Source: Candidatus Nomurabacteria bacterium (lineage in GTDB: Bacteria > Patescibacteriota > Minisyncoccia > Phycocordibacterales > UBA918). Taken from it: 64,000 nucleotides of DNA. Positions 1-64,000 of the stretch are shown in pieces. Where the stretch lies: the NCBI GenBank assembly GCA_020632135.1, contig JACKGC010000001.1, positions 581,124 to 645,123 on the forward strand. Direction: 5' to 3'. The first letter of the stretch is position 1. The number at the start of each line of letters is the position of its first letter. Made by a program: the position numbers and the translations under genes. The notes beneath the pieces were generated by a model, which was not told the origin of the DNA, did no database searches, and worked only from the letters and a program-made list of their open reading frames with translations.

Positions 1-2
1 TC

Positions 3-2108
3 AATAGTCTCGCAACCGACGGCAGTAACCTCTACGCTGGCCTCGGCTCAAGTGCTGGCGATGCCGAAGTGTGGATGTACAATGGTTCATCGTGGATTCA
101 GATCGGCGGTGACGGCGTGAACAGCTCTTGGGCTGACAGTACCTATGAACTAGTTATGTCGTTGTACTATTCCTCAGGTAACAAACTGTATGCTGGTTTA
201 GGCACAAGCAATAATGATGCCGAGATCTGGGAGTACAACAGCTCTTCTTGGAATAAAATAGCGGGTGATAGTGTCAATGATACCTGGACTAGTACTCAAC
301 AGTACATTAAATCGATCACAGAATATGACGGGGATCTCATTGCAGGCACAACGAATGTAAGTACCTACGATCCCGAGATCTGGACTATCGCGGTCTCTGA
401 TGTGCCTACTTTCTCTGGCAATTTCACTGGTACCAGTCGTTTGGCTGACCTCACCCTTACCGGGGGAGAGCTCGGTTTCACTAGTGCGCTTGGAACCAAC
501 GACCTCACCGTTGTCAGTGGTGCTACGCTCATTGCGTCTACCTCGCTCTCGATCGCGGGAGACCTCACCAACAACGGCACGCTTGACCTCCCTAGTGCCG
601 GTACGACCACGTTTGATGGTACATCACTCCAGACGCTTAGTGGTACGCTCACCGGTGCGTCGTCACTTAATAATGTGGTCATTACCAATACCGCTGGAAC
701 TGACGCTTCAAGTTCACCGAGTGTCATCTTTAACGCTGCGTCTAATTCGGGTGGACAGTTATACATTGATACGCCGGGTGTCATGGTGCAGTTTTTAGCC
801 GGTGCAGCAACTGATTGGGCTGACATTAATGTGGCTGGTGATTCCGAGGATTATGTCTACCTCTTCTCTACGGCGAGTGGTACCCAGTGGAATGTCGATG
901 TGTCTGGTACCACGACGGCTGACTATGTGTACTTCCATGATGCCAATGCCTGTGCGTCAGCCAGTGGAGATATCTGGACTACCAACAGCGTTGATAGCAA
1001 TGGGAATAATGACTGTATTCAAGGATTGGCAGAGTTTGTACTAGTTGCAGCTGGCTCTTCCACTATCAGCAACCACACCGCCACTCAAGTCAGTAACGCC
1101 TTCAACTTCCAAAATAAGACCAATGAAGCACTCTACGCGTTCCGGCTTACCCCCGAAAGTGGTAATGCCACCGTGACTGAGCTTACCGTTACTCTCTCTG
1201 GTGCTGAGAAGATTGAGGCTGGTGATTTCTCAAACATTCGCCTCTACCAAGACAACGACAATGACGCCGCCTACGATGCCGGTGACACCCAGGTGGGTGG
1301 TGCCGGCGTGATGAGTCTTTCTGGGCAGTCAGGCACCATCACTTTTAGCACGGACTTCCTTATCACCACCGCTGCCAACTACGTGGTCATTGCTAATTGG
1401 AATGCACCAGATAATGGCTCGTTTATCACTCTTGATCTTGAACGTGGTGGTGTAACTACGATTGACGATGGCGGTACACAACTGATCTTCGGTGATGTCG
1501 ATCGGGTGCAACACCGCCGCAACAATAAAGGAGCCGGGGGAAATGCATCTGTGGTGGGGACCGAAGCGCCACCGGGTCGAGAGGTGATTGAGGGGGGTGA
1601 TGATGAGGGGGGTGAGCAGATCGGTGACGACCCCAATTACTTCTGGCCGACTGCCCACTCTGGTGCGTGGAGTAACGGTGGTAATGCGTACGACAAAGTT
1701 GATGGTACTTATACTACGACTGGTACCACTGATGCAGCCACTTCTTTCGAAGATCACGGTTTCGCTGTGCCGGGCGGTAATCTTATCACTGGTATTGAAG
1801 TGAAGCTTGAGGTTTCTGGTACCACTGCTGCGGGCACCATTGCTGTTGACCTCTCATGGAACGGTGGCAGTAGCTGGACGAGCACCAAATCATCTCCGAC
1901 GATGACCACCGCTGATGCGATCGTCACCCTTGGTAGTGCAGGTGATAACTGGGGCCACGCCTGGGTGCCCGCCAACTTTAGTGATGCCAACTTCGCGGTG
2001 CGGGTAACCGGTCAACCATCTTCAAATACACTCCGCATTGATGCTATCCAAGTGCGAGTGTATCACCACGCAGGCGGCGGCGGCGCAGGCGGGGGAGGAG
2101 CGATCTAG
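3..2108 (+). CDS. Large secreted repeat protein, 5' end cut by window edge
   Basis: The frame is open from nt 3 into tracked ORF 69..2108. Nt 3-68 encode one more copy of the LYAGLG-x5-DAE(V/I)W-x-YN-x-SSW repeat (beta-propeller-like). The middle is Thr/Gly/Ser-rich and the tail is GGGGAGGGG. No enzyme motif recognised. Confidence 0.7.
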   Translation, partial: NSLATDGSNLYAGLGSSAGDAEVWMYNGSSWIQIGGDGVNSSWADSTYELVMSLYYSSGNKLYAGLGTSNNDAEIWEYNSSSWNKIAGDSVNDTWTSTQQYIKSITEYDGDLIAGTTNVSTYDPEIWTIAVSDVPTFSGNFTGTSRLADLTLTGGELGFTSALGTNDLTVVSGATLIASTSLSIAGDLTNNGTLDLPSAGTTTFDGTSLQTLSGTLTGASSLNNVVITNTAGTDASSSPSVIFNAASNSGGQLYIDTPGVMVQFLAGAATDWADINVAGDSEDYVYLFSTASGTQWNVDVSGTTTADYVYFHDANACASASGDIWTTNSVDSNGNNDCIQGLAEFVLVAAGSSTISNHTATQVSNAFNFQNKTNEALYAFRLTPESGNATVTELTVTLSGAEKIEAGDFSNIRLYQDNDNDAAYDAGDTQVGGAGVMSLSGQSGTITFSTDFLITTAANYVVIANWNAPDNGSFITLDLERGGVTTIDDGGTQLIFGDVDRVQHRRNNKGAGGNASVVGTEAPPGREVIEGGDDEGGEQIGDDPNYFWPTAHSGAWSNGGNAYDKVDGTYTTTGTTDAATSFEDHGFAVPGGNLITGIEVKLEVSGTTAAGTIAVDLSWNGGSSWTSTKSSPTMTTADAIVTLGSAGDNWGHAWVPANFSDANFAVRVTGQPSSNTLRIDAIQVRVYHHAGGGGAGGGGAI

Positions 2109-2304
2109 TTACTGAAGCAGAGTGCATTTTGTGCGACGATACAACTAAGGATAAAAGACACCCCCTGCGGTGACTTTTATCCTTATTTAGAGCCACACAA
2201 TAATATTTGGTTATACACAGTACGAGCTCCGTTAACGCTTCTGCGGGTGCTGAAATTGCTATACTTAATAGGTATTAATCAATACACGCAACATTATAAT
2301 TATT

Positions 2305-3009
2305 ATGATCAACTTACACACAAAACACTTTACGCAATCAGCGCTGTACGCGCTGGTGGCCAGCTGCACCATCGTCACTATGGTGTTCATGGCTTACTTC
2401 TTAGCAGAACCAGCAATTAGTCATGGTCAGGCTGACACGGCAACTTTCTACGTACGACAGTCTATCACTGACGAAAGTTCATTTTTGGTCAATCCATCGA
2501 ACATCACTATGACCGGCCCGATCAACGGTGTGACGGGTGGTCAAGCAACTGGTACCACTCAGTTTGTGGTCCAGTCTAACAACTCAGCTGGGTATTATGT
2601 CGAGATCGACTTCTTTGACAACGGTACTTCTGAGGCAATGCTTGGTGATGAAACTGCCAGCGAATCACTCCGTAACTACAGCGGAGCAACCAGCACACCA
2701 TCATTCGGCTACACCGCGAGTACTGCTGCGCAGTTCGCGTACACAGTTACTTCTACGACATCAAGCGATACTGGCCCCCTATTCTTGAACAACACTACGA
2801 TTTGTGGTGCGGGCGCAGTCCAGTCAGCTAATACTTGTTGGATGACTCCAAGTACTACCCCAATTGTCATTGTAGACCGTGATTCTGCTGCTACTACTGG
2901 TGCAACCTCAACCATCACCTTTAACGTGACAGTGCCATCAGGCGCAACTCCTGTGCCACAAGCAGAGACATACACTGCTACCGCAACCTTGTCGCTTTTC
3001 GTGAAGTAA
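2305..3009 (+). CDS. Small secreted/anchored protein, paralog of 4092..4859
   Basis: N-terminal hydrophobic segment (ALYALVASCTIVTMVFMAYFLA). Shares blocks with 4092..4859: (I/V)xM(T/S)..(V/L)TGG..(T/N)G(T/S)..F.V; SxGY; FGYT; CW...STTP(I/V)V; and C-terminal YTATxT(L/V). Confidence 0.65.
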   Translation: MINLHTKHFTQSALYALVASCTIVTMVFMAYFLAEPAISHGQADTATFYVRQSITDESSFLVNPSNITMTGPINGVTGGQATGTTQFVVQSNNSAGYYVEIDFFDNGTSEAMLGDETASESLRNYSGATSTPSFGYTASTAAQFAYTVTSTTSSDTGPLFLNNTTICGAGAVQSANTCWMTPSTTPIVIVDRDSAATTGATSTITFNVTVPSGATPVPQAETYTATATLSLFVK

Positions 3010-3030
3010 GGTAATCTGTAGTCATCAGCT

Positions 3031-4089
3031 ATGACTACTGGAGTTCGAACACTTACCGTTGCGTGTCTCTCAATATTGCTCGCTACACCTCTCTCTGGAG
3101 AGGTGTTTGCGCAGCAAAATTCGAACGAAATAACTTCAACCACCTCTGCCACTACGACTGAAAGTGTGTTAGCGGTCGAGCCAGAGGCTGAGTCTGAGCT
3201 ATGGTACAAGTCTGAACGAATCTTTGGCCGGATCGATGCCGGGGACTTTGTGGTTGGCCCTGGTCGGACTGAGATCGAAGTGGCTCCAGGTGAGACAGTC
3301 ATTCAGGAAGTGACAGTAACCAACCGTATCAGCGGCGATCGCTCATTTTTGCTAGAGGTCGAGGATATTACTGGTAGTCGCGATGGTAGTAGTGCAGTGA
3401 GTTTGATGGGTGCCGAGCGTGGCCCGTACAGTATTAAAGACTATATCTCATTCCCTGAGACTGAATTGAATTTGGACCTTGGTGAGCGTGCTCGTATCCC
3501 CGTCATTATTACCGTACCACCAGATGCGGAGCCAGGCGGCTACTATGGTAGCGTGCTGGTCTCTACCATTCGGACCAATGAAGATGGTGCGGCGGCAGCA
3601 CCTCGTTCACCGATCATTGCGCGCGTTGGGTCGCTGTTCTTCCTGCGTGTGCTCGGCGATGCGGTCACCGAGGGACGCACCCAATCCATCAGTGTGCTCG
3701 GGGATAAATGGTGGCATGAATCTGGCCCGATCGAGTTGGGTATTTTATATGAGAACACCGGTTCCATCCATGTGAACCCATACGGTGAGCTTTCGATCAC
3801 TAACATGTTTGGTGAAGAGGTCGGTTTTGTTGAGTTGGAGCCGTGGTTTGTACTGCCAAATTCGCTTCGTGTCCGGGAGGTTGTGTGGGACCGAGAGTTC
3901 CTGCTTGGTCGGTATGAGGTGACTGCACGCATCAACCGAGGCTACGATGACATTGTGGATGAGGTGACGGTAGCGTTCTGGGTCTTGCCCTGGAAGATCG
4001 TCGGGGGATTGTTCTTAGGTCTGTTCATTATTATTTTCGGTATAAGAGCATTTTTCCGCACGTTTGAATTTAAGCGGAAAGGTGCGTAA
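3031..4089 (+). CDS. Surface protein with signal peptide and C-terminal membrane anchor (DUF916/DUF3324-like layout)
   Basis: N-terminal signal-like LTVACLSILLATPLSGEVFAQ. C-terminal TM GGLFLGLFIIIFGI followed by a basic tail RAFFRTFEFKRKGA. Two beta-rich halves. Sits between the two paralogous small proteins. Confidence 0.65.
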   Translation: MTTGVRTLTVACLSILLATPLSGEVFAQQNSNEITSTTSATTTESVLAVEPEAESELWYKSERIFGRIDAGDFVVGPGRTEIEVAPGETVIQEVTVTNRISGDRSFLLEVEDITGSRDGSSAVSLMGAERGPYSIKDYISFPETELNLDLGERARIPVIITVPPDAEPGGYYGSVLVSTIRTNEDGAAAAPRSPIIARVGSLFFLRVLGDAVTEGRTQSISVLGDKWWHESGPIELGILYENTGSIHVNPYGELSITNMFGEEVGFVELEPWFVLPNSLRVREVVWDREFLLGRYEVTARINRGYDDIVDEVTVAFWVLPWKIVGGLFLGLFIIIFGIRAFFRTFEFKRKGA

Positions 4090-4091
4090 TT

Positions 4092-4859
4092 ATGCGATTA
4101 TCGGTCCTTGCGAGTTCACTTTTTCAGTCTCTGACCATCACCGTTTTGGTAGTGTCTGTGATCAACGTAAGTTTGGCTCAGGTGCGCACCAGTACTAACT
4201 ACCAGTTACAAAGCGATAGTATCAATGTTGGTGGGGGCTATTCCTCATCAACCCTGTATCAGCAGGAGAGTACGGTGGGCGAGATCGCTACTGGTCCGGC
4301 AGACAGTACGAGTTATGCGTTACGCGCTGGCTACCAACAGATGCAAGAGGTGTACGTAAGTCTCACAACGACCGGCAATGTGATCATGTCACCAGACCTG
4401 CCTGGACTCACTGGCGGTACCTCAAATGGTTCGAGCACCTTCACGGTTATTACTGATAGTCCTTCGGGGTACAGACTCACGATCGAGGCTGAGAATGATC
4501 CAGCGATGCAAAGTGGTGGTAATACCATTGCTGATTATGACGAAGGGGTTGAAACTGACTATTCATTCATTACTGGTGGTAGTGATGCACATTTTGGGTA
4601 CACACCGGAAGGGGATGATATCGTACAAGCGTTTAAGGATGATGGTGCGGGCACGTGTAATGTTGATGTGCAGGACTCGAGTTTGGCATGCTGGGCTGGC
4701 CTTTCTACCACCCCGGTGGTAATGGCTGAGGGTGTGGGGTCGAATCATCCAAATGGCGCCACCACTACCGTGCATTTTCGGGTTGGTATCGGAAGTGGGG
4801 CGGGAGTGATCGCTGGCGTGTATACTGCGACCACTACTGTGACCGCCTTACCGTTATAA
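4092..4859 (+). CDS. Small secreted protein, paralog of 2305..3009
   Basis: Signal peptide (LTITVLVVSVINVSLAQV). Same conserved blocks as 2305..3009. Starts 2 nt after the upstream stop. Confidence 0.65.
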   Translation: MRLSVLASSLFQSLTITVLVVSVINVSLAQVRTSTNYQLQSDSINVGGGYSSSTLYQQESTVGEIATGPADSTSYALRAGYQQMQEVYVSLTTTGNVIMSPDLPGLTGGTSNGSSTFTVITDSPSGYRLTIEAENDPAMQSGGNTIADYDEGVETDYSFITGGSDAHFGYTPEGDDIVQAFKDDGAGTCNVDVQDSSLACWAGLSTTPVVMAEGVGSNHPNGATTTVHFRVGIGSGAGVIAGVYTATTTVTALPL

Positions 4860-4866
4860 TGTCAGC

Positions 4867-6471
4867 ATGAGACTATTTGTTATTGCAGTCTTACTGAGTA
4901 TATTTGCCGGGCCACAACTAACGTTTGCTCAGGTTGCTTCTGACACGTTCAATATCCGAGTATACGGTGGTACCGATACGACGCCGCCCAGTACTCCTAC
5001 GTTACTCAGTGCGACACCGGTTGCCACGACGCAGATAGACCTCGCGTGGTCATCATCAACGGACAACTTTGTCGTTGCGGGGTATGTTGTGTATCGAGAT
5101 CTCGTCCCGGTGGCGACCACTAGTCTGACCAGTTATTCTGATACCGGATTGATCGCCAGCACGACGTATGACTACATGGTTCAGGCCTTTGACACGAGTT
5201 TGAATTATTCGTCCACCTCAAATGAGCTTTCTGCTACTACTCTGGAGCCACCGCCACCGCCACCAACCCCAGTCATCCCTGAACCGCCTGAAGCAACGAT
5301 TGCGCGGGTGGTTGTAGATGAATTGATGGTGGTGCCGGGAGTTTCAACTACGAGCATTGAGCTTGTCACTGCTCGACCAGCGAGAATCGAGTTGCGATGG
5401 GGCAGAACTGCTTCATATGAGCTTGGATATGTGGTCGGTGGAGCATATACAGTAGACCACGCGATTCTCCTAACTGATCTTGAGCCGGGCACCACCTATG
5501 AGTACGAGATCATCGGTTTCACGCCGTATGGTTCTCAATCAGTACTGCGTACTGGGAGCTTTACCACACTGTGGCATTTTCCGATCGATCCACCAGCGAA
5601 CGTGAATCGTTTTTCAGCGCTCGCTGTCGGAGATGATGTACGGTTGAGTTGGGTCATGCCAGAGACCAAAAACCTCTCATATGTTCGAGTAGTGCGGAGT
5701 CACCTTGGATTCCCGCTTCACCCACAAGACGGCGCAATCGTGTACCAGGGCTTACAAGAGGCATTTGTCGATGAGTTCATTCTCAGTCAGTATTCACCGG
5801 TGTACTACACTGCTTTTATGTACGATGTGCAGGGCAACGTATCTTCGGGGGCAGTGGCATATGTCTACGCGGTTGGTGGTGCGGGTTATGCCGGCGCTGT
5901 GCCGGGTGGGAGCGGAGCGTCTTTGCTCGTGCAAGAAGCCACTACGAGCATCATGCAAGAACGGGTGACGGTTGATATGCATATGCCGGACGCTTCTGAG
6001 ATTGCGATCACGCAAGGTGTACGTGTGTTCACTATGGCTGATGATGACATGCTGCTTCATAGCCAGTCACCGTTCACCATTACTATTCCGGTGGCCACCG
6101 TAGCAGGCAACCTGAAATCGATCATTGCTACGATCACCGACCCGACTGATCACCGACAGACGTATGCGTACTTACTCAGGATCAATCATGATCGTACTGC
6201 ATACGAAGCGATCGTGACGCCGCTCAATGTGGTAGGTGAGTCACAGATCAAAGTAGAGATCTACGACTATGAGGCATTTGTGGTTGCTCGCTACCAGGCT
6301 CCGCTCACGTTTGCATTCATTCCAGATCATGAGCCAGTGTCAGTCTTATTTCCAGACACTCTTATAGCAAAGCCGTACCTACTAGTCGTGCCGCTGGCGA
6401 TCACGACCGCCTTTTTGGGCTGGTTAGGTTGGCTGTTGTTTTTCCGTCGCCGAACTGAGGATAAAGGGTGA
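4867..6471 (+). CDS. Fibronectin type III domain surface protein with C-terminal membrane anchor
   Basis: Signal peptide; FN3-like block (QIDLAWSSSTDNFVVAGYVVYRD...TSYSDTGL..TTYDYMVQAFD); PPPPPPTP linker; second FN3-like block (IELRWGRT...LEPGTTYEYEI). C-terminal TM LVVPLAITTAFLGWLGWLLFF plus RRR. Confidence 0.7.
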   Translation: MRLFVIAVLLSIFAGPQLTFAQVASDTFNIRVYGGTDTTPPSTPTLLSATPVATTQIDLAWSSSTDNFVVAGYVVYRDLVPVATTSLTSYSDTGLIASTTYDYMVQAFDTSLNYSSTSNELSATTLEPPPPPPTPVIPEPPEATIARVVVDELMVVPGVSTTSIELVTARPARIELRWGRTASYELGYVVGGAYTVDHAILLTDLEPGTTYEYEIIGFTPYGSQSVLRTGSFTTLWHFPIDPPANVNRFSALAVGDDVRLSWVMPETKNLSYVRVVRSHLGFPLHPQDGAIVYQGLQEAFVDEFILSQYSPVYYTAFMYDVQGNVSSGAVAYVYAVGGAGYAGAVPGGSGASLLVQEATTSIMQERVTVDMHMPDASEIAITQGVRVFTMADDDMLLHSQSPFTITIPVATVAGNLKSIIATITDPTDHRQTYAYLLRINHDRTAYEAIVTPLNVVGESQIKVEIYDYEAFVVARYQAPLTFAFIPDHEPVSVLFPDTLIAKPYLLVVPLAITTAFLGWLGWLLFFRRRTEDKG

Positions 6472-6527
6472 TGAAGAGTCTGCCGATTGCCGGTATAGTT
6501 AGAGGAAGTTAATTAATATTTTTATAT

Positions 6528-7565
6528 ATGGTACGTGTAGCTATTAATGGTTTTGGGCGGATTGGTCGTACGTTCATGCGAACGGCAGTCGGGCACCCAG
6601 ATTTTGAAGTGGTGGCGATCAACGACTTAGGAAGTCTAGAGAATCTCGCGTATCTCCTGAAATATGACTCAGTGTATGGTCACTGTCCGTTTGCGGTAGA
6701 GACCGACGGCAAGAAGCTGATGGTCAACGGCAAGGAGGTGGCGTTCGTTCAGGAACGTGACCCGGAGAAGTTGCCGTGGGGTGACCTCAACATCGACATC
6801 GTCGTTGAATCAACCGGCTTCTTCACCTCATATGAGGGATCGAAGAAGCATCTCACTGCGGGTGCGAAACGGGTGGTCATTTCCGCGCCGGTCAAGGATG
6901 ATCCGGCCGCTGCTGGGGTAGAGGGTGCGACCGTACTCATGGGCGTAAATGACGATAAGCTGCGGACTTGTCAGGTCTCATCGAATGCCTCGTGTACCAC
7001 CAATGCCACCAGTCCGCTCATCGCGGTGCTGAAAGAAGCGATCGGCATTGAGAAGGCAGTGCTCAATACCGTCCATGCCTACACGTCTACGCAATCGCTG
7101 ATCGACAGCCCGGTGCGCTCGGGTGATGTGCGTAAGGCACGAGCGGCTGCGCTCAATATCATTCCGTCTACCACTGGCGCAGCGATCGCAACCACGAAGG
7201 CACATCCAGAGCTTGAAGGGAAGTTTGATGGTATTGCGATGCGCGTGCCAGTGCCGGTTGGATCGATCGTTGATGTGACCTTCATTGCTTCACGAGATAC
7301 GACCGTAGAAGAGGTGAACGAAGCGCTGCGTAAGGCGGCGGAGGACAAGAAGTGGGCGCACATCTTTGCGGCCACTGATGAGCCGATCGTGTCTTCTGAT
7401 ATTATCGGTTCGCGTGTTGGGTCTATTGCTGATCTTTCCTTTACGCGAGTGATCGGCGGCAACCTCGTGAAGGTGTTGGCGTGGTATGACAACGAAACCA
7501 GCTACACGCAGACCCTGGTTGAGCATGTTGCAGCCAGTGCGCGTCATCTCGAAGCAAAACAATAA
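6528..7565 (+). CDS. gap: Glyceraldehyde-3-phosphate dehydrogenase, type I
   Basis: N-terminal INGFGRIGR Rossmann motif, catalytic SNASCTTN block and WYDNE near the C-terminus. Confidence 0.95.
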   Translation: MVRVAINGFGRIGRTFMRTAVGHPDFEVVAINDLGSLENLAYLLKYDSVYGHCPFAVETDGKKLMVNGKEVAFVQERDPEKLPWGDLNIDIVVESTGFFTSYEGSKKHLTAGAKRVVISAPVKDDPAAAGVEGATVLMGVNDDKLRTCQVSSNASCTTNATSPLIAVLKEAIGIEKAVLNTVHAYTSTQSLIDSPVRSGDVRKARAAALNIIPSTTGAAIATTKAHPELEGKFDGIAMRVPVPVGSIVDVTFIASRDTTVEEVNEALRKAAEDKKWAHIFAATDEPIVSSDIIGSRVGSIADLSFTRVIGGNLVKVLAWYDNETSYTQTLVEHVAASARHLEAKQ

Positions 7566-7570
7566 GTATC

Positions 7571-8035
7571 ATGATCATTCACCTGGCTACAGACCACGCC
7601 GGCTTTGAGCACAAAACTGCAGTAGCGCAGTGGTTGCAGTCAGAAGGATTTGAAGTGGTGGATCATGGTGCGCACGAATATGAGCCAGAGGATGATTTCC
7701 CTGATTTCATCGCCGCTGCAGCCGCTGCCGTGAGTCGAAATCCAGAGGAGAGCAAGGGTATCATCTTTGGTGGTTCGGGGCAGGGTGAGGCGATGGTAGC
7801 CAACCGTTTTCCCAATGTCCGCGCAACCGTGTACTACGGCGGCGATACGTCAATCCCCGCACTCTCACGTCAGCACAATGATGCTAATGTACTCTCGATC
7901 GGTGCGCGGTTTGTAACCCTTGATCAGACGAAGGAGATCATTTGGGAGTGGCTGCACACCGAATCGTTGACCGAAGAGAAGTACCATCGCCGCAACCGAA
8001 AGATCGAGCAGATAACGCGCACTATCAAGCCATGA
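7571..8035 (+). CDS. rpiB: Ribose-5-phosphate isomerase B
   Basis: RpiB/LacAB pattern: MIIHLATDHAGFEHK, GGSGQGEAMVANR, ANVLSIGARF. Confidence 0.9.
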   Translation: MIIHLATDHAGFEHKTAVAQWLQSEGFEVVDHGAHEYEPEDDFPDFIAAAAAAVSRNPEESKGIIFGGSGQGEAMVANRFPNVRATVYYGGDTSIPALSRQHNDANVLSIGARFVTLDQTKEIIWEWLHTESLTEEKYHRRNRKIEQITRTIKP

Positions 8036-8685
8036 GTTACCCGATTGTACCGGCCATTATTCCACAAAGTAGGGAAGCGGTGTTCACCTATGCGAAGCAG
8101 CTCACGTTTTCGCGTGAACTCCAACTCGACCTCGTTGATGGAAAATTCGTGTCGAGTGTCTCGTGGCCGTATGAGCCAAGTGGTGAGCCGTTGTCGGTAA
8201 AGAGCCAGCTTGACCCGTATACGCTTGAGGTTGATCTCATGGTAGCTGATCCGCTGAGCGCTGCCGCTGACTGGGTGATCGCCGGAGCGGACATGCTTGT
8301 TTTTCATATTGAAACACTTTCTCTTGAGGACTTTACCCGATTTGCTGAAGGTACTTGTGTGTCGGTGGGGGTAAGCGCACACGGAGCAACGTCGCTTGAG
8401 CAGCTCATTGAGTATGCTGAGCGGGCAGACTATATACAACTCATGGGTATCTATGAGATCGGGGCGCAGGGCTTACCGTTTGATGAAGGGGTGCTTGAAA
8501 AAGCAGAAATACTCAAACGTCGCTTCCCACAAAAGATGATCTCGGTGGATGGAAGCGTGAATCAAACCACTATCAAACGCTTGCGTGACGCAGGAGTAGA
8601 TCGCTTCATTTGTGGTTCGGCGATCGTGCAACAACCTGATCCTGAGGCAGCACACGCGGCCCTCTCGGCACTTATTAACGATTAG
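8032..8685 (+). CDS. rpe: Ribulose-phosphate 3-epimerase-like protein (divergent)
   Basis: The in-frame ATG at 8032 overlaps the rpiB stop (ATGA); the tracked ORF 7942.. over-extends upstream. TIM-barrel epimerase-like blocks VDLMV, FHIE, VDGSVN, CGSAIV. Confidence 0.7.
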   Translation: MSYPIVPAIIPQSREAVFTYAKQLTFSRELQLDLVDGKFVSSVSWPYEPSGEPLSVKSQLDPYTLEVDLMVADPLSAAADWVIAGADMLVFHIETLSLEDFTRFAEGTCVSVGVSAHGATSLEQLIEYAERADYIQLMGIYEIGAQGLPFDEGVLEKAEILKRRFPQKMISVDGSVNQTTIKRLRDAGVDRFICGSAIVQQPDPEAAHAALSALIND

Positions 8686-8728
8686 TCACTATGCCGGGTG
8701 TGTGAGCCTGGTATACTACGGGTGTAAT

Positions 8729-9622
8729 ATGCAGTACCTTACTTCAGAAGAAGTTCGAGACCTCGAGCTACAGGCGAATAGTATTCGTCAGAGTGTCATT
8801 GAGATGTTGACCGAAGCAGGGAGCGGTCATACTGCTGGCCCGCTTGGCATGGCTGACATCTTTACCTTACTATACTTCGGTATTCTCAAGCATGATCCTG
8901 AGAACCCTGACTGGGAGGATCGTGATAGGCTGGTCCTCTCTAATGGCCACATTTGTCCGGTGCTCTACGCCACCTTAGCGCACGCAGGCTACTTTCCGGT
9001 GGAAGAATTGCTTACGCTGCGTAAGCTTGGTTCGCGCCTACAGGGCCACCCACACCGTGGCACGTTGCCGGGGATTGAGACAAGCTCAGGCCCGCTTGGC
9101 TCTGGACTCTCGCAGGCTGTCGGAATGGCGCTCGCAGAACGCATCGACAATCCCTACTCCTCGAAATTTTTCTACTGTCTCACAGGAGATGGTGAGCTTA
9201 ATGAAGGTCAGATCTGGGAAGCGCTTATGCAGGCAGGTAAGGAGCAACTCCACAACCTAATCGTGATCGTTGACCGTAATGGTATCCAGATCGATGGCTA
9301 TACCAAGGATGTGATGCCGCTGGAACCGCTGGCAGAGAAGTTTGAATCATTTAATTTTGACGTCCAGGAAGTGGACGGGCACAACATCCGCTCGCTCAAT
9401 GACGCAATCGGTAAGGCGCAGTCGGTGTACAGTCAGCCGTCGGTGATCATTGCGCACACGATCCCATCGCGGGGCGTAGATGTGTTTGAGCGCGACTTCC
9501 GCTGGCACGGAAATCCGCCGGGCAAGGGTCCTGAAGACCGTGTCGAAAAGAGCGAGCAAGCGGATGTCGCGCTCCAAAAACTCCGCACTTTAGCAAATAC
9601 CATTGAAGCTCAAGACTCATAA
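8729..9622 (+). CDS. Transketolase, N-terminal (TPP-binding) subunit
   Basis: GSGHTAGPLGMADI, GDGELNEGQIWEA. Start moved to the ATG at 8729 (MQYLTSEEVR), downstream of the rpe stop. Confidence 0.9.
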   Translation: MQYLTSEEVRDLELQANSIRQSVIEMLTEAGSGHTAGPLGMADIFTLLYFGILKHDPENPDWEDRDRLVLSNGHICPVLYATLAHAGYFPVEELLTLRKLGSRLQGHPHRGTLPGIETSSGPLGSGLSQAVGMALAERIDNPYSSKFFYCLTGDGELNEGQIWEALMQAGKEQLHNLIVIVDRNGIQIDGYTKDVMPLEPLAEKFESFNFDVQEVDGHNIRSLNDAIGKAQSVYSQPSVIIAHTIPSRGVDVFERDFRWHGNPPGKGPEDRVEKSEQADVALQKLRTLANTIEAQDS

Positions 9623-9623
9623 T

Positions 9624-10610
9624 ATGTTTGCCGATCACTTACAATCAAATCTTTCAACGGGAGAAGTTGAGAAGGTACCAACCCGGCACGGCTACGGTGA
9701 TGGTCTCCTCGAAGCAGGGAAGCGTGACGAACGCATCGTGGCACTGTGTTGCGATCTTACAGAATCCACCCAAACGCATAAATTTGCTGAGGCCTTTCCA
9801 AAGCGCTTCATTCAAGTCGGTATTGCAGAGCAGAGCATGGCTTCAGTTGCTTCAGGTATGGCGGCGATGGGGAAGGTCCCCTTTATTGCTTCATACGCCA
9901 TGTTTTCACCGGGGCGTAACTGGGAGCAGATCCGTACAACCATTTGTTACAACAACGCCAACGTGAAGGTGGTCGGGGCGCACGCGGGTGTCTCGGTGGG
10001 GCCAGATGGTGCTACTCATCAGGCGATCGAGGACATGGCTATCATGCGAGTGATCCCTAATATGGTGGTGATCGCGCCGGCTGATGTACATGAGGCCCGT
10101 AAAGCAACCTTGGCCGCAGCTAAGTACGTAGGACCAGTGTATTTCCGCCTTGGCCGTAGTGCGACACCAGTCGTGACCACCCCTGAATCACCATTTGAAA
10201 TTGGAAAGGCGCAGCGTCTGTACACCCGCGACGGTGCACATGAACAGAAGGTAGGTATCGTGGTCACTGGTTCACTTTTATACAATGCGCTGATGGCAGC
10301 GAAGGAGCTTAATGAAAACGGCATCGGCGCATCAGTGCTTCACATGGCCACCATTAAGCCGCTTGATGGTGATGCGCTGGTAGAATTTGCCGCTGAACAT
10401 GGTGCTTTAGTGACAGTCGAAGAACACCAGATTACGAGTGGTCTTGGTGGTGCAGTAGCAGAACATCTCTCTGAGTGCTGTCCGACAAAGCTTGCCCGCG
10501 TCGGAGTGAAAGACCGCTTTGGCGAATCAGGTGAACCAGAAGAGCTCATTGCGCATTTTGGACTCGACGTGCCAGCCATTGTTGCCGCCGCCAAGCGCGT
10601 GGTATCGTAA
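9624..10610 (+). CDS. Transketolase, C-terminal (pyrimidine-binding) subunit
   Basis: The ATG at 9624 lies 1 nt after the upstream stop. Blocks FIQVGIAEQSMASVASGMA, GPDGATHQAIEDMA and EEHQITSGLG. Confidence 0.9.
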   Translation: MFADHLQSNLSTGEVEKVPTRHGYGDGLLEAGKRDERIVALCCDLTESTQTHKFAEAFPKRFIQVGIAEQSMASVASGMAAMGKVPFIASYAMFSPGRNWEQIRTTICYNNANVKVVGAHAGVSVGPDGATHQAIEDMAIMRVIPNMVVIAPADVHEARKATLAAAKYVGPVYFRLGRSATPVVTTPESPFEIGKAQRLYTRDGAHEQKVGIVVTGSLLYNALMAAKELNENGIGASVLHMATIKPLDGDALVEFAAEHGALVTVEEHQITSGLGGAVAEHLSECCPTKLARVGVKDRFGESGEPEELIAHFGLDVPAIVAAAKRVVS

Positions 10611-10615
10611 TGTTG

Positions 10616-10662
10616 ATGTGAAAAACGGCCGGGTCCCAATATGGGACCCGGCCGTTTTTTTT
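10616..10662. terminator. Bidirectional Rho-independent terminator
   Basis: AAAAACGGCCGGGTCCCA-ata-TGGGACCCGGCCGTTTTTTTT, between convergent tktC and the PfkB kinase gene. Confidence 0.85.
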
Positions 10663-10675
10663 GCACCCGATGTGT

Positions 10676-11680
10676 CTAATTGATCTTCGTTGCAATATAA
10701 TCCTCCGGTCGTTCTTCTAGTAGCTTCAAGAGCTCTTCACGCGGCAGTAAACCAGCTTGTGCTCCGATCTTTTGCACTACACTCATGGAGTTGATCGGTC
10801 CCCATGACAATGCTTCAGCGGGGTCTTTACCGAGGATGATGGCACTGGTAAAAGTTGAGGAGAAGGAGTCACCGGCGCCGGTACGATCGACCGGTGGTGC
10901 AGGGTCGGGGTACATTGGCATGTGCCACGCTTGATCATCGGTATCGACGGTGAAGGCGCCATTTGGCCCGTCGGTGATGACTGGGATAGTCGGGCCAAGT
11001 TCGCGGATCATGCGTACCAGGGTTGGAATGTCTCGCTCTTCTGAACCGAGGATCTCTTGTGCCTCCTCCTTATTGCAGAAGAATATCTCAGTTGCTTCGT
11101 AGACATCCTTGATCGCTTCGTACCCAACCTTGATCTGGAACGTGCCAGGCTGAAAGGCAAGTTTGGTTTCGTTATTTTTTACATACTCTGCGATCTCATG
11201 ATGGTAGGGGAGGCCGTGCTCACCAACGGAAGAGAAGTAAAAGAATTTCGGTGCAACGGGGAAGTCGGGGAGTGAGTACGGGTAGTGCTCATGATTGATA
11301 AGGATGGTTCGCTCGGGGCCGTAGCGTAGTACGTAGTGGTAATTGGTTTTCTTGTCTTCGTGTACTTTCACAAAGTCGGTGTGCACGCCTTCTTTGCGAA
11401 GCGCATCAAGGCACTCCTTGCCGAACTTGTCGTGGCCGAGGTTGGTTACGAGGCCAGTCTCGAGTCCTAATCGGTGGGCAGAAACGGCAGCGTTAGGAGA
11501 GTTGCCGACGGCTGGCACAACAGTGACATCGTCGTACGGCAGCTTTCCACCAAAGGGCATATGGAGGGTCTTGCGACCAGTGTCAAGATCGACTGAGACA
11601 TCAGCCTGGTCTTTGTTAAGTTGAATAAATGCGTCGATGAGAATATCGCCGATGGCGACAAAATCGTATTGCTGTGACAT
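10676..11680 (-). CDS. PfkB-family carbohydrate kinase (ribokinase-like)
   Basis: MSQQYDFVAIGDILIDAF N-terminus and C-terminal DRTGAGDSF anion-hole motif. Start set at the ATG at 11680 rather than the tracked 11746. Confidence 0.8.
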   Translation of the reverse strand: MSQQYDFVAIGDILIDAFIQLNKDQADVSVDLDTGRKTLHMPFGGKLPYDDVTVVPAVGNSPNAAVSAHRLGLETGLVTNLGHDKFGKECLDALRKEGVHTDFVKVHEDKKTNYHYVLRYGPERTILINHEHYPYSLPDFPVAPKFFYFSSVGEHGLPYHHEIAEYVKNNETKLAFQPGTFQIKVGYEAIKDVYEATEIFFCNKEEAQEILGSEERDIPTLVRMIRELGPTIPVITDGPNGAFTVDTDDQAWHMPMYPDPAPPVDRTGAGDSFSSTFTSAIILGKDPAEALSWGPINSMSVVQKIGAQAGLLPREELLKLLEERPEDYIATKIN

Positions 11681-11744
11681 ACACAGTGAGTATAGCATTG
11701 CAAATGTCGCTAAATGGTGACTGGCTGAGATGGTGTGGAAGGGC

Positions 11745-11779
11745 AAGGGTGGCGGGCCCCGCAGGGGCCCGCCACCCTT
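11745..11779. promoter_or_regulatory. Orphan GC-rich hairpin between divergent genes
   Basis: AAGGGTGGCGGGCCCC-gca-GGGGCCCGCCACCCTT, a 16-bp perfect stem 35 nt upstream of the L25 start. No convergent gene for it to terminate. Confidence 0.5.
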
Positions 11780-11813
11780 CCTTTTCCACCCAGTTGTGCT
11801 ACCCTACTTCATT

Positions 11814-12455
11814 ATGACAATGACATTAGCTGTCACCATGCGTGACGATTCAGTGACCCTCGATACCTTACGAGCTAACGGTAGTGTACCGGCGGTCATT
11901 TATGGTCCAAAACAGGAGCCAACCAAGATCCAGCTCGACGAAAAAGCTTTCGATAAGGCGCGTAAGGATGCGGGTGAAGCCACGATCATTGCGCTTTCTG
12001 GTCTCGATAAGCCGGTGGAGGTACTTATAAAGGAAGTGGATTTCAATCCGGTAAAGCAGCGTGTGACTCATGTAGATTTTTACGCAGTCGATAAAGATAT
12101 GACGATCACTGCGCACGTACCACTGCATTTCATTGGCGAAGCACCAGTGGAGGACTCACGAGCGGGTACGGTGACGAAGGTGCACCACGAAGTTGAGGTT
12201 AGTTGTAAGCCGGCTGATCTACCAAGCCATATTGATGTGGATCTCAGTGTACTCAAGGAGGTCTCAGACAAGATCCATGTGAGCGACCTCAAACTGCCAG
12301 CAGGGGTAACGATTGAGCTTGAGGCTGAGGAATCAGTTGCGGTGGTGAGTGCGGCTAAGCAGACGCCAGCCGGAGAAGAGTCAATGGAACCGATTGACAT
12401 GAGTGCGATTGAGGTGGAGAAGAAGGGTAAGGAAGAAGCAGTAGAAGAGGCGTAA
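11814..12455 (+). CDS. rplY: Ribosomal protein L25/Ctc
   Basis: LRANGSVPAVIYGPK and VLIKEVDFNPVKQRVTHVDF blocks, acidic C-terminal extension. Start at ATG 11814. Confidence 0.85.
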   Translation: MTMTLAVTMRDDSVTLDTLRANGSVPAVIYGPKQEPTKIQLDEKAFDKARKDAGEATIIALSGLDKPVEVLIKEVDFNPVKQRVTHVDFYAVDKDMTITAHVPLHFIGEAPVEDSRAGTVTKVHHEVEVSCKPADLPSHIDVDLSVLKEVSDKIHVSDLKLPAGVTIELEAEESVAVVSAAKQTPAGEESMEPIDMSAIEVEKKGKEEAVEEA

Positions 12456-12504
12456 GGAAAATTGTCGAGCTGTCCTTGCGGACACACTTTGCTATAATAC
12501 CGGC

Positions 12505-13866
12505 ATGATCAACAGGTTCATGGCCGGTATTTTAGTGTCGACGTTTTTTGTCTTCCCGTTCTCGGTTTCTAGTGAGACAGACGCTGAGCGACGAGCGCGA
12601 CTAGAAACTGAACTCCAAAATGTCGAGCGACAGATCCTCACTCAGCAACGCTTGGTGGAAGATAAGCAGCAAGAACGACAGTCACTGGAGCGTGACATTG
12701 CCATCATTGAAGGTGAGATCAAAAAAGCCCAGCTCGGTATCCAAGCGCGCGCGGTGGCTATCGAACAACTCTCTGATCAGATCGGTGAGAAGGCAGTAGT
12801 GCTCGATATATTGGCCGAGCGACTCGCGAAGCAGCAAGCGTCGCTGGCCGACTTGGTGCGTAAGTCGGCTCTCTTGGAGGAGTACTCACTAGTAGAGGTG
12901 ATGCTCAGCAAGCAGAGTTTCTCAGAATTTTTCACTGACGTTGCAACCTATCAATCCATCAAGGAATCACTAAATGAATCCCTCGCTGTGCTGCATAGCA
13001 TTCGCCGCGACACAGTCGAGCAGAAGAACGATCTCGAGAACAAGCAGCAAACTGAGGCGGAAATGAAGCGAGTGCAGGAGCTACAGAAGCAAGATATCGA
13101 AGAAAAGGAAGAACAGAAAAGTCGTATTCTGACGGTCACGAAGGGCGAGGAGGCTGAGTACCAGGCGCTCCTTGATTCACAACGCAAGACTGCAGCGCAG
13201 CTGCGTAATGCACTCTTCCAACTCCTTGGTGGTGGTGGCGGGATTCCATTCCCAGAAGCGGTGCGTTTAGCACAGTATGCGTCGCGGGTGACGGGCGTTG
13301 ATGCGGCGCTCATCCTGGCCATCCTAGAGCAGGAAACGAACATTGGCTCCAACCTAGGTAGTTGTCTCTTCACCGACAGTCACAGTGATAAGCCGGTGAT
13401 GCATCCAACTCGTGACGAACCAGTCTTCTTGGCCATTGCTGATATTCTTGGCTTCGATCCGTATACTCGGACAGTTTCCTGTCCGCTCTACCAAAACGGC
13501 TCACGCGTCGGTTGGGGTGGGGCGATGGGGCCATCGCAGTTTATTCCTTCCACCTGGGCCATTTATGGCGGTATCATCCGAGCGGGTGACACCTGGATCT
13601 ACGACAAAGGCTCTGATGCTATTCGTCGCATCAACGGTGGTACAGGTCCGGCCAACCCATTCAATAACCAAGACGCCTTCATCGCAACCGCACTCCTGAT
13701 GCGTGATAATGGTGCTGATGGTAGCTACAGCGGCGACCGTCTCGCGGCGCTCCGCTACTATGCTGGCTGGGGCGGCGCATCGAATCCTGCCAATGCATTC
13801 TATGGTGACCAGGTGATGAATCGTAAGTCGCGTCTGGCGCAAGAGATCCAGATCTTGGGGCAGTAG
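12505..13866 (+). CDS. Secreted coiled-coil protein with C-terminal lytic transglycosylase-like domain
   Basis: Signal peptide, about 230 aa of heptad-rich coiled coil, then AILEQETNIG and GAMGPSQFIPSTW (MltB/SLT_2-type motifs). Confidence 0.7.
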   Translation: MINRFMAGILVSTFFVFPFSVSSETDAERRARLETELQNVERQILTQQRLVEDKQQERQSLERDIAIIEGEIKKAQLGIQARAVAIEQLSDQIGEKAVVLDILAERLAKQQASLADLVRKSALLEEYSLVEVMLSKQSFSEFFTDVATYQSIKESLNESLAVLHSIRRDTVEQKNDLENKQQTEAEMKRVQELQKQDIEEKEEQKSRILTVTKGEEAEYQALLDSQRKTAAQLRNALFQLLGGGGGIPFPEAVRLAQYASRVTGVDAALILAILEQETNIGSNLGSCLFTDSHSDKPVMHPTRDEPVFLAIADILGFDPYTRTVSCPLYQNGSRVGWGGAMGPSQFIPSTWAIYGGIIRAGDTWIYDKGSDAIRRINGGTGPANPFNNQDAFIATALLMRDNGADGSYSGDRLAALRYYAGWGGASNPANAFYGDQVMNRKSRLAQEIQILGQ

Positions 13867-13916
13867 TTTTAGTATCAAAAGCAATGGGGATTCTTTCTAG
13901 TGTCTGAGCACAATTC

Positions 13917-13944
13917 AGCCGCGGTCCGTACGGACCGCGGCTTT
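13917..13944. terminator. Hairpin terminator between convergent genes
   Basis: AGCCGCGGTCCG-ta-CGGACCGCGGCT followed by TTT. Confidence 0.6.
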
Positions 13945-13952
13945 GTAAGGCA

Positions 13953-14174
13953 TTATATCTCTGTTCCGACATGGTGTAAGTGATCAGACAGTTCTTTCAG
14001 CTCCTTTTTCAGCTCCTCCATCATTTCCGGATATGCTTTTGTCTTATCAATCATAAAGCGAATGGCGATGAGAGCGCAGTGACTGCAAATATTTACACCA
14101 GGTCCTTCAACAAGGATGGGTGTTTCGTTCGAACGGTACCCACAAAAAGAACAGCTTTTTGGTTTCATCTTCAA
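13953..14174 (-). CDS. Stand-alone ClpX-type C4 zinc-finger protein
   Basis: CSFCGYRSNETPILVEGPGVNICSHC parallels the ClpX N-terminal zinc-binding domain (CSFCGK...LIAGP.V.ICDEC). No AAA+ module follows. Confidence 0.6.
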   Translation of the reverse strand: MKMKPKSCSFCGYRSNETPILVEGPGVNICSHCALIAIRFMIDKTKAYPEMMEELKKELKELSDHLHHVGTEI

Positions 14175-14361
14175 TTCCTGTCTCTATATGTTCAGTGCTT
14201 GTTCTGTTTTGAAAGTATCAGACACGTTGCTAAATGGCAAACATCTGTTATAGTGTCGCCACAAAAAGTAGGTGTGTCCGCTTATTATATTCCAGTGACG
14301 GGCAACATTTTCCTCCGGAAAATGTTGCCCGCCACACGAGGCATGCCGAAGTATTTGTAAT

Positions 14362-14628
14362 ATGAAAAAAGATATTCACCCAGAGAATTACCGCATGGTA
14401 ATTTTCCATGACAACTCATCTAACGAGCGAATCCTGGTTGGTTCAACCATCGAGACTGAAGAGACCGATAAATGGACCGATGGTAAGGAATACCCACTCG
14501 CAAAGGTAGATGTGACCAGTGCTTCACATCCGTTTTACACCGGACAGGAGAAGGTAATGGACACTGCTGGTCGCGTGGACCGCTTCAAGCAGCGTATGTC
14601 TAAAGCAGGAGCTCGCAAGAAGAAGTAA
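14362..14628 (+). CDS. rpmE: Ribosomal protein L31, type B (no CxxC)
   Basis: [10 protein letters not shown] and [26 protein letters not shown]. Confidence 0.9.
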
Positions 14629-14646
14629 CGGTCACGGCAGCGAAGC

Positions 14647-14700
14647 AAGAAATAAAAAACCAACCATATCATATATGATATGGTTGGTTTTTTATTTCTT
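14647..14700. terminator. 54-bp perfect palindrome (bidirectional terminator)
   Basis: AAGAAATAAAAAACCAACCATATCATAT | ATATGATATGGTTGGTTTTTTATTTCTT. The core is TATCATATATGATA (14667..14680). Confidence 0.8.
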
Positions 14701-14843
14701 ATCTGATGGGAATAACAGGAAGTGCATTGGATATTTTTTCTTTAAAGCGGCGAAGCTAAAAGGATCGATTTTTTGCTTTTTTCTTTTATCGATCTCTGAC
14801 TCTAGACCCTTGATAGCTTGCTCATACCCTGGCATTTGATCGT

Positions 14844-15107
14844 TCAGCCAACGTTGCACTCGCCAACGGTGTTTGGCCCTACCTGCAACTTTTCGCCAAT
14901 TTCTGCTTGAGTGTATCCTTGGAGCAATAATCGAGCGATCCAGATCCTGCGACCGAGCATTATTCGTTCGCTAGGAGTTAGTAGATCACGCAAGAATGCT
15001 TTGGTTGCTTCGCGTCCTTTTACGGCTGACGCGGCGGTGTACAGTATATCGAGAGTTTCTATTTGTTCTTGTTCTGAAAGTTGATCTATCTTTTTCTTCA
15101 TATGCAT
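14844..15107 (-). CDS. TrpR/YerC-like HTH regulator (appears to need a -1 frameshift near 14862)
   Basis: FLRDLLTPSERIMLGRRIWIARLLLQGYTQAEIGEKLQVGPNTV resembles YerC/TrpR-family proteins. The tracked frame stops at 14844 inside the recognition helix. The -1 frame continues RVQRWLNDQMPGYE... to 14692. Confidence 0.6.
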   Translation of the reverse strand: MHMKKKIDQLSEQEQIETLDILYTAASAVKGREATKAFLRDLLTPSERIMLGRRIWIARLLLQGYTQAEIGEKLQVGPNTVGECNVG

Positions 15108-15108
15108 G

Positions 15109-15132
15109 CATCTTATCATATATGATAAGATG
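15109..15132. promoter_or_regulatory. 24-bp perfect palindrome at the 5' end of the TrpR-like gene (candidate operator)
   Basis: CATCTTATCATATATGATAAGATG contains the same 14-mer, TATCATATATGATA, as the palindrome at 14667..14680. Confidence 0.55.
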
Positions 15133-15236
15133 CTGAGTATTTATTTAGGACAGTGTAGGTAAGGCTGTATACCTCACTGTGCTGCATTGCCATACGTGCT
15201 TGCTATTGCTTGCATATTGAGTACACTTGAGCGCAC

Positions 15237-16226
15237 ATGGAAATTGACGAAGTAAAACTAGCGGCATTTAAGGAAAATCAGAAAACGCAGTTTTTGGCGT
15301 CGCAGTTTGAGCGTGAGCTTCTGAAGTTGCGCGAGGCCGAAGACCTCGTGCAGTCTGACCCCGAGATGGCTGAACTTGCACAAGAAGAAATCAGACAGCT
15401 TACCGACCAACTCCAAGGCCAGTGGGACGAAATGGACCGCATTATCGAGGCAAGTAGGGAAGAGGAAGCTCGGCCATACGGCGTAGTTCTTGAAGTGCGA
15501 GCGGGCGCGGGTGGCGACGAGGCTTCGCTCTTTGCAGGAGAGTTGGCCAACATGTATCTCAAGTACGCCGAGATCAATGGCTGGCCACGAACGACCGAGC
15601 ATGTCTCGGCAACTGAAGCTGGTGGCTATAAGGAAGCAGCATTTGAGATCTTACACCCGAAAGCATACGAAGATCTCCGCTACGAAACGGGCGTGCATCG
15701 GGTACAACGAGTGCCTGCTACAGAGAAGATGGGGCGAATTCATACCTCCACCGCTTCAGTCGCTATCTTGCCGCTCCGAAAAAAGCCGAGTATCGAAATC
15801 AATCCAGGCGATATCGACATGGAATTTTCACGCTCGGGAGGAGCAGGTGGTCAAAACGTCAATAAGGTAGAAACAGCTGTTCGGCTCATTCACCGTCCGA
15901 CCGGTGTTGATGTGCGTTGTCAGAGTGAGCGCTCGCAGTTGAAGAACCGTGAAAAAGCGATGACAATGCTGATCGCTAAGCTCGAAAGTATCCACGAAGA
16001 AGAAGAAGCTAAGAAACATGCAGACACTCGCAAGAATCAGATCGGTACCGGCGACCGTTCGGAGAAGATCCGCACGTACAACTTTCCACAAAACCGCATC
16101 ACTGACCACCGCATTAAGCAGAGTTGGCACACGATCGAAGCGACGCTCGGCGGGAATCTGACACCTATCGTGGAGGCGCTGCAGACCGTAGCTGCCGGAG
16201 GAGAAATAGGCACAGAAGAGGAGTAA
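15237..16226 (+). CDS. prfA: Peptide chain release factor 1
   Basis: GGQ motif ([18 protein letters not shown]) and the RF1-type PAT tripeptide (QRVPATE). Confidence 0.92.
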
Positions 16227-16448
16227 CAAGGGTGTCCAGGTCAGTTGCGCTCACCTCGTCCCTGTGGTACTATCTCGCCGCTAACGCGTTGTGCGGCCTT
16301 ATATTTATTAGCTGGTCGCTGCGCTTCATAGACTCAGGCCATGTGCATCTGTTTATCGGTTGTGCATAGGTTGCGTCGCCCAGGAATGCATTTATTTCTA
16401 ACCCGCATTGCCAGCGTGACACCTCACATGAGTCGCCCATAATTATGT

Positions 16449-17195
16449 ATGTCAACCAATAACCCAACATTCATCGACAAGCTTTTTAAGGCTGGATCAC
16501 ACTTCGGCTTCAAGAAGAGCCGTCGTCACCCAACCGTCAAACCATACTTGTACACCACCAAGGATGGCAATGATATCTTCGACCTAGAGAAGGTCACCAC
16601 CTTACTGGACGCAGCCAAGGAAGTATTGAAGGAAGCTGGTCTTCATGGTAAGACCGTGCTCTTCGTCGGAACGAAAGACGAAGCGACAAAGCTCGTGAAG
16701 GCAGTTGCTGAAAAAACTGAATCACCATATGTTACCAACCGTTGGATCGGTGGTATGCTCACCAACTGGAGCGAGATCAAAAAGCGTATCAATCGTCTTG
16801 AGGCACTGACCCATGAAAAGGAGTCAGGTGAACTTGAGCGCAAGTACACCAAGAAGGAGCGGGTGGTACTCGGTCGCGAAGTCGACAAGCTCAGTTTTAA
16901 TTTCTTCGGTATCTCAAAGATGCCAAAACTCCCAGACCTCATGCTTGTGGTTGACCCCCGTCATGATGCGATCGCGGTTACTGAAGCACGCGAGAAGAAT
17001 ATTCCGGTAGTCGCCATCATGAGTTCTGACTGCGATGCTTCAAAGATCCAGTACCCCGTAGTAGCGAATGATTCACTCCAGAGCAGTGTGTCACTCGTGC
17101 TTGAAGAACTTGCGGCAGCGTATAGCGAAGGAAAGGCCGCCTACGTGCCAAAGCCACCGACCGAAACGCGCCGTCCAGCACGTACTCGTGCCTAA
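16449..17195 (+). CDS. rpsB: Ribosomal protein S2
   Basis: KAGSHFGFKKSRRHPTVKPYLY, YVTNRWIGGMLTNW, and adjacency to tsf. Confidence 0.92.
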   Translation: MSTNNPTFIDKLFKAGSHFGFKKSRRHPTVKPYLYTTKDGNDIFDLEKVTTLLDAAKEVLKEAGLHGKTVLFVGTKDEATKLVKAVAEKTESPYVTNRWIGGMLTNWSEIKKRINRLEALTHEKESGELERKYTKKERVVLGREVDKLSFNFFGISKMPKLPDLMLVVDPRHDAIAVTEAREKNIPVVAIMSSDCDASKIQYPVVANDSLQSSVSLVLEELAAAYSEGKAAYVPKPPTETRRPARTRA

Positions 17196-17236
17196 GTGGC
17201 ACCCACCAAATTATTTGTTCTTAGCTATTATTTTGT

Positions 17237-17821
17237 ATGGAAATTACATCTGCACAACTCAAGGAATTACGAGACAAGACCGGTATTTCGGTCATGCAGT
17301 GCAAGCGTGCGCTTGAAGAAGCTGAAGGAGACATGGACAAGGCTGTGATCATCCTTAAGAAGAAGCGCAGCGAAGCAGCTGAAAAAAAGGCTGACCGTGA
17401 GCTTGGTGCTGGTGCGGTAGGATACTACGTCCACAACACCAACGAGGTAGCAGCGATGGTACTGCTTGCGTGTGAGACTGACTTCGTATCTAAGAATGAA
17501 GAATTTGTCGCGCTGGCGAAGGATATTGCGATGCATGTTGCCGCGACTGATCCGAAGTACATCTCGAAGGATGAGCTTCCAGAGGATGCGATCGAAAAAG
17601 CCAAAGAAGTATTTGCACCAGAGCTTGAAGGTAAGCCAGAAGAGATGAAAGAGAAGATCATGGAAGGGAAGCTCAGCTCATACTTCAAAGACCAGATCCT
17701 CTCCGAGCAGGACTTCATCAAAGATCCTGAAACTACTATTGGTGAAATGGTCACTGGTGCAGTACAGAAGTTTGGTGAGAATGTCTCAATTGCACAGATC
17801 ACTCGTCTTTCGGTAAAATAG
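17237..17821 (+). CDS. tsf: Elongation factor Ts (short form)
   Basis: N-terminal UBA-like LKELRDKTGISVMQCKRALEEAEGDMDKA, and the rpsB-tsf gene order. Confidence 0.9.
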   Translation: MEITSAQLKELRDKTGISVMQCKRALEEAEGDMDKAVIILKKKRSEAAEKKADRELGAGAVGYYVHNTNEVAAMVLLACETDFVSKNEEFVALAKDIAMHVAATDPKYISKDELPEDAIEKAKEVFAPELEGKPEEMKEKIMEGKLSSYFKDQILSEQDFIKDPETTIGEMVTGAVQKFGENVSIAQITRLSVK

Positions 17822-17827
17822 TCACTA

Positions 17828-18271
17828 ATGCTACCAACCGCATTGACCGCACTTGCAGTGAGTTTGGGTACCTTCGTGGTGCTTGTTGGAGTGACTGTTC
17901 AGGAACGCCGACGTGGTCGGCGTTTCTTTGCGGGTAGTGTGCGACAGTGGTGTGATGCTAAGGCTGACCGACTGGAACGAGGGACCACTGAGAGTATCGA
18001 TCATTTTGTGAAGTACATGGTCCAGCTCAACTGGTACTACAGTATTCACAGTGTCCTGCGCACGTTCTTGCGAGCAATCGTCGCGGTGTATACATACTTT
18101 GAGCATGTGTTTGAGCGAAATCGTGAGCGCACAAAGCAACTGCGCAACGAAAAGCGTAAACTCAGCGAGCTTAATCACTTGCGACAGATGACAAAGCATA
18201 AAGAGGAAACAGCTCTGACACCCGCCGAGCAACGGAAGTTACGCAAGAAGAAGCTCGAAGAGCGGTTTTAG
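17828..18271 (+). CDS. Hypothetical membrane-anchored protein
   Basis: N-terminal TM (ALTALAVSLGTFVVLVGV) and a basic helical C-terminus. No recognised motif. Confidence 0.5.
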   Translation: MLPTALTALAVSLGTFVVLVGVTVQERRRGRRFFAGSVRQWCDAKADRLERGTTESIDHFVKYMVQLNWYYSIHSVLRTFLRAIVAVYTYFEHVFERNRERTKQLRNEKRKLSELNHLRQMTKHKEETALTPAEQRKLRKKKLEERF

Positions 18272-18334
18272 TGGCTGGTAAATTGTGGAGGAGTCTGGTA
18301 GGATTTGCCTCACTTGCAGTGTTGAAAGCTGCGA

Positions 18335-18407
18335 GCCAGCTTAGCTCAGTTGGTAGAGCAACGGATTTGTAACCCGTAGGTCATCAGTTCGAATCTGATA
18401 GCTGGCT
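18335..18407 (+). tRNA. tRNA-Thr (anticodon UGU), no encoded CCA
   Basis: Hand-folded cloverleaf: acceptor GCCAGCT/AGCTGGC, D arm GCTC-AGTTGGTA-GAGC, anticodon loop TT-TGT-AA, T arm ATCAG-TTCGAAT-CTGAT, discriminator T. The last anticodon-stem pair is A.C. Confidence 0.85.
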
Positions 18408-18426
18408 CGCAGCTTTTTACAAACCT

Positions 18427-18579
18427 GCCAGCTTAGTTTAGTTGGGAGAATTAAAACAGTCTGGGGGACTGTTTTAAAGATTTGTAACCCGTAGGTCATT
18501 AGTTCGCATCACAAGAGTATTTCCGAAATTATGCACGAGCAAGCTCTCGCTAATTTCTAGGTCACTCTGATAGCTGGCT
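18427..18579 (+). pseudogene. tRNA-Thr-like tandem copy interrupted by two hairpin insertions
   Basis: Keeps acceptor halves, anticodon loop plus 3' anticodon stem, variable region and T stem. About 29 nt replace the D-stem 3'/anticodon-stem 5' strand, and about 56 nt are inserted after the T loop. Same 3' trailer as the first copy. Confidence 0.6.
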
Positions 18580-18605
18580 CGCAGCTTTTTACGTTGACGG
18601 AAGGT

Positions 18606-18648
18606 GTGAAAAAGAGCGGGAAAGCGAAGCTTTCCCGCTCTTTTTCAC
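18606..18648 (+). terminator. Strong hairpin terminator after the tRNA region
   Basis: GTGAAAAAGAGCGGGAAAGC-gaa-GCTTTCCCGCTCTTTTTCAC, a 20-bp perfect stem. Confidence 0.75.
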
Positions 18649-18723
18649 TACCAGCCCACCCAGTCTTTCGTTGCGTAAAAAACCTTTATTTTCTATACAA
18701 ATGGGTATATACTCGCCATACGC

Positions 18724-20286
18724 ATGGCGGGAGACGACCAGTCACATTTATTGCCATACGCTCGACGTTCAGATTTTAAGGTCGCGCGCGCAACCGAACT
18801 CTCAGGGAGAGATCGGGTCTTTTATCGTCTCCTGGAGATCGTACCTGGAGTCGCATCCTGGGGCTTTCTGATCGGTCTCTTGCTCGCTTCCATTTACGCT
18901 TCATTTTTTGCGGCGTACTTCATCATTGCGTTCTCTATTTTTTGGGTATTGAAGACCGTCTTCCTGTCGTATCACGTTCGACACAACTGGAAGCGTCTTA
19001 AGCACCATATGGAGCTCGATTGGCAACAGCTCATTGAACGTTTCCAGTATGATCAGTTCCACCACCTGGTCATCTTTCCGTTTTACGAAGAGCCGCGCGA
19101 AGTACTTGAAGGGGCACTTAAGGGTTTATTGGGGTCTAAGTACGACCACAAGAAGCTCATCGTGGTACTAGCGGCTGAGGCACGAGCCGGGGCTGAGCAA
19201 GTATCGTTGGCGCGTACACTCGAAACCGAGTATGCGAGTAAGTTTGGTCATTTTCTCGTGACCGTACACCCCGCTGACACAGTCGGAGAGATCGCGGGCA
19301 AAGGCTCCAATACCCACCATGCCCTCCATGAGGTAAAGAAGAAAGTGATCGATGTGCATCAGATCCCGCATAAAGACATCATCACGTCGATCTTCGATGT
19401 TGACACTGTCATCTACCCGGATTACTTCAACTGTCTCATGTGGCACTTCATGACCGCTGAGAATCCATACAAGAGCGCCTTCCAACCGGTGCCGCTCTTT
19501 GCCAATAATCTCTGGGAAGCCACTGCGCTTTCTCGTGTGATGGCAATGTCGAGCACCTTCTGGCAAATGATCATGCAGGAACGTCCAGAAAAGGCAGCCA
19601 CCTTCTCTTCACACTCGGTGAGCTTTCAGGCACTTTACGAGATCGGGTACGGGCAAGCCAATGTGGTCAGTGAGGACTCGCGCATTTTCTGGAACTTACT
19701 AGTGGCCAACAATGGTAATTTTGAAGTGGTCTCACTTTCGTACCCGATCGCGATGGATGCCACCACCGCACCAACCTTTTGGGGGACTATCAAAAACATC
19801 TACAAGCAGCATCGCCGCTGGACCTACGGAGTTGAGAACTGGTGCTACATCATTTACCACTTTGTAAAGAATAAAGCCATTCCGCTGAAGAAGCGCTGGG
19901 CCATCGGACTCATTCAAGGAGAAGGGTACTGGTCGCTGGCGACACACCCGCTCGTGCTCTTCATGCTTGGTTGGGCACCTATTTTCCTCGGGTCACGTGA
20001 ATTTCATGGCACGGTGCTCTCGTTTGAGTTGCCGTTCATGGTACGCAACTTACTCATTCTCGCTATGGGTGGTTTGGTTGTGTCATCCATTATCTCGCTT
20101 TCACTTACGCCACCGCGGCCAGATGGACACAGTCGTTTCCGGTACGTGGTGATGGCGTTGCAGTGGGTGATGGTGCCGATCACAATGGTGCTTTTTAGTG
20201 CCGTTCCTGGACTGGAAGCTCAGACTCGGCTAATGTTTGGTGCATATATGGGTTTTTGGGTAACACCCAAACGACTTAAGAAATGA
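18724..20286 (+). CDS. Integral-membrane processive family-2 glycosyltransferase (cellulose/chitin-synthase-like)
   Basis: TMs at both ends. Cytoplasmic GT-A core with FDVDT (DxD), VSEDSR (TED-like) and KQHRRW (QxxRW). Confidence 0.75.
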   Translation: MAGDDQSHLLPYARRSDFKVARATELSGRDRVFYRLLEIVPGVASWGFLIGLLLASIYASFFAAYFIIAFSIFWVLKTVFLSYHVRHNWKRLKHHMELDWQQLIERFQYDQFHHLVIFPFYEEPREVLEGALKGLLGSKYDHKKLIVVLAAEARAGAEQVSLARTLETEYASKFGHFLVTVHPADTVGEIAGKGSNTHHALHEVKKKVIDVHQIPHKDIITSIFDVDTVIYPDYFNCLMWHFMTAENPYKSAFQPVPLFANNLWEATALSRVMAMSSTFWQMIMQERPEKAATFSSHSVSFQALYEIGYGQANVVSEDSRIFWNLLVANNGNFEVVSLSYPIAMDATTAPTFWGTIKNIYKQHRRWTYGVENWCYIIYHFVKNKAIPLKKRWAIGLIQGEGYWSLATHPLVLFMLGWAPIFLGSREFHGTVLSFELPFMVRNLLILAMGGLVVSSIISLSLTPPRPDGHSRFRYVVMALQWVMVPITMVLFSAVPGLEAQTRLMFGAYMGFWVTPKRLKK

Positions 20287-21440
20287 TCATGGATGAACCG
20301 CAGATCAAAGGCCTGTCATACAAACGTCGCCAAAACCTCTTTCTCTTTTTGGTAGTTGTTTTTCTATTGGTGTTACCGGCGCTCATTTTTTATACCACTG
20401 GTTACCGACTCAGCTTCGAAAACGAGGAGACGAGTATCGTTTCAACTGGCGGTATATATGTGACCACTGACAATCTCGAAGTGGATGTGTTCCTTGATGA
20501 TGAGTATGTTGAGAAACCGCGACTCTTCCGTAGTGCGTATTACATTCAAAATATTGCAGAAGGCCAACACCGCATCGTTGTCCAACGGCCTGATCTTGAC
20601 ACGTGGGTCAAAGAACTACCGGTGGATCCGCACATTGTTATCGAAGCTGCAGCATTCAATATGCCGGTGGTGCCGCACGTCAGACCGATCACAGAATTTA
20701 TCACTGTTGCTGGTGCACCAGTGTACGTTGGTGTGGCGTCTGGTACTGATCTATTTCGTGGCGTGAGCACCACCATTCCGGTATATGCCACCTCAAGTCG
20801 CCGCACGACGATCTACGAGGAGAACGAAGAGTACGTGTATGTTACAAGTTTGTTCAGTAGCACGTCGTCTTCTACGCGCTCAGTGTTTGAACGACTTTTT
20901 GGTGAGGGAGAACGGTTCCGGTTTGCGACTACATCGCCGCTTGGACTTACCATCAGCACCTCCACGGAAGATTTTGCTGAACAGGGAGATATGCGCGTGA
21001 TCGAGCGTGACGGCGAGCTCTATGCGCGCTGGCTCGGGACACTCGAGAATATCCCGTTTTACTTCTGTGTTAGCGATGGTGCATCCTCTAGTATCGCAGT
21101 ACGTTATGGACAGCATGTCGCGGATCAGATCGAAGTCTTGAAGGTTTCAACTACGACCCCGATCTTTTATGACAGCAACCGAGTTTGTCGGCCTGAGATC
21201 AAGCTTAATCGCCTCCGACAGGACGTGTACTTCTATGATTTTTTCCCAAATAGTCGCGACTTGGTTATCATGCAACTAGAAGACGGGTTGTATGTCACTG
21301 AGATCGACGATCGAGCTTGGCAAAATGTGCAGCGACTGTACACAGGAGACAACTTCCGGGTAGTGGTGGAGAATAACGAGATCTACATTCAGGAGGGAGA
21401 ATACTACTATGAACTCATCACCGAAATTGAACCCAGTTAA
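20283..21440 (+). CDS. Membrane-anchored PEGA-like domain protein, translationally coupled to the GT2 synthase
   Basis: ATGA overlap with the upstream stop. N-terminal TM (LFLFLVVVFLLVLPALIFY). PEGA-like block VDVFLDDEYV...NIAEGQHRIVVQRP. Confidence 0.6.
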   Translation: MIMDEPQIKGLSYKRRQNLFLFLVVVFLLVLPALIFYTTGYRLSFENEETSIVSTGGIYVTTDNLEVDVFLDDEYVEKPRLFRSAYYIQNIAEGQHRIVVQRPDLDTWVKELPVDPHIVIEAAAFNMPVVPHVRPITEFITVAGAPVYVGVASGTDLFRGVSTTIPVYATSSRRTTIYEENEEYVYVTSLFSSTSSSTRSVFERLFGEGERFRFATTSPLGLTISTSTEDFAEQGDMRVIERDGELYARWLGTLENIPFYFCVSDGASSSIAVRYGQHVADQIEVLKVSTTTPIFYDSNRVCRPEIKLNRLRQDVYFYDFFPNSRDLVIMQLEDGLYVTEIDDRAWQNVQRLYTGDNFRVVVENNEIYIQEGEYYYELITEIEPS

Positions 21441-21462
21441 CCTTATGCTACACTAACATTCT

Positions 21463-22185
21463 ATGAAAACACTTGTTGGTCACCAACATCCGCTGACGCA
21501 AATGATCGCTGAGATCAACGGTATCTTTGCCGAGATCGGCTTTGTGTTTGCGGAGGGGCCGGAAGCGGAAACGGTGCATTACAACTTCGATCAGCTCAAC
21601 GTCCCAAAGGATCATCCGGCTCGCGACATGCAGGACACCTTCTTCTTTAAGGCTAAGGATGTTGCTGAGCCAATGGTCATGCGTACACAAACCTCAGATG
21701 TGCAGGTGCGGTACATGGAATCGCACGAGCCGCCGATCCGGATCATCGCGCCTGGCAAGGTGTTTCGTAATGAGTCTACCGACGCTACGCACGAGGCGCA
21801 GTTCTACCAGTTTGAGTGTCTCTGTGTCGATCAAGGTATTCATCTGGGGCACCTCAAAGGAACTATAGAATACTTTCTGAAACACTTTTTTGGCACTGAT
21901 CCCGAGATACGCTTTCGCCCCAATTACTTTCCGTTTGTGGAGCCCGGATTTGAGATCGATATGAAGGTTCAGGACAAGGATGGAAAGGGAGCGGGAAAGT
22001 GGATCGAGATCCTCGGTGCCGGCATGGTGCACCCAAATGTACTACGTAATTGCGGGATCGACCCGGATGTCTATTCCGGCTTTGCGTTTGGTGTAGGGGT
22101 CGACCGGCTTGGGTTTATGAAGTACGGCTTTACTGACATTCGTGATCTCTACAGTGGCGACTTGCGATTTGTTAACCAGTTTTAG
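21463..22185 (+). CDS. pheS: Phenylalanyl-tRNA synthetase alpha subunit, catalytic core only
   Basis: HPLTQ, FRNESTDATHEAQFYQFE (motif 2) and GFAFGVGVDRL (motif 3). Only 240 aa, so no N-terminal coiled-coil region. Confidence 0.9.
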   Translation: MKTLVGHQHPLTQMIAEINGIFAEIGFVFAEGPEAETVHYNFDQLNVPKDHPARDMQDTFFFKAKDVAEPMVMRTQTSDVQVRYMESHEPPIRIIAPGKVFRNESTDATHEAQFYQFECLCVDQGIHLGHLKGTIEYFLKHFFGTDPEIRFRPNYFPFVEPGFEIDMKVQDKDGKGAGKWIEILGAGMVHPNVLRNCGIDPDVYSGFAFGVGVDRLGFMKYGFTDIRDLYSGDLRFVNQF

Positions 22186-22188
22186 GAT

Positions 22189-24123
22189 ATGGAAATAGTA
22201 CACAGTTGGCTTCAAGACTACCTTGGTCCGCATACGCCACCAACACACGAGATCGATGATCTGTTGACGTTCCACGCCTACGAGGTGGAAGAGATCTTAG
22301 AGCGGGCAGGGGAGACAGTGTTCGATCTGGATGTGTTGCCAAATCGCTCGAGCGACAGCCTCTCTCATCGTGGAGTGGCGCGTGAGCTAGCAACGCTGCT
22401 TGATGTATCGCTCGTACATGATCCGCTCGCTGAGCAGCCAGAGCTGCCGGGAACCGATAAGATCAAGATCAGTATTGCCGACAGTGCAGCCTGTCCTCGT
22501 TTTTCACTTTCGCTCATTACTGGTGTTACGGTGAAGGGGTCGCCGGAGTGGTTGCAAAAGCGTCTGGAGGCGCTCGGTCAGCGGCCGATCAACAACATTG
22601 TTGATGCGACCAACTACGTGATGTTTGCGCTTGGACAGCCGATGCATGCGTATGATGCAGACAAGTTTCCACAAGTAGATGGGAAGTGGCAGTTTGGCGT
22701 GCGGTTTGCTTATGAGGGTGAGACGGTGAGTTTACTGGCTGAGAGCGGTAAAGAAGAAGAGCGAGAGGTGGAGCTCCGCGGTGACGAGCTCCTAGTTGTT
22801 GGCGGTGCGAATGACACGCCGGTTGGCTTGGCTGGTATTAAAGGCGGGCGGTTTGCGGAATTGACTGCCAAGACCACGAATATCATTGTGGAAGCTGCGC
22901 ATTTCAGTCCGGCCACTATCCGCAAAACCGCCCGCCGTCTTGGTATCCTTACCGATGCGAGCAAGCGCTTTGAAAATGAACCATCGCGTGAGTTGCCGCT
23001 CTATGCACAGGCAGAGATCATCAGACTCATTTCTGATATTGCTGGTGGCAAGTGTGAGGGGGTGGTGGATGAATACCCGGCGCCGTGGCAGCCGGTCATT
23101 ACCACAGTACGGCCTGAGAAAGTAAATGCCCTACTCGGGTTGTCGCTCAGCACGGAAGAAATAGTGCATCTCATCAAGCGAACTGGTGCCGCGGTGGAAG
23201 CTGTTGAGGGTGCCTTACGGGCAACGGCGCCGTGGGAGCGAACTGATCTCACTATCGAGACTGACTACATCGAGGAGGTCGGACGGATCCATGGCTTGTC
23301 AAAGATTGCGTCAGCACCGCCAGTGCCAGCATCACTGCGTGAAGTGAATACGCGACAGTATTATAGTGAAAAGATCCGTCAGGCGCTGGTCGGGGTTGGG
23401 TACTCTGAGGTCATTACTTCATCATTCCTCAAAAAGGCCACGATCCAGCTCCAGAACGCGCTCGCGAGTGATAAGAGCTATGTTCGCGACACTATCAAAA
23501 AGAACATCACAGCGGTGCTTGATGCTAATTTCGCTCACTGTGACTTGCTGGGCATGCCGGAGGTGCGCGTGTTCGAGATCGGAACGGTGTTTGATAAGAC
23601 TACAGATGGGGTGGGGGAGCATGTGGTGTTGACGCTTGGTGCACGCACTAAAGGCAATGGCTACAACCCAAAGGACGATAAGGTTTTGCAGGCAGGCATC
23701 GCGGCTGCTGAAACAGTACTGGGAGAAAAAGGAGAGTGGAATATTGAAAAGGGTGTCGCTGAGCTCAACCTCAGTGCTGTGCTAGAAACGTTGCCAGCAC
23801 CAACCGCGTATGAACCATACGAAAAGTCCGCGGTGGTCACTTTCAAGCCGATCGTGCCGTACCCAGCCATTGCGCGTGACATTGCGCTGTGGGTACAGGG
23901 CGGCGACCAGACTGATGAGATAGCCCACAAACTTACGACCGCCGCCGGCCCACTGTTGATCCGTACCGACCTCTTCGATACCTTCGAAAAAGACGGTCGA
24001 ACCAGTTACGCCTTTCGTCTCGTCTTCCAATCACCAGAAAAAACCCTCACCGATGAGGAAATCAACAAGGTGATGGACGGTGTGTACGCAGTGGCAAAAG
24101 AGCAGGGGTGGGAAGTACGATAG
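22189..24123 (+). CDS. pheT: Phenylalanyl-tRNA synthetase beta subunit (short, lacks OB/tRNA-binding insert)
   Basis: B3/4 block NNIVDATNYVMFALGQPMHAYD, B5 region, C-terminal FDX-ACB-like YPAIARDIALWV. 644 aa. Confidence 0.9.
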   Translation: MEIVHSWLQDYLGPHTPPTHEIDDLLTFHAYEVEEILERAGETVFDLDVLPNRSSDSLSHRGVARELATLLDVSLVHDPLAEQPELPGTDKIKISIADSAACPRFSLSLITGVTVKGSPEWLQKRLEALGQRPINNIVDATNYVMFALGQPMHAYDADKFPQVDGKWQFGVRFAYEGETVSLLAESGKEEEREVELRGDELLVVGGANDTPVGLAGIKGGRFAELTAKTTNIIVEAAHFSPATIRKTARRLGILTDASKRFENEPSRELPLYAQAEIIRLISDIAGGKCEGVVDEYPAPWQPVITTVRPEKVNALLGLSLSTEEIVHLIKRTGAAVEAVEGALRATAPWERTDLTIETDYIEEVGRIHGLSKIASAPPVPASLREVNTRQYYSEKIRQALVGVGYSEVITSSFLKKATIQLQNALASDKSYVRDTIKKNITAVLDANFAHCDLLGMPEVRVFEIGTVFDKTTDGVGEHVVLTLGARTKGNGYNPKDDKVLQAGIAAAETVLGEKGEWNIEKGVAELNLSAVLETLPAPTAYEPYEKSAVVTFKPIVPYPAIARDIALWVQGGDQTDEIAHKLTTAAGPLLIRTDLFDTFEKDGRTSYAFRLVFQSPEKTLTDEEINKVMDGVYAVAKEQGWEVR

Positions 24124-24175
24124 AGGTCTTTAGGTCAAGCTATGTAGTGTCACTGAGTAGACAGGAGTGGTATGT

Positions 24176-24192
24176 GTATGATAATATCATAC
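24176..24192. promoter_or_regulatory. 17-bp palindrome abutting a TATAAT box (candidate antitoxin operator)
   Basis: GTATGATA-A-TATCATAC is followed directly by TATAAT (24193..24198), 11 nt before the ATG at 24210. Confidence 0.5.
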
Positions 24193-24209
24193 TATAATTT
24201 AATACATCT

Positions 24210-24422
24210 ATGTCTACACTTTCAGTACCATTGAGTCCGGAACTCGAAAAGTTTGTCACCCAATTAGCAAGCCAGCGAGGTTCAAACAAGGCTGAGGTAG
24301 TTCGGCATGCCATCACACTCTTAGCAGAAGAAGAGGCTGTTATGGCAGTATTGCGAGCAGAACAGGAAGTGGCGGAAGGGAAGGTTATACGCGGCAATAT
24401 CACTGATGTGCTGCGTCGCTAG
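24210..24422 (+). CDS. Ribbon-helix-helix (CopG/ParD-like) antitoxin
   Basis: 70 aa. N-terminal beta strand plus two helices (LSVPLSPELEKFVTQLASQRGSNKAEVVRHAITLL), directly upstream of a RelE-like ORF. Confidence 0.7.
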   Translation: MSTLSVPLSPELEKFVTQLASQRGSNKAEVVRHAITLLAEEEAVMAVLRAEQEVAEGKVIRGNITDVLRR

Positions 24423-24426
24423 GTTT

Positions 24427-24687
24427 ATGGAAATAGCGTTTGCACCGCAGTTTTTAAAACAGTATCACAAGCTAGAACCAGCACTGCGCGAAGAGGTGGC
24501 AGAGAAGGTTGAACTGTTCGCTGATGCAAACAATCATCAGCAACTCAAAGTTCACAAGCTCAAAGGTCGACTGAAAAACCGGTACAGTTTTTCTGTTAAC
24601 TACCAAACCAGGATTGTATTTGTGTACGAATCAAAACAATCAGCCATATTGTTGGCGGTTGGTGATCATTCTGTGTACGATCGGTAA
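24427..24687 (+). CDS. RelE/ParE-family toxin
   Basis: 86 aa from the ATG at 24427. FLKQYHKL...KVHKLKGRLKNRYSFSVNYQTRIVF is typical of RelE/YafQ-like toxins. Paired with the RHH antitoxin. Confidence 0.7.
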   Translation: MEIAFAPQFLKQYHKLEPALREEVAEKVELFADANNHQQLKVHKLKGRLKNRYSFSVNYQTRIVFVYESKQSAILLAVGDHSVYDR

Positions 24688-24832
24688 GCTACACTAAAGG
24701 CGTTTCCATTTTACACTCAAACCCGTTCATATTGTTGGGTTTCGTAAACCCAACATTGAGCAGGGCTGGGGCTGGAAAGTGAGATAAAGAAAGCCCCGCA
24801 CATGCAGGGCTTTGGTCAGTGGTGGTCTCAGG

Positions 24833-25276
24833 TCAGATGGACCGTGGACTGATGAAACGAGATTTGAGCAGTGCCACATACTGGCCGTAGATTTGGTTGC
24901 TTGACCGGTATCGTTTGATCGCCAGCGTACGCTTGCGACCCGCCATCGAAATGATTGCAAGGAATCCAGTCGGGCCAACGAGGATGATTGCGATGTACAA
25001 CCAGTCCGATGCCGCCGGCAAAATTTGCGCCATAACGACAATAAACCCTAACAGCCAGACTACCTGAAGTGTCTTGTAGTGACTCCAGATGCCCATTTCA
25101 TTACGAACAAACTCCTCTTCAGCACGCTGCTCTGCTTCAAGTTGTGTCTTGCAAACATTTGCTCTGATGAATGACATTTCATGAGGTTGGTTACAGTGAG
25201 GGCAACGAGCCCGTGTTTTGTCGATGGGATGCTCCAGCTTTGTGGCCGGATCAAGATGGTAGGTTACCTTAGGCAT
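24833..25276 (-). CDS. Hypothetical membrane protein with N-terminal zinc-ribbon-like CxxC
   Basis: RCPHCNQPHE, then two hydrophobic helices (VVWLLGFIVVMAQIL, LYIAIILVGPTGFLAIISMA). A terminator-like hairpin lies downstream at about 24792..24815. Confidence 0.5.
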   Translation of the reverse strand: MPKVTYHLDPATKLEHPIDKTRARCPHCNQPHEMSFIRANVCKTQLEAEQRAEEEFVRNEMGIWSHYKTLQVVWLLGFIVVMAQILPAASDWLYIAIILVGPTGFLAIISMAGRKRTLAIKRYRSSNQIYGQYVALLKSRFISPRSI

Positions 25277-25366
25277 AAGGGAGCTCCTTGCGGATTAGCC
25301 GCACTTGTGTTAAGTCCTGAAATGCAATATCACATTTTTCGCATTAAGTCAACCAAATTACACCCT

Positions 25367-25404
25367 AAAACGGCCCAATTTCCACAGGAAATTGGGCCGT
25401 TTTT
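25367..25404 (+). promoter_or_regulatory. Terminator-like hairpin immediately upstream of the gyrB extended -10 box
   Basis: AAAACGGCCCAATTTCC-aca-GGAAATTGGGCCGTTTTT, then CTGGTATAAT (TATAAT at 25409..25414). There is no plus-strand gene upstream. Confidence 0.5.
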
Positions 25405-25444
25405 CTGGTATAATTGGCCCTAATTTATTGATTATTTATTCTGT

Positions 25445-27544
25445 ATGCCAGCTAAGAAACCAGCCAAGAAGAACGGGTCCGGACATCACTATGACGCATC
25501 ATCGATCGCGGTTCTCGAAGGACTCGATCCGGTGCGTAAGCGCCCGGGTATGTACATCGGTACGACCGGTTTGGAGGGGCTCCACCACATGATCTGGGAG
25601 ATCTTCGACAACGCGCGTGATGAGGCGATGGGTAGCTTTGCCGACCGGGTGGAGGTAGCGCTTTTACCTGACAACTACATTCGTGTAGTCGACAACGGTC
25701 GCGGTATTCCGGTCGACATCCACAAGCAAACCAAAGTGTCAGCGCTTGAGACCATCATGACCACGCTCCATGCCGGCGGTAAGTTTGGTGGTGAAGGCTC
25801 TGGCTACAAAGTGTCTGGTGGCCTTCATGGTGTGGGGTCTTCAGTGGTAAACGCACTGTCTACCCACATGCGGGTTGATGTCCATAAAGACGGCTTTCAG
25901 TACATGCAGGAGTACAACATCGGCAAGGCTAAGGCGAAGGTAAAGAAGCTTGGTGCAACTAAGCACAACGGCACGATCGTCGTCTTCCAGGCTGACCCGA
26001 CCATTTTTCCGGAGATCAAGTTTGAGTGGAAAAAAGTAGTCTCACATTTACGCCAGCAGGCATACTTGGTGAAAGGGATGAAACTCTCGGTGATCGATGC
26101 GCGCGAAAGTACGGCTAAGCTGGATCCGAAGTCGCTCGAGTCGAGTGTGTATCTGGCCGATGAACACCTGCCAGTACTCCATGAACATTTCTACTTCGAA
26201 GGCGGTTTGCGTTCGCTGGTGGCCTTTAACAACCACTACCAGAAGCCGATCAACAAGAACATCTTCTACGTCGAACGCGGTTCGGTTGATGAGGCAATTG
26301 ATGAAAAGGTGCAGTCAGTTGAGGTGGCGCTCCAGTATGTAGATGACATTTCGCCACGTATCACTGCGTTTGCGAACAACATCTACAACCCGGAACAGGG
26401 TACGCACGTAACTGGTTTCAAAACCGCGCTCACGCGTACGCTCAACAACTACGCCAAGAAAGGGAACTTCTTTTCAGTGAAAGACAAAGAAGCGGGGTTT
26501 ACTGGTGATGATGTGCTTGAAGGTATCACCGCAGTGATCTCGATCAAAATGCCCGACATTCAGTTTGAAGGGCAAACCAAGGCTAAGCTTGGTTCGGTTG
26601 AAGCACAGAGCGCCGTACAGACTGTCTTTGGTGATGCGTTTGCTGCCTACCTAGAAGAAAACCCCGATGATGCCAAGGCGATCATTAATAAAGTTATCTT
26701 GGCAGTGAAAGCGCGGAAGGCTGCGAAAGCTGCTAAGGACAGCGTGCTCCGAAAGGGTGCGCTTGAAGGTATGTCGCTGCCGGGTAAGCTGGCTGACTGC
26801 CAGAGTAAGCGAGCGGAAGATTCCGAGCTCTTTATTGTAGAGGGAGACTCAGCGGGTGGTAGCGCGAAGATGGGTCGCGACCGTAAGACACAGGCGGTGT
26901 TGCCTTTGCGCGGAAAGATCCTCAACGTGGAGCGAGCTCGCATTGACAAGATGCTCGCATCAGAACAGATCAAAAACCTTGTCATTGCACTTGGTACTGC
27001 GATTGGTGATGTGTTTGATGTTAACAGGCTCCGCTACCACAAGATCATCATCGCGACTGATGCTGACGTGGACGGAGCACACATCCGGACGCTCCTGCTA
27101 ACACTTTTCTTCCGGTACTTCCGACCACTGATCGACGACGGTTATATCTATATCGCACAACCGCCACTCTACAAGATCCAAAAAGGGAAAGACGTGCGCT
27201 ATGCGTTTACCGATGAAGAGAAGTTTGAGATCCTCAAAGATATGGGTGAAGAAGTGAATGAGGATGTGCCAGAAACCGATGAGTCTGAAGAGGAGGGTGA
27301 GGGCGAGGTGACAACCAAGAAAGCGAGTAAGGCTCGTATCCAGCGCTACAAAGGCTTGGGTGAGATGAATGCTGAGGAGCTCGCTGAGACCACGATGAAT
27401 ATCGATAACCGTATCCTGAAGCAAGTGGCGGTCGAGGATGCTCAGCACGCTGATAAGATATTCGATATTCTCATGGGTACTGATGTGACTAGCCGCAAGT
27501 CATTCATACAAAGTAACGCTAAAATGGCAAACTTGGATATCTAG
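25445..27544 (+). CDS. gyrB: DNA gyrase subunit B
   Basis: GLEGLHHMIWEIFDNARDE (GHKL ATPase), LHGVGSSVVNALS, Toprim EGDSAGGSAKMGRDR, IIATDADVDGAHI. Confidence 0.95.
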   Translation: MPAKKPAKKNGSGHHYDASSIAVLEGLDPVRKRPGMYIGTTGLEGLHHMIWEIFDNARDEAMGSFADRVEVALLPDNYIRVVDNGRGIPVDIHKQTKVSALETIMTTLHAGGKFGGEGSGYKVSGGLHGVGSSVVNALSTHMRVDVHKDGFQYMQEYNIGKAKAKVKKLGATKHNGTIVVFQADPTIFPEIKFEWKKVVSHLRQQAYLVKGMKLSVIDARESTAKLDPKSLESSVYLADEHLPVLHEHFYFEGGLRSLVAFNNHYQKPINKNIFYVERGSVDEAIDEKVQSVEVALQYVDDISPRITAFANNIYNPEQGTHVTGFKTALTRTLNNYAKKGNFFSVKDKEAGFTGDDVLEGITAVISIKMPDIQFEGQTKAKLGSVEAQSAVQTVFGDAFAAYLEENPDDAKAIINKVILAVKARKAAKAAKDSVLRKGALEGMSLPGKLADCQSKRAEDSELFIVEGDSAGGSAKMGRDRKTQAVLPLRGKILNVERARIDKMLASEQIKNLVIALGTAIGDVFDVNRLRYHKIIIATDADVDGAHIRTLLLTLFFRYFRPLIDDGYIYIAQPPLYKIQKGKDVRYAFTDEEKFEILKDMGEEVNEDVPETDESEEEGEGEVTTKKASKARIQRYKGLGEMNAEELAETTMNIDNRILKQVAVEDAQHADKIFDILMGTDVTSRKSFIQSNAKMANLDI

Positions 27545-27566
27545 AGGTGTAGTGATGGAGGCAAGT

Positions 27567-27603
27567 AAAAACCGGCCGGGCCCTTCGGGGCCCGGCCGGT
27601 TTT
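27567..27603. terminator. Bidirectional terminator
   Basis: AAAAACCGGCCGGGCCC-ttcg-GGGCCCGGCCGGTTTT, between convergent genes. Confidence 0.85.
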
Positions 27604-27616
27604 ACATTACTAGCGT

Positions 27617-28648
27617 TTATCGCACGAAGTTCACATTTTGCATGAAGCTGTCATTGAGTGCATTCCGGTCAGTCGGTTCATCAATATGTACCGTGAAGGT
27701 GTGACCACTGCCTACTGCTTCTGGGAAACCAAGCGTGAGGATCGCACGCTCGTTTGGCTTCAGTGGTTGTTGGTCTGGTGAAGTGTACTCGTTCCCGCCA
27801 GGGAGGGTAATGATGTAGTTCCACTCCTTGGAGGTCTTGGTGCCGTAATTCTTGATCTCAAACTGGATTGCGCCAGCTTCACCAGAGACGATTCCGCCCG
27901 TAAAGAAAGTGTCGTTCACGATCGTGCCGGATGAGAGGTATCGTACACTGAGGTCGGTGCGACCATTTGGGTCTGAGGTCGGAACCGCAAAAGTGAAGGT
28001 TTGCTGATACGTCGTTGCTGGTGTATCTGGGTGTGCTGTGGTCGGGGTGGTTTCAGATGTGGAGTCACTCTCAGCTTCGTCAGTCGTGTCATCAGACTCG
28101 CTGGTTGCCAAGAGGTTTTGTATATCGGTATTGATTATGGTGAGAGAGGCGATACCGCTTGCTCGTGGCTCGGTGTCATTGGTAGCCAAGAAAGAAACGG
28201 TATAGCGAAGATCAGCATAGCGATCCTTTTCGGAATCCACAGTCAGCGTTACAGAGTCCACTCTACCAATGTTGTAGTTGGTCTCACAGGCGATACTCTG
28301 CAGACCGTCGACGTTCACGAGGTCAACGGCAATGCCGTCTGCACACTGGTACGCAAAGGTGTAGCTACCAGCTTTACTGGCCGTGTCCCACATGACCGTG
28401 ACAGTCTCGCCGTTATTGATAAGGGTTCGGTCACTCGAAACATTAAGTGTAGCGACCTTAGTCCCAGTTTGCTCCACCCGGTCTTGGTTGATGCTTTGCG
28501 CAAGCGACGCAAGGGAAGAAAATGCGCTTGGAACGATATGTACCAACTGCACTGACAGCCACGCGATGATGATAATGATACCAATAAAACCTGCCACCGC
28601 GAGTGTCTTAAGGACTGAGTCCTTCTTCTTTTCTGACACGTTATTCAT
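27617..28648 (-). CDS. Hypothetical N-terminally anchored extracellular protein
   Basis: Start at ATG 28648 (MNNVSEKKK). TM LAVAGFIGIIIIIAWLSV. Two beta-rich modules separated by an acidic Thr/Ser/Asp linker. Confidence 0.55.
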   Translation of the reverse strand: MNNVSEKKKDSVLKTLAVAGFIGIIIIIAWLSVQLVHIVPSAFSSLASLAQSINQDRVEQTGTKVATLNVSSDRTLINNGETVTVMWDTASKAGSYTFAYQCADGIAVDLVNVDGLQSIACETNYNIGRVDSVTLTVDSEKDRYADLRYTVSFLATNDTEPRASGIASLTIINTDIQNLLATSESDDTTDEAESDSTSETTPTTAHPDTPATTYQQTFTFAVPTSDPNGRTDLSVRYLSSGTIVNDTFFTGGIVSGEAGAIQFEIKNYGTKTSKEWNYIITLPGGNEYTSPDQQPLKPNERAILTLGFPEAVGSGHTFTVHIDEPTDRNALNDSFMQNVNFVR

Positions 28649-28807
28649 AGTGAGCGACAAACTACCACGATCATTACAAATTGTCAATGTACAAGGGGCG
28701 ACAATTTTCGTAGTCTGCAACAGGATAGGGTACAGAAAAGGGAAATGTTGACTTTAAATAATAAAAGTGTTATAATTTAAAAACTAGCAAAAGTCGCTAC
28801 TATTTTT

Positions 28808-29527
28808 ATGGAGGAGATCATGAATCGCATTTGGCAGCAGAAAGGTGTATTTTTGGGCACGTTCTTTGTTGTATTCACATTATCGTATATTGTCTTGCTG
28901 GCACTAGATTTCTTGCCTGAACCACCAAACGAGACTCCGATGGCGGTACAGGAGACGGTTGATACGCCGGTGGTAATTGATGATCTTGAAGAGGATGTCG
29001 CGGTGATTGCGGCAGATACAGCGGATGTGCCGGTATTAGTGGCACACACTGAGGCTGAGGTGTCTGACGCATCGATTCCAGCCGTCGGCGAGCTGCCGGT
29101 TCAATTATCGATCCCAAAACTCAATAAAACTGTAGCGGTACTCAATCCTGCCTCACGAACAATCACTGATCTTGATGCGGCACTGTTGGATGGTGTGGTG
29201 CGTCATCCTGATTCCGCAACATTGTCACAAACAGGTAACGTGTTCATTCTGGGCCACTCCAGTTATTTGCCGACCGTGTTCAACCGCAATTTCCAAGCGT
29301 TCAACGGCATCCAGAATCTGGCTTGGGGCGACACTATCGAGGTCACTTCAGACACAGCGGTCTACGTATACCGTGTTGAGAAGGTATACCGCGCTCGTGC
29401 GCAAGATGTGACTGTGCCGATTGCGAACACTGGCAAAATGCTGACCTTGGCTACTTGCAATAGTTTTGGCAGTGTTGATGACCGTTACATCGTTGAGGCC
29501 AAACAGATTGCCGTCAAAAGGCAATAG
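28808..29527 (+). CDS. Sortase-family transpeptidase
   Basis: N-terminal TM, catalytic His context FILGHSSY, TLATCNS (TLxTC) Cys motif, and a downstream Arg (DDRYIVEA). Confidence 0.8.
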   Translation: MEEIMNRIWQQKGVFLGTFFVVFTLSYIVLLALDFLPEPPNETPMAVQETVDTPVVIDDLEEDVAVIAADTADVPVLVAHTEAEVSDASIPAVGELPVQLSIPKLNKTVAVLNPASRTITDLDAALLDGVVRHPDSATLSQTGNVFILGHSSYLPTVFNRNFQAFNGIQNLAWGDTIEVTSDTAVYVYRVEKVYRARAQDVTVPIANTGKMLTLATCNSFGSVDDRYIVEAKQIAVKRQ

Positions 29528-29530
29528 GAC

Positions 29531-29559
29531 TTGACATTATAAATTTTGTGGCATAATAT
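29531..29559 (+). promoter_or_regulatory. Sigma70-like promoter for the giant adhesin gene
   Basis: TTGACA, 17-nt spacer, TAATAT, 112 nt upstream of the ATG at 29672. Confidence 0.5.
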
Positions 29560-29671
29560 TCTGCCATCATTGTTCTCCACGTGGCATCGTGTCACATCGT
29601 TCTCAAATCGCTTACAGCGTGTATTCGTTAGCTCCGCTACTCTTGCGTAACAAATTGGTGTAGGTAAGAGT

Positions 29672-32600
29672 ATGGATTTTATGAATAACAAATTTACTAT
29701 GAACAAGAAATTCAAAGCTATTGCTGGAGCAGTGGTACTTTTTGCGATGGTAATCTCTACCGTTGTACCACCCGTAACCACAGTTGTTGCCTTCACACAG
29801 CTTAACTCTGATCTGGGTTCGGGCTTTGGGCTTGATACCAATTTTGGGCTGAACCCATCATTTGACCTCAATACTGATACTGATCTTGATCTTGATCTTG
29901 ACCTCGATACCGACCTTGGTCTTGATACCGATCTCGAATTGGATACCGATCTTGGTCTGGATGATGATTTTGGTCTTGATACTAACTTCTCATCAGATAA
30001 CTCTGCCAGCGGCAGTAGCAATGAGCCGAACACGGTTGTGTCTACAGGCAATCATGATTTTATTGAATGTGCGCTTGGTGCCAGCAAGGAGTTGGTGCGA
30101 GTCGGTGACAATGTCAAGCTCGACTGGAGCGCGAAGGGATTTGATAACATCAAGATCAACGGACATCAACACTCTGGAGAAGCTGGTTCTATGACCGTAA
30201 AGGATCTGCGTGAGAGCACACTCTTTACCCTCGAGGCAGTGAGTGACAGTGGTTCTACGTGTACCCAGAAGGTGTTTGTGACCTGTCTGCCTCCTGAAGA
30301 ACCTCCCAAGGAAGAAGAGCCAAAGGAATGTGAGCTTGACCTGACCAAATCGGTCAATAAGACTTCAGCTATCCCTGGCGACGTGCTTACCTACACCATC
30401 ACTATTAAGAACACGGGAGACGCTGATTGTACCGGCGGCGGGGTTCGCATTAAGGATGTTGTCGATAGCAACATCACCTATAAGAGCCATCAGATCTCGA
30501 GTAATCTCACAGCGGGTTACGGCAGTCTGCCAGTGTATACTAGTGCCGACCGCACGCTCCATTTCAATGGAAATACCTTGAATCCCGGTGAGTCTGGCAC
30601 TATTACCTGGAAGGGTGAAGTGACTGCGCCAACCCAGTGCGGCGATTTTGAGGTTCGTAATCAAGCAAAGGCAACCGCCAAAGAGCTCAATAATTTCCAG
30701 ACGTGGGTTTACAGCGAGACAGTAAAAACTCAAGTTGACAATGATTGTCCACCAACCGGCTCATGTGAACTTAAGGTTGAAAAGTCAGTTGATAAGGCAG
30801 TCGCAACGCCAGGTGATGAGCTCGCCTACACCATTAAGGTGACCAACGTTGGTGATGAAGATTGTACCGGTAGTGGTGTGCTGATCGAGGATGTGGTTGA
30901 TGATAAGTTGACCTATCTCCGACACACGGTAACTAGTAACTTTGGTGCAGGATATCCAGGAAAAGCAGTATATACTTCTGCAAATCGCACTCTGCATTTC
31001 AACGGTAATGAACTTACCCCGGGTGAGTCTGGCACGATCGTGTGGTGGGGCAAAGTTGCTAATCCAACTCAGTGCGGCGACTTTGAAGTGACCAACCAGG
31101 CCAAGGCTACTGCGCTTGAGCTCGATAACTTTATGAGCTGGGCATACAGTCCAGTGGTGCGTACCACTATTGATAATGACTGTGCGCTTGCGCCAGTGTG
31201 TACACTGACCCCAAGTCACCAGGTGGTAGAGTATGGTGGTATTGCCAGTCTTAACTGGACCACGGAGAATGTCACTGACGTGACCTTGAGTTACTTCGGT
31301 ACCGTTGGTCAAAACGGTGCGGTCAATCATGGCCCGCTCTATACCAACACTTCATATGTACTGACCGCGATCGGTGCGGGTGGTCAGGTGACCTGTACTG
31401 CCGACGTAGAAGTAGGTGAGCCAGCAGATGAATACGCAACGGTAGTGGCGCACAAGATCGTGTGTACTGATGAAGCTGAGTTGCCAAACTATGGTACCGG
31501 CGGACCAAACATCACTGTCAACACGGCAACGGACTGGGTGGCTGCTCACGCCAGCTGTAGCTTCGCGTCTGGTTGGGAATTCGAATGGACTGATAATCAG
31601 TCGAATGATCCGGGTGACACCTTGACCGGCAAGGCGGGTGCTCCTTGGAACGCCTTTGGGCCAACTGGTGCGAATGGTAAGACAGAGACCAGTATAAATT
31701 TGACCGATCTTGCTAATGACAAAGTGTGGTTCCGTGAAGTATTGCAACCAGATTACATTCCATTTACCCATGGCCTCAACGGCGGCACGAACGTTGATGC
31801 GGTGTCAGCAGAATTCTACTGTGATACAGATGTGATCAACTACGATAACCGCGATTATATCGACGGTATGGTAGCTGACCAGACCTACTATTGTGTGGCG
31901 TGGAATGCACACACACCAGAAACGCCTGCGCCAAGTTGTGATGCATTCACTGCGTCACCGAATGCGGTGATGAGTGGCAATAGCGTCACGCTAACCTGGG
32001 AGACCACAAATGCGGTACAAGTATTTTTGAACAATGGCATTGGTGCGGTCGCGGCTGATGGTTCACTCTCAGTGACACCACTAGCAGATGTAACCTACCA
32101 ACTGACCGTGATCGGCGCAGAAGATCAGACCGATACCTGTAGTGTGCCGGTAACAGTCTCAGAAGATCCGGTGCCAGTATGTGTCGACTTTAGCGCCACT
32201 CCAAGCACGCTTGCAGTTGGTGGTGGTAGTGTCGTGCTTGATTGGGAAGTGACTGACGCGACCGATGTGACCATTGCGCCGACCGTGGGTACGGTTGGAC
32301 TCGTGGGCTCGCGTTCAGTTTCAGTGACTGAATCAACGACCTTTACACTTACGGCAGTTGATGCAACAGGCGATGAAGTGAGCTGTGTGGCACCAGTGAC
32401 CGTGCCTGACCCAGAAGCGCCACTGACCTGTGCTGATAATGTTGCTTTCACTGCGACCGATTACTCAATTTCACGAGGTGATGATAGTACGCTCAACTGG
32501 AGCACGACTGATGTGGATTCAGTTTCTATTAGTGTGATCGATGCGACCTCGCTTAATGGCAGTCGCTCAGTGTCTCCATCTAGTGATACAACCTATGTAC

Positions 32601-33922
32601 TGACTGCAACACGTGGCGATGAGTCAGTAGAGTGTCCGATCTCGATCGATGTTTCTTCTGGTGGCGGTGGCGGCGGAAGCGTATCGCCACGTTGTGAGCT
32701 TGATATATCAGACACCCGTATTTCACGTGGTGATGAGATTACACTTGAGTGGGACACTTCAAACGCAACTGAAGTAACGCTGACTGATGATCGTGGCAAA
32801 ATCATCTTCACCACTGATGATTACCTATCGTCTGATAAGAAGCGGTACTACGATGGCGAAATCACTCTAAAACCAACTCGTGATACTGAGTACACCTTGC
32901 TCGCTGAGCGTGGTACGCGTGACCGTGAGTGTACCGTGAAGGTGCGGGTAGAGGATGATGTGGTGGTAATTCAGACGCGTGACCAACAGCCACTGGTGGC
33001 CGGTATCTCACTGAGTCAGGTGCCATACACTGGCTTTGAGGCAGGACCGATCTTGACCACGCTATTCTACATGCTGCTTATTGGCTGGTCGATGTACATC
33101 ACCTACTTGCTCGTGATCCGTAACCGTTCTGGTGTGTCAGGTAATGGTGCACTTACTCTCTTTACACCAAGTGAAACGACTCCGGCTCCAGAGCCAAAGA
33201 TCATTGATGAGAAAGTATCTATGGCTGCAACTACTCCAGTGGTGTCTGCGGTACAGACTGAGGCTGCACCGATGAATCTTCCAACGGGCGCACCGGTGAT
33301 CGGTTACGCGAGCCTTGATACTGAAGTGGAAGACGTTGTAGAGGTCAGCGACCAGGAGGTGACCGATCTTGAGAATCGTGCACATGCACAAAAAGCGCTC
33401 CTTTCAAGCGATGCGATCCGTTACTTTATGAGTAGTACCGAAGCAGCAGCGCGTACTGCAGAACTCGACACATTGATCGCTGAAGCAAAGAAGCACTATC
33501 CACTTGAAGACGGCTGGATCGTGATCAATGAGGCGCGTATGAAGAACCTGTGTGATGCCTGTGATATTACTTCGGTAGCATCCATGACTGAACCGTATAT
33601 TCCGACAGTGGTCCCGGATGGTACTGGCTCACTTGCTGAAGCGATTGTGACCGGGAACGTGGTAGCGGCCTACGAGATGATCGGAAATCGTCCGATGTTT
33701 GCTCTCGCAGACGCTGCGGCTGACCTCGATGCGGTATATCGTAATCGACGTGGCGGTAGCGCGACCGTGTCAGACATGTTGACTGCCGAGACCGCAAAAT
33801 TCTCTGATGAGCAGATCAAGAATATGATCACTGCACTCACTGGTGCACTTGACGGTACGTATACCGACGAAGCGTCAGCAGTGAAAATGGCGATCATGAA
33901 GGCGGTGAAGGAGGTGGCGTAA
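29672..33922 (+). CDS. Giant modular surface protein (1416 aa)
   Basis: Signal peptide; acidic D/L repeat; two 140-aa DUF11-like repeats (LTKSVNKTSAIPGD..YTITIKNTGDADCTG); six Cys-bracketed Ig-like modules of about 75 aa. VPYTG plus TM plus RNR at aa 1117-1155, then a tail of about 260 aa. Confidence 0.85.
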   Translation: MDFMNNKFTMNKKFKAIAGAVVLFAMVISTVVPPVTTVVAFTQLNSDLGSGFGLDTNFGLNPSFDLNTDTDLDLDLDLDTDLGLDTDLELDTDLGLDDDFGLDTNFSSDNSASGSSNEPNTVVSTGNHDFIECALGASKELVRVGDNVKLDWSAKGFDNIKINGHQHSGEAGSMTVKDLRESTLFTLEAVSDSGSTCTQKVFVTCLPPEEPPKEEEPKECELDLTKSVNKTSAIPGDVLTYTITIKNTGDADCTGGGVRIKDVVDSNITYKSHQISSNLTAGYGSLPVYTSADRTLHFNGNTLNPGESGTITWKGEVTAPTQCGDFEVRNQAKATAKELNNFQTWVYSETVKTQVDNDCPPTGSCELKVEKSVDKAVATPGDELAYTIKVTNVGDEDCTGSGVLIEDVVDDKLTYLRHTVTSNFGAGYPGKAVYTSANRTLHFNGNELTPGESGTIVWWGKVANPTQCGDFEVTNQAKATALELDNFMSWAYSPVVRTTIDNDCALAPVCTLTPSHQVVEYGGIASLNWTTENVTDVTLSYFGTVGQNGAVNHGPLYTNTSYVLTAIGAGGQVTCTADVEVGEPADEYATVVAHKIVCTDEAELPNYGTGGPNITVNTATDWVAAHASCSFASGWEFEWTDNQSNDPGDTLTGKAGAPWNAFGPTGANGKTETSINLTDLANDKVWFREVLQPDYIPFTHGLNGGTNVDAVSAEFYCDTDVINYDNRDYIDGMVADQTYYCVAWNAHTPETPAPSCDAFTASPNAVMSGNSVTLTWETTNAVQVFLNNGIGAVAADGSLSVTPLADVTYQLTVIGAEDQTDTCSVPVTVSEDPVPVCVDFSATPSTLAVGGGSVVLDWEVTDATDVTIAPTVGTVGLVGSRSVSVTESTTFTLTAVDATGDEVSCVAPVTVPDPEAPLTCADNVAFTATDYSISRGDDSTLNWSTTDVDSVSISVIDATSLNGSRSVSPSSDTTYVLTATRGDESVECPISIDVSSGGGGGGSVSPRCELDISDTRISRGDEITLEWDTSNATEVTLTDDRGKIIFTTDDYLSSDKKRYYDGEITLKPTRDTEYTLLAERGTRDRECTVKVRVEDDVVVIQTRDQQPLVAGISLSQVPYTGFEAGPILTTLFYMLLIGWSMYITYLLVIRNRSGVSGNGALTLFTPSETTPAPEPKIIDEKVSMAATTPVVSAVQTEAAPMNLPTGAPVIGYASLDTEVEDVVEVSDQEVTDLENRAHAQKALLSSDAIRYFMSSTEAAARTAELDTLIAEAKKHYPLEDGWIVINEARMKNLCDACDITSVASMTEPYIPTVVPDGTGSLAEAIVTGNVVAAYEMIGNRPMFALADAAADLDAVYRNRRGGSATVSDMLTAETAKFSDEQIKNMITALTGALDGTYTDEASAVKMAIMKAVKEVA
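29831..29989 (+). repeat. Coding low-complexity tandem repeat (Asp-Leu/Thr-Asp)
   Basis: Encodes LDTNFGLNPSFDLNTDTDLDLDLDLDTDLGLDTDLELDTDLGLDDDFGLDTNF. The nucleotide units are GATCTTGAT/GATACCGAT variants. Confidence 0.9.
30329..31183 (+). repeat. Two tandem 420-nt coding repeats (DUF11-like domains)
   Basis: Units 30329..30748 and 30764..31183, each running from a Cys (CELDLTK / CELKVEK) to (V/I)DNDC, colinear throughout (e.g. CGDFEV(R/T)NQAKATA). Confidence 0.85.
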
Positions 33923-33941
33923 GTTCATCTTGCTAACCAAT

Positions 33942-33974
33942 AAAAGCCGCGCCCACGAAGTGGGCGCGGCTTTT
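33942..33974. terminator. Bidirectional terminator
   Basis: AAAAGCCGCGCCCA-cgaag-TGGGCGCGGCTTTT, between the convergent adhesin gene and thrS. Confidence 0.85.
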
Positions 33975-34035
33975 ATTGATTATTAGATAAGCGGCCGGCT
34001 GCAATGGAGCTGGCGGCTTCGTGCTATCTACTTGT

Positions 34036-35787
34036 TTATACGTTTACTTCCGCAGATAATTTCACCAGCAATTCCTCCAACGTCAACGTTTCTGAGTGTT
34101 CTGTATCACGGCTTTCTAGTGTGACTGATCTTGCTTCAGCTTCTTTATCACCAATGACGATGAAGTAGGGGAGTTTGGCTTGTTTGGCGGCGCGGATCTT
34201 CTTGCCCATACTATCCTTGCTTGAGTCGAGTTCGACTCGGAAGGCGGCGGCGCGAAGCGCCGCCGCCACTTCCGCTGCGTACGCGTTGTGCGCATCAGCG
34301 ACCGGAATGATGGCCATCTGCACCGGCGAGAGCCAGAGCGGGAACTTGCCCGCAAAGTGCTCGATCATCACAGCCATAAAGCGTTCGAGCGAACCAGCGA
34401 TCGCTCGATGGATCATGACTGGAGTTTGCTTTTGTCCTTCACTGTCGGTGTACTCGAGGCCAAAGCGGCTTGGCATGACGAAGTCGAGCTGGGCGGTACC
34501 AAGTTGTCGTTCGCGACCGATGGCGTCATAGAACATGAAGTCGATCTTTGGTCCGTAGAAGGCTGCTTCACCTTCGACGCGCTTGTATGGCAGGTCGAGT
34601 CTTTTGGCTACTGCTTCGAGAGTACCCTCTGCTTTGTCCCAGACAGCATCATCGCCCAAGCGACCGCTAGGGTCATTTGGGTCGCTTACCGAAAGTGAGA
34701 CCCAGAATTTGCCGTCTTCGTACATGCCAAGGGCAGTGTAGAATTCCTTGATCACATTGACGATATTCTCAACTTCTTGCTCGATCTGATCGACGGTACA
34801 AAATACGTGTCCATCATCTTGCGTGATGCTGCGCACGCGGCTGAGGCCAATGAGCTCACCGGCCTGCTCGTCGCGGTAGACCATAGTGGTCTCGGCGTAG
34901 CGGATCGGCAGCTCTTTGTATGAGCGTGGCTGCGCGTCAAAGATCTGCGTGTGATGCGGGCAGTTCATCGGCTTCATGACAAACTCTGCGTCAGACTGAC
35001 CTTTCACTTTGAAGAGTTCGTCGCCAAACTTTTCCCAGTGGCCAGAGGTCTTGTACAGATCGCTCTTGGTGATGTGTGGAATGGTCACTTTCTGGTAGCC
35101 GTACTTAGCTTGGATCTGCATGATCTTTTCCACGATCAAGTCACGCATGAGGGTGCCCTTGGGGGTAAAGAGGGGGAGGCCAGGGCCGACCAAATCAGAG
35201 AAGGTAAAGAGGTCGAGTTCTTTGCCGAGCTTGCGATGATCGCGAGCCTTGGCTTCTGCTTGCTGTGTTTCGTAGGCTTCGAGTTCTTCTGTAGTGTCAA
35301 AGGCGAGACCGTAGAGGCGGGTGAGCATCGGGTTTTTCTCGTCACCGCGCCAATAGGCACCGGCGATCTTGTCGAGCTTGAAGGCATCGGCATTGATGTC
35401 TTTGTTAGGGTGCTCACAGTGGCCGCCACGGCAAAGGTCGGTAAACCCACCGCAGGTGTAGAGGGTGATCGGTTCGCCTTTGGCTTCGATCTCGCTGATG
35501 AGCTCAAGTTTGAATTGGTTGCCGGGGAAAGCAGCTCGCGCTTCATCAGCAGTCACTTCCTTGTGCGTGAACTCGGTCCACTTATTGAGCAGTTTCTTCA
35601 TGTCTTTCTGCAGGCCTTTGAGGTCGGCGTCGCCGGGAGCTTCGCCGGCAGAGAAGTCGATGTCATAGTAGAAGCCGTTGTCGACCGCTGGGCCGAGGGT
35701 GAGCTTGGCGTGTGGGTATTTTTGTAGTACTGCCGCGGCCAAGAGGTGGGCGAGCGTGTGTCGTTTGTGTTCGAGTGATTGTTCCAT
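34036..35787 (-). CDS. thrS: Threonyl-tRNA synthetase (no N-terminal TGS domain)
   Basis: Start at ATG 35787 (MEQSLEHKRHTLAHLLA, the editing-domain HxxxH). Class II motifs FRDEQAGELIGLSRVRSITQDDGH and GTAQLDF, plus a C-terminal anticodon-binding domain. Confidence 0.93.
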   Translation of the reverse strand: MEQSLEHKRHTLAHLLAAAVLQKYPHAKLTLGPAVDNGFYYDIDFSAGEAPGDADLKGLQKDMKKLLNKWTEFTHKEVTADEARAAFPGNQFKLELISEIEAKGEPITLYTCGGFTDLCRGGHCEHPNKDINADAFKLDKIAGAYWRGDEKNPMLTRLYGLAFDTTEELEAYETQQAEAKARDHRKLGKELDLFTFSDLVGPGLPLFTPKGTLMRDLIVEKIMQIQAKYGYQKVTIPHITKSDLYKTSGHWEKFGDELFKVKGQSDAEFVMKPMNCPHHTQIFDAQPRSYKELPIRYAETTMVYRDEQAGELIGLSRVRSITQDDGHVFCTVDQIEQEVENIVNVIKEFYTALGMYEDGKFWVSLSVSDPNDPSGRLGDDAVWDKAEGTLEAVAKRLDLPYKRVEGEAAFYGPKIDFMFYDAIGRERQLGTAQLDFVMPSRFGLEYTDSEGQKQTPVMIHRAIAGSLERFMAVMIEHFAGKFPLWLSPVQMAIIPVADAHNAYAAEVAAALRAAAFRVELDSSKDSMGKKIRAAKQAKLPYFIVIGDKEAEARSVTLESRDTEHSETLTLEELLVKLSAEVNV

Positions 35788-35983
35788 GATTTGATTTAGT
35801 TGCGATTGCACCTTCCTCACTTCTTCCAGACACGCGTCCTCGCCTCCGGCGGGCTCGGCGCTATGCTCGCTCGATTTCGCACTATCGTGCGACCGAGCAA
35901 ATCGAGCTGCGCAATGTCTGTCAAAAGTTAGGAAAGTGCAATCTTCCCGTGGTCGTACTGACGACCCAGGTGGTTAATAAAAG

Positions 35984-36175
35984 AAAAACGTCCGAGTAGA
36001 TACACGAAGTTCGTGTGCCTACTCGGACGATCTTGATCGCGGTTCCACCGAGTTTCCACTTCAGTATGCTGAAGGGCGCTTCATTAGTACAGATTAGAAG
36101 GGAGGTGAATCCTCATGACGGCTCGCTGCGCTCGCCGTCCAGCGGTTGGTGGCCGCCACAATCTCTGTATGTACA
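35984..36175 (-). promoter_or_regulatory. T-box riboswitch leader of thrS
   Basis: The minus strand reads ...AAACUCGGUGGAACCGCG (T-box sequence; plus strand 36038..36049), followed by terminator CGUCCGAGUAG...CUACUCGGACG plus UUUUU. AGAGA element near the 5' end. Candidate -35 TTGACA at 36203..36198 and -10 TAGGAT at 36181..36176. Confidence 0.75.
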
Positions 36176-36204
36176 ATCCTAGCGCGCTTCAAAATATTGT
36201 CAAA

Positions 36205-36234
36205 CAAAAAGTCACGCCAAATAAGGCGTGACTT
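36205..36234 (-). terminator. Rho-independent terminator after ORF 36254..36703
   Basis: The minus strand reads AGTCACGCC-ttattt-GGCGTGACT followed by TTTTT. Confidence 0.8.
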
Positions 36235-36253
36235 TGCATCTTGATGTTTGATC

Positions 36254-36703
36254 CTACAGCCCCTTAAGTTTGGTAAGTAGGCCGGGCACTTCTCTCCATA
36301 AGAACTGGTCCCTCTTAATCCTATATGCTTGTCTTTTTCTTCCCCACTCTGCTTCGCTTTTGACAATCTCAGCTTCGGAGATTGCTGTAAGATCATCGAT
36401 TTTTCCATCGAAATCGAAATCGATAACAAAGCGAAGTTGCTTTTCAATGCCATTCTCACCGGAATAGTGCTTTCCTTGAGAGGCATCTTTGACAAGCTGT
36501 AGATAGTCTTTAACTACAGAGAGCGTTTCTTCAACCAAAAATTCACCGGTACAGATTTTGGGGTAACTAGGCACAAAGAAACAATCTTTGGCTTTGAAAG
36601 TCGCGACAGTCTCAAGGGTAGACTGCTGAGCTTCGCGCAACTGTTCAATTTGAGGGAGGATTTCTTTCTGAAATCTTTCAGAAATATTGATGCCATCTAG
36701 CAT
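36254..36703 (-). CDS. Hypothetical protein (orphan, cassette-like position)
   Basis: 149 aa from the ATG at 36703 (MLDGINISERF). No recognised motif. Own terminator. Lies just beyond the outermost dnaE 3'-end copy. Confidence 0.5.
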   Translation of the reverse strand: MLDGINISERFQKEILPQIEQLREAQQSTLETVATFKAKDCFFVPSYPKICTGEFLVEETLSVVKDYLQLVKDASQGKHYSGENGIEKQLRFVIDFDFDGKIDDLTAISEAEIVKSEAEWGRKRQAYRIKRDQFLWREVPGLLTKLKGL

Positions 36704-36774
36704 TTGACGTCTCCTGAGTTGAGATGGAACAGGGTTTTGCTGAAAGCAAACTTTACTACTAAATGTTAGATATG

Positions 36775-36925
36775 TCAATTTTTTGTCACCGGCTCCCCGA
36801 CCAGCTCATCATTCCCGAGCTTCTTCACTTTATCAATGAGAATTGACGGCTCGTCGTTGCGGACATTGAACTTGCCCTTGATCACCACACAAGTGTCGGG
36901 TTGGAGGAGTTCGTTTTTGTCTGTC
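36775..36925 (-). pseudogene. Relic copy of the dnaE 3' end (copy C)
   Basis: Encodes ..ELLQPDTCVVIKGKFNVRNDEPSILIDKVKKLGNDELVGEPVTKN*. dnaE ends ..ELLVPGTCVAIKGKFNLRNDEPSILIDKVKKLGNDELVGEPISNQ*. By hand count, 106 of 138 nt are identical. Confidence 0.85.
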
Positions 36926-37005
36926 CAGGTCAAGTCTGCAGCTTTTTGGTATACTTTTGTTATATGGAAACATTCAAACAAAATCCTGATGATGAGCAGA
37001 AGGGT

Positions 37006-37485
37006 ATGAGTAACAAAGCAAAAGCAATTGGAGCAGCTGCGCTGGTTGGTATGTCGGCGACTGCTGATGCTGGTTCGCAAGAAAATACAGACGCGATTGA
37101 TAGTGGTGAGGGGACTGTAGAAATGAATCAAGATCCGAGGATACAGGTCGTTGAAGAACAGGGTTTTTTGTATGGTGGTGAGTCAGATGAAATGTTGCAC
37201 GAACTCACGCCATTATTTGTGCAAGAGCAAATCGACCGAATCATGGCTCACCCGCTTACTGAAGTAATGTCAGGAGGTGAGGTGACAGTGAAGTCAGTCA
37301 TGGCTGAGCCAGGCGGAACAGCCTTTGTGACGCTTTCAGCAGATGGTCAGGATATTGCTGTAAATCTTTCCCGCTTCACTTCTACGGAAAATGGACAAGT
37401 TTCAATAAAGCCTCCAGCTGTTGGGGGTTCTCTTATCATTGAGCTTGAAAATAATGGAATTATAAAATTTTCACAGCCAAACTAG
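37006..37485 (+). CDS. Hypothetical secreted protein (cassette gene)
   Basis: Signal peptide MSNKAKAIGAAALVGMSATADA. Alternative starts at 36964 and 36901. Own terminator at 37509..37535. Confidence 0.55.
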   Translation: MSNKAKAIGAAALVGMSATADAGSQENTDAIDSGEGTVEMNQDPRIQVVEEQGFLYGGESDEMLHELTPLFVQEQIDRIMAHPLTEVMSGGEVTVKSVMAEPGGTAFVTLSADGQDIAVNLSRFTSTENGQVSIKPPAVGGSLIIELENNGIIKFSQPN

Positions 37486-37508
37486 TACTGGTAATTTAGC
37501 TTCAAATT

Positions 37509-37535
37509 AAAAACAGCACGAAGGTGCTGTTTTTT
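37509..37535 (+). terminator. Rho-independent terminator
   Basis: AAAAACAGCAC-gaag-GTGCTGTTTTTT. Confidence 0.85.
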
Positions 37536-37559
37536 GGGTGTGATTACTTAGGATGATTA

Positions 37560-37628
37560 TTAGGTGATGGGCTCTCCAACCAACTCATCATTTTCCAGCC
37601 GCTTCACTTTATCTATCAAAATACTAGG
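37560..37628 (-). pseudogene. Relic copy of the dnaE 3' end (copy B, 23 codons)
   Basis: Encodes PSILIDKVKRLENDELVGEPIT*, matching the last 22 residues of DnaE. An in-frame TGA lies just upstream. Confidence 0.8.
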
Positions 37629-37659
37629 TCCTTTGGTTCAAAACTACTTGACACGAAGT

Positions 37660-37679
37660 GTACACTTTAGGTACACTTT
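37660..37679 (+). promoter_or_regulatory. Direct repeat GTACACTTT x2 (candidate Phd/YefM operator) within the TA promoter
   Basis: GTACACTTT at 37660..37668 and 37671..37679 (11-bp register), downstream of TTGACA (37648..37653). The ATG at 37684 has no SD. Confidence 0.5.
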
Positions 37680-37683
37680 TAGT

Positions 37684-37932
37684 ATGAATACAAAATTTGT
37701 TGGGGTTAAAGAGTTTCGCCAGAATATTTCTGACTATGCCAAAAAAGCTCAGCAAGGGAAGAGTCGTTTTGTGGTGATGAATCGAAACAAGCCTTTGTTT
37801 GAAATCAAGCCGTTTAAAAATGGCGAGTTTACTGATGAGTTTGTAGCGAGTGTGCGACAAGGTGAAGCCGACATGGCCGCCGGCCGAGTATACACCGAAG
37901 CTGAAGTAATGGAGAAATTAGGGATTGCATGA
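37684..37932 (+). CDS. Phd/YefM-family antitoxin
   Basis: 82 aa from the ATG at 37684. VGVKEFRQNISDYAKKAQQGKSRFVVMNRNKPLFEI is the typical Phd/YefM N-terminal fold signature. Confidence 0.75.
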   Translation: MNTKFVGVKEFRQNISDYAKKAQQGKSRFVVMNRNKPLFEIKPFKNGEFTDEFVASVRQGEADMAAGRVYTEAEVMEKLGIA

Positions 37933-38204
37933 GTCGGTCAGTATCGGTGCTGTATACCCAGCAATCTCTGAAAGAACTGCGCGCAATAGATCAGTCTACT
38001 GCAGGTCGGATAATAAAAAAGATTTCAAGTAACGCAGCAATGACCGATCCTTTGACGCGAGCAAAAGCGCTACAGGGAAATTTTTCGGGAATGTACCGTT
38101 ATCGCATTGGTGACTATCGGGCGGTGTTTATCATCGACGAGGATAACATTATCACCTTGATAACAATTGTGACAATTAAACACCGTAAAGATGTGTATCG
38201 GTAA
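37929..38204 (+). CDS. RelE/ParE-family toxin
   Basis: ATGA overlap with the antitoxin. LQGNFSGMYRYRIGDYRAVFIIDEDNIITLITIVTIKHRKDVY is a classic RelE/ParE C-terminal pattern. Confidence 0.8.
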   Translation: MSRSVSVLYTQQSLKELRAIDQSTAGRIIKKISSNAAMTDPLTRAKALQGNFSGMYRYRIGDYRAVFIIDEDNIITLITIVTIKHRKDVYR

Positions 38205-38205
38205 A

Positions 38206-41200
38206 TCACTGGTTTGAAATTGGCTCGCCAACCAACTCATCATTCCCTAGCTTTTTCACCTTATCAATCAAAATACTTGGCTCGTCGTTACGGAGGTTGA
38301 ACTTGCCTTTGATGGCCACACAGGTGCCGGGCACGAGCAGCTCGCGGTTGTCGTGGTAGGTTTCCGGGAAGGCAACCGTTTCGATGCTGTCTTGCTGGTC
38401 GGCGAGTTTGATGAAGGCCATGCGGTCGCCTTTTTTGGTGAGAAGCTCCTTTACGCTCTCGATCAAGCCGGTGGTGACGACCGTCACGCCCTGGTAGCTT
38501 TTCTTCACCTGCTCGATGCGCGGCCGTTTTTCTACCTCGGCTGCGACCGCATCAAGTGGGTGGCCGGACACGTACACGCCAAGGAGCTCTTTTTCCCACA
38601 GCAGCATTTGGCCAACGGGTGCAGGGTCAGCGGGAGTAAGTACGAGACCGTTTACTTCCGCCATGCCGCCAAAGAGTGAGTCTTGGCCGGTTTCTTTGCC
38701 GGCGATGTGTTCGCGGTTGTACGCGAGGAGGTTGTCGAGATTGGCAAAGAGAATGCCGCGCTCCTCAAACTTATCAAATGCACCAGTCATGATGAGGGCT
38801 TCGAGGGATTTTTTGTTGAGACCGCGGTCGTGAATACGAGTAAGGAAATCTTGCATTGATGCAAACGGCCCATTTTTCTTTCGTTCAGCGATGATAACAT
38901 CAGCGATACCTTCACCGAAGTTTTTGATGGTAGTGAGTCCGAAGCGGATGGTGTTCTTGTCTGGTACCACTGAGAAGTCGGAAAAAGATTCGTTGATGTC
39001 TGGCGGCAGCACCGGCACGCCCATACGCTCACATTCGTGGATGATCTCAGAGATCTTTTCAGTGTCACCAGAGTCAGCGGTGAGTACGGCTGACATGTAC
39101 TCGACGGGGTAGTTGGCCTTCATGTAGGCGGTCTGGTAGGCGACGCGTCCGTACGATGCTGCGTGCGCTTTGTTGAATCCGTACGCCGCAAACGGCTCAA
39201 TGAGTTTCCAGAGCTGTTCAGACTTCTGCTCGGATAGGCCGTGCTCAATAAAGCCAGCAAAGAGCTTTTTCTTCTGCTCTTCCATGAGCTCAGGGATCTT
39301 CTTACCCATCGCTTTACGCAACATGTCAGCCTCGAGCCAGCTGTAGCCAGCGAGCTCAATTGAGATCATCATCACGTCATCTTGGTAGGTGATTACCCCG
39401 TACGAGCGCTCAAGAATAGGCTCAAGGCGGGGGTCGAGGTAGGAAACCAGTGCCGGGTTATGCTTGCGCTCGATGTAGGTAGGGATCATTTCCATCGGGC
39501 CTGGGCGGTAGAGGGCCACCATCGCGTTGATGTCGTGAATGGTCGAAGGCTTGAGCTGTTTGAGAAAGGCGGTCATGCCGGAGCCGTTGAGCTGGAAGAG
39601 CCCCATGGTCTGTCCAGCGGCGAGCATGGCGAAAGTTTTCTCGTCATCAAGGGGGATGTTTTCAATATCGATATCGACGTTGTGGATCTTCTTCACACGC
39701 TTCACCGCGTCGGCGAGGATGGCGAGGTTCTTGATGCCAAGGAAGTCAAACTTCAGGAGGCCAACGCCATCCTCGCCGACGCTCTTCATTTCATACTGGG
39801 TAATGGCTTTGCCGGTCTTGGAGTCGATCTGGATCGGCACATAATTATTGAGCGGCTGGGGAGCGATCACGACACCAGCCGCGTGCACCCCAAGGTGTCG
39901 GACGCGGCCTTCGATCTGCTTAGCAAGGTCGATCACCTCGCGGCTTTCTGCGTCTTTCTTGTATAGCTCAGCGAGGTCGGGTTCGATCTCGAGCGCCTTG
40001 GCGATGGTCATTGGGAAGCCTTGGCTGCCCATCGGAATGAGCTTAGCGATGGTGTCGCCGGTGGAGTAGCTGTGGCCAAGGGCCCGGGCCACGTCGCGCA
40101 CGGCAGCGCGCGCCATCATGGTACCGAAGGTGCCGATCTGGGCGACATTGTCTTGGCCGTACTTCTCGCGCGCGTAGGCAATGATCTCGTCGCGACGATT
40201 ATCAGCAAAGTCCATGTCGATATCAGGGGCGGAAGGACGCTCAGGGTTGAGAAAACGTTCGAAGGGGAGGCGGTACTCGAGCGGGTTTACGTTCGTAATG
40301 CCGAGTACGTAGGTGCTGAGCGAGCCCGCCACCGATCCTCGAATGGTGGTGTAGATACCGCGCTCGCGCGCTTCGCGCAGAAGGTCGCCTACGGCGAGGA
40401 AGTAGGTAGCGTAGCCCTTCATCTTGATGACGTCGAGTTCAAAGGTGAGGCGCTGTTTGAGTTCTTCATTTTCCGGATCGAGCCCGCGCCAAGTCACACC
40501 TTCCCAGGCGCGGTGGTGGAGTTCGTCGTCAGACGTACGACCACTTTCGATGATGTAGTTAGGGAACATCCAGGCTTCTTGGCCGAGTGTGATCTTGACG
40601 TTGCACTCGTTGGCGATCTTTACTGTGTTCTCGATCGCCTCAGGCACATCCTTAAACCACTCTTTCATTTCCGCTTGGGTCTTGAAAGAAAAATCCTCCG
40701 CGGTGTCATGGTCAGCGGTGGTGTCTACGACACCACCGCTCCCGATCTTCACCATCGTCTCACGCGCGAGACGGTCTCCAGGCCTCATATAGTAGATGTC
40801 TTGCGCTGCGACTAGTGGCGTTTTGGTGTCCGTAGCCAGCTGCTTTATCTGATCTTGCACTTCTTGATGGCCAAAGATCTCTGGGTGGTGCGAAATTTCC
40901 AGGTAGCAGTCAGCACCAAAGACGCGTTTGTACCAGTCGAGGCGCTCGGCGGCTTTGTCGGGGTTGTGGTCTTTAAGGGCCTGGGCGACTTCGCCGGCAA
41001 AGGAAGGGATGATACAGATGAGTCCCTCGTGATGTTTTTCTAGGAGCTCGTCGTCAATGCGCGGGCGGTAGTAGAAACCATCAATGTTGGAACGGGTGAC
41101 CATCTCGATCAGGTTTTGGTAGCCAAAAAAAGTTTTAGAAAGGAGCACCAGTCGAGACCGTGGTTTGTCGATATTTACTTCCTTATCAAAGCGCGTGCGC

Positions 41201-41448
41201 GGTGCAAGAAAAGCGTCGAGGCCGATGATCGGCTTGACGTCTTCATAGGTGCAGGCTTTGTAGAAATCAATTGCCCCGTAGAGCGCGCCGGCGTCGGTGA
41301 TGGCGAGTGCGTCCTGGCCATCGGCCTTGGCGGCCTTCACGAGTTCCTTCGGGGTGGGTACGGCATTGAGGAGGGAGTACATTGAATGTACGTGGAGGTG
41401 TACGAAGTCGGCCTTGATGGGTGGGTAGGATTGGTCGGTTTCTGCCAT
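38206..41448 (-). CDS. dnaE: DNA polymerase III alpha subunit
   Basis: N-terminal PHP domain (FVHLHVHSMYSLL), palm/fingers blocks (PDIDMDF, LLKFDFLGIKNL, GLFQLNGSGM), C-terminal OB fold. 1080 aa, no intein. Confidence 0.95.
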   Translation of the reverse strand: MAETDQSYPPIKADFVHLHVHSMYSLLNAVPTPKELVKAAKADGQDALAITDAGALYGAIDFYKACTYEDVKPIIGLDAFLAPRTRFDKEVNIDKPRSRLVLLSKTFFGYQNLIEMVTRSNIDGFYYRPRIDDELLEKHHEGLICIIPSFAGEVAQALKDHNPDKAAERLDWYKRVFGADCYLEISHHPEIFGHQEVQDQIKQLATDTKTPLVAAQDIYYMRPGDRLARETMVKIGSGGVVDTTADHDTAEDFSFKTQAEMKEWFKDVPEAIENTVKIANECNVKITLGQEAWMFPNYIIESGRTSDDELHHRAWEGVTWRGLDPENEELKQRLTFELDVIKMKGYATYFLAVGDLLREARERGIYTTIRGSVAGSLSTYVLGITNVNPLEYRLPFERFLNPERPSAPDIDMDFADNRRDEIIAYAREKYGQDNVAQIGTFGTMMARAAVRDVARALGHSYSTGDTIAKLIPMGSQGFPMTIAKALEIEPDLAELYKKDAESREVIDLAKQIEGRVRHLGVHAAGVVIAPQPLNNYVPIQIDSKTGKAITQYEMKSVGEDGVGLLKFDFLGIKNLAILADAVKRVKKIHNVDIDIENIPLDDEKTFAMLAAGQTMGLFQLNGSGMTAFLKQLKPSTIHDINAMVALYRPGPMEMIPTYIERKHNPALVSYLDPRLEPILERSYGVITYQDDVMMISIELAGYSWLEADMLRKAMGKKIPELMEEQKKKLFAGFIEHGLSEQKSEQLWKLIEPFAAYGFNKAHAASYGRVAYQTAYMKANYPVEYMSAVLTADSGDTEKISEIIHECERMGVPVLPPDINESFSDFSVVPDKNTIRFGLTTIKNFGEGIADVIIAERKKNGPFASMQDFLTRIHDRGLNKKSLEALIMTGAFDKFEERGILFANLDNLLAYNREHIAGKETGQDSLFGGMAEVNGLVLTPADPAPVGQMLLWEKELLGVYVSGHPLDAVAAEVEKRPRIEQVKKSYQGVTVVTTGLIESVKELLTKKGDRMAFIKLADQQDSIETVAFPETYHDNRELLVPGTCVAIKGKFNLRNDEPSILIDKVKKLGNDELVGEPISNQ

Positions 41449-41481
41449 GGTGGGGGAATTATAGCAGAAATCGCTCAGAGC

Positions 41482-41607
41482 AGCCCAGCGGCGTGGTTGT
41501 CTGACTCAGCGTCCTCGCCTTCCTGTTTTCATGGTCGGACTGGGCGTCCTCCCTGAAAACCAAGTCAGTCTGCGGGATGCTTCGCTAGACAACCACGCCG
41601 CTGGGCT
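41482..41607. repeat. Long imperfect hairpin closed by a 21-bp perfect inverted repeat, in the dnaE 5' region
   Basis: AGCCCAGCGGCGTGGTTGTCT (41482..41502) pairs with AGACAACCACGCCGCTGGGCT (41587..41607). The 84-nt interior has further partial pairing. Confidence 0.7.
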
Positions 41608-41689
41608 TTCGTTCCCGGTCAGTCAGCTGGACCGTGTCACTTCTTTAAAACGATATTCTTGCAATGCTGTCTGGGGGATATTTCTCAAC

Positions 41690-41727
41690 AGAAAAACCGT
41701 CCAGCAGAACGGTTTTCTGTTGGACGG
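41690..41727 (-). terminator. Rho-independent terminator after ORF 41732..42112
   Basis: The minus strand reads CCGTCCAACAGAA-aaccg-TTCTGCTGGACGG followed by TTTTT. Confidence 0.8.
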
Positions 41728-41731
41728 TTGG

Positions 41732-42112
41732 TTAGGTCTGGTGCCAGGTTACTTCGAGGTTATAAATTAACCTTTTGTTACCTACTTGAAGTCTGTCGTC
41801 TACATCATAAATGTACCACCTTGGTTTCGGTTCAGATTGGTTTTTGCCGAAACAGCCGACCTTTAGACATCTCACTGCCGGATTTGTTGACAGTTCGGGT
41901 ATAGTACCACTTTTGAGGCGTAGGTAAGGTCCGAATTCACCATCACCATCGTCAAATGTCATGTCCACCTTCATCACGGCTACACTCGGGTAGTCTTCGT
42001 GGTTCATTATCAGGGTTACCGATAATCCACGCGCAACCATAACTGCTAGTTGGTCTACAGATTCGACTTCAAGGCCAGTTTCGTTTAGTAGCTCAATTAG
42101 AGTCTGTGCCAT
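41732..42112 (-). CDS. Hypothetical protein
   Basis: 126 aa from the ATG at 42112, preceded by AGGAG 9 nt upstream. No recognised motif. Confidence 0.55.
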   Translation of the reverse strand: MAQTLIELLNETGLEVESVDQLAVMVARGLSVTLIMNHEDYPSVAVMKVDMTFDDGDGEFGPYLRLKSGTIPELSTNPAVRCLKVGCFGKNQSEPKPRWYIYDVDDRLQVGNKRLIYNLEVTWHQT

Positions 42113-42195
42113 TGAACTTCTCCTGGGAAGGGTGCAAAAACTTATTTTATAATACATTAATTTTCATATAAAGTCAAATTTGCTATACTACCCAC

Positions 42196-42234
42196 ATGAA
42201 ATCGAAGTGGCTGGTGGGATTGGATGAGGCAGGT
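42196..42234 (+). pseudogene. Relic copy of the rnhB 5' end (13 codons)
   Basis: ATG AAA TCG AAG TGG CTG GTG GGA TTG GAT GAG GCA GGT encodes MKSKWLVGLDEAG. The functional start is MSKFLVGIDEAGRG at 42354. The frame then runs into unrelated sequence and stops at 42369. Confidence 0.7.
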
Positions 42235-42353
42235 GAGAAAGCCTGGGAGGCTTTCGCAAGACCTTGCCTGGTATTTTCTGAATACCTGGAAGAAAATATT
42301 GACAAGGTGTACAGCTCCTGTAAGGAGAGGGCCGCTTTTAGTATTTCTTGCTT

Positions 42354-42944
42354 ATGTCCAAATTTCTAGTGGGTATCGATGAGGCCGGCAGGGGTCCCTT
42401 AGCAGGGCCAGTGAGTGTAGGGGTGGTGGTTGTGCCGGAAGGGTTTGACTGGAGGCAGATTGAAGGGGTGGGGGATAGTAAGCAGATCAAGCCGGAGCGG
42501 CGCGAAGTGCTTTTCCGGTGTGCGCAAGACCTACGTCATCACCGGAAGCTTAACTTTGCCGTGTCGATGGTCGGTTCTTCTGTGATTGATGAAAAAGGCA
42601 TTTCGTACACGATCCGTCTGGCGATGGCGCGTTGCCTCAAGCGCTTGGAGCTTGAGCCGTTGGAGTGTTTTATTAAATTGGACGGCGCGCTTCGCGCGCC
42701 GTCCCCATTCCCCCAAGAAACCATCATCAAAGGCGACGCGACCGAGCCAGCCATTGGTCTTGCTTCGATCATCGCCAAAGTCACTCGTGACAGATATATG
42801 ACGCGCATTGCGCGCCGCTACACCCAGTATGGCTTCGAGCAGCATATGGGCTACGGCACCAAGGCACACCGCGAAGCGATCGCTAGATACGGCAAGTGTC
42901 CGATCCATCGGGTCAGCTATTGCAAAAATATAAAATCGTTGTAG
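42354..42944 (+). CDS. rnhB: Ribonuclease HII
   Basis: GIDEAGRGPLAGPV, GDSKQI and the IASIIAKVTRD motifs. Start at ATG 42354. Confidence 0.9.
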   Translation: MSKFLVGIDEAGRGPLAGPVSVGVVVVPEGFDWRQIEGVGDSKQIKPERREVLFRCAQDLRHHRKLNFAVSMVGSSVIDEKGISYTIRLAMARCLKRLELEPLECFIKLDGALRAPSPFPQETIIKGDATEPAIGLASIIAKVTRDRYMTRIARRYTQYGFEQHMGYGTKAHREAIARYGKCPIHRVSYCKNIKSL

Positions 42945-42999
42945 TATGTGGTGTCCGCAAATGGGTGTGGACGCATGAAATGACCCAAGGGAGGGATTC

Positions 43000-43299
43000 A
43001 TGTTTGGAAAAAAGAAACGGCGTACTCGTCCTAATCGAGAAGAGGACAACGTCAATCCGTTTTTTGGAAAGGCAAGAGGTGAACTGTTTGCGCAGCCGGA
43101 AGAGCTCGGTGCGTGCGACGAGTGTACGCAACACAAAGACGATGGCGCGTATAGCCGCCAGGGCGGCTCACTGTTTATTAATTGCCTGACACAATCAGGT
43201 TTGTCGAAGCCGCAGACCGAGGTCTCTGACCCATTCGACTGCGAGCACCATCCTTTCTTCGGCAAGAAGAAAAAGGATGAGGACGGCGGACTTTTTTAG
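43000..43299 (+). CDS. Hypothetical small basic/acidic protein upstream of rpmF
   Basis: 99 aa with a repeated PFFGK motif. It occupies the position where YceD/DUF177 usually precedes L32, but similarity is not evident. The alternative antisense ORF looks spurious. Confidence 0.4.
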   Translation: MFGKKKRRTRPNREEDNVNPFFGKARGELFAQPEELGACDECTQHKDDGAYSRQGGSLFINCLTQSGLSKPQTEVSDPFDCEHHPFFGKKKKDEDGGLF

Positions 43300-43395
43300 C
43301 TCTTTGGTCAATGGTGACCACAATTTCAAGCCGGTGTAGCGATACATCGGCTTTTCTATTGCGTTTTTTGGTGTTTCTGCTATAGTTTCGCCACT

Positions 43396-43680
43396 ATGGT
43401 AATTCGAATGCGTCACACGCGGTCACACACCGCGAACCGCCGTTCACATCATGCGCTCCAGGCGCCGACTTTGGCGACTTGTGCAAACTGTGGCGAGAAG
43501 CACCGCCCACATCATATGTGTCAGGGGTGCGGACACTACAAGGGTCGTATGGTTGTTGATCTTGCGGCTAAGAAAAAGGCTCGCGAAGCTCGCCTTACAG
43601 CTAAGCGTGAAGCTCTACAGTCTGAGCAAGGTCTCACACCTGCAGCAACTGACGTTGAAGAGCAGAAGGCTGAGAAATAA
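43396..43680 (+). CDS. rpmF: Ribosomal protein L32 with C-terminal extension
   Basis: [17 protein letters not shown] and a CxxC...CxxC zinc ribbon ([18 protein letters not shown]). Alternative start at 43408. Confidence 0.85.
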
Positions 43681-43687
43681 TTTTGTA

Positions 43688-43719
43688 CCACAAAGCCCCG
43701 CTTAGGCGGGGCTTTGTGG
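43688..43719 (+). terminator. Hairpin terminator after rpmF
   Basis: CCACAAAGCCCCGC-ttag-GCGGGGCTTTGTGG. Confidence 0.7.
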
Positions 43720-43786
43720 ATTCTGCGCTGGTCCGCTGCCACACTGCAGTGGTACACTAGACGCAGTAATAGCTTAGTACATTCCT

Positions 43787-44689
43787 ATGGCAAATCGACA
43801 TCTTTCGCGCAGTATCGTTCTTCAGTCACTCTTTGAGTGGGATTTAAACGCGCTTGAGAAAAAAGCAGTGCAAGAAGTATTGGAGCGCAACGTCACCGAA
43901 TTTGCGCCAAACAAGACCGATCTGCCATTTATGGAAAAACTCCTCGATGGTGTCATGGCTAAGCAGCCTGAGCTTGACCTTATCATTGAAAAAGCGGCCC
44001 CCGAGTGGCCGATCGATCGTATCTCTCCAGTCGATCGTAACATCCTGCGTCTAGGTCTCTATGAGCTTTTGTTTGCGGATCGCGGTGAGGTCCCGGCTAA
44101 AGTGGCTATTAATGAGGCGATCGAATTGGCGAAGCAATTTGGTGGCGACAACAGTAGCCGGTTCGTCAACGGCGTCTTAGGTGCAGTCTATAAAGAGATC
44201 GGCGAGCCGGGCAAGGACGAACAGAGTAAGCGTAAGAAACGAGATGTGCCATTTGATCAAATGCCAATCGAGCGACTAGCTGGTGCGGTGGTGTATGCAG
44301 AACACGAAGGACAGATGTACCTCGCGCTTGTGCACGATATCTTCGGACACTGGACGCTCTCTAAGAGTAAGGTGAAAGAAGAAGAAACACCCGAAGAAGG
44401 TGCGACTCGTGCGCTGCTGGAGGAAGTCGGACTTCCTGTTACGATTGAAACCGAGCTCGGTAATAACGAATATGTCGCTTCGCAGCCGGAGAAGGGCAAG
44501 GTGCGCAAGCAGGTCCACTATTTCTTGGCCCAAGCGCCGTACCAAGACATTGAGCTTCTGAAGAAAGGAGGCCTCGATGACGCCAAGTGGTTTAAGGTAG
44601 CCGACATTTTGGAGCTTAATTTTTATGAGGACATTCTCCCGATCGTTACCAAGGCGGTTACGGTATTGGTTGGCAGGAGCGGAAAATAG
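43787..44689 (+). CDS. nusB: NusB antitermination factor fused to a Nudix-fold domain
   Basis: Aa 1-140 are NusB-like (RSIVLQSLFEWDL, ILRLGLYELLF, AINEAIELAKQFGG..SSRFVNGVLG). Aa 165-290 carry a Nudix box variant, SKSKVKEEETPEEGATRALLEEVGL. Confidence 0.8.
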   Translation: MANRHLSRSIVLQSLFEWDLNALEKKAVQEVLERNVTEFAPNKTDLPFMEKLLDGVMAKQPELDLIIEKAAPEWPIDRISPVDRNILRLGLYELLFADRGEVPAKVAINEAIELAKQFGGDNSSRFVNGVLGAVYKEIGEPGKDEQSKRKKRDVPFDQMPIERLAGAVVYAEHEGQMYLALVHDIFGHWTLSKSKVKEEETPEEGATRALLEEVGLPVTIETELGNNEYVASQPEKGKVRKQVHYFLAQAPYQDIELLKKGGLDDAKWFKVADILELNFYEDILPIVTKAVTVLVGRSGK

Positions 44690-44726
44690 TGCTACTGTCT
44701 TTATACACCCCTAACACAAAGCAACT

Positions 44727-45443
44727 ATGGAAGCACGAAATATCGATGCTGACCTTAGCCAGCTTCAAGGTGTGCTCGGTGTGCAGTTTGCTGAGATCGC
44801 GATATTGCGTTCGGCGATTACACACCGCTCGTACCTAAATGAACATCGAGAAGCAAATTGGGATCATAACGAACGCCTGGAGTTTCTAGGTGACGCGGTC
44901 CTTGAGCTAGTGGTCACGGATTATCTATATCATAAATACCCTGAGAAGCCGGAAGGTGAGTTAACTGCCGTGCGGGCAGCGCTCGTGAATACCATCTCAC
45001 TGGCGTGTGCCTCTGAGCAGCTCGGCATTAATGATTTTTTACTCATGTCAAAAGGTGAAGCGAAGGATGTCGGCCGCGCTCGACAATACATCTTAGCAAA
45101 CGCGTTTGAAGCCTGTATCGGCGCTATTTACATTGACCAGGGCTATGATGCGGCGCAAGCATTCATTGCTGCTCGGCTTTTCCCGCGCACTGATGAGATC
45201 GTTCGTAAGCGCCTGTGGCAGGACGCCAAGAGTCGCTTCCAGGAGCTGGCGCAGGAGCACGCATCAGTCACTCCGACTTACGAGACGATTGACCAAGAAG
45301 GCCCTGACCATGATCGGATCTTTACGGTTGGTGTATATCTCCGCAAGGAATTGATCGCGGAAGGCAAAGGTCGTTCCAAGCAAGAGGCAGAGCAGCAAGC
45401 AGCTGAGCAAGCGATCGAGGAGAAAGGTTGGGACACTGCATAG
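44727..45443 (+). CDS. rnc: Ribonuclease III
   Basis: NERLEFLGDAVLELVVTDYLY signature and a C-terminal dsRBD (GPDHDRIFTVGV...GKGRSKQEAEQQAA). Confidence 0.93.
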   Translation: MEARNIDADLSQLQGVLGVQFAEIAILRSAITHRSYLNEHREANWDHNERLEFLGDAVLELVVTDYLYHKYPEKPEGELTAVRAALVNTISLACASEQLGINDFLLMSKGEAKDVGRARQYILANAFEACIGAIYIDQGYDAAQAFIAARLFPRTDEIVRKRLWQDAKSRFQELAQEHASVTPTYETIDQEGPDHDRIFTVGVYLRKELIAEGKGRSKQEAEQQAAEQAIEEKGWDTA

Positions 45444-45447
45444 CCAG

Positions 45448-45479
45448 ATAGCACGCTGAACTGGCGTGCTATACTTTTT
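45448..45479 (+). terminator. Terminator after rnc
   Basis: ATAGCACGC-tgaactg-GCGTGCTAT followed by ACTTTTTC. Confidence 0.7.
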
Positions 45480-45482
45480 CTA

Positions 45483-46193
45483 ATGAAACGACCACAGCAG
45501 AGCGGCTTCACGCTGGTTGAGATCTTGGTTGCTATTACGGTGGCACTCATCTTGGTTGGTGTGTTGGCGGCCAATTACTTTGATAGTCTCAAGGTGTCAC
45601 GGGACGCTAAACGCCAAGCTGATCTGCGTAATTTACAGGCGGCTATTGAGCTCTACAAGCTAGAGTACGGGAGGTATCCAGCGGGGTGTAATGGTGCTGG
45701 TGTCTGGTCGGGTCAACTGGGAACAGATTTTGAGTGCAATCACGCGGGTACCTATGCGGGATATGCCGGGACGGGTCAGTATATCGTCAAGCACGATCCG
45801 GCAGACTCGAGCATCCAGGACTTTGCCCCTGGGTTTATTCCAGTGCTGCCGGTTGACCCGAGGTTAAATGGTGATAATTCTGGGTACGTGTATCTGGCTA
45901 ATGCGGACGGCACGGTCTATAAGCTCGTAGCGTATCGGACAGTCGAGGAAATGAGTGTGGTCGATGGTTCTTCGGACCATATCGATGATGACCTCCGTGA
46001 CTTTAAGCTGTGTGAGACAGAGCACTGGTGGACCGCTGACACTTCCATGTTGTGTTACGACGATCTGCCTTGTTATTACACTCAATCATACTACCCAATC
46101 TCATATGCAGTATGGGGTGGTTATGCCGATATGCCGACCGCTGCTCAGGTCACTACATACACCGAGAATATCGTCTGCAGCATTCCAAACTAG
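45483..46193 (+). CDS. Type IV pilin-like protein (prepilin N-terminal methylation motif)
   Basis: MKRPQQSG/FTLVEILVAITVALILVGVLA, i.e. a class III signal G/FTL(V/I)E plus a hydrophobic helix. Confidence 0.8.
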   Translation: MKRPQQSGFTLVEILVAITVALILVGVLAANYFDSLKVSRDAKRQADLRNLQAAIELYKLEYGRYPAGCNGAGVWSGQLGTDFECNHAGTYAGYAGTGQYIVKHDPADSSIQDFAPGFIPVLPVDPRLNGDNSGYVYLANADGTVYKLVAYRTVEEMSVVDGSSDHIDDDLRDFKLCETEHWWTADTSMLCYDDLPCYYTQSYYPISYAVWGGYADMPTAAQVTTYTENIVCSIPN

Positions 46194-46242
46194 CTGTGTA
46201 CACGCCCATTATTAAGTCTGCTCAGGTGCTATCATAAAAAGT

Positions 46243-46806
46243 ATGTGGAAACAAACTAGCCAACGAGGCTTCACTCTGATCGAGATCATGGTAGTGATCA
46301 CGATCATTGGTATTCTAGCTGCTGCTGCTTTTGCTAATTTCAATGATGCGCGGAAACAGGCTCGGGACGCCCAACGAATCCAAGAGCTAAAGATGATCGC
46401 CGAGGCGTTTGAACTGATGTTGATCGATCATGGCGGAACGGTCGACTGTGGTGCTGGCGTTAAAATTGAAGGGGGGGTTGATGAGATCAATGTTGGTACA
46501 GGTGCTGCGACAAATTGCAATGATCTAGATTTGATCCAGGACACGATCTCTGACTATTTCCAACAGACACCACACGATCCACTGGGGCCGGGTGATGATC
46601 GCTACTTCTACTACTTCGACTATCATGGTTGTGGTGGTGGTGAACCAAATAAGTGGTTGGTGTATGGTGGTATGGAACTTGAGGGTAGCTCCAACCGTGA
46701 TCAGGTGTGTAGTGCTACTGGTAGTAACAATCAGGGTTACTATTTCGAAGATGGCTCAAGCAATGCTACATACCCCTACGTGATCTCAATTATGGAAGAG
46801 GATTAA
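46243..46806 (+). CDS. Type IV pilin-like protein
   Basis: QRG/FTLIEIMVVITIIGILAAAAF. Confidence 0.8.
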   Translation: MWKQTSQRGFTLIEIMVVITIIGILAAAAFANFNDARKQARDAQRIQELKMIAEAFELMLIDHGGTVDCGAGVKIEGGVDEINVGTGAATNCNDLDLIQDTISDYFQQTPHDPLGPGDDRYFYYFDYHGCGGGEPNKWLVYGGMELEGSSNRDQVCSATGSNNQGYYFEDGSSNATYPYVISIMEED

Positions 46807-46825
46807 CAATTTGTATTGACCCATC

Positions 46826-47440
46826 ATGATGACATTCTTCGCTAAGCACAAAACAGAAAAAGGTTTTTCTCTCATTGAATTACTGGTGGTGATAGCCATT
46901 ATTGGTATCTTGGCAACGATCCTGAGTGCAAACTTCAATAAATCAAAAGACAAAGCTACTAACAAAGCGCTGCGGAGTGAGTTGCGTGAGGTACAGCTCG
47001 CACTCGAGCTCTATAAAGCCCAGAATGGGGAGTACCCAGGCGTTCCTAACACAGCCTGTCGACAAACCGGAAGTGACTACCTCAGTGCAAGTAGTCGGGA
47101 TTGTGGTGTTATTGCCTACATTGGAGATGATTCAAATAATGACTTTATCCCTGAGTTCATCGGGTCGCTCCCCACGCATCAGGATTCACGCAATAGTAAT
47201 TGTGATATCGAATACATTGTGGCTGATGACGCCAGCTGGTACAAACTCACTGCGATCCGGTGTCTAGCCGGGGTGGACGATGAAGAAGATGATGATGCTA
47301 TACAGCCTGAGAATGAATTTGCGCGTTGTATCTATAACTCTCCATTGTCGGACTGTAGTCACTGCGATTCAGGGTATGTTGCTGACGCTGATTTTTATGA
47401 GTCTGTCGCGGTGTACAGTGTTGGTGGTCAGTGTCGATAG
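46826..47440 (+). CDS. Type IV pilin-like protein
   Basis: EKG/FSLIELLVVIAIIGILATIL, with several Cys in the C-terminal globular part. Confidence 0.8.
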   Translation: MMTFFAKHKTEKGFSLIELLVVIAIIGILATILSANFNKSKDKATNKALRSELREVQLALELYKAQNGEYPGVPNTACRQTGSDYLSASSRDCGVIAYIGDDSNNDFIPEFIGSLPTHQDSRNSNCDIEYIVADDASWYKLTAIRCLAGVDDEEDDDAIQPENEFARCIYNSPLSDCSHCDSGYVADADFYESVAVYSVGGQCR

Positions 47441-47446
47441 TAGTGT

Positions 47447-49690
47447 ATGTACCTCAAAGAGCTCACGATCAACGGTTTCAAATCGTTCGCTAAAAAGAGC
47501 GAATTGGAGTTTTCTGCAGCTATTACTGCGATCGTGGGTCCAAACGGATCAGGGAAGAGCAACATTGCCGAGTCATTTCGGTTTGTGCTCGGGGAACAGT
47601 CGGTGAAGTCGATGCGTGGCAAGAAGGGCGAGGACCTTATTTGGGGCGGCTCGGAAAAGGTCTCGCGTGGTAACCGCGCGAGTGTGGAGGTGGTGTTTGA
47701 TAATAAAGGACGGACGTTTGCGCTCGATTTTGACGAAGTCAAAATCGAGCGCATTGTGCACCGCGACGGGCAAAATGAGTACAAACTCAATGATTCCACG
47801 GTGCGCCTGAAGGATGTGCATGAGCTCTTGGCAAACGCCAACATCGGCTCGACTGGCCACCATATCATTTCCCAGGGTGAGGCTGATCGCGTACTGGCGG
47901 CGGGGCCGAAAGAGCGACGTGAGATGATCGAAGACGCGCTGGGGCTAAAGGTGTACCAACTTAAAAAGCAAGAAACTGAACGTAAGCTAGAAAAAACCCA
48001 CGAAAACATCGCACAGGTGGGGTCGCTCCGTCGTGAAGCAGCCCCGCATTTAAAATACTTACAGAAGCAGGTTGAGAAGGCTGAGCGCTCGCTGGAGGTG
48101 CAACAGGAACTGCGCACCAAATACGCGGAGTACCTGAAGCGTGAAGATACGTACGTGGCGAAGCGACATGACCAACTCGAAGCAGGGCGCCGTGAGCCAG
48201 CAGCCCAACTTGAAGCAGTGGCGGTTCGGCTCGAACGGGTGAAGACGTTGTTGGTAGAGTCAGAAGAAAAACCTGATACAACCGAACGTCTGGATGCTGA
48301 AGCAGCCCATAAAACTGCAGCGAAAGCCCGACAAGAGCTAGAGCGCGAGTGTAGCAGGCTTGAAGGACAGATTTCATTTTTGCAAAATCGTATTTCGACG
48401 CCACAGGTTGTTGTCAGTGGCGGTACGGTCATTGACCGAAGTCAGCTTGAGTCGCTCGTGGCTGACATTGAGCAAGCGTCTGAGAAAGCGTTGAGTAAAG
48501 GTGGCGAGCCAGTATTGGAGCGAGCACTGCGAGACTTGCTCCATCAGCTACGCACTTTCCTCAAGCGTGAGCAGGGTGAAGTGATCGACACGACAATCGC
48601 TGATAAAGAAGAGCTTGCAGCGCTTGAGGACAGTGTTGCGTCATTGCAGTCGGCGCTTGAAGATGCGCGGCAATCTGAAGCCAAGACTCAAGCTGCACTT
48701 GATGCGATCCGCACAGCGCACGTGGCAGATACTGAAAAGAATCGAGAAGCCGAGCGTGAGATGTTCGCACTTATGAATGAGCGCCGGGAGCTTGAGAGCC
48801 AGCTTGATGCGATCGACCGTGAGCTTACGGTGCTCGAACGTGACCGCACTGACTTTAAGCAGCAGCTGCAGGAGGCGGTCTCGCTCCTGGGGCGCGGCGC
48901 GAGCGACTACTACTCTTTTGAGATACTAGACGATACTGGAGCGGTGGTGAGTGATGACGCGATCGCGGCAGAAGATCGCGCCGCGCAACGAACTCGAGCG
49001 CACGAACTCGAGAAGTTAAAAATTCGTCTGGAAGAGCTTGGGGTAGGGGCAACCGAAGATTTGCTGAAAGAATACACTGACGCAAAGGAGCGTGATGAAT
49101 TCTTAGCTCGAGAGCTAACCGACCTTGAGGCATCGGTAGAAAACCTCAAGTCGCTGATCGTCGATATGGAAGAAAAACTCCACGAACAATTCAGTGTCGG
49201 GGTAGAAAAGATCACGAAGGAATTTCACACTTTCTTCACGCTCATGTTTGGCGGCGGCTCAGCGTCACTTGAGCGAGTAAAGCTCAAGCAGCGCAGTGAA
49301 GATGAAGAAGAAGGAGGAGAAGAAGTTGCAACACAGGAGGGTGTCGAGCTTACTGTGGCGCTACCAAATAAGCGTGTGAAGGGGCTTGAGATGCTTTCTG
49401 GTGGCGAACGTGCACTCACTTCAATTGCGCTTATTTTTGCAATGAGTCAGGTCAATCCACCGCCATTCATTATTCTTGATGAGACTGATGCCGCACTTGA
49501 TGAGGCTAATAGCCGGCGCTATGGCGATATGATCGAAGCGTTGGCGAAGCGTTCGCAGCTGGTGCTTATCACGCACAATCGCGAGACCATGAGCCGCGCG
49601 GGGATCCTTTACGGCATTACCATGGGCGGCGATGGGGTGTCAAAGGTGTTATCGGTAAAGTTTGATGAGGCAGCAGCGGTAGCGAAGTAG
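47447..49690 (+). CDS. smc: SMC-family ATPase, short form without a recognisable hinge domain
   Basis: N-terminal head FKSF...GPNGSGKSNI. C-terminal head LSGGERALTSIALIFA...FIILDETDAALDEAN. Only about 430 aa of coiled coil between them, with a short break at about aa 330-345. Confidence 0.8.
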   Translation: MYLKELTINGFKSFAKKSELEFSAAITAIVGPNGSGKSNIAESFRFVLGEQSVKSMRGKKGEDLIWGGSEKVSRGNRASVEVVFDNKGRTFALDFDEVKIERIVHRDGQNEYKLNDSTVRLKDVHELLANANIGSTGHHIISQGEADRVLAAGPKERREMIEDALGLKVYQLKKQETERKLEKTHENIAQVGSLRREAAPHLKYLQKQVEKAERSLEVQQELRTKYAEYLKREDTYVAKRHDQLEAGRREPAAQLEAVAVRLERVKTLLVESEEKPDTTERLDAEAAHKTAAKARQELERECSRLEGQISFLQNRISTPQVVVSGGTVIDRSQLESLVADIEQASEKALSKGGEPVLERALRDLLHQLRTFLKREQGEVIDTTIADKEELAALEDSVASLQSALEDARQSEAKTQAALDAIRTAHVADTEKNREAEREMFALMNERRELESQLDAIDRELTVLERDRTDFKQQLQEAVSLLGRGASDYYSFEILDDTGAVVSDDAIAAEDRAAQRTRAHELEKLKIRLEELGVGATEDLLKEYTDAKERDEFLARELTDLEASVENLKSLIVDMEEKLHEQFSVGVEKITKEFHTFFTLMFGGGSASLERVKLKQRSEDEEEGGEEVATQEGVELTVALPNKRVKGLEMLSGGERALTSIALIFAMSQVNPPPFIILDETDAALDEANSRRYGDMIEALAKRSQLVLITHNRETMSRAGILYGITMGGDGVSKVLSVKFDEAAAVAK

Positions 49691-49693
49691 GTG

Positions 49694-49724
49694 AAAACGG
49701 CGCGCCCGAAGGACGCGCCGTTTG
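49694..49724 (+). terminator. Terminator after smc
   Basis: AAAACGGCGCG-cccgaagga-CGCGCCGTTT. Confidence 0.7.
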
Positions 49725-49746
49725 GTATGATAGTAAGCAAGAAAAT

Positions 49747-50808
49747 ATGGAAGGAGCACCAAAATTCAAAGTAACGAAAGAAACACCGTACGGGCCGCAT
49801 TTGGAGCGGGTAACTAACGATGTGGCAGAATTCGGTCCGAAAACACCAGAGCAGGTGTCAGCACTTCAACAGGCACTGATGAAAGCGGCAAGAGTGGGGG
49901 CGTTTGTGGGCGCATTAGCAGTCGGTGCGGATCTTGTCAAAAAATCAGACACAGAAACTGCGCCGCCATTGCAGCCGGTCACTACAACTTCGCAAGTCCC
50001 GGAAACACAGTACCAGCCAGCACTTGAAACTGTAATGTATCCAGAGATGGAGACTGCTCATAGCACCGAAGCGGTGCCGCAGGATGCATTTGCGGCGGAG
50101 GTGGAGCAAATTGCCGCCGATATCGATGATGTCGATCTAGCTGGTACGCTCGAATACGCCAATAAGCCCGTGCGCGGCAATGAAGCGTTGTCACGAATGG
50201 AGTATGCCAAGCAGGCCGTTACGTTTCGATCTGAACCTGATACGCGCCGTGGTCGCCCTGCCATACCGCCACCGTTGCAGGCAGAACTGCGGAAACTCAT
50301 GCCGGGCTGGTTGGCTCAAGAATCACGTTTCAAAGGTGACGTGGTGAGTAGTAGCGCCGCAGCTGGTATTGCGCAAATTAAGCCAAAGACGTGGGCGGAG
50401 TATCGTGGTACTGAAGAGGTGTCGCTGCGGATGGATGAGCAGATCAAAGTGTTTGGGGAATTGGTTTCGGATAATTATCACTACATCTTACACTTCGCAG
50501 GCAAGGAAGCGATTGACACGTTGCGTTCACGTTTTACCTCCGAAGAGTCTTTTTTGGAAGAACTGATGGCACCGTTGATGGTCAATGCATACAATGCGGG
50601 CGGTCCGCTGATCGGTAAAATGCTTAAACGTTTCGTGGATGAGGTATCGGTTGAAAATATGAAAACTGGCCGAGAACTCTTCTTGCAGATCGCTGATTTT
50701 GCGGCGGCTGGAGACGATGACCTGCTCGACGGATACAACACTGAGCAGCGGGAATATGTTTCAAGAATACATGCGTTTCAGTCTAAGTTAGATAACAAGA
50801 AGGCGTAG
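49747..50808 (+). CDS. SLT-domain (lytic transglycosylase-like) protein
   Basis: AQESRFKGDVVSSSAAAGIAQIKPKTW matches the SLT catalytic E-S ... G(L/I)(M/A)Q pattern. The N-terminal half is unassigned. Confidence 0.6.
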   Translation: MEGAPKFKVTKETPYGPHLERVTNDVAEFGPKTPEQVSALQQALMKAARVGAFVGALAVGADLVKKSDTETAPPLQPVTTTSQVPETQYQPALETVMYPEMETAHSTEAVPQDAFAAEVEQIAADIDDVDLAGTLEYANKPVRGNEALSRMEYAKQAVTFRSEPDTRRGRPAIPPPLQAELRKLMPGWLAQESRFKGDVVSSSAAAGIAQIKPKTWAEYRGTEEVSLRMDEQIKVFGELVSDNYHYILHFAGKEAIDTLRSRFTSEESFLEELMAPLMVNAYNAGGPLIGKMLKRFVDEVSVENMKTGRELFLQIADFAAAGDDDLLDGYNTEQREYVSRIHAFQSKLDNKKA

Positions 50809-50844
50809 AAAACGGCCGGCCCCGAAGGGGCCGGCCGTTTTTTC
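50808..50844. terminator. Bidirectional terminator
   Basis: AAAACGGCCGGCCCC-gaag-GGGGCCGGCCGTTTTTT, between convergent genes. Confidence 0.9.
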
Positions 50845-50850
50845 TTCTCA

Positions 50851-52797
50851 TTACTTTTTCTTCTCCTCAACCAGCTCAAAATCAAGCTGTCGCTCATCTT
50901 TGTCGGCGCGGACAAGCTTCACTCGTACTGGGTCGCCGAGGTGATAGATCTTGCCAGTGCGTTGGCCTTTGATCCGATACTTACTGGCTTCATGTTCAAA
51001 GTAGTCGCTCTTGATGGTGGCGAGTCGTACCATGCCTTCAGCCATTGACTCTACATCTTGTACGTAAATACCCCAGTCAGCCACGCCGGTGATGACGGCG
51101 TCAAACTCTTCGCCAACTTTGTTCATCATGTATTCGACCTGTTTGAACTTGATCGAGTCACGTTCGGCTGAAACCGCTTCCATTTCACGTTCAGAAGACT
51201 GGATTGAGATCTGTTCGTACTTGGCGGTTTCTTTTTGGCCGATGCTTGAGCCGTCAAGGTGGCGGCGGAGCATACGATGTACCATGAGGTCTGGGTAGCG
51301 GCGAATTGGGGAGGTGAAATGGGTGTAGTACTTAAAGGCGAGGCCAAAGTGTCCAATATTTTTGGTCGAGTACACCGCCTTGGCCATACTGCGAATGCTG
51401 GCTGTCTTGATCAGGTTTTCTTCCGGTTTGCCCTCGACCGCTGCCATAAGCTTGTTGATCTCTGTCGCTTTTACTACTCCCTTGTGGGCCTCAAACTCAT
51501 AGCCAAGCGCGTGCACGAAGGTGGTAAGTTCTTCAATTTTGTCTGGGTTTGGCAGGTCGTGGATACGATATACAAACGCCATCTCACGGTTCTGACTCTT
51601 CGCTTTCTGGTTGATGTGCGTCGCAACTTCGCGGTTAGCGAGGAGCATGAAGTCTTCGATCATCAGCATTGTCTCGGTGCGATGCTTCTTGTATGCGCGA
51701 ATAGGTGCGCCGCGTTCATCAAGCTCGAACTTCACCTCTGGCTGTTCAAAGGCAATGGCGCCACTTTGGTAGCGTTTTTTACGAAGGAGACGTGAGAGGG
51801 TCATAAGCTGATTGAGCTCAGCGAGGTAGTCACCAGATTGATCATCGAGCACTTTCTGTGCATCTTCGTAGGCAAAGCGCTTGTCAGAGTGGATGATGGT
51901 CTGGCCGTACCATGCAGTTGCAACCTTGGCTTCAGGAGTGAGTTCAAACACCGCCGAAAAGGCAAGTCGGTCTTCATTGGGTCGGAGTGAGCAGAGGTCA
52001 TTACTGAGTACTTCAGGCAGCATCGGGATCACGCGATCAACTAGGTATACCGAGGTACCACGTTCACGGGCCTCAAGATCGAGTGGTTCGCCTTCGACTA
52101 CGTAGTGTGAGACATCGGCAATGTGGATACCCACTTCCACGTTGCCATTTTCAAGTGTTTGCACTGAGAGTGCGTCATCGAAGTCTTTTGCATCGGCCGG
52201 GTCGATGGTCATGGTGGTAACCCCGCGGAAGTCGCGTCTCTTTGGGTCGGCGATTGCTTCGGCAAAGATCTGCTCTTTACGTTCGTAAAGCTCATGGGCG
52301 GCTTGCTGGACCGATTCGGGGAAGGCTTTCGAAAAACCGCCGGAGCGAATGATAGCTTGCATCTCAGTCTCATGATCGCCAGCGCGGCCAATCACTTCGG
52401 TGATCTTGGCCAGTGGGTCGAGGTTGGGTTGGCTCCACTTGGTAATATCAACCACCACCTTCATGCCAAGGTCGTTAGCGGTAGCTTCGGGTAAACGAGG
52501 GCGGATGTGAATGCGGCGGTTGTCAGGAGCGAGGTGGAAAAAGTTCGTACCGCCCTCCTCCTTCTCTTTTACTGTACCAATCAGTTCGCGGTGGGCAGTC
52601 TTCACTACCCGTACCACCTTGCCTTCTTGGCGCTTGCCAGGGACTTTTTTCTTGAGTTCAACTTCTACGATATCGCCATCGAGCGCGAAGCCTAAGGCTT
52701 CGCGCTCGATCACGATATCTTCCTCAAGGTCTGGATGAGCCACAAATCCGGTCCCTTTCCCGCGGATCATAATGGCTCCTTCATGGGTTTTGTTCAT
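50851..52797 (-). CDS. rnr: Ribonuclease R
   Basis: N-terminal CSD/OB region, RNB domain (TIDPADAKDFDDALSV, HFGLAFKYYTHFTSPIRRYPD), C-terminal S1 domain. Confidence 0.9.
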   Translation of the reverse strand: MNKTHEGAIMIRGKGTGFVAHPDLEEDIVIEREALGFALDGDIVEVELKKKVPGKRQEGKVVRVVKTAHRELIGTVKEKEEGGTNFFHLAPDNRRIHIRPRLPEATANDLGMKVVVDITKWSQPNLDPLAKITEVIGRAGDHETEMQAIIRSGGFSKAFPESVQQAAHELYERKEQIFAEAIADPKRRDFRGVTTMTIDPADAKDFDDALSVQTLENGNVEVGIHIADVSHYVVEGEPLDLEARERGTSVYLVDRVIPMLPEVLSNDLCSLRPNEDRLAFSAVFELTPEAKVATAWYGQTIIHSDKRFAYEDAQKVLDDQSGDYLAELNQLMTLSRLLRKKRYQSGAIAFEQPEVKFELDERGAPIRAYKKHRTETMLMIEDFMLLANREVATHINQKAKSQNREMAFVYRIHDLPNPDKIEELTTFVHALGYEFEAHKGVVKATEINKLMAAVEGKPEENLIKTASIRSMAKAVYSTKNIGHFGLAFKYYTHFTSPIRRYPDLMVHRMLRRHLDGSSIGQKETAKYEQISIQSSEREMEAVSAERDSIKFKQVEYMMNKVGEEFDAVITGVADWGIYVQDVESMAEGMVRLATIKSDYFEHEASKYRIKGQRTGKIYHLGDPVRVKLVRADKDERQLDFELVEEKKK

Positions 52798-52906
52798 GGG
52801 GTGAGTATACCTTTTATATAGGTAATCTCAAACCTATATACCTTTGCTGCCACTGCCGAGGAATTGCTATTGACGTTTATTTGCAATCTGGTATGCTAGC
52901 GCCACT

Positions 52907-53392
52907 ATGTTAATGATGCGTTTACAACGAGTTGGCCGCCGCAACGATCCTTCGTATCGTATTGTGGTGACCGACAAGCGAACTGGCCCAAAAAGCGACA
53001 AGCATGTCGACCGTCTTGGTTCGTACAACCCAAAGATGAATCAGGTGCAGCTTGATGCTGACAAGGCCAAAGAATGGCTCAACAAAGGCGTCCAGCCATC
53101 TGATACTGTGCACAATCTTTTAGTGTCCCAGAAGGTGATCGACGGCAAGAAGATCAACGTTCTGCCAAAGAAGTCACCGATCATCGACGAAGAGGCTATT
53201 AAGCGAGCCGAGGAGGAGGCCGCAGCCAAGGCGGAAGCTGAAAAGGCAGCAGCCGAAGCGGAAGCAGCAACAGCTGAAGAAGCAGAAGTCGCTACTGAAA
53301 CTACCGAAGCAGCTACAGAGGAAGAAGTTGTTGAAGAAGCTCCAGCTGAGGCAGAAGCTCCTGTAGAACAAGAAGCCGAAAAAACAGCGTAG
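52907..53392 (+). CDS. rpsP: Ribosomal protein S16 with Glu/Ala-rich C-terminal extension
   Basis: RLQRVGRRNDPSYRIVVTDKR. Promoter-like TTGACG (52870..52875) and TATGCT (52892..52897) leave only about 9 nt before the ATG. Confidence 0.88.
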   Translation: MLMMRLQRVGRRNDPSYRIVVTDKRTGPKSDKHVDRLGSYNPKMNQVQLDADKAKEWLNKGVQPSDTVHNLLVSQKVIDGKKINVLPKKSPIIDEEAIKRAEEEAAAKAEAEKAAAEAEAATAEEAEVATETTEAATEEEVVEEAPAEAEAPVEQEAEKTA

Positions 53393-53496
53393 TTTTTTCA
53401 CGAACACGCATTGACTCCAGAGGGACACTCTCGTATGATTTTAGTAGCACGTTGCTTTTTGTGTGACGGTGCTTACCAGTTAGACAATATTGATGT

Positions 53497-53850
53497 ATGG
53501 AACAGTACGAAGACAAGCAATTTCTCGAAGCTCTCGTAAAAGCCCTTGTTGATCATCCGGATGCAGTACATATTAACCGCACGGTGGATGAGATGGGAGT
53601 ACTCCTCACGCTTGATGTACACGCAGACGATATGGGCAAGATCATTGGTCGTTCTGGCAACACCGCCAAGGCTATCCGCACCCTCCTTCGGGTGGTGGGG
53701 ATGAAGCACGACGCACGCGTTAATCTCAAGATCAACGAACCAGAAGGGGGTAAAGGGATGAGTAATGAAATGGCTGAGGCTATGCAGGATGATAATCCAG
53801 CAGTGGAGCCTAAGTCTCTCGACCAGGCAATCGACGATTTGAAAATATAA
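53497..53850 (+). CDS. KH-domain RNA-binding protein (KhpA/YlqC-like)
   Basis: LVKALVDHPDAV...DMGKIIGRSGNTAKAIRTLL (GxxG KH motif), in the conserved position between rpsP and trmD. Confidence 0.8.
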   Translation: MEQYEDKQFLEALVKALVDHPDAVHINRTVDEMGVLLTLDVHADDMGKIIGRSGNTAKAIRTLLRVVGMKHDARVNLKINEPEGGKGMSNEMAEAMQDDNPAVEPKSLDQAIDDLKI

Positions 53851-54083
53851 ACTGACGAATAACGTCGTCGTTACAAGAAAAACAGCACTCGCTGGACTAC
53901 TATGTCCCACTCGTGCTGTTTTTCTTTAGACTCCTCGTTCTTCGTCAATTTCTAGTTTTCAAATCCAGGACAGAAAGGAAGAGGCCGGCGCTTCGCCCTA
54001 GTTTTTAAGGAGACACTTGTTGACTAAAAAACGGGCGTGCTTTAGGGGTACGGCGCCGGCCTTTTCTGTGCTACGCTACTTCC

Positions 54084-54515
54084 ATGAAACGCGGCCATGA
54101 TTTCATCGGTGTGACAGCAGTGACCATTTGCCATGATGGGCACGGGAATTACTTGCTTGGCCACCGGAGCAACAAATGTCGTGACGAACATTTTCGATGG
54201 GATGTGGTTGGTAGTGGTGGAGTAGAATTTGGTGAGTGGCTGGAAGAAGCGATTCAGCGTGAAGTCAAAGAAGAGTGTGGGGCGACCGTACAGAATATCG
54301 AGCCACTCGGCTACCGGGAAGTGCATCGCGAGCACGATGGCGAGAAAACCCACTGGATCGCGCTTGATTTCAAAGTCGAGATCGACCGCGACCAGGTACA
54401 CAACCCGGAGCCAGACAAGTGCTTAGAAATGAAATGGTTCAAGCTTTCAGAATTCCCTGAGCCGATGCACTCCCAGTGGCCGATCTTTTTTGAAAAGTAC
54501 AAAGAAAAGCTTTAA
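54084..54515 (+). CDS. Nudix hydrolase
   Basis: Canonical Nudix box GGGVEFGEWLEEAIQREVKEECG. Confidence 0.85.
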   Translation: MKRGHDFIGVTAVTICHDGHGNYLLGHRSNKCRDEHFRWDVVGSGGVEFGEWLEEAIQREVKEECGATVQNIEPLGYREVHREHDGEKTHWIALDFKVEIDRDQVHNPEPDKCLEMKWFKLSEFPEPMHSQWPIFFEKYKEKL

Positions 54516-54522
54516 TTTAAAT

Positions 54523-55197
54523 ATGCAATTTCACGTCATCACGTTATTCCCAGAGGTGTGCGAAGCGTATACTAGCGCCAGTGTGTTAGGGCGGGCGCAG
54601 AAGACCGACAAAGGTAAGGGTGCTAAAAGTCGCGGCAAGAAGCTTGAGGTGAGCTACTACAACCCGCGTGACTTCACGACCGACAAACACCGCAAGGCTG
54701 ACGACAAACCATACGGCGGTGGGCCAGGTATGGTGATGAAAGCCGAGCCGATCATCAAAGCGTGGGAGAAGGCGGTGGGGCGGAAGCGTGACCAGAAGAA
54801 AGTGAAGACGCTCATTATGTCACCGCGCGGGAGAATGTTCACTCAGAAGCTTGCGAAAGAGTATGCGAAGAAGTACGACCACTTGGTGCTCATTAGTGGC
54901 CGCTACGAAGGCATCGATGCCCGCGTGAAAACGGCACTGAAGGCGGAAGAGGTAAGTGTAGGTGACTATGTACTCACCGGTGGCGAGTTACCAGCACTCA
55001 GTATTATTGACGCCACGGCGCGGCACATCCCGGGCGTACTTGGTGAACAGGATTCACTTGAGGATGACCGCGCCACCACCGGCGAGGCGTACACCCGGCC
55101 GGAAGTAATTCAATTCAAAAAGAAGAAGCTAAAGGTGCCCGAGGTGTTTCTCAGTGGTCACCACAAAGAGATCGAAAAGCGACGTAGCATGAAGTGA
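54523..55197 (+). CDS. trmD: tRNA (guanine37-N1)-methyltransferase
   Basis: MQFHVITLFPE, PYGGGPGMVM, LISGRYEGIDARV, YVLTGGELPA. Start at ATG 54523. Confidence 0.92.
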   Translation: MQFHVITLFPEVCEAYTSASVLGRAQKTDKGKGAKSRGKKLEVSYYNPRDFTTDKHRKADDKPYGGGPGMVMKAEPIIKAWEKAVGRKRDQKKVKTLIMSPRGRMFTQKLAKEYAKKYDHLVLISGRYEGIDARVKTALKAEEVSVGDYVLTGGELPALSIIDATARHIPGVLGEQDSLEDDRATTGEAYTRPEVIQFKKKKLKVPEVFLSGHHKEIEKRRSMK

Positions 55198-55233
55198 GTG
55201 TGATAAAATCAAACTAAAGCTAACCGACATACT

Positions 55234-55650
55234 ATGGACCCACAAGAACAACTACAAGGCAACCCTGCACCCGAATCAATGGCGTCGCAGGCTGCACAAC
55301 CAGCTCAGTCAGGGGAGGTGGCTACTGATGAGAGTGGTGAATATCGCAATTTTGCCGTGCTTGGATATATTTTTCCGTTTCTGTTCTTCTTGCCACTTTT
55401 TGATGATGAGTCAAAGAAGGTGCCGTTTGTACGTTTTCATGCCAACCAACAGCTTATTTTACTCATTGTAGTGATTGCCGCGTACATTACGCGCAATCTT
55501 TTGATTATGGCACTTATGACGGTGGGGTATTATCTTAGTCATATTGTGATCGTGGCGATCTTGGCGTTGGTTGTGATGGGGGTCAACAATGCCTACCGGG
55601 GCGAACTGAAGCAACTGCCGTTCGTGGGCCACTTCAAGCTGTTGAAGTAG
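55234..55650 (+). CDS. Small membrane protein (DUF4870-like)
   Basis: YIFPFLFFLPLF and FHANQQL motifs with 3 predicted TMs. Confidence 0.6.
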   Translation: MDPQEQLQGNPAPESMASQAAQPAQSGEVATDESGEYRNFAVLGYIFPFLFFLPLFDDESKKVPFVRFHANQQLILLIVVIAAYITRNLLIMALMTVGYYLSHIVIVAILALVVMGVNNAYRGELKQLPFVGHFKLLK

Positions 55651-55680
55651 CTGCTGAAAAATAGAAACAGACATAAAGAA

Positions 55681-55705
55681 ACCCCGAAACGTGGGGTTTC
55701 GGGGT
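55681..55705 (-). terminator. Terminator for ORF 55719..56126
   Basis: The minus strand reads ACCCCGAAAC-cccac-GTTTCGGGGT followed by TTCTTTAT. Confidence 0.7.
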
Positions 55706-55718
55706 GGTGGGTCACTTC

Positions 55719-56126
55719 TTACGTGTGTGTTTGCGCCGCTGACGCACTGGCTGGTTCGTCATGTTGAATACTTTTCCCGATGGCGGTGAGTATCCATGCT
55801 GGGGTCATTGCTATCACGATAACCAGCTTGCATACGACACCGATACTTTTCAGGATAAGCATACTCACGACTCGGAACAGCAGGAGTATTTTCCATGCAT
55901 CACCGATCAGGTTCTTTGGCTGGTACTCATTCCAGGCGTGGACCGATCCTAAAAAATTGCCAAAACCCTCATGTCGAACTTGGTACGGCATGTAGAACGA
56001 CACTCCTCGAGGTGGGTCGTACAGGGCTTCGTCCCATGATCCCAGCCAGTTGCGGCAAAAGATGTTACCGATACTGATCCCAAATTCAGCCATGCTTTGT
56101 TTGAATCGTTCGTCATTGAAGTGCAT
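55719..56126 (-). CDS. Hypothetical protein with C-terminal TM
   Basis: 135 aa, hydrophobic stretch VVCKLVIVIAMTPAWILTAIG, no recognised motif. Confidence 0.45.
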   Translation of the reverse strand: MHFNDERFKQSMAEFGISIGNIFCRNWLGSWDEALYDPPRGVSFYMPYQVRHEGFGNFLGSVHAWNEYQPKNLIGDAWKILLLFRVVSMLILKSIGVVCKLVIVIAMTPAWILTAIGKSIQHDEPASASAAQTHT

Positions 56127-56192
56127 GATTCCTCCGCAATGTCATTGTGCACCAGTGCCGAGTGTAGCAGAGGTGCTTGGTGGTGTACAGGT

Positions 56193-56232
56193 AGCAGCCG
56201 GCAAAATATGCTTGCATATTTTGCCGGCTGCT
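56193..56232. promoter_or_regulatory. 40-bp perfect palindrome overlapping the putative rpoB promoter
   Basis: AGCAGCCGGCAAAATATGC-tt-GCATATTTTGCCGGCTGCT. TTGCAT (56212..56217) lies inside it and TATAAT (56234..56239) lies 1 nt after it. It sits between divergent genes. Confidence 0.55.
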
Positions 56233-56416
56233 GTATAATCTTGTCCACTAACGCAGTATTGCGATCTCGGGTGAGTTGTGAATGAGAGATTGTTGCGCGG
56301 GGGTAATTGTCACAGTCGTGATGCTTTTATTCATCCGGTAACAACTAAAGCGAATGAAATGCGCCGTTGGCGTGCTTTTCTCGTGTGTGTTGGACCATAA
56401 TCGTGAGAGTGATCTT

Positions 56417-59400
56417 ATGAGTAAAACAGACGTACAAGAACAGTCGATCGGACACTGGCCGCAGAAGCGCTTTGAAAAAGCGTCTGCACCACGTATTCCA
56501 TTGCCAGATCTCATTGAACCACAGCGTGAGAGCTACACGTGGTTTGTTGAGACTGCTTTGAAGGAGATCTTCCAGGAGTTTTCGCCGATCGCGGACTACT
56601 CGGAAAAGAAGTTTGAACTGCAGTTTAAAAAGTACGAACTCGGTGCACCAAAGTACTCACCGGAGTTTGCCAAGGAAAACAAGCGCACCTACGAAGCGCC
56701 ACTGCGTGCAACTGTCGTGCTGAAGAACAAAACCTTTGATTCAGAGAAGGATCAAGAGATCTTCATGACGGACATTCCGGTAATGACCGACAACGGTACC
56801 TTCATCATCAATGGTGTCGAGCGCGTCATCGTACCACAGCTTGCGCGTAGTTACGGTATCTTTTTCACCACGAACGAATCTAAGGGTAAGACCTATTTCG
56901 GTGCCAAGATCATCCCAGCTCGTGGGGCGTGGGTAGAGATCGAATCTGAAGCCGATGGTGTTGTTTACGTAAAAATTGATCGTAAGAAGAAATTCCCGAT
57001 CACATCGCTGCTGCGTGTGCTTGGCCTCGAGAAAGACGAGGAGATGATCAAGCTCATGAAGGGTGTTGAGCGTGGTGAGGAGTACATCAAGGCTACTCTT
57101 GAAAAAGATCCAGCCAAGACCACCGACGATGCATACATCGAGATCTACAAGCGCCTGCGCGACGGCGACCTTGCGACCGTGGAGAACGCCCGTGAGTTTG
57201 TCGACAGCATTTTCGCAACTGAGCGTTACGACCTTTCAGAGATCGGACGCCATCACTTCAATGGTCGGTTTGGTTTGTCTACCGACGCGAAGGCAACCGC
57301 CAACCGTACCGTGACCACTGATGATATGAAGCTTATCCTGAGGCACATCATCGAGAGCAACCACGACACGTCAGCCCTGCCAGACGACATCGACCACCTT
57401 GGTTTTCGTCGGGTGCGCTATTTTGGTGAAATGCTCCAGCAGCGTGTACGTGTTGGTATGACCCGCATGAAGCGCAATATCCAGGATCGTATGTCCACCA
57501 TCGAAGCAGAGACGTCGCTGCCGATGCAGATCATCAACCCGCGACCACTCCAAGCCGCGATCAAGGAATTCTTCACGACCAACCAGCTCTCACAATTCTC
57601 ACAACAGCAGAACATTCTCGCTGAGGTAGAGCACCTCCGTACGCTCTCAGCGCTTGGACCAGGCGGACTCACTCGTGAGCGCGCTGGCTTTGAAGTGCGT
57701 GACGTGCACCCATCTCACTACGGACGACTCTGTCCGATCCACACCCCAGAAGGTCCGAACATCGGTCTCATCCTTCGTCTTTCGATGTACTCTCGCGTGA
57801 ACCGTTTCGGCATCATCGAGACCCCGTACATGAAGGTGCAGAAGGGTAAGCTCCAAGACGAAGTGGTGTACATGAATGCTCACGAAGAAGAAGGGTATAC
57901 CATTGCACACGCAGCGGTAGAAGTTGATGATAAAGGTAAGATCAAGAATGAATTCGTGGAAGCTCGCTTCCGTGGTGAGCCACGAATGGTATCGCGTGAT
58001 GATGTTGACTACATCGACATCGCAACCAACCAGCCATTCTCAGTGGCGACCTCAATGATCCCATTCCTTAACCACGACGACGCAAACCGTACGCTCATGG
58101 GTTCAAACATGCAGAAGCAGTCGACACCGTGTGTGATCCAAGAAGCACCACTGGTAGCCACTGGCGTAGAAGGTGTGGCGGCACGCGATATTGGTCGTGT
58201 GCTCTATGCTCGTGAGCCAGGTGAGGTGGTAGAAGTGGATGCACAGAAGATCGTCGTCAAGAAGAAAGACGGTAAGACCGATGAGTACCCACTCACACAG
58301 CTTCAGCGCACTAATGACTTCTCTGCCTTTATGCATCGCCCAGCGGTATCGCTTGGACAGAAGGTAAAGCGTGGCGACTTGCTCGCCGACACGACTGCCA
58401 CTGATAATGGTCAGATCGCGGTAGGACAAAACGCTATGGTGGCCTTCATGTCATGGAATGGTGCTAATTACGAGGACGCGATCATCATCTCAGAGCGTCT
58501 CGTGAAGCAGAGCAAATTCTCAACCGTACACCTCGATGAGCTTGAAGTCGCCGTGCGTGACACTAAGCTTGGCCCAGAAGTGACCACTCCAGATATTCCG
58601 AACGTATCTGAGCTGAAGCTTCGTAATCTTGATGAGACTGGTGTGATCCGCATTGGTGCGGAGGTACGCCCGGGAGATATTCTCGTTGGTAAAGTAACGC
58701 CAAAGGGTGAAACACAGCTCACTCCTGAAGAACGTCTCCTCCGATCAATCTTCGGTGAGAAGGCGAAAGATGTGAAGGACACCTCACTTCGTCTTGAAGC
58801 CGGCAAGCGTGGTCGCGTGATCGGCGTGAAGATCTTCTCGCGTGAAAATGGTGACCAGCTCGAAAGCGGCGTCATCAAGCGCATCCATATCACCATCGCA
58901 CAGGTACGTAACGTATCGGTCGGCGATAAGCTTGCTGGTCGTCACGGCAACAAGGGTGTGATCTCTCGTATTCTTCCTGAGGAAGATATGCCGTACACCG
59001 AAGACGGTACTCCGATTGACATTCTCCTCACGCCACTAGGTGTGCCATCACGTATGAACCTCGGACAGATCCTTGAGCTTCACCTCGGAATGGCAGCCAA
59101 CACGCTTGGTTTCCAGGCGATCGTGCCACCATTTGCTGGTGCAACCGAGGACGACGTGAAGGAACAGCTCGAAGCGGCTGGTCTACCATCTGATGGTAAG
59201 ATCCAGCTTCGTGATGGCCTCACTGGTGAGCAATTTGCCAAGAAGACAGCGGTTGGGTACATGTACATCTTGAAGCTGCACCACATGGTGGAAGACAAGA
59301 TCCACATGCGTTCGATCGGTCCATACTCACTCATCACCCAGCAGCCGCTTGGTGGTAAGGCACAGATCGGTGGTCAGCGCTTTGGTGAGATGGAAGTGTG

Positions 59401-59629
59401 GGCGCTCCTTGGGTATGGGGCTGCGTACACGCTCCGTGAAATGCTCACGATCAAGTCTGACGACATCGTCGGCCGCTCTGCTGCCTTCGATGCGATCGTC
59501 CGCGGTGAGCAGATCAGCCACCCACACACGCCTGCTGCCTTTAATGTGCTCCTTAATCAGCTCCGTGGCCTGGCGCTTGACGTGAAGCTTGAGAAGGAAG
59601 AAGTGCGTCGTAATTATGAGAATGCTTAA
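56417..59629 (+). CDS. rpoB: DNA-directed RNA polymerase beta subunit
   Basis: Start at ATG 56417. Blocks include RPLQAAIKEFF, SQLSQF, GPGGLTRERAGFEVRDVH, NMQKQ, GRHGNKGV and GGQRFGEMEVWAL. Confidence 0.97.
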   Translation: MSKTDVQEQSIGHWPQKRFEKASAPRIPLPDLIEPQRESYTWFVETALKEIFQEFSPIADYSEKKFELQFKKYELGAPKYSPEFAKENKRTYEAPLRATVVLKNKTFDSEKDQEIFMTDIPVMTDNGTFIINGVERVIVPQLARSYGIFFTTNESKGKTYFGAKIIPARGAWVEIESEADGVVYVKIDRKKKFPITSLLRVLGLEKDEEMIKLMKGVERGEEYIKATLEKDPAKTTDDAYIEIYKRLRDGDLATVENAREFVDSIFATERYDLSEIGRHHFNGRFGLSTDAKATANRTVTTDDMKLILRHIIESNHDTSALPDDIDHLGFRRVRYFGEMLQQRVRVGMTRMKRNIQDRMSTIEAETSLPMQIINPRPLQAAIKEFFTTNQLSQFSQQQNILAEVEHLRTLSALGPGGLTRERAGFEVRDVHPSHYGRLCPIHTPEGPNIGLILRLSMYSRVNRFGIIETPYMKVQKGKLQDEVVYMNAHEEEGYTIAHAAVEVDDKGKIKNEFVEARFRGEPRMVSRDDVDYIDIATNQPFSVATSMIPFLNHDDANRTLMGSNMQKQSTPCVIQEAPLVATGVEGVAARDIGRVLYAREPGEVVEVDAQKIVVKKKDGKTDEYPLTQLQRTNDFSAFMHRPAVSLGQKVKRGDLLADTTATDNGQIAVGQNAMVAFMSWNGANYEDAIIISERLVKQSKFSTVHLDELEVAVRDTKLGPEVTTPDIPNVSELKLRNLDETGVIRIGAEVRPGDILVGKVTPKGETQLTPEERLLRSIFGEKAKDVKDTSLRLEAGKRGRVIGVKIFSRENGDQLESGVIKRIHITIAQVRNVSVGDKLAGRHGNKGVISRILPEEDMPYTEDGTPIDILLTPLGVPSRMNLGQILELHLGMAANTLGFQAIVPPFAGATEDDVKEQLEAAGLPSDGKIQLRDGLTGEQFAKKTAVGYMYILKLHHMVEDKIHMRSIGPYSLITQQPLGGKAQIGGQRFGEMEVWALLGYGAAYTLREMLTIKSDDIVGRSAAFDAIVRGEQISHPHTPAAFNVLLNQLRGLALDVKLEKEEVRRNYENA

Positions 59630-62600
59630 TGCTTACGCCTATGTCTAACGAATCAACATTCCAAAAAACTGATTTCAAGAAGCCGGCTCCACAGCCAACC
59701 AACTATACTGGCGTTAGCCTTAAGCTAGCCTCACCTGAGCAGATCCTTGACTGGTCTTGGGGTGAAGTAACGAAACCTGAGACCATCAACTACCGCACCC
59801 AGCGTCCAGAGAAGCATGGTCTTTTCGACGAGCGTATCTTCGGCCCGGTGGAAGACTACGAGTGTAGTTGTAAGAAGTATCGCGGTATTCGCTACAAGGG
59901 TATCGTGTGTGAGAAGTGTGGCGTGGAGGTTACTCGCGCGATCGTGCGTCGTGAGCGCATGGGACACATCGACCTCTGTGTACCGGTATCACACATTTGG
60001 TTTCTGCGTGGTGTACCAAGTCGTATCGCAATGATCCTTGGTATCACCGCTTCGTCAGTAGAGAAGGTGATCTACTTTGCTGGCTACATTATTACCAAAG
60101 TGAGTGAAAGCGACCGCGCACGTATCCTTGGTGAGCTCGATACTGAGTTCAAGACCAAGCTTAAAAGTCTGCAGAATGAGGAGGCGCGGGATGCACTGAA
60201 GCTTCGCTTTGAAGAGACCAAAAAGGAGATCACGGGCATTCAGCGGGGTGTGGTACTTGATGAAGTGAGTTTCCATAAATTCTCGATCAAGTACTCCACT
60301 CTCTTTGAGGCACGGATCGGTGCAGAAGCTATTTTTGACCTCTTTAAGGAGATCGACCTTGCCAAGCTGGTAGAAGAGCTTGAAGATCGCTACACCAAGG
60401 CTGGTGCCATGGAGCGAGCTAAGCTCGATAAGCGTCTGGCACTCATTCGTGGGATGCTCAATGCTGGCGTGCGTCCAGAGTGGCTGTTCCTTACACGTAT
60501 CCCCGTTGTCCCTCCGGCTATTCGGCCGATGGTCGCACTTGAGGGTGGACGTCATGCGTCTTCAGATCTCAACGACCTGTACCGTCGTGTGATCAACCGT
60601 AACAATCGTCTCAAGAAACTGATCGATATTCAAGCACCTGATGTGATCCTTCGTAACGAGAAGCGTATCATGCAGGAGGCAGTAGACGCTCTCATCGATA
60701 ACTCGATTCGTCATGGTGGTGGTGCGTACTCTGTCATGAGTCAGGCGCAGCGCCGCCCGCTCAAGTCACTCTCAGACTACCTCAAGAGCAAGCAGGGATA
60801 CTTCCGACAGAACTTGCTCGGTAAGCGAGTCGACTACTCCGGACGTTCAGTGATTGTAATTGGTCCTGAGCTCGCACTTGACCAATGTGGTCTACCAAAG
60901 CACATGGCACTCGAACTTTTCCGACCATTCGTGATCGCAGAGCTTCTGAAGCAAGAGCTGGCCTACAACATCCGCGGGGCTGGTCGTCTTATTGAAGACG
61001 GCGTACCAGAGGTGTGGGCGATTCTCGAAGACATCATTAAGGGCAAGCATGTGCTTCTCAACCGTGCGCCAACGCTGCACCGTCAGGGGATTCAGGCGTT
61101 CCGTCCGGTACTGATCGAAGGTAATGCGATCCAGGTGCACCCGCTCGTTTGTCGCGCGTTTAACGCTGACTTCGATGGTGATCAGATGGCCGTTCACGTA
61201 CCGCTCTCAAAGGAAGCACAGATGGAAGCCAAGGAGATCATTTCTGCAAATCACAACATCTTGAAGCCTGGTTCTTCAGAGCCAGTAGTGTCTGAAAAGC
61301 TCCTCGATATGGCGCTTGGTGCCTACTGGATGACCAAGATCGTTGAAGGCGCAGCTGGTGAAGGGAAGTACTTCTCATCACCGAACGACGCGATCAACGC
61401 CTTTGATTACGGTGTGATCGACTTCCGAGCCAAGATCAAAGTATTGGCAACTGATACTGAAAAGTATCGGCAGTTCGATGGACAGCTCTTCGAGACGACT
61501 GTTGGACGTTTGCTTTTCAACTCAGTGCTGCCAAGCGACCATTCGTTCATCAACGACATCGTCGTCCAAAAGACACTCTTCCAGATCATTATTGACATCA
61601 TTGATGATCGTGGTGCTGAAGCGGTGCCGCCGATCGTTGACCGACTCAAGAAGTTTGGCTTCCGCTATGCGACCGTGTCTGGAACGACGTGGGGAATTGA
61701 TGAGGTGGTCGTGCCGGAAGAGAAGACGGCTATCGTGTCAGCTGCTCGTGAGGAAGAGCGTGAGGTCATTGAACACTACGAGGAAGGGTTGCTCTCTCGC
61801 GACGAGCGCCGTCGCATGATCGTGGAGATCTGGCACCGCGCGAAGACGGAAATCGAGAAGATCCTCCCGGACACCTTAAGTGAAGACGGATCAGCATTTG
61901 AGATGTGGAAGTCTGGCGCGCGAGGTTCACTCGGTCAGATTGCCCAGATGGCTGGTATGAAGGGCCTCATTGTTAACACACGAGGTGAAACTCTTGAGTT
62001 CCCAGTGCTTTCCTCTATGAAGGAGGGGATGACCCCGATCGAGTACTTCAACACGACTCACGGTTCTCGTAAGGGTCTGGCTGACACGGCACTCCAGACC
62101 GCAAAGGCTGGATATCTTACGCGTCGTCTCTTCGTTGTGGCGCAGGATGCAATTGTCACTGAGGCTGATTGTAAGACGAAGGCTGGAACGACCATTAATC
62201 GTATCTCAGCTTCAGGTATTGAAATTTCATTCGCGAAGGCGATCAAAGGCCGTATCTTGTCTGAAGATGCAACTGATACCAAAGGTAATGTCGTTTTCAA
62301 GAAAGGGCATTTGCTTTCACGCCGCGATGCTATTGCGGTTGAGGAATCTACCTGCGAGAACGTCGTGGTACGTTCACCAATGACCTGTAAGACACTTCGC
62401 GGAGTGTGTCAGAAGTGTTACGGTATTGACCTTACTACCAACGAACTGGTTGATATCGGTGAGGCAGTAGGTACTGTTGCTGCGCAGGCGATCGGTGAGC
62501 CAGGTACACAGCTCACTATGAACACCAAGCATGCCGGTGGTGCTGCGTCTGTAGGTGGAGACGTAACGCAAGGTCTCCCTCGTGTAGAGGAGGTCTTTGA

Positions 62601-63327
62601 GAAGCGTCAGCCAAAGATCCCAGCGGTAGTGTGTAAGTACGATGGTGTGGTCAAGGAAATTCGCACCGAAGGTCGTGAGAAAGTGATCGTTGTTGCTCCA
62701 GACATGAGCGCTACTAGTGCGCCAAAGAAGAAGGACGCAACTGAGTACGAGGTACATTTCCGTCGTGTGGTAGCTGTCTCAAAGGGTGACTCAGTAGTGC
62801 GGGGGCAACTTCTTACTGACGGCTCGGCACTCTTGCCTGAACTCTTCAAGTACGGTGGTCAGGAGGTGACACAAGACTACATCATTTCTGAAGTAAACAA
62901 GATCTACGAGCTCCAGGGTGTGACCATTGCCCGTAAACACATTGAGCTTATTGTGAAGCAGATGATGTCACGTATGAAAGTCACCAGTCGTGGTGATAGC
63001 CGCTTCACCAACGGTGAAGTTGTAGAAGAGTGGATCCTCGTTGAGGAGAACGAAAAACTCAAAGCAGAAGGGAAGGAGGTAGCTAAGGGTGATAGACTCA
63101 TTCTTGGTATCACCGAAACCTCGCTTTCACGAAAGAGTTTTCTCTCGGCAGCTTCCTTCCAGAACACCACTCGCGTCTTGATCAACGCAGCGGTGAAGGG
63201 AAGTCATGATGACCTCGCTGGACTCATGGAGAATGTCATCATTGGTAAGTTGATCCCCGCTGGTTCTGGTTTCAAGGGAAGTCAGAAGTATGAGATGATC
63301 GCTGAACTTCAAGACACTCGTGATTAA
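59629..63327 (+). CDS. rpoC: DNA-directed RNA polymerase beta' subunit
   Basis: TAATG overlap with rpoB (alternative start 59641). Zinc motif CSCKKYRGIRYKGIVCEKC, catalytic NADFDGDQM, and trigger-loop and clamp blocks. Confidence 0.97.
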   Translation: MLTPMSNESTFQKTDFKKPAPQPTNYTGVSLKLASPEQILDWSWGEVTKPETINYRTQRPEKHGLFDERIFGPVEDYECSCKKYRGIRYKGIVCEKCGVEVTRAIVRRERMGHIDLCVPVSHIWFLRGVPSRIAMILGITASSVEKVIYFAGYIITKVSESDRARILGELDTEFKTKLKSLQNEEARDALKLRFEETKKEITGIQRGVVLDEVSFHKFSIKYSTLFEARIGAEAIFDLFKEIDLAKLVEELEDRYTKAGAMERAKLDKRLALIRGMLNAGVRPEWLFLTRIPVVPPAIRPMVALEGGRHASSDLNDLYRRVINRNNRLKKLIDIQAPDVILRNEKRIMQEAVDALIDNSIRHGGGAYSVMSQAQRRPLKSLSDYLKSKQGYFRQNLLGKRVDYSGRSVIVIGPELALDQCGLPKHMALELFRPFVIAELLKQELAYNIRGAGRLIEDGVPEVWAILEDIIKGKHVLLNRAPTLHRQGIQAFRPVLIEGNAIQVHPLVCRAFNADFDGDQMAVHVPLSKEAQMEAKEIISANHNILKPGSSEPVVSEKLLDMALGAYWMTKIVEGAAGEGKYFSSPNDAINAFDYGVIDFRAKIKVLATDTEKYRQFDGQLFETTVGRLLFNSVLPSDHSFINDIVVQKTLFQIIIDIIDDRGAEAVPPIVDRLKKFGFRYATVSGTTWGIDEVVVPEEKTAIVSAAREEEREVIEHYEEGLLSRDERRRMIVEIWHRAKTEIEKILPDTLSEDGSAFEMWKSGARGSLGQIAQMAGMKGLIVNTRGETLEFPVLSSMKEGMTPIEYFNTTHGSRKGLADTALQTAKAGYLTRRLFVVAQDAIVTEADCKTKAGTTINRISASGIEISFAKAIKGRILSEDATDTKGNVVFKKGHLLSRRDAIAVEESTCENVVVRSPMTCKTLRGVCQKCYGIDLTTNELVDIGEAVGTVAAQAIGEPGTQLTMNTKHAGGAASVGGDVTQGLPRVEEVFEKRQPKIPAVVCKYDGVVKEIRTEGREKVIVVAPDMSATSAPKKKDATEYEVHFRRVVAVSKGDSVVRGQLLTDGSALLPELFKYGGQEVTQDYIISEVNKIYELQGVTIARKHIELIVKQMMSRMKVTSRGDSRFTNGEVVEEWILVEENEKLKAEGKEVAKGDRLILGITETSLSRKSFLSAASFQNTTRVLINAAVKGSHDDLAGLMENVIIGKLIPAGSGFKGSQKYEMIAELQDTRD

Positions 63328-63344
63328 TAGTGACTAGGTGAATG

Positions 63345-63381
63345 AAAACGGGCGGGGCCTTCGGCCCCGCCCGTTTTTTCA
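63345..63381 (+). terminator. Terminator after rpoBC
   Basis: AAAACGGGCGGGGCC-ttcg-GGCCCCGCCCGTTTTTT. Confidence 0.9.
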
Positions 63382-63439
63382 TTACAAAATCAACACCTGT
63401 GCATAACCTGCTCTTTTGCACATGGTAGAATCATTTTTA

Positions 63440-64000
63440 ATGGAGATGTTACTTGAACTTTGGGAGCAGTTTTTGCCTGTCCTCGTAGCGGCGTTCGTCG
63501 GTGGGCTTATTGGTATCGAACGCGAGTATCGCGATAAGAGTGCCGGCTTCCGCACGATGATTCTGATCGCTGTTGGTGCCGCACTCTTTACCATTTTGGC
63601 GCAAGAGCTTGGTGGAAAAGAAAAGGAGACCACACGTATTTTGGCTGCAATTGTCACTGGTGTGGGCTTTCTGGGGGCTGGAGTGATCCTCAAAAATGGT
63701 GCGACCATCGGAGGTCTTACTACTGCCGCCGCAGTGTGGCTGGTAGCTTCACTCGGTATGGCATCTGGCGCCGAAGAGTATCCGCTCGTGGCGGCGGTGA
63801 CGCTGCTCTCACTTACAGTACTCTGGCTCTTGCCACCAATTGAGCGTTGGTTGGATAGTAAGTATGAATTCCTTGAGGTGATGGTAACGGTGAAGAACAC
63901 CGATGCAGCAGAGGACAATATTCTCGATATCTTTGATGAATGCAAGATACAGATAGTTCATATCCACCGCTCTCGGGTGTCCAGTTCTGAGCGTACGCTG
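63440..64000 (+). CDS. MgtC/SapB-family membrane protein, 3' end beyond window
   Basis: ATG at 63440, open to nt 64000 (187 codons): MEMLLELWEQFLPVLVAAFVGGLIGIEREYRDKSAGFRTMILIAVGAALF.... It is absent from the track because there is no stop in the window. Tracked antisense ORF 63382..63945 is judged spurious. Confidence 0.8.
   Translation, partial: MEMLLELWEQFLPVLVAAFVGGLIGIEREYRDKSAGFRTMILIAVGAALFTILAQELGGKEKETTRILAAIVTGVGFLGAGVILKNGATIGGLTTAAAVWLVASLGMASGAEEYPLVAAVTLLSLTVLWLLPPIERWLDSKYEFLEVMVTVKNTDAAEDNILDIFDECKIQIVHIHRSRVSSSERTL

Follow-up and report, generated by a model that had tools for sequence, protein, structure and literature searches.

Several known RNAs carry the acceptor and T-arm features of a tRNA with the anticodon arm replaced or disabled, namely mascRNA from the 3' end of MALAT1, the tRNA-like domain of the bacterial Y RNA YrlA, and the tRNA-like domain of tmRNA. 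Mimics of this type are recognised by tRNA enzymes and do not decode. Group I introns in bacterial tRNAs sit in the anticodon loop, are at least 200 nt long, and have a P1-P9 core. In archaea, the multi-intron tRNAs of Thermoproteales and the split tRNAs have insertions outside the anticodon loop, and archaeal tRNA introns are known to transpose (PMC10714607). Fragments of tRNA genes adjacent to tRNA genes, left as scars of integrating elements, have been reviewed (PMC9897764). Lastly, as summarised in PMC8383071, citing Lalaouna 2015, the E. coli glyW-cysT-leuZ tRNA precursor releases a functional small RNA, 3'ETS-leuZ, which acts in trans.

The locus examined here lies in a 64-kb stretch of Candidatus Nomurabacteria DNA. 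We refer to the whole of this stretch as the window; all coordinates are positions within it and all features are on the + strand. A genuine tRNA-Thr(UGU) is found at 18335..18407, called by ARAGORN (which places its end at 18407/8) and by Rfam RF00005 (70 bits, E = 7e-15). Neighbouring genes are rpsB, tsf, a conserved 147-aa gene, a glycosyltransferase gene, and pheS/pheT, and no integrase or recombinase was found among the flanking genes. The synteny of the tRNA is kept across about 40 related loci. Beside it is a second tRNA-derived copy (copy 2), which had been noticed in a first-pass annotation and which sequence comparison confirmed as real. Copy 2 starts at 18427, runs to 18579 with an identical tail to 18592, and is separated from the tRNA by 19 nt. 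A 560-nt region is 100% identical in contigs L001 and L003, from two other independent metagenome assemblies, and the tandem arrangement is no assembly artefact. We favor the reading, at a probability of roughly one half, that copy 2 is a conserved, co-transcribed ncRNA module derived from tRNA-Thr, and is the local member of a family in Paceibacteria (CPR) that we call E. Like tRNA fragments left as scars, E is a non-canonical tRNA-derived sequence by an intact tRNA that partly fools tRNA finders. Unlike them, it has no integrated element and has both tRNA ends and a covarying internal hairpin, which is not shown by scars.

Comparison with the tRNA, folding, and a covariance model identify the first segment of copy 2 (18427..18450) as a 5' acceptor-like strand followed by a diverged D-arm remnant. 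The acceptor strand GCCAGCTTAG is retained at 18427-18436, these first 10 nt matching the tRNA exactly and the next 17 nt carrying 6 changes. The D stem GTTT/GAAT is pairable, with one compensatory change and two G.U pairs, and the segment can also fold locally (CCAGCU/AGUUGG, -7.5 kcal/mol, z = -2.2). After an internal hairpin, hp1 (18451..18477), comes a segment at 18478..18509 that consists of an anticodon-loop remnant (UUUGUAA), the 3' anticodon-stem strand, the variable region, the 5' T-stem strand, and an altered T loop (TTCGCAT) in which A58 has become C; the strand that would complete the anticodon stem on its 5' side is absent. The T stem can still pair across a 57-nt insertion (ATTAG at 18498-18502 with CTGAT at 18567-18571), and the acceptor stem of copy 2 is a perfect 7 bp. 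The internal block reported as identical to the tRNA is present, at a length of 21 nt rather than 19 (GATTTGTAACCCGTAGGTCAT, 18479-18499), and so is the identical tail, whose length is 27 nt rather than 26 (TCTGATAGCTGGCTCGCAGCTTTTTAC, 18566-18592). Within that tail, the T-stem 3' strand, 3' acceptor strand, discriminator U, and trailer 2 (18567..18592) have 100% identity to the tRNA. Divergence is distributed as a mosaic: 8 differences fall in the approximately 20 nt of positions 10-30, and 2 in the other approximately 60 alignable nt.

The conserved core of the element is hp1, TTAAAACAGTC-TGGGG-GACTGTTTTAA, which has its TGGGG loop at 18462-18466 and stands in for tRNA positions 26-30. The first-pass proposal that it forms a hairpin of its own is well supported by folding (-12.4 kcal/mol, z = -4.7), with none of 200 shuffles folding as well. 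When we carried out the proposed covariation check on related loci, we found compensatory changes in 7 of the 10 pairs, with 95% of cells paired, in a set of 14 distinct sequences whose controls correct only in part for relatedness. The observed values were matched by 0 of 500 shuffles, and shifting the register lowered the paired cells to 40-52%. Wobbles occur in four cells, always as G.U and never as A.C, a bias that favors an RNA on the + strand. Across the family, hp1 has a 10-11-bp stem and a YGGGR/CUGGG loop; its base (UUGAAA/UUUCAA or UUAAAA/UUUUAA) and its apex (UC-YGGGR-GA) are conserved, and the middle co-varies freely. Among the fetched CPR loci the apex motif is confined to the tRNA-Thr site; in the 64-kb window it occurs once, a chance-level count. 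The possibility that hp1 is a dispersed mini-transposon was rejected, as the window holds a single copy. A model match at 42214 was also seen, by eye within the start of an apparent ORF. In one subgroup only, the L009-type hp1 (GAGAAAGUCCGGG) resembles the CR-I sequence of RNase P RNA, a similarity that we take to be coincidental. Judging from these sequences, the hp1-bearing element is probably a structured RNA of tRNA origin, so far undescribed, rather than a product of simple decay.

The E core, comprising the 5' acceptor strand, the D-arm remnant, hp1, and the anticodon-loop remnant, is present beside tRNA-Thr(UGU) in at least 19 related loci. It is always on the same strand as the tRNA, either downstream, as in the window, or upstream, at a distance of about 20-120 nt. 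The covariance model R1 matches 18427-18487 in the window (82 bits) and also matches beside tRNA-Thr(UGU) in L009-L012, L016, L021, L022, L024, L028, L029, L035, L036, L038, L039, L046, and L047, scoring E elements at 41-86 bits versus 26-38 bits for genuine tRNAs. The strong matches number 17 in 15 sources, plus L046 and L047; all related loci were fetched via a neighbouring gene, so this sampling is biased. The E cores of L012 and L039 are 95% identical to one another and each is 88-89% identical to that of the window, and the adjacent 147-aa proteins of those two genomes are 45-59% identical to the window's. The remainder of an insertion shared by L012 and L039 is far more diverged by eye (BLAST aligned its first 34 nt only, at 88%).

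Other parts of the element vary. Beyond the 3' end of its core, E is a patchwork held similar to the adjacent tRNA by gene conversion; in downstream-type copies the 3' halves, and in upstream-type copies the 5' 24 nt, show 100% identity to the tRNA gene of the genome that carries them. The downstream-type copies of L012, L029, and L039 have an intact T arm and acceptor end, the upstream-type members have no 3' half at all, and L009 combines a decayed 3' half (a broken T stem, an orphan trailer, and an anticodon region of another lineage's tRNA type) with a perfect 12-bp hp1 stem. The D stem and 5' acceptor strand are unevenly retained across the family. E itself is patchy, being missing from about half of the sampled loci, close relatives L041-L045 included. 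It is found in tandem in L028 (two copies) and L035 (three copies), an arrangement that also fits neutral unequal crossing-over. Other lineages have a 76-165-nt trailer (E3) that ends in an acceptor/T-arm-like minihelix. Searches with Rfam 15, covering 14 loci at the gathering threshold and, at E<=10 or E<=1, the window and L011, yielded tRNA matches and spurious miRNA matches to long hairpins and nothing else, and nothing relevant was found in the literature on tRNA introns or tRNA-like RNAs of CPR. Rfam showed no sequence or family relationship of E to mascRNA, YrlA, or tmRNA. Moreover, the unit shared by those mimics is the acceptor/T arm, whereas the conserved part of E is the 5' half plus hp1, with many members lacking the 3' half.

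The sequence context hints at how E might be expressed. A promoter-like motif of the tRNA transcription unit, CTGGTAAA ... TAGGAT, is located at 18275..18304. It recurs in related loci as CTGGTAAAA-N-T(A/T)GGAT/TACGAT upstream of the first element of the unit, whether this is the tRNA or an upstream element. A generic sigma-70 scan made no call on the motif in the window, and its role as a promoter is putative. A leader strand, AAAGCTGCGA (18325..18334), extends the acceptor stem by pairing with the trailer sequence TCGCAGCTTT. Folding of 18318-18425 to minimum free energy yields a 17-bp helix (z = -6.4). This leader/trailer pair covaries by lineage (the window, L012, and L040 versus L019, L039, L009, and L048). 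Trailer 1, TCGCAGCTTTTTAC (18407..18420), folds into a terminator-like stem with a U run, its partner being the leader or the 3' acceptor strand; its identical copy at 18572-18586 was called terminator-like in a terminator scan, which in the trailer 2 region detected the hairpin AGCTG-GCTCG-CAGCT followed by T5. At the end of the unit is a strong terminator hairpin (18606..18648) with a perfect stem of about 20 bp in the fold of 18300-18660, on which Rfam gave spurious miRNA-type matches alone, as is usual for long hairpins. This promoter and terminator context is consistent with co-transcription of E and tRNA-Thr. Because E is near tRNA-Thr(UGU), on the same strand, and served by the same promoter-like motif, it would most likely be part of the tRNA-Thr primary transcript. 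In this respect E would be like 3'ETS-leuZ as that source presents it, namely a non-tRNA segment co-transcribed with a tRNA (for E, a prediction), and E could similarly be released at tRNA maturation and act in trans. Unlike E, 3'ETS-leuZ is, according to the same account, not tRNA-derived; it is an Hfq-dependent sponge in Enterobacteria.

If copy 2 is a conserved RNA module, what might it do? Since hp1 occupies the place of the anticodon-stem 5' strand, an E molecule could not decode. Its most likely mode of action would be that of a tRNA-linked small RNA or a cis element, which the tRNA-processing machinery would release or shape. In the window, the core is followed by the tRNA 3' half with its changed T loop, the 57-nt insertion, and the duplicated trailer. 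The exposed, G-rich hp1 loop together with the tRNA-like 5' domain would serve as a platform or decoy that binds either a C-rich RNA or a protein, and not as a translation adaptor. More tentatively, we suggest that Paceibacteria possess an undescribed family of tRNA-Thr-derived RNAs within the tRNA-Thr(UGU) unit, with the E module as one member and, in other lineages, a trailer RNA as well, and that its members are non-decoding mimics. These mimics might be decoys, processing or regulatory elements, or non-ribosomal carriers of Thr. An HNH homing endonuclease directed at the anticodon-arm DNA of the single-copy tRNA-Thr gene may have driven an arms race that shaped them.

The competing explanation that survives best, although we consider it rather unlikely, is that the extra sequence is non-functional debris. 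The locus would then be a hotspot of partial duplication, fold-back repair, inversion, and gene conversion, with copy 2 a pseudogene, hp1 a filler borne by the cassette, and an HNH homing endonuclease that cuts the tRNA-Thr gene as a possible trigger. The architecture of the locus is indeed extremely variable, with upstream and downstream copies, tandem arrays, and inversion of the whole cassette in about one third of loci. Where copies are partial, their break points concentrate at tRNA positions 36-44, and the upstream copies end in a perfect inverted copy of the tRNA, from nt 36 back to 21/25, which looks like a signature of fold-back repair. An HNH gene (PF01844, 28 bits) adjoins the tRNA in L017, L019, and L048/49, and all three of these HNH lineages have unique anticodon-stem variants. 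The HNH protein of L049 (2214-2600) has 128 aa, and its host has the anticodon stem ATAGT/ACTAT in place of the common ACGGT/ACCGT. Because the locus is such a hotspot, some of the conservation we observe could reflect recent horizontal spread rather than long-term selection.

The second insertion, which is specific to the window (18510..18566), also fits this explanation. It had been described as another hairpin, GAAATTA/TAATTTC. That pairing exists, but the fold is at chance level (-8.9 kcal/mol, z = -0.59, 47 of 200 shuffles as good). The insertion ends in a second TAGGTCA, a repeat of the variable region and T-stem start, and could therefore equally well mark the place where two overlapping partial copies meet. 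A recurrent insertion, starting AAGCAAAGCTT in L010, L012, and L039 and with the variant start AAGCAAAAGCTT in L027, has only AGCAAGCTCTCGC in common with it. The recurrent insertion is placed at different positions in different E copies, which is reminiscent of the transposing archaeal introns (PMC10714607). We rejected the idea that the 57-nt insertion is a copy of the relatives' E3 trailer: a MAFFT alignment was suggestive, but nhmmer profiles of the short and long E3 had no match in the window at E<=10. The insertion may be polymorphic among strains, as copy 2 lacks it in the short contig L006, and contig L008 breaks where the two forms diverge. The two forms represent either a true strain polymorphism or a repeat-induced chimera; L006 is unfit as proof of the former, because the contig ends at a repeat boundary and may itself be chimeric.

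The first-pass suggestion of a decaying duplicate is thus upheld for the 3' part of copy 2 only, given its A58 to C change, its insertion without significant structure, and the broken T stem and acceptor mismatch of the L009 copy. It does not hold for the conserved hp1 core. A neutral pseudogene would accumulate random substitutions in relatives, and neutral filler would not retain seven compensatory pairs, a GGG loop without variation, and 89-95% identity in hosts as divergent as these while neighbouring parts of the element diverge. Furthermore, hp1 is intact in L009 despite the decay of its tRNA-like 3' half, and an HNH gene is absent from every E-bearing locus and from the window's 64 kb.

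We regard as improbable the explanation that E acts at the DNA level, with hp1 extruded as a cruciform or single-strand DNA hairpin that serves a recombinase, transposase, or nuclease in rearranging or targeting the tRNA-Thr cassette. It would account for the cassette inversions and tandem amplifications. A similar hairpin also occurs twice in an unrelated, GC-rich viral contig (L053), as a small mobile palindrome would; an IS481-like transposase gene is interrupted by the hairpin at 491-513, and perhaps also by that at 103-125. However, the L053 match is within chance for one database-wide scan, by a rough estimate. L053 is not a CPR contig, and we rejected its hairpins as, in all likelihood, coincidence or a small palindrome of unrelated origin. 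Another viral-contig match, in L054, appears to be due to chance within a coding region, and a search of viral contigs with the upstream-type pattern found nothing. A DNA element is also at odds with the conserved loop and base, the co-varying middle, and the presence of G.U without A.C, a pattern typical of RNA, as well as with the invariable placement of hp1 on the strand of the tRNA, its single copy in the window, and a neighbourhood without a recombinase.

It is very unlikely that copy 2 is a functional but unusual tRNA, either with archaeal-type or other introns that are spliced to give tRNA-Thr, or with hp1 as its anticodon arm. The perfect acceptor stem and the pairable T stem are compatible with such a tRNA, as are the intact 3' ends of the L012, L029, and L039 copies, and ARAGORN reads the insertion-free versions in L029 and L006 as a tRNA-Pro(GGG) of 94-97 nt. 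In the window, though, ARAGORN calls only 18335-18408, also in its intron-tolerant mode, and Rfam RF00005 has no match on 18427-18579 even at E<=10. We removed both insertions in silico, and just 2 of 2016 boundary combinations yielded ARAGORN calls, both defective, with a 4-base anticodon; the anticodon stem then forms 2 of 5 pairs (the leftover AAAGA against CCCGU). Copy 2 lacks the canonical anticodon arm of 5-bp stem, 7-nt loop, and U33, its 5' strand having been swapped for hp1. It also lacks a contiguous 7-nt T54-A58 T loop, as the altered loop is followed by the 57-nt insertion, and upstream-type members have no 3' half to complete a tRNA. An anticodon arm reading GGG was rejected as well: the 10-bp stem of hp1 is twice the normal 5 bp, and its loop has 5 nt. 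Counting the loop as 7 nt would put C at position 33 in roughly half of the sequences, with U33 thus not conserved. Group I introns were rejected: at 27 and 57 nt the inserts fall far below the size of such an intron, neither is within the anticodon loop, and there was no Intron_gpI match. Nor does the archaeal precedent apply. Archaeal multi-intron and split tRNAs resemble E in having insertions outside the anticodon loop, but E is bacterial, hp1 is an uninterrupted 10-12-bp hairpin with no 3-nt bulges and no bulge-helix-bulge geometry, and excision restores no tRNA; archaeal introns interrupt, whereas hp1 replaces an anticodon-stem strand. Copy 2 is no tRNA, with or without introns, and the functional tRNA reading is largely refuted. 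The closest of the first-pass options was "an otherwise unusual tRNA-like RNA", which agrees with our findings insofar as hp1 is conserved and co-varies in a family of tRNA-Thr-derived elements.

The least probable explanation, an att-type partial duplication from an integrated or excised mobile element, has in its favor that mobile elements often integrate at tRNA genes and typically leave partial tRNA copies as scars (PMC9897764), but here both the 5' and the 3' ends of the tRNA are duplicated, with 19 nt between the copies, housekeeping genes flank the locus on both sides without an integrase, and many genomes carry this same element, internal hairpin included.

The locus has a practical bearing on annotation, in that the spurious tRNA-Pro(GGG) that ARAGORN calls on some versions of E would distort inferred tRNA sets. 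Should the debris explanation be true, the locus would be a clear natural example of a nuclease-targeted tRNA gene accumulating fold-back and partial-copy scars. At about 0.65 Mb, the genomes of CPR bacteria are tiny and leave little DNA to spare, so that non-coding structure conserved beside an essential, single-copy tRNA gene is unlikely to lack a purpose. Apart from rRNA, tRNA, and RNase P, almost no ncRNAs have, to our knowledge, been characterised in the CPR phylum. A functional E would add a class of tRNA-derived regulatory or mimic RNA to this phylum, and would provide a concrete motif and covariance model with which to search for it.

The sole tRNA in the 64-kb window is a tRNA-Thr(UGU) at 18335-18408 (ARAGORN), which scores 70 bits with the Rfam tRNA model. 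The first-pass annotation had placed a second tRNA-derived sequence downstream of it, and we found that this sequence is indeed present, starting at 18427, 19 nt past the tRNA. We refer to it as copy 2. Its initial 10 nt, on the forward strand, are tRNA-Thr sequence. There follow a diverged D arm (GTTT/GAAT); a perfect hairpin at 18451-18477, denoted hp1 (stem TAAAACAGTC/GACTGTTTTA, loop TGGGG), which stands in for A26 and the anticodon stem's 5' strand; a 21-nt block at 18479-18499 identical to the tRNA; a T arm with its loop altered to TTCGCAT; a second insertion of 57 nt at 18510-18566; and a 27-nt 3' end at 18566-18592, which matches the tRNA from its T-stem 3' strand through the acceptor strand and discriminator to the 13-nt trailer. 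The divergence from tRNA-Thr is a mosaic, with 8 changes in the ~20 nt of positions 10-30 and 2 in the remaining ~60 alignable nt. Because 560 nt are identical in two other metagenome assemblies (contigs L001 and L003), the tandem arrangement is not an assembly artefact.

Within the window's species, one contig (L006, 859-965) carries copy 2 without the 57-nt insertion and with the tRNA's own T arm, and another (L008) breaks where the forms with and without the insertion diverge, equivalent to 18496 in the window. These contigs suggest that an insertion-free allele exists in the species; both terminate at repeat boundaries, so this form may instead be a chimera. The insertion-free copy is a trap for annotation, as ARAGORN calls it a tRNA-Pro(GGG).

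Using the gene for a 147-aa protein that precedes tRNA-Thr, we collected ~45 related loci, and in almost all of them tRNA-Thr(UGU) comes after this gene. Many have the same design beside the tRNA: a 5' acceptor strand, a D arm, a hairpin with a G-rich loop, and A(A/G)NUUUGU. We denote the proposed family E. A covariance model (R1, alignment A2) built from eight related-locus elements gave 41-86 bits for the window and for L009, L010, L011, L012, L016, L021, L022, L024, L029, L036, L038, L039, L046 and L047, as well as for two copies in L028 and three in L035; genuine tRNAs reach just 26-38 bits. No Rfam family matches E, and we found no published description of it in the literature.

The two inserted hairpins fared differently. 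hp1 is uninterrupted and folds at -12.4 kcal/mol (z = -4.7 against shuffles), and it is conserved and covarying in the relatives. Across 14 distinct sequences, 7 of its 10 pairs have compensatory double changes and 95% of cells are paired; shifting the register leaves 40-52% paired, and none of 500 shuffles match the observed values. The base (UUGAAA/UUUCAA or UUAAAA/UUUUAA) and the apex (UC-YGGGR-GA or CUGGG) are kept, and the middle is freely variable. The hairpin of the second insertion shows no stability beyond that of shuffles (z = -0.59; 47 of 200 equally stable). With TAGGTCA repeated at its end, this insertion is equally readable as the junction of two overlapping partial copies. The earlier idea of a decaying duplicate may suit the 3' part of copy 2, but is incomplete for a sequence that belongs to a conserved family.

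The core of E comprises the 5' acceptor strand, D-arm remnant, hp1 and anticodon-loop remnant. Two related loci, L012 and L039, are 95% identical over this core, and the window is 88-89% identical to each; the 147-aa proteins of those two genomes are 45-59% identical to the window's. Over the insertion common to L012 and L039, the BLAST alignment covers the initial 34 nt only (88%), and the remainder was judged by eye to be far more diverged, which argues that the core is selectively conserved inside one co-inherited unit.

Two architectures of E were found. Downstream-type elements (window, L009, L012, L029, L039) follow the tRNA and carry its 3' half. This half is 100% identical to the own-genome tRNA over 33-45 nt in L012, L029 and L039, and 94-100% identical in the window. 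Because the copies match their own tRNA while the tRNAs differ between genomes, comparison of the sequences indicates that gene conversion shaped the 3' half. L009 evidently escaped such conversion, judging by its broken T stem, acceptor mismatch, orphan CGCAGCTTTT trailer and an anticodon region of another lineage's tRNA type; its hp1 is a perfect 12-bp stem despite the degraded 3' half. Upstream-type elements precede the tRNA (e.g. L010, L011, L016, L021, L024, L028, L035, L036, L038, L046, L047). Their initial 24 nt are tRNA sequence and, past nt 31-36, they hold a perfect inverted copy (12-16 nt) of tRNA positions 36 back to 21/25, which folds as a second hairpin. Since the two types otherwise differ, the conserved denominator is the 5' domain, hp1 and the anticodon-loop remnant, outside of which E is a lineage-specific patchwork.

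A conserved CTGGTAAA...TAGGAT motif lies upstream of the first element, whether tRNA or E. The window's leader (18325-18334, AAAGCTGCGA) pairs with a trailer (18407-18416, TCGCAGCTTT), so that the acceptor stem reaches 17 bp, with U5 after it (fold z = -6.4); across lineages the sequence of this helix differs and its complementarity is kept. The trailer is repeated in copy 2 (18579-18588), where a terminator scan reports it as terminator-like, and a strong hairpin of ~20 bp (18606-18648) closes the unit. Given this motif, helix, repeated trailer and closing hairpin, transcription most probably reads through from tRNA-Thr into E. The single leader of the window could pair with either identical trailer, giving alternative structures. 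In the window and elsewhere the helix adds 10-15 bp to the acceptor stem before a U run (L039, 722-737/810-825; flanks of L019, L009 and L048).

The gene order is release factor, rpsB, tsf, the 147-aa protein, tRNA-Thr, a family-2 glycosyltransferase and pheS/pheT. The 147-aa protein (17828-18271) is very basic, with a hydrophobic N-terminus and no Pfam domain, and has at least 148 homologues in Paceibacteria; its gene sits between tsf and tRNA-Thr at every site whose neighbours were inspected. A highly conserved motif, CTTTATTTT-N12-GGTATATACTCGC (18680-18726), has an equivalent in most related loci, 10-15 nt 5' of the glycosyltransferase ATG, and looks like a promoter for a leaderless or nearly leaderless mRNA.

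Other elements also occupy this site. In many Paceibacteria, though not in the window, tRNA-Thr(UGU) is immediately followed by E3, an unannotated structured RNA without an Rfam family. It has forms of ~76 and ~165 nt (L011 2559-2726; L036 2717-2968; L016 3214-3289; L028 2824-2974; L050 1994-2076, minus strand) and is often tandemly repeated, as in L015 (3084-3249, then ~7 partial repeats to 3940). For five long copies, the RNAalifold structure has 60 predicted pairs, and compensatory changes occur in 27 of them. At its 5' end E3 has a TAGAG-like remnant of the D stem; at its 3' end is a 12-bp minihelix with tRNA nt 64-74 as the 3' strand. Extra tRNA-Thr copies also carry a recurrent ~70-nt insertion starting AAGCAAAGCTT (L012 3173-3245 and 3328 onward; L039 891-961; L010 3268 onward) or, in a variant, AAGCAAAAGCTT (L027 2488-2557). 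It consists of a mini-hairpin, AAGC-AAA-GCTT (AAGC-AAAA-GCTT in L027), then a long irregular hairpin. Its position differs among copies: within the T stem, in the D loop, or following nt 38 or nt 43. It may represent a module that recombines or a small mobile insertion with site specificity; the window's 57-nt insertion has only AGCAAGCTCTCGC in common with it.

We favor the reading that E is a conserved, decoding-disabled structured RNA module derived from tRNA-Thr and co-transcribed with tRNA-Thr(UGU), with a probability of about one half. A possible but more doubtful explanation is that the locus is a recombination or repair hotspot and E its debris. Architecture varies greatly among relatives, arrays are amplified, break points concentrate at tRNA positions 36-44, and upstream-type E resembles a fold-back repair product. 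About a third of related loci have the whole cassette (promoter-like motif, tRNA, trailer element, terminator) inverted relative to flanking genes (L019, L020, L031, L033, L037, L041-L045, L050, L051). Moreover, a 128-aa HNH endonuclease gene (PF01844) adjoins the tRNA in three independent lineages, all on the minus strand where listed (L049 2214-2600, same position in L048; L017 3129-3485; L019 3103-3483). Their anticodon stems (ATAGT/ACTAT, ACTGT/ACAGT, ACGCA/TGCGT) are all unique variants, against only 2 in ~30 HNH-less loci, and an upstream tRNA fragment retained in L048 has the common ACGGT stem and stops at nt 38. This pattern suggests a homing endonuclease aimed at the anticodon-arm DNA of tRNA-Thr. 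The covariation and differential conservation of hp1 speak against debris.

That hp1 is instead a DNA-level hairpin site seems unlikely: all four of its wobble cells are G.U and none A.C, as expected for RNA on the tRNA-Thr strand. Nor is it a dispersed repeat, since its apex motif occurs once in the window, not above chance, and, in the fetched CPR loci, at this site only. Two hairpins closely resembling hp1 (AGAAAACAGTCCGGGGGACCGTTTTC and a variant) lie at 103-125 and 491-513 of an unrelated GC-rich viral contig (L053), where the latter breaks the reading frame of an IS481-like transposase, as the former may too; a small mobile palindrome may have produced both, and their likeness to hp1 may be coincidence.

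A functional odd tRNA is very improbable, and the intron-bearing tRNA proposed initially proved wrong. Neither ARAGORN, intron-tolerant mode included, nor the Rfam tRNA model (E<=10) matches 18427-18579, and hp1 lacks bulge-helix-bulge geometry. Excising both insertions in silico (2016 boundary combinations) yielded only 2 defective calls, each with a four-base anticodon, because the remaining anticodon-stem 5' strand AAAGA pairs with CCCGU at 2 of 5 positions only. The att-type duplication also suggested there is least credible of all, as the neighbours include no integrase or other mobile-element gene and both tRNA ends are duplicated.

For the RNA module that we favor, mascRNA and the YrlA tRNA-like domain, both tRNA mimics, are conceptual relatives. 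The nearest functional bacterial precedent is the 3' external transcribed spacer of the leuZ tRNA operon, described in PMC8383071 as a small RNA released from a tRNA precursor. As a guess, the exposed G-rich loop of hp1 and the tRNA-like 5' domain might serve as a binding platform, a decoy or a cis-processing element. Copy 2 belongs to a family of RNA structures derived from tRNA-Thr that is conserved in CPR bacteria and apparently undescribed.

What the first reader, a model, noticed from the sequence alone, without database searches (positions are those of the whole stretch)
33020..33922. Sortase-type sorting signal (VPYTG + TM + RNR) sits about 300 aa before the C-terminus
At aa 1117-1155 the adhesin has LSQ-VPYTG-FEAGPILTTLFYMLLIGWSMYITYLLVI-RNRSG. 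This is the tripartite build of a cell-wall sorting signal: an xPxTG motif, a hydrophobic helix and a basic stop-transfer. Canonical signals end the protein, but here about 260 further residues follow. They start with a Pro/Thr/Ala-rich linker and continue as a predicted helical, cytoplasm-side domain (…AQKALLSSDAIRYFMSS…IKNMITALTGALDG…).

If sortase cleaves at T/G, the cell would release or anchor an ectodomain of about 1100 aa and keep a membrane-tethered cytoplasmic fragment of about 300 aa. That is a potential cleavage-coupled signalling or assembly device. The motif also departs from LPxTG (V for L, Y at position x).
Basis: partly seen in the sequence, partly recalled or inferred. Interest (0 to 1): 0.6.

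Follow-up and report, generated by a model that had tools for sequence, protein, structure and literature searches.

The report
Sortase signal followed by cytoplasmic domain
A giant surface protein of an uncultured Patescibacteria (CPR) bacterium, encoded beside its own sortase gene, carries a near-invariant sortase-type anchoring signal that sits about 300 residues before the protein's end and is followed by a conserved intracellular domain, an arrangement I could not find described for any sortase substrate.

Summary
ORF 29672-33922 (+, 1416 aa) contains VPYTG (aa 1117-1121, nt 33020-33034), FEAGP, a 23-residue TM helix, RNR, then 264 more residues.

It is not a fusion artefact. About 70 of 80 species-representative genomes of Paceibacteria/Kaiserbacteria-type Patescibacteria have the same single ORF.

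A sortase gene lies directly upstream in the window (28808-29527) and in all 74 loci with enough upstream DNA.

The motif block is the best conserved part of the protein (85% identity). P, T and G are invariant, while positions 1 and 3 drift (VPYTG, IPYTG, LPYTG, LPQTG, IPETG), as in LPxTG signals.

In two species the adhesin frame stops exactly after the basic residues, which makes a canonical terminal signal. The tail continues in the -1 frame from an A_AAA_AAG run.

The tail is predicted cytoplasmic and well folded (pLDDT above 90). It always ends the protein and has no sequence family. It weakly resembles clamp-loader domains II-III.

The tail also occurs without any ectodomain, as a 2-TM protein next to the sortase.

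Best reading: a dedicated sortase substrate fused to a sortase-linked TM plus cytoplasmic module. Cleavage and tail function are inferred, not shown. Novelty: new variant of a known kind.

The parts
27617..28720 (-). Divergently transcribed 367-aa membrane protein (N-terminal TM, Thr/Asp/Ser-rich linker, no family hit). A conserved neighbour of the sortase.
   Evidence: ORF. No Pfam or NCBIfam family. A homolog sits at the same position and strand in 69 of 86 loci.
28808..29527 (+). Sortase, 239 aa, with an N-terminal membrane anchor. Carries His (FILGHSSY), Cys (TLATC) and Arg (DDRYIVEA) motifs. Does not reach the cut-off of any defined sortase class.
   Evidence: Pfam PF04203, E 2.4e-21. NCBIfam class D/E models score 46-50 bits against cut-offs of 140-165. 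A homolog lies upstream on the same strand in 74 loci, which is every locus with enough upstream DNA, and the H/C/R motifs are present throughout. A promoter-like site (11/12 match) lies at 28748-28776.
29672..33922 (+). The whole gene, 1416 aa: signal peptide, variable multi-domain ectodomain, sorting signal, TM, linker and cytoplasmic tail.
   Evidence: The same single stop-free ORF is found in about 70 of 80 species-representative loci.
29672..29794 (+). N-terminal Sec-type signal peptide / hydrophobic leader (MDFMNNKFTMNKKFKAIAGAVVLFAMVISTVVPPVTTVVAF).
   Evidence: Read directly from the translation. No dedicated predictor was run.
30317..31141 (+). Two DUF11 / B_ant-type Ig-like repeats in the variable distal ectodomain.
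   Evidence: Pfam PF01345, E 6.9e-20. DUF7927 (Pfam) and TIGR01451 (NCBIfam) also match. The distal ectodomain aligns in only 12-58% of homologs.
32687..32977 (+). Conserved membrane-proximal Ig-like domain (PRCELDISD...VRVEDDVVVIQT).
   Evidence: Aligned in 99% of 62 fused homologs at 58% identity. Also present in short relatives.
32978..33049 (+). Conserved recognition block RDQQPLVAGISLSQ-VPYTG-FEAGP. The pentapeptide VPYTG is at 33020-33034. The predicted sortase cut lies between T1120 and G1121.
   Evidence: Logo from 78 sequences. This block is 85% identical across 62 homologs, the highest of any region. Variants are VPYTG, IPYTG, LPYTG, TPYTG, IPHTG, VPHTG, LPQTG and IPETG, with P, T and G fixed.
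33050..33118 (+). Transmembrane helix ILTTLFYMLLIGWSMYITYLLVI.
   Evidence: AlphaFold helix with pLDDT 94-96. 51% identity across homologs, with conserved FY..LL and Y positions that are shared with the ectodomain-less class C proteins.
33119..33127 (+). Basic stop-transfer residues RNR.
   Evidence: An R/K-rich stretch directly follows the TM in essentially all 78 homologs.
33128..33349 (+). Disordered Pro/Thr/Ala-rich cytoplasmic linker. It contains a conserved linear motif P-x-N-L-P-T-G-x-P-V-x-G-Y at 33269-33307.
   Evidence: pLDDT 47-57. 35% identity overall, but the motif Pro is conserved in at least 90% of sequences. The consensus PxNLPxxxxVxGY is found in all three architectures.
33350..33919 (+). 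Conserved cytoplasmic tail domain, aa 1227-1416. Two helical lobes, aa 1227-1296 and 1321-1415, joined by a variable loop.
   Evidence: pLDDT above 90. 64% identity across homologs. 502 cluster representatives match at E<=1e-3, always at the extreme C-terminus. No Pfam, NCBIfam or PDB sequence hit. The best fold matches are clamp-loader delta/gamma domains II-III.

Best explanation
The gene encodes a Sec-exported, fast-evolving multi-Ig surface protein that is the dedicated substrate of the sortase encoded just upstream.

Proposed steps:
1. The ectodomain is translocated. The TM helix and basic residues stop transfer, so the last roughly 265 residues stay and fold in the cytoplasm.
2. The sortase recognises the juxtamembrane block ISL[ST]Q-VPYTG-FEAGP and cuts between T1120 and G1121.
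3. The sortase transfers the roughly 1080-residue ectodomain to the cell wall (or another acceptor).
4. A 296-residue single-pass remnant stays in the membrane: G-FEAGP, the TM, the linker and the two-lobed helical domain.

This remnant is not waste. The TM plus tail is an autonomous, strongly conserved module genetically tied to the sortase. It also occurs as a 2-TM protein without any ectodomain, or encoded or recoded separately from the adhesin. So the window gene is best seen as a sortase substrate fused to a sortase-associated membrane/cytoplasmic partner, whose TM doubles as the sorting-signal TM.

Shown:
- Gene integrity.
- Motif conservation.
- Sortase linkage.
- The modularity of the tail.

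Inferred:
- Topology.
- Cleavage.
- The acceptor.

I commit, at low confidence, to one role for the tail: an organising or docking module that presents the precursor to its sortase and persists afterwards. Its collar-like fold suggests it may oligomerise.
For: (1) One intact ORF in the window. The same fused ORF occurs in 62 complete, 5 contig-truncated and 2-3 further loci out of 80 species representatives. In 105 of 130 newly returned 50%-identity cluster representatives, the motif is followed by at least 250 residues.

(2) A sortase is adjacent in the window and in 74/74 informative loci, with His/Cys/Arg motifs retained.

(3) The motif block is the most conserved segment at 85% identity, against 64% for the tail, 51% for the TM and 35-58% for the ectodomain. 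P, T and G are invariant, while position 1 (V/I/L/T) and position 3 (Y/H/Q/E) drift. The variants include LPQTG, LPYTG and IPETG. This is the degeneracy pattern of LPxTG signals (my knowledge of the family).

(4) Natural boundary experiment. In L077 and L080 (two species, also seen in an independent assembly, L002) the adhesin frame ends '...VPYTGFEAGP-TM-VIKKKVS*'. That is a canonical terminal sorting signal.

(5) The motif and the ectodomain are lost together. Class C proteins (L068, L075, L076 and about 20 protein clusters) keep the TM and tail next to an intact sortase but have neither an ectodomain nor xPxTG. P0055 keeps VPYTG with an ectodomain of only about 25 residues.

(6) Topology. 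There is an N-terminal hydrophobic leader, acidic residues before the TM and basic residues after it. Separately encoded tails have no signal peptide or TM.

(7) The tail is confidently folded and always ends the protein.

(8) Precedent that a post-sortase membrane remnant can be functional. The S. gordonii C-peptide is sensed by a two-component kinase, as summarised in PMC11326707.
Against: - No biochemical evidence of cleavage exists for this or any related protein. I found no literature on VPYTG or on sortase substrates in this clade.
- The defining 'short charged tail that ends the protein' is not met in the window.
- NCBIfam's LPXTG-anchor model does not match.
- Residues after the scissile site (FEAGP) and in the TM are far more conserved than in classical sorting signals. 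This could instead point to a structural juxtamembrane or protein-interaction element.
- Class C genomes keep the sortase beside a motif-less TM-tail protein. So sortase adjacency does not by itself prove a substrate relationship.
- The sortase belongs to no characterised class, so its specificity is unknown.
- Whole genomes could not be scanned for other substrates.
Confidence: 0.6

Rival explanations
1. Uncleaved type-I membrane adhesin. The protein stays intact, anchored by its TM helix. VPYTGFEAGP is a conserved juxtamembrane structural or docking element, for example for the neighbouring membrane proteins. The cytoplasmic domain links the adhesin to something inside the cell, integrin-like. 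The sortase acts on other proteins.
For: - Conservation extends well beyond the pentapeptide, from RDQQPLVAGISL upstream to FEAGP and the TM residues downstream. This is unusual for sorting signals.
- The tail violates the 'signal ends the protein' rule.
- Class C shows that sortase and TM-tail are linked without any motif.
- The LPXTG-anchor model gives no hit.
Against: - P, T and G are invariant while positions 1 and 3 drift to LPQTG/IPETG. This is what sortase recognition predicts, not what a generic structural turn predicts.
- The motif is lost exactly when the ectodomain is lost.
- In L077/L080 the adhesin frame stops where a canonical signal stops.
- No other candidate substrate lies near the sortase in about 1.4 Mb of related loci.
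Confidence: 0.2
2. Cleavage-coupled signalling device, Notch/RIP-like. Sortase cleavage, possibly followed by intramembrane proteolysis, changes the state of the cytoplasmic domain or releases it. That domain then reports adhesin deployment or host contact to a cytoplasmic target.
For: - The architecture fits: ectodomain, cleavage site, TM, then a conserved cytoplasmic domain.
- There is precedent that sortase remnants are sensed (PMC11326707).
- A conserved linear motif in the linker (PxNLPTG..V.GY) could be a docking site.
Against: - The tail also works when encoded separately or without any ectodomain (classes B and C). Its function therefore does not depend on being released from an adhesin.
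- The tail has no recognisable DNA-binding, kinase or anti-sigma feature.
- No site-2 protease or regulator is conserved in the neighbourhood, which consists of housekeeping genes.
Confidence: 0.12
3. Assembly, annotation or pseudogene artefact: two separate genes (an adhesin and a cytoplasmic protein) wrongly joined in this window.
For: Split versions do exist in relatives: L077/L080, L082-84, L005 and L079.
Against: - The window ORF is uninterrupted and has no homopolymer at the junction.
- About 70 of 80 independent species-level genomes and 105 cluster representatives show the same fusion.
- The splits are the exceptions. They sit at A8-9 or T runs and look like frameshifts or recoding of a fused ancestor.
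Confidence: 0.02
4. The tail is a true clamp-loader (delta/tau-like) derivative that tethers a replication or DNA-handling complex to the membrane, with the adhesin fused to it.
For: - Clamp-loader subunits are the top Foldseek hits in two independent libraries: 3zh9 at E 1.5e-3, prob 1.0, over 213 columns; 1jr3_D; 8gj1_B; and phage delta-like and gamma/tau proteins.
- The locus lies between gyrB and dnaE/rnhB.
Against: - E-values are marginal, TM-scores are 0.3-0.4 and rmsd is 10-14 A.
- There is no sequence-level signal against Pfam or PDB.
- The ATPase / clamp-binding domain I is absent.
- The neighbouring replication genes are simply conserved housekeeping synteny.
Confidence: 0.05

Closest known systems
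LPXTG-type cell-wall sorting signals of Gram-positive sortase substrates
   Same: - An N-terminal export signal.
- A juxtamembrane xPxTG pentapeptide with invariant P, T and G.
- An immediately following hydrophobic helix of about 23 residues, then basic residues.
- A sortase with His/Cys/Arg encoded in the genome, here adjacent.
   Different: - The signal is not terminal. About 264 residues follow it, a disordered linker plus a folded 190-residue domain.
- The motif is VPYTG rather than LPxTG.
- The flanks (ISLxQ upstream, FEAGP downstream) and the TM residues are unusually conserved.
- The curated LPXTG-anchor model does not match.
Dedicated one-sortase/one-target gene pairs (e.g. the 'marine'/class GN sortase TIGR03784 with its adjacent target; from my knowledge of NCBIfam/TIGRFAMs descriptions)
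   Same: - A sortase and a single obvious substrate are encoded side by side and conserved as a pair across a lineage.
- The pair uses a lineage-specific variant motif.
   Different: - The sortase scores only 26 bits against TIGR03784, whose cut-off is 158.
- The host is Patescibacteria, with a Gram-positive-like envelope.
- The target carries a large cytoplasmic extension.
Sortase 'C-peptide' remnant sensing in Streptococcus gordonii (SGO_1180 two-component system; as summarised in PMC11326707)
   Same: The membrane-embedded fragment left after sortase cleavage has a biological role of its own.
   Different: - There the remnant is the bare TM plus a short tail of about 30 residues, sensed in trans by a kinase.
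- Here the remnant would itself carry a conserved 190-residue folded domain.
- No kinase is linked to the locus.
Clamp-loader subunits delta / gamma-tau / delta' (domains II-III: AAA+ lid plus collar)
   Same: The two-lobed helical architecture of the tail gives clamp-loader subunits as the best fold matches in both PDB and BFVD.
   Different: - No ATPase or clamp-binding domain I.
- No detectable sequence similarity.
- Marginal scores.
- Tethered to the membrane behind an adhesin.
dnaX-type -1 frameshifting / transcriptional slippage at A-runs (relevant to relatives L077 and L080, not to the window)
   Same: - An in-frame A_AAA_AAG heptamer, identical to the E. coli dnaX slippery site (my knowledge).
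- It sits at the exact junction between a short product and a long product.
   Different: - Here the unshifted frame gives the short product and the shifted frame gives the long one.
- No stimulatory element was demonstrated.
- It has not been shown experimentally.

Membership tests
Sortase substrate with cell-wall sorting signal (CWSS) | N-terminal Sec signal peptide | tested here: met
   The translation begins MDFMNNKFTMNKKFKAIAGAVVLFAMVISTVVPP... (basic n-region followed by a hydrophobic core). Checked by inspection only; no dedicated predictor was available.
Sortase substrate with cell-wall sorting signal (CWSS) | xPxTG-type pentapeptide with conserved P, T and G | tested here: met
   VPYTG at aa 1117-1121. 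P, T and G are 78/78 across loci. In 105 cluster representatives the variants are V/I/L/T-P-Y/H/Q/E-T-G.
Sortase substrate with cell-wall sorting signal (CWSS) | Hydrophobic membrane-spanning segment directly after the motif, followed by basic residues | tested here: met
   Five-residue spacer FEAGP, a 23-residue hydrophobic helix (AlphaFold pLDDT 94-96), then RNR. R/K follow the TM in the homologs.
Sortase substrate with cell-wall sorting signal (CWSS) | The signal is at the extreme C-terminus (a short charged tail ends the protein) | tested here: not met
   264 residues follow RNR in the window. The median across 67-70 fused homologs is 293 residues after the G. The feature is met only by the zero-frame products of L077/L080, which end VIKKKVS*.
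Sortase substrate with cell-wall sorting signal (CWSS) | Match to the curated LPXTG-anchor sequence model | tested here: not met
   The NCBIfam scan of the whole protein and of the C-terminal 300 aa returned only TIGR01451 (DUF11 repeat). There was no LPXTG-anchor hit at E<=0.1.
Sortase substrate with cell-wall sorting signal (CWSS) | Cognate sortase present | tested here: met
   Adjacent gene 28808-29527, Pfam Sortase E 2.4e-21. Conserved upstream in 74/74 informative loci, with H/C/R motifs.
Sortase substrate with cell-wall sorting signal (CWSS) | Cleavage between T and G and covalent attachment to peptidoglycan | not testable with these tools
   Requires biochemistry or (meta)proteomics.
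Defined sortase classes A-F / GN (for the neighbouring enzyme) | Score above the curated class-specific cut-off | tested here: not met
   Best scores: class D 49-50 bits (cut-offs 140-165), class E 46.7 (160), class GN 26 (158), class C 21.9 (160). Even the generic TIGR01076 model scores 29.8 against 39.35. Only the Pfam sortase domain passes.
Clamp-loader subunit (delta/gamma/delta') for the tail | Fold of domains II (AAA+ lid) and III (collar) | tested here: inconclusive
   Clamp-loader subunits are the top Foldseek hits in PDB and BFVD, but with E 1.5e-3 to 0.4, TM 0.3-0.5 and rmsd 3-14 A.
Clamp-loader subunit (delta/gamma/delta') for the tail | Sequence-family membership (Pfam DNA_pol3_delta / gamma3 etc.) and an N-terminal RecA-like domain I | tested here: not met
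   No such Pfam hit in any of 93 members, even at E<=10. No PDB sequence hit. The tail begins after a disordered linker and has no domain I.
Programmed -1 frameshift / slippage site (relatives L077 and L080 only) | In-frame X_XXY_YYZ heptamer at the junction, with selection on the downstream -1 frame in the absence of a start codon | tested here: met
   ATA AAA AAA AAG GTT TCT TAG is conserved in two species. In L077 there is no ATG/GTG/TTG for 34 codons in the -1 frame, yet there are 17 synonymous against 7 non-synonymous codon differences relative to L080. Actual frameshifting is not testable here.

The most novel reading that the evidence does not exclude
Sortase processing is used here as a switch rather than only as an anchoring step. 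Cutting at VPYT|G uncouples a host-binding ectodomain from a membrane-tethered, clamp-loader-like cytoplasmic module. That module partners with the sortase. Its state, fused or free, reports or controls adhesin deployment in these episymbiotic, minimal-genome bacteria. In some lineages the fused/unfused ratio is set by frameshifting or slippage at an A_AAA_AAG site placed exactly at the end of the sorting signal. This would be a new class of bipartite 'sorted receptor' specific to Patescibacteria.
Probability: 0.12. Interest if true: 0.85.

Novelty: new variant of a known kind. Interest (0 to 1): 0.62.

Why it matters
- **Sortase rule.** Sortase signals are treated, in both algorithms and textbooks, as strictly C-terminal. 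Here a whole bacterial class (Paceibacteria-type Patescibacteria; 502 cluster representatives) places a sortase-type signal internally, in front of a conserved folded cytoplasmic domain. If cleavage is confirmed, it shows that sortase substrates can be bipartite, and that the post-cleavage remnant can be a real protein with its own function.
- **Surface biology of the clade.** It also identifies what is probably the single dedicated, rapidly diversifying surface adhesin of these uncultured, likely host-dependent bacteria, together with its processing enzyme. That gives a concrete handle (the peptide ISLSQVPYTGFEAGP plus a 239-aa enzyme) for biochemical work on organisms that cannot be grown.
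- **Annotation.** Practically, C-terminal-only sorting-signal predictors will miss this entire family.

Tried and rejected
- **Tail family searches.** Pfam and NCBIfam on the tail, alone and for all 93 alignment members, gave no family. A profile search of PDB sequences gave only a chance-level OSCP hit at E 0.6.
- **Literature.** 'VPYTG', 'internal LPXTG' and sortase combined with Patescibacteria/CPR returned nothing relevant.
- **Fusion-artefact idea.** Rejected by comparative data.
- **Stand-alone soluble tail proteins.** I first took the many 180-290-aa hits (class B) as evidence for a free cytoplasmic protein. Inspection of five contexts showed that most are frameshift splits of a fused gene, or gene-caller starts. 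L005 has a 1-nt deletion in a T run inside the TM. L079 is a singleton. L082-84 and L077/L080 sit at A runs. So this class is weaker evidence than it looked.
- **Other sortase substrates.** I scanned the window and about 1.4 Mb of related loci for other ORFs ending in xPxTG-TM-basic. Only the L077/L080 adhesins were found. Whole genomes could not be scanned.
- **holA/dnaX in the window.** I looked for these to weigh the clamp-loader resemblance. None is present among about 40 annotated ORFs.
- **Frameshift stimulator.** A downstream hairpin at the A9 sites was looked for. Only weak structures (-6 to -14 kcal/mol) turned up, with no shuffle control, so it is uninformative.


Full report
**1. 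The observation**

The window has one uninterrupted ORF, 29672-33922 (+), of 1416 aa. Translation places the elements as follows:
- VPYTG at aa 1117-1121 (nt 33020-33034).
- FEAGP at aa 1122-1126.
- The hydrophobic stretch ILTTLFYMLLIGWSMYITYLLVI at aa 1127-1149.
- RNR at aa 1150-1152.
- 264 further residues before the stop.

Otherwise the description is correct. The N-terminus is a typical hydrophobic export leader. The ectodomain contains two DUF11/B_ant-type Ig-like repeats (Pfam PF01345, E 6.9e-20; NCBIfam TIGR01451). The last 300 residues match no Pfam or NCBIfam family.

**2. The surroundings**

The gene immediately upstream, 28808-29527 (+), is a sortase (Pfam PF04203, E 2.4e-21).
- It has an N-terminal membrane anchor and the His (FILGHSSY), Cys (TLATC) and Arg (DDRYIVEA) motifs.
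- It falls far below the curated cut-offs of every defined sortase class.

A 367-aa membrane protein without family assignment is transcribed divergently at 27617-28720 (-).

The module is embedded in housekeeping genes:
- Upstream: RF2, S2, EF-Ts, pheS, pheT and gyrB.
- Downstream: thrS, dnaE, rnhB, a nusB-NUDIX fusion, rnc, three pseudopilins, smc, RNase R, rpoB and rpoC.

Promoter-like sites precede both the sortase (28748-28776, 11/12 match) and the adhesin (29531-29559).

**3. Relatives**

A search with aa 1097-1416 returned 167 proteins, all from Patescibacteria labelled Kaiserbacteria, Paceibacterota or Parcubacteria.

A profile of the tail alone found 502 cluster representatives (50% identity clusters) at E<=1e-3 and 157 at E<=1e-30. 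In all of the 150 best representatives that were listed, the domain lies at the extreme C-terminus.

Eighty species-representative genome loci were fetched and analysed by script.
- 62 complete and 5 contig-truncated loci, plus L078, L081 and the 3'-cut L073, carry one stop-free ORF with ectodomain, motif, TM and tail.
- The ectodomain is 360-1134 residues long (median about 696).
- The median number of residues after the G of the motif is 293.
- Of 130 newly returned cluster representatives, 105 (all of those at least 400 aa long) carry the motif with at least 250 residues after it.

The fusion is therefore the normal state of this gene family. It is not an assembly artefact.

**4. Is the motif a sortase signal?**

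Four independent comparative observations say it probably is.

*(a) Linkage.* A sortase homolog lies upstream on the same strand in 74 loci, which is every locus with enough upstream sequence. The catalytic motifs are intact in all of them.

*(b) Conservation.* The block RDQQPLVAGISL[ST]Q-VPYTG-FEAGP is the most conserved part of the protein. Figures:

| Region | Identity across 62 homologs |
|---|---|
| Motif block | 85% |
| Tail | 64% |
| TM | 51% |
| Linker | 35% |
| Distal ectodomain | alignable in only 12-58% of homologs |

In 78 distinct sequences P, T and G are invariant. Across more divergent representatives the pentapeptide reads VPYTG (84), IPYTG (9), LPYTG (5), TPYTG (2), IPHTG (2), VPHTG (1), LPQTG (1) and IPETG (1). 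P, T and G stay fixed while an aliphatic position 1 and position 3 are free to drift. That is the LPxTG pattern.

*(c) A natural boundary experiment.* In two species (L077 and L080; the same split is seen in an independent assembly, L002) the adhesin frame ends '...VPYTGFEAGP-TM-VIKKKVS*'. This is exactly where a canonical C-terminal sorting signal ends.

*(d) Co-loss.* Homologs that lack the ectodomain also lack the motif. These are class C: L068, L075, L076 and about 20 protein clusters. P0055, with an ectodomain of only about 25 residues, still has VPYTG.

It is met only by proteins that have nothing to be sorted.

**5. The tail**

AlphaFold2 models built on 93- and 66-sequence alignments show the following:
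- A confident TM helix at aa 1126-1155.
- A disordered linker at aa 1156-1226.
- A two-lobed, mostly helical domain at aa 1227-1296 and 1321-1415, with pLDDT above 90.

The charge distribution around the TM, and the absence of any signal peptide in separately encoded tails, place the tail in the cytoplasm.

Foldseek gives clamp-loader subunits as best hits in PDB:
- B. subtilis delta, 3zh9: E 1.5e-3, prob 1.0, 213 columns.
- E. coli delta: 1jr3_D and 1jqj_D.
- E. coli gamma/tau: 8gj1_B.

The first lobe also matches AAA+ lid-like domains (2v6z, 7pfo_A). In BFVD the best hits are phage 'Pol III delta-like C-terminal' and gamma/tau proteins, the latter with TMt 0.50 and rmsd 3.1 A over 108 columns.

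The scores are marginal, and no sequence-level support exists. I therefore treat 'lid plus collar-like' as a lead, not an assignment.

The linker carries a conserved linear motif, P-x-N-L-P-(T/V)-G-x-x-V-x-G-Y (window 33269-33307). It is present in all architectures.

**6. The tail is an autonomous, sortase-linked module**

Class C loci have the sortase followed directly by a protein of about 325-360 aa. This protein has two TM helices and the tail, with no ectodomain and no xPxTG. Its second TM is homologous to the sorting-signal TM: the residues GP..LFY.LL......Y are shared.

This level of TM conservation, and the persistence of the pair without a substrate relationship, suggest a direct partnership. 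The TM-tail may interact with the sortase or with the conserved divergent membrane protein. This step is inference.

**7. Split and recoded relatives**

Several 'stand-alone' tails turned out to be frameshift splits.
- L005 has a 1-nt deletion in a T run inside the TM.
- L079 is a singleton.

Two kinds of split are conserved across species, and both sit at A runs.
- L082, L083 and L084 break after the linker at G-AAA-AAA-AA. The tail ORF there starts at a conserved ATG.
- L077 and L080 break right after the TM at ATA AAA AAA AAG GTT TCT TAG. A_AAA_AAG is in frame, and the tail continues in the -1 frame.
- In L077 that -1 frame has no ATG, GTG or TTG for 34 codons. Yet these codons differ from L080 by 17 synonymous against 7 non-synonymous changes.

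This implies the -1 frame is translated, and so that ribosomal frameshifting or transcriptional slippage occurs. These lineages may therefore make both a canonical short adhesin and the long fused form. The window gene has no such run.

**8. Mechanism proposed**

The proposed sequence is:
1. Export of the ectodomain.
2. Stop-transfer at the TM and RNR.
3. Cytoplasmic folding of the tail.
4. Recognition of ISLSQ-VPYTG-FEAGP by the adjacent sortase.
5. Cleavage between T1120 and G1121, with transfer of the roughly 1080-residue ectodomain to the wall.
6. Persistence of a 296-residue TM-tail remnant that is itself a conserved functional module.

Shown: gene integrity, conservation, linkage and modularity.
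Inferred: topology, cleavage, acceptor and tail role.

There is precedent that a sortase remnant can matter. The S. gordonii C-peptide is sensed by a two-component kinase (PMC11326707).

Rivals are scored in the structured fields: an uncleaved type-I adhesin (0.2), a cleavage-coupled signalling device (0.12), a true clamp-loader derivative (0.05) and an artefact (0.02).

**9. Comparison and novelty**

The element works like an LPXTG sorting signal and meets four of its defining features. It fails the 'terminal' criterion and the curated sequence model. It should therefore be filed as a variant, not a member.

I found no description of VPYTG, of internal sortase signals, or of sortase substrates in this clade in the searchable literature.

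Verdict: a real, strongly conserved, lineage-wide new variant of a known kind of system. The cytoplasmic module has unknown function.

Noticed in passing
L077:10157-10180 and L080:10157-10180 (relatives; also L001/L002): Candidate recoding site. The adhesin frame ends ATA AAA AAA AAG GTT TCT TAG (VIKKKVS*), and the tail continues in the -1 frame from an in-frame A_AAA_AAG heptamer. In L077 there is no start codon for 34 codons in that frame, yet substitutions relative to L080 are 17 synonymous against 7 non-synonymous. This suggests -1 frameshifting or transcriptional slippage yields both short and fused proteins.
   Followed up: partly
L082:1354-1400, L083:1454-1500, L084:4122-4170: A second conserved split in three species. 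The ORF breaks after the cytoplasmic linker at an A8-9 run (tail frame +1), and the tail ORF starts at a conserved ATG (IEMTELEN). Either a true split gene or slippage.
   Followed up: partly
L068:9196-10879, L075:8558-10263, L076:9268-10960 (and about 20 protein clusters such as P0046, P0054, P0063): Class C architecture. A sortase with intact catalytic motifs is followed directly by a 2-TM plus tail protein with no ectodomain and no xPxTG motif. What that sortase processes is unknown.
   Followed up: partly
window 33269-33307: Conserved short linear motif P-x-N-L-P-T-G-x-P-V-x-G-Y inside the otherwise disordered cytoplasmic linker. It superficially resembles an LPxTG lacking one residue, but lies on the cytoplasmic side. 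It is present in fused, split and class C proteins and may be a docking peptide.
   Followed up: no
window 27617-28720 (-): A 367-aa membrane protein (N-terminal TM, acidic Thr/Ser-rich linker) with no family hit, divergently transcribed from the sortase. It is conserved at that position in 69 of 86 loci and is a possible third component of the module.
   Followed up: partly
window 29807-30061: Low-complexity Asp/Leu/Gly/Thr repeat (DLDLDLDTDLGLDTDLELDTDLGLDDDFGLDT...) just after the adhesin's signal peptide. Some relatives instead carry poly-Ser or (SSYYSQ)n repeats at the same place (L005, L001).
   Followed up: no
window 43787-44689 (+): A single 300-aa ORF combines a NusB domain (aa 7-136) with a NUDIX hydrolase domain (aa 165-282), an unusual fusion. 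In relative L005 a NUDIX gene lies in the same neighbourhood.
   Followed up: no
window 45483-47440 (+): Three consecutive small genes with N-terminal prepilin methylation motifs (PF07963), pseudopilin or minor-pilin candidates. They lie directly upstream of smc (47447-49690) and an SLT-domain protein.
   Followed up: no
window 69-4859 (+): Four consecutive ORFs (679, 234, 352 and 255 aa) with no Pfam family at E<=1e-3, followed by a 534-aa protein with a weak fn3 hit. Possibly another surface or unknown-function cluster.
   Followed up: no
P0055 (343 aa; contig of 2.9 kb): Minimal relative: a signal peptide, an ectodomain of about 25 residues, MSLEQ-VPYTG-LRVGS, the TM and the tail. An apparent intermediate between the full adhesin form and class C.
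   Followed up: no
L001:6258-6707 and L077:8427-8882: In some relatives a small secreted Cys-rich 149-aa protein (containing ...CPEYTGW...) is inserted between the sortase and the adhesin. Several other loci have 1-4 kb of extra coding sequence there, which I did not examine.
   Followed up: no

Follow-up and report, generated by a model that had tools for sequence, protein, structure and literature searches.

Three stacked dnaE 3' ends between dnaE and thrS in a Patescibacteria genome look like a scar of recombination between relatives

How did the genome of an uncultivated member of the Patescibacteria come to carry three successive dnaE 3' ends on one strand, each closed by its own stop codon, with small unrelated genes between them? 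The window, i.e. the whole 64-kb stretch of DNA that was analysed, had been described in an earlier note, and the three minus-strand ends and stops listed there are confirmed by alignment, repeat finding and self-BLAST; the intervening units proved to be self-contained, as stated. The explanation offered, island-like integration of cassettes, held in part: the site is an insertion hotspot and each unit has its own dnaE end, but site-specific integration of the tRNA/tmRNA type was not supported. The arrangement looks like the scar of ordinary recombination between relatives and not like a new kind of mobile element. The features are compiled in Table 1.

Table 1. Features of the dnaE–thrS interval and its flanks, in window coordinates
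Feature	Position	Strand	Basis
dnaE (DNA polymerase III alpha subunit), intact	38206..41448	-	ORF, Pfam
Copy A, functional dnaE 3' end, reference repeat copy	38206..38352	-	repeat finding (family D1/D2), alignment
ParE/RelE-family toxin, 91 aa	37929..38204	+	Pfam ParE_toxin
Phd/YefM-like antitoxin, 82 aa	37684..37932	+	Pfam, below cut-off
Promoter-like site of the toxin–antitoxin (TA) pair with direct repeat GTACAC(T)TT (putative operator)	37640..37683	+	promoter scan, sequence
Relic B, last 22 codons and stop of a diverged dnaE allele	37560..37628	-	alignment, self-BLAST
Hairpin AAAAACAGCAC-GAAG-GTGCTGTTTTTT with T-runs in both directions	37510..37535	.	RNA fold
Orphan 159-aa gene	37006..37485	+	ORF
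Relic C, last ~49 codons and stop of another diverged dnaE allele	36775..36921	-	alignment
Orphan 149-aa gene (orf149)	36254..36703	- (as dnaE, thrS)	ORF
Intrinsic-terminator-like hairpin after orf149, last piece of the inserted block	36208..36235	-	terminator scan
Ancestral right flank, thrS promoter and divergent T-box-like leader with terminator	35975..36205	-	BLASTN to L002, L003, L004, L020 and other relatives; promoter scan
thrS, threonyl-tRNA synthetase, conserved right-hand flank of the slot	34036..35820	-	Pfam tRNA-synt_2b, HGTP_anticodon, tRNA_SAD

The 1080-aa dnaE product contains the full DnaE domain set (PHP, DNA_pol3_alpha, finger, HHH_6 and OB in Pfam). Relic C, which over 36775..36912 translates as ELLQPDTCVVIKGKFNVRNDEPSILIDKVKKLGNDELVGEPVTKN up to its stop, matches the functional end at 106 of 138 nt, exactly the count made by hand before, and repeat finding stretches it to 36921 (147 nt, 76%). 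Relic B reads in frame as PSILIDKVKRLENDELVGEPIT to its own TAA, with 49 of 60 nt identical to the functional end. In the self-BLAST of the window the pairs A–C, A–B and B–C scored E = 1.3e-24, 5.9e-10 and 4.5e-5, respectively, and just two other sizeable direct repeats occur in the 64 kb, inside a large surface-protein gene and at tRNA-Thr. The three copies are mutually ~73–82% identical at the nucleotide level, as distant from one another as are the dnaE ends of the species L002, L003 and L004; the live dnaE end of L179 comes nearest to relic C (101/123 nt, and 54/60 over the last 20 codons). Copies A and C differ at 8, 4 and 20 first, second and third codon positions; 16 of the codon changes are synonymous and 8 non-synonymous. 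Since this divergence is mostly synonymous and at third positions, the relics appear to have evolved within a working gene and not as silent copies, and the comparison supports a derivation of B and C from diverged dnaE alleles, not from duplication in situ. Beyond the stop of relic C, a few bases resemble what relatives have after the dnaE stop, in an alignment with the stop–promoter junctions of L002 and L020.

The cargo is heterogeneous. The toxin, named as RelE/StbE family by one source, scores 40.3 bits with Pfam ParE_toxin (cut-off 23), and its gene converges on dnaE such that the two stop codons lie 1 nt apart; the antitoxin reaches 26.1 bits with Phd_YefM (PhdYeFM_antitox), below the cut-off of 29.8. 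Both genes overlap by 4 nt and are kept as a pair in L171. A promoter-like site TTGACA-18-TACACT was found at 37648..37677, upstream of phd, which agrees with the earlier description of a pair with its own promoter. Homology with L171 stops at window position 37647, the GTACAC(T)TT repeat is conserved there, and the TA unit common to both loci amounts to 560 nt, with the promoter-like region as its right end. The relatives of the pair are only 54–64% identical. The 159-aa protein has no homologue except itself among 5.8 billion proteins, and neither it nor the 149-aa protein, the orphan noted past the last dnaE copy, has a Pfam match. By inspection only, the N-terminus of the 159-aa protein resembles a signal peptide, so that its secretion is putative. 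The hairpin and U-run which follow its gene, as claimed for its terminator, fold with -22.7 kcal/mol (z = -3.86); a simple terminator scan made no call at this position, and the element, situated between relic B and the 159-aa gene, is likely a terminator in both directions. For orf149 only four homologues, all distant, were found among 1.84 billion representatives; the one from L179/L180 (32% identity) is encoded downstream of dnaE there. The hairpin after orf149 combines an 11-bp stem with a T-run.

The extent of the inserted DNA can be read from the relatives. The order rnhB–dnaE–thrS–surface protein is kept in most of 160 related loci, and homology with relatives picks up again at 36204–36206, ahead of the thrS promoter (TTGACA-16-TAGGAT) and a leader whose T-box match in Rfam (26.3 bits, E = 0.003) falls short of the gathering score, 93. 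The thrS promoter/leader of L002 and L020 begins 1–3 nt past the dnaE stop, with neither relic nor cargo between; positions 36206..38205 of the window (2.0 kb) are thus inserted DNA. A collapse or chimeric joining of co-existing strains during assembly is a negligible risk. The source is metagenome-derived, and several contigs of the population end at the same points (36172, 40219), but all junctions are covered, at 100% or 99.9% identity, by nine contigs that come from as many samples and from different assemblers, the NCBI MAG GCA_020428785.1 among them, and the longest exact word shared by any two copies is 12–17 nt, shorter than assembler k-mers. Among these nine independently assembled contigs no intermediate or polymorphic state occurs.

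A wider comparison shows that the dnaE–thrS interval is a hypervariable gene slot throughout the Paceibacteria/Kaiserbacteria clade. In 93 distinct Paceibacteria intervals the gap ranges from 61 to 2629 nt (median 690), and their cargo comprises 68 ORFs of at least 70 aa in 52 families; one or more small genes particular to each lineage occupy the space from the dnaE stop to the thrS promoter/leader. Cargo is present in some relatives and absent from others, a comparison that the earlier note had suggested. Inserts occur in most loci, but dnaE-end relics in only about 3 of 137, and a systematic scan detected direct flank repeats in 5 of the 93 intervals. Scars of the opposite flank are also found. 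L171 has the order dnaE stop, ~100-nt thrS-leader relic, TA pair and real leader; in L180 the thrS promoter is present three times, with two genes bracketed by the copies. Set against its sister L131, which has no insert (dnaE 99.9% identical), L132 reads dnaE–leader–thrS codons 1–29, orf332, and then dnaE-end relic–orf142–second leader, and this relic–orf142 block equals the arrangement of live dnaE end and orf142 in L044. The nearest toxin homologues (64% and 54% identity) are likewise encoded in the dnaE–thrS interval, namely that of L171 and those of L174–L177. The dnaE–TA junction consists of a 1-nt spacer in the window, of 107 nt with the leader relic in L171 and of a 38-nt overlap in L174, which indicates that the association was re-made more than once. 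The first unit (TA) and the third (orf149) are each known singly beside a functional dnaE end in other lineages; for the second, with the 159-aa gene, no donor genome was found. Two parts of the earlier interpretation do not survive: the dnaE 3' end is no special target, since in L171, L180 and L132 it is relics of the other flank that bracket the cassettes, and the units are no small roaming cassettes but resident contents of the same slot in L171, L174–L177 and L179/L180.

It is probable that three slot alleles from diverged related lineages were stacked here through recombination that had its anchor in one conserved flank and was completed on the opposite side by an illegitimate join or a single crossover. 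The three units, head to tail and from three diverged relatives, would be dnaE end A with ParE/Phd, dnaE end B with the terminator and the 159-aa gene, and dnaE end C with the 149-aa gene and its terminator, followed by the ancestral thrS promoter/leader. DNA of a related lineage would have entered, probably via natural transformation, and recombined homologously in one conserved flank, in this case most likely within the dnaE 3' part, and its opposite end would have been joined illegitimately (homology-facilitated illegitimate recombination, HFIR), or else a single crossover may have inserted a circularised fragment. Such incoming DNA would bring a new working dnaE end along with its cargo, while the old end, truncated and silent, would move downstream with its own; neither a dedicated recombinase nor an att site would be necessary. 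The order of these events is one that we infer. In favour of DNA uptake, pilin-like genes lie at 45483..47440 in the window, and com genes are conserved across CPR, Saccharibacteria being naturally transformable (PMC10633639).

By triplet tests at the protein level the dnaE gene itself is a mosaic, although the region concerned evolves faster than the remaining gene. Its last ~200–300 codons have an L002-like affinity unlike the rest (89% versus 84% identity to L002), similarity to every other relative falls in this 3' part, and maximum chi-square breakpoints lie at aa ~770–885 (permutation p <= 0.007); part of the signal, in the comparison of L002 with L003, may stem from recombination in L003 and not in the window. 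No clear mosaic pattern was seen in thrS. These observations bear on polarity, which from this genome could be either a dnaE-side anchor displacing the old end or a thrS-side anchor importing relic and cargo. The latter, by which the relics came with their cargo on a leader-anchored fragment, the dnaE–TA junction is native and the dnaE end was never displaced, belongs to the same class of recombination and is clearly the less likely of the two. It is favoured by the TA pair lying directly against dnaE in three non-sister lineages, which suggests an old association, by the thrS-side relics left in L132 and L171, and by the likeness of relic C and orf149 to an L179-type arrangement. The discordant 3' part of dnaE, however, agrees with an import anchored in dnaE, at least in the last event, and the lack of a clear mosaic in thrS and the differing TA–dnaE junctions also count against this alternative.

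Site-specific integration of integrase-less satellite cassettes, in which the attP would contain a substitute dnaE 3' end, by a tyrosine or serine recombinase encoded elsewhere appears improbable. Models for it exist in tRNA/tmRNA islands, cargo-only tycheposon-like elements and Xer-dependent modules; the units, each with a stop and bracketed by direct repeats of a gene end, leave the gene intact as such elements do, and all three copies have the well-conserved stretch AATGATGAG(T/C)TGGT(T/C)GGnGAGCC in common. This stretch is merely the coding tail NDELVGEP, common to the live dnaE genes of L002, L003, L171 and L179, and repeat finding revealed no inverted-repeat or attC-like structure in the copies. 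The codon at which the relic begins differs in all four known cases (about -22 in B and about -49 in C, others in L044 and L132), so that no common crossover point exists, and in L171, L180 and L132 it is the opposite flank whose relics bracket cassettes of this slot. The units match slot residents of other lineages and not elements at other loci. As stated before, the window lacks a detectable integrase or transposase: about 47 ORFs gave no Pfam match to an integrase, transposase or resolvase, an inspection that covered 64 kb of the genome. Very unlikely, finally, is a tandem duplication in situ with divergence and later gene insertion, or a function of the repeats as RNA element, regulatory site or silent gene-conversion cassettes, for which the retained reading frames and stops of both relics could be quoted. 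With 20 of 32 differences at third positions the copies resemble working-gene sequence, and they are no closer to each other than to the genes of other species; no Rfam match overlaps them, and ~97% of loci, the closest relatives L002 and L020 included, are devoid of relics, which also speaks against an invariant RNA element.

Stacking by recombination between relatives, the preferred reading, has precedents. In the 'C-terminal displacement' of Rhs genes (Jackson et al. 2009, PMC2935791) no dedicated recombinase was invoked; the proposal was a single crossover of a circular intermediate. There, too, dissociated 3' fragments that differ in length and stem from exogenous alleles lie behind an intact gene, each with cargo downstream, and the incumbent end is displaced downstream when incoming DNA recombines with the gene's conserved part. 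In contrast to Rhs, dnaE is an essential housekeeping gene whose C-terminus is no polymorphic toxin, the cargo consists of unrelated orphans and a TA pair instead of cognate immunity genes, the other flank (thrS promoter/leader) leaves equivalent scars in relatives, and the host belongs to a Patescibacteria lineage. The T6SS effector–immunity arrays of V. cholerae were built by HFIR (Kirchberger et al. 2017, PMC5361080), a process shown experimentally in Acinetobacter, S. pneumoniae and P. stutzeri (references within PMC5361080). They share with the dnaE slot a homologous anchor in conserved upstream sequence, an illegitimate join downstream and successive insertions that push back older modules, including the old effector 3' end; unlike them, the slot displays no evident selective logic such as immunity-gene retention, and its events involved relatives that differ at species level, by about 20%. 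Against this reading, two or three stacked events are seen here, although HFIR occurs rarely in experiments.

Islands at tRNA and tmRNA genes and their cargo-only satellites (tycheposons) depend on an integrase and a fixed core site. They resemble the present locus in the tandem partial 3' ends that delimit units and in a gene kept functional by a supplied replacement end, but here junctions vary, the opposite flank leaves relics and the window has no detected integrase. The minimal mobile elements of Neisseria (Saunders and Snyder) reportedly comprise different whole-gene cassettes per strain between two conserved genes. They are free of mobility genes and are exchanged via transformation and flank homology. 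The variable region between two conserved genes is the common trait, whereas the Neisseria elements are normally clean double-crossover swaps with no duplicated gene ends, as opposed to the stacked alleles and flank relics of the window, and are confined to one genus, while the dnaE–thrS hotspot spans a class-level clade.

Between dnaE and thrS the window holds three copies of the dnaE 3' end, namely the functional one (copy A, 38206..38352, minus strand) and two truncated ones downstream of the live gene (relics B and C), each ending in its own stop, with dnaE itself intact. The repeats lie well beyond chance (self-BLAST E = 1.3e-24 and 5.9e-10). As an earlier note on this DNA had observed, the copies bracket self-contained units, and its count of 106 out of 138 nt identical in the live end and the distal relic proved exact. 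In the unit next to dnaE, a small antitoxin gene stands upstream of a ParE/RelE-fold toxin gene, named RelE/StbE in one source annotation, and overlaps it by 4 nt (37929..37932); the pair has the type II toxin-antitoxin (TA) arrangement of Phd/YefM with ParE/RelE.

Features of the dnaE-thrS block, in window coordinates, and members of a cargo family that recurs in related loci (L-numbers, in the coordinates of each locus)
Feature	Position	Orientation	Remarks
dnaE	38206..41448	minus	1080 aa; PHP, pol3-alpha, finger, HhH and OB domains all present
ParE/RelE toxin gene	37929..38204	convergent on dnaE	1 base from dnaE stop; ParE_toxin score above cut-off
Phd-like antitoxin gene	37684..37932		precedes toxin gene; Phd_YefM score below cut-off
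TA promoter-like site			TTGACA-18-TACACT and GTACACTT direct repeat, upstream of antitoxin gene
Relic B	37560..37628		22 in-frame codons of dnaE end and own TAA
Hairpin			T-runs on both sides; between relic B and 159-aa gene
Orphan 159-aa gene	37006..37485	convergent	
Relic C	36775..36921		about 49 codons of dnaE end and own TGA
Orphan 149-aa gene (orf149)	36254..36703		followed by terminator hairpin 36208..36235
thrS promoter and divergent T-box-like leader	36205..35975	minus	followed by thrS
Recurrent cargo family	L005 3314..3697; L040 8994..9434; L042 9666..10082; L121, L127, L128, L130, L142		

Nine contigs, each from a different sample, show one and the same order of genes and relics and are 100% or 99.9% identical over it; six come from Logan runs, two from ENA assemblies, and the ninth belongs to the NCBI MAG GCA_020428785.1. 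None of them lacks a unit. Since the longest exact word common to any two copies is only 12-17 nt, k-mer graph chimeras are not credible, and an assembly chimera was rejected on this ground and on that of the independent assemblies. Contigs from independent assemblies of this one population (L164-L166) end at identical points, twice at 36172 in the thrS leader and twice at 40219 inside dnaE, where strain variants may co-exist.

A scan of genome and metagenome contigs with the DnaE C-terminus yielded 160 related Patescibacteria loci, most of which show the synteny rnhB-dnaE-thrS-large surface protein. The site is empty in L002, L020 and L131. In L002 and L020, the closest relatives, the thrS promoter begins 1-3 nt past the dnaE stop, and homology sets in again exactly at window positions 36204-36206, from which it follows that all of 36206..38205 (2.0 kb) is an insertion. 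Over 93 distinct intervals the gap measures 61-2629 nt (median 690), and the 68 ORFs of 70 aa or more that these intervals hold form 52 families, of which 46 are singletons. The proposal of an integration hotspot is thus borne out by variable contents between conserved flanks, and the slot resembles the minimal mobile elements of Neisseria, with conserved flank genes, differing whole-gene contents and no mobility genes. None of the window's four cargo genes was found in the loci of this survey; no relative or donor above 90% amino acid identity and no locus with the 159-aa gene turned up among the 160. In a protein search with the C-terminal 200 aa of DnaE most matches were short fragments at contig edges. 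P0081 and P0065, two short C-terminal DnaE proteins encoded on long contigs and considered as large relics, are frameshifted dnaE genes. The split dnaE ORFs of L172 (1676..4742) and L173 (3458..6678) are likewise not relics and probably reflect assembly frameshift errors. Of the 52 cargo families a single one is sizeable; its members, about 125-146 aa long, are present in 8 of the 93 intervals.

The thrS leader itself (35975..36205, minus strand) has a divergent T-box look, with a GGUGGAACCGCG motif, a terminator at 35984..36034 and the promoter TTGACA-16-TAGGAT, and it is kept at the same position in many Paceibacteria loci; with no more than 26.3 bits against Rfam RF00230, where the gathering score is 93, it escapes standard annotation. 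Variation is also seen on the other side of dnaE: between rnhB and dnaE the window has a 141-aa orphan gene (41732..42157) that no relative shares, the small ORFs of L171 and L174 in this place being different ones. Within this region (41449..42347) an imperfect palindrome of 126 nt (41482..41607), 72% self-complementary, lies shortly before the dnaE start.

When 137 testable loci were each searched with their own dnaE end, the window, L044 and L132 alone yielded relics of it; the pattern of an intact gene and variable-length 3' fragments with their own cargo recurs in the latter two. The four relics start at four different codons, relics C and B about 49 and 22 codons before the stop and those of L044 and L132 elsewhere. 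L132 is especially informative: in its sister L131, whose dnaE is 99.9% identical, the site is empty and the order is simply dnaE-leader-thrS. L132 tracks L131 up to thrS codon 29 and continues with a convergent 332-aa gene, then with a 22-codon dnaE-end relic and orf142, matching the live dnaE end-orf142 arrangement of L044, and lastly with a second copy of the leader promoter (83% identical). In L171 a relic of about 100 nt from the 5' part of the leader separates the dnaE stop from a TA pair, the real leader following after the pair, and in L180 three copies of the thrS promoter (TTGACAATATTTT...GCGCGCTAGGAT with a CCCTAGGCAAGACCTAGGG hairpin) bracket a homologue of orf149 and a 78-aa gene. 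A systematic self-comparison found direct flank repeats in 5 of the 93 intervals. In the same slot relatives bear thrS-side relics (of leader, promoter or 5' codons), so the dnaE tail has no privileged standing as a target; a truncated copy is left by whichever conserved flank took part. In L180 (600..1790) and L179 (1730..2450) each tandem thrS promoter is followed by the CCCTAGGCAAGACCTAGGG hairpin, about 55 nt of leader between promoter and hairpin being missing from the first two copies, and the 78-aa gene product is membrane-like.

A duplication of the dnaE end in situ would leave silent copies decaying in place, and it was rejected because of where in the codon the changes fall: between the live end and relic C there are 8, 4 and 20 differences at codon positions 1, 2 and 3, with 16 synonymous and 8 non-synonymous codon changes, which points to divergence under protein-level selection. 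The three copies are mutually 73-82% identical on aligned segments, and the live dnaE ends of L002, L003, L020 and L004 differ from one another and from the window by the same amount. The tail ...NDELVGEP is common to all three copies and is found among relatives only in L002, L003, L171 and L179, L020 having the variant NDEMIGEP. Among live ends, that of L179 resembles relic C most, with 101/123 nt identical overall and 54/60 within the last 20 codons. On the synonymous excess, the species-level distances, the proximity of relic C to L179 and the correspondence of the L132 relic and orf142 to the live arrangement of L044, the relics are exogenous or older alleles, not local duplicates. Within the repeats a permissive Rfam search found no functional RNA, its only match being the T-box-like thrS leader outside them.

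Both closest homologues of the ParE toxin (64% in L171, 54% in L174-L177) lie between dnaE and thrS, convergent on dnaE, and one at 53% identity is located outside the slot. The window and L171 share about 75% identity over the 560-nt TA unit, as they do over dnaE and thrS; the TA-dnaE junctions differ (1-nt spacer in the window, 107 nt with the leader relic in L171, 38-nt overlap in L174), and the TA-bearing lineages are not sisters by the N-terminal 780 aa of DnaE. Among 1.84 billion representatives the 149-aa protein has no more than four homologues, all distant. One is encoded next after dnaE in L179/L180; this relative is a comparatively close one, and its live dnaE end is the one that relic C matches best. 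For the 159-aa protein the protein search gave no homologue at all, whence its source lineage is taken to be unsampled. Judged from these sequence comparisons, the "cassettes" appear to be slot alleles of other lineages. In L174 (4239..4276) and also L175-L177, the ParE-family toxin gene and dnaE face each other with 38 nt in common, so that transcripts of the TA pair would extend antisense into the 3' end of dnaE.

DnaE itself may be mosaic. Over aa 20-800 the window's DnaE is about equally far from all relatives (81-86.5%, nearest L004), while aa 800-1099 are 89% identical to L002 (84% over aa 20-800) and only 67-78% to most others. Maximum chi-square breakpoints fall near aa 770-885 (permutation p <= 0.007), at the protein level and in a fast-evolving region, which is supportive, not decisive, for import of the dnaE 3' segment together with the proximal unit. 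In thrS, where a mosaic would have spoken for an anchor on that side, no clear signal was seen.

The earlier note had likened the locus to genomic islands at tRNA and tmRNA genes, with cassettes integrating at the dnaE 3' end. This reading, taken as one of site-specific cassettes that lack a recombinase, is not supported. The likeness to integrase-mediated 3'-end islands is that direct repeats of the target gene end flank each unit and the gene is restored. However, such islands imply a fixed crossover core, whereas relic starts vary in the window, L044 and L132, and a single target sequence, whereas L171, L180 and L132 carry relics of the opposite flank. No Pfam family of integrase, resolvase or transposase was found among about 47 window ORFs (E <= 1e-5, in one search E <= 0.01), in agreement with what had been noticed by eye. 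Fixed core, recombinase and target specificity all fail, so that three of the four defining features of these islands are lacking. Integron gene cassettes were rejected, the repeats being without attC-type inverted repeats and no integrase being detected in the window; neither attC- nor dif-like symmetry was found in the repeat core. That the dnaE tail (...NDELVGEP) and the thrS promoter serve as recognition sites of an unrecognised Paceibacteria cassette-exchange system, trans-acting or recombinase-independent, is considered highly improbable; if true, such a system would load small genes into the slot while regenerating an essential gene end, an integron-like platform on a housekeeping gene.

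The footprint is instead that of Rhs C-terminal displacement, in which variable-length core fragments with alternative tips pile up downstream of the intact gene, exogenous DNA being inserted by homology (PMC2935791). It also matches the effector-immunity arrays of the V. cholerae T6SS, for which homology-facilitated illegitimate recombination (HFIR) was proposed (PMC5361080). Unlike in these systems, the gene concerned is that of an essential replicative polymerase with no polymorphic C-terminus, the cargo is functionally unlinked to it, the scars are symmetrical, coming from both flanks, and the host is a Patescibacteria lineage. The window is a fresh example of an already known recombination footprint and no new type of mobile element.

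The simplest account covering all observations is recombination between relatives anchored in one flank. Related genomes would recombine through homology in one conserved flank; at the other end either HFIR would make an illegitimate join or a circularised fragment would undergo a single crossover; the incoming slot allele would be added beside the resident one without replacing it, the resident flank copy being truncated. At least two such events would have stacked the three units of the window; their order, the anchoring flank of each, and HFIR as against a circular single crossover are what we infer.

Direct evidence for gene exchange is scarce in Patescibacteria (CPR), almost all of which are uncultivated, exchange being largely inferred. 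In this context the locus offers a readable natural record, an intergenic slot kept across a class-level clade with contents turning over between lineages, and the stacked alleles of a few genomes, with their truncated copies of the flanks, preserve the order and parentage of past events. The pattern is what transformation and one-sided homologous recombination would leave, and the locus can therefore test whether competence shapes the gene content of Paceibacteria. Natural competence has so far been shown only in Saccharibacteria. Throughout CPR the com genes are conserved, and transformation of Saccharibacteria has been achieved experimentally (PMC10633639). As a caveat for the annotation of CPR MAGs, short in-frame gene-end ORFs or duplicated promoters past conserved genes can be recombination scars and need not be assembly errors or att sites.

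Elsewhere in the window, three consecutive genes (45483..47440) adjoining an SMC-family gene carry an N-terminal methylation motif (type IV pilin/pseudopilin, N_methyl) and are possibly part of a pilus and DNA-uptake apparatus. As to a capacity of the host for DNA uptake and RecA recombination, these pilin-like genes are all that the window offers. The single tRNA-Thr(TGT) gene (18335..18408), the only one called by ARAGORN, has a broken second copy immediately downstream (region 18335..18600), consisting of a 5' part from about 18427, an anticodon/T-arm part at 18479..18510 (94% identical to 18364..18395) and the 3' end with trailer at 18566..18592 (27/27 identical to 18394..18420), interrupted by two short inserts. 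Either a flank-copy scar like those of the dnaE-thrS slot or a tandem duplicate in decay may account for it.
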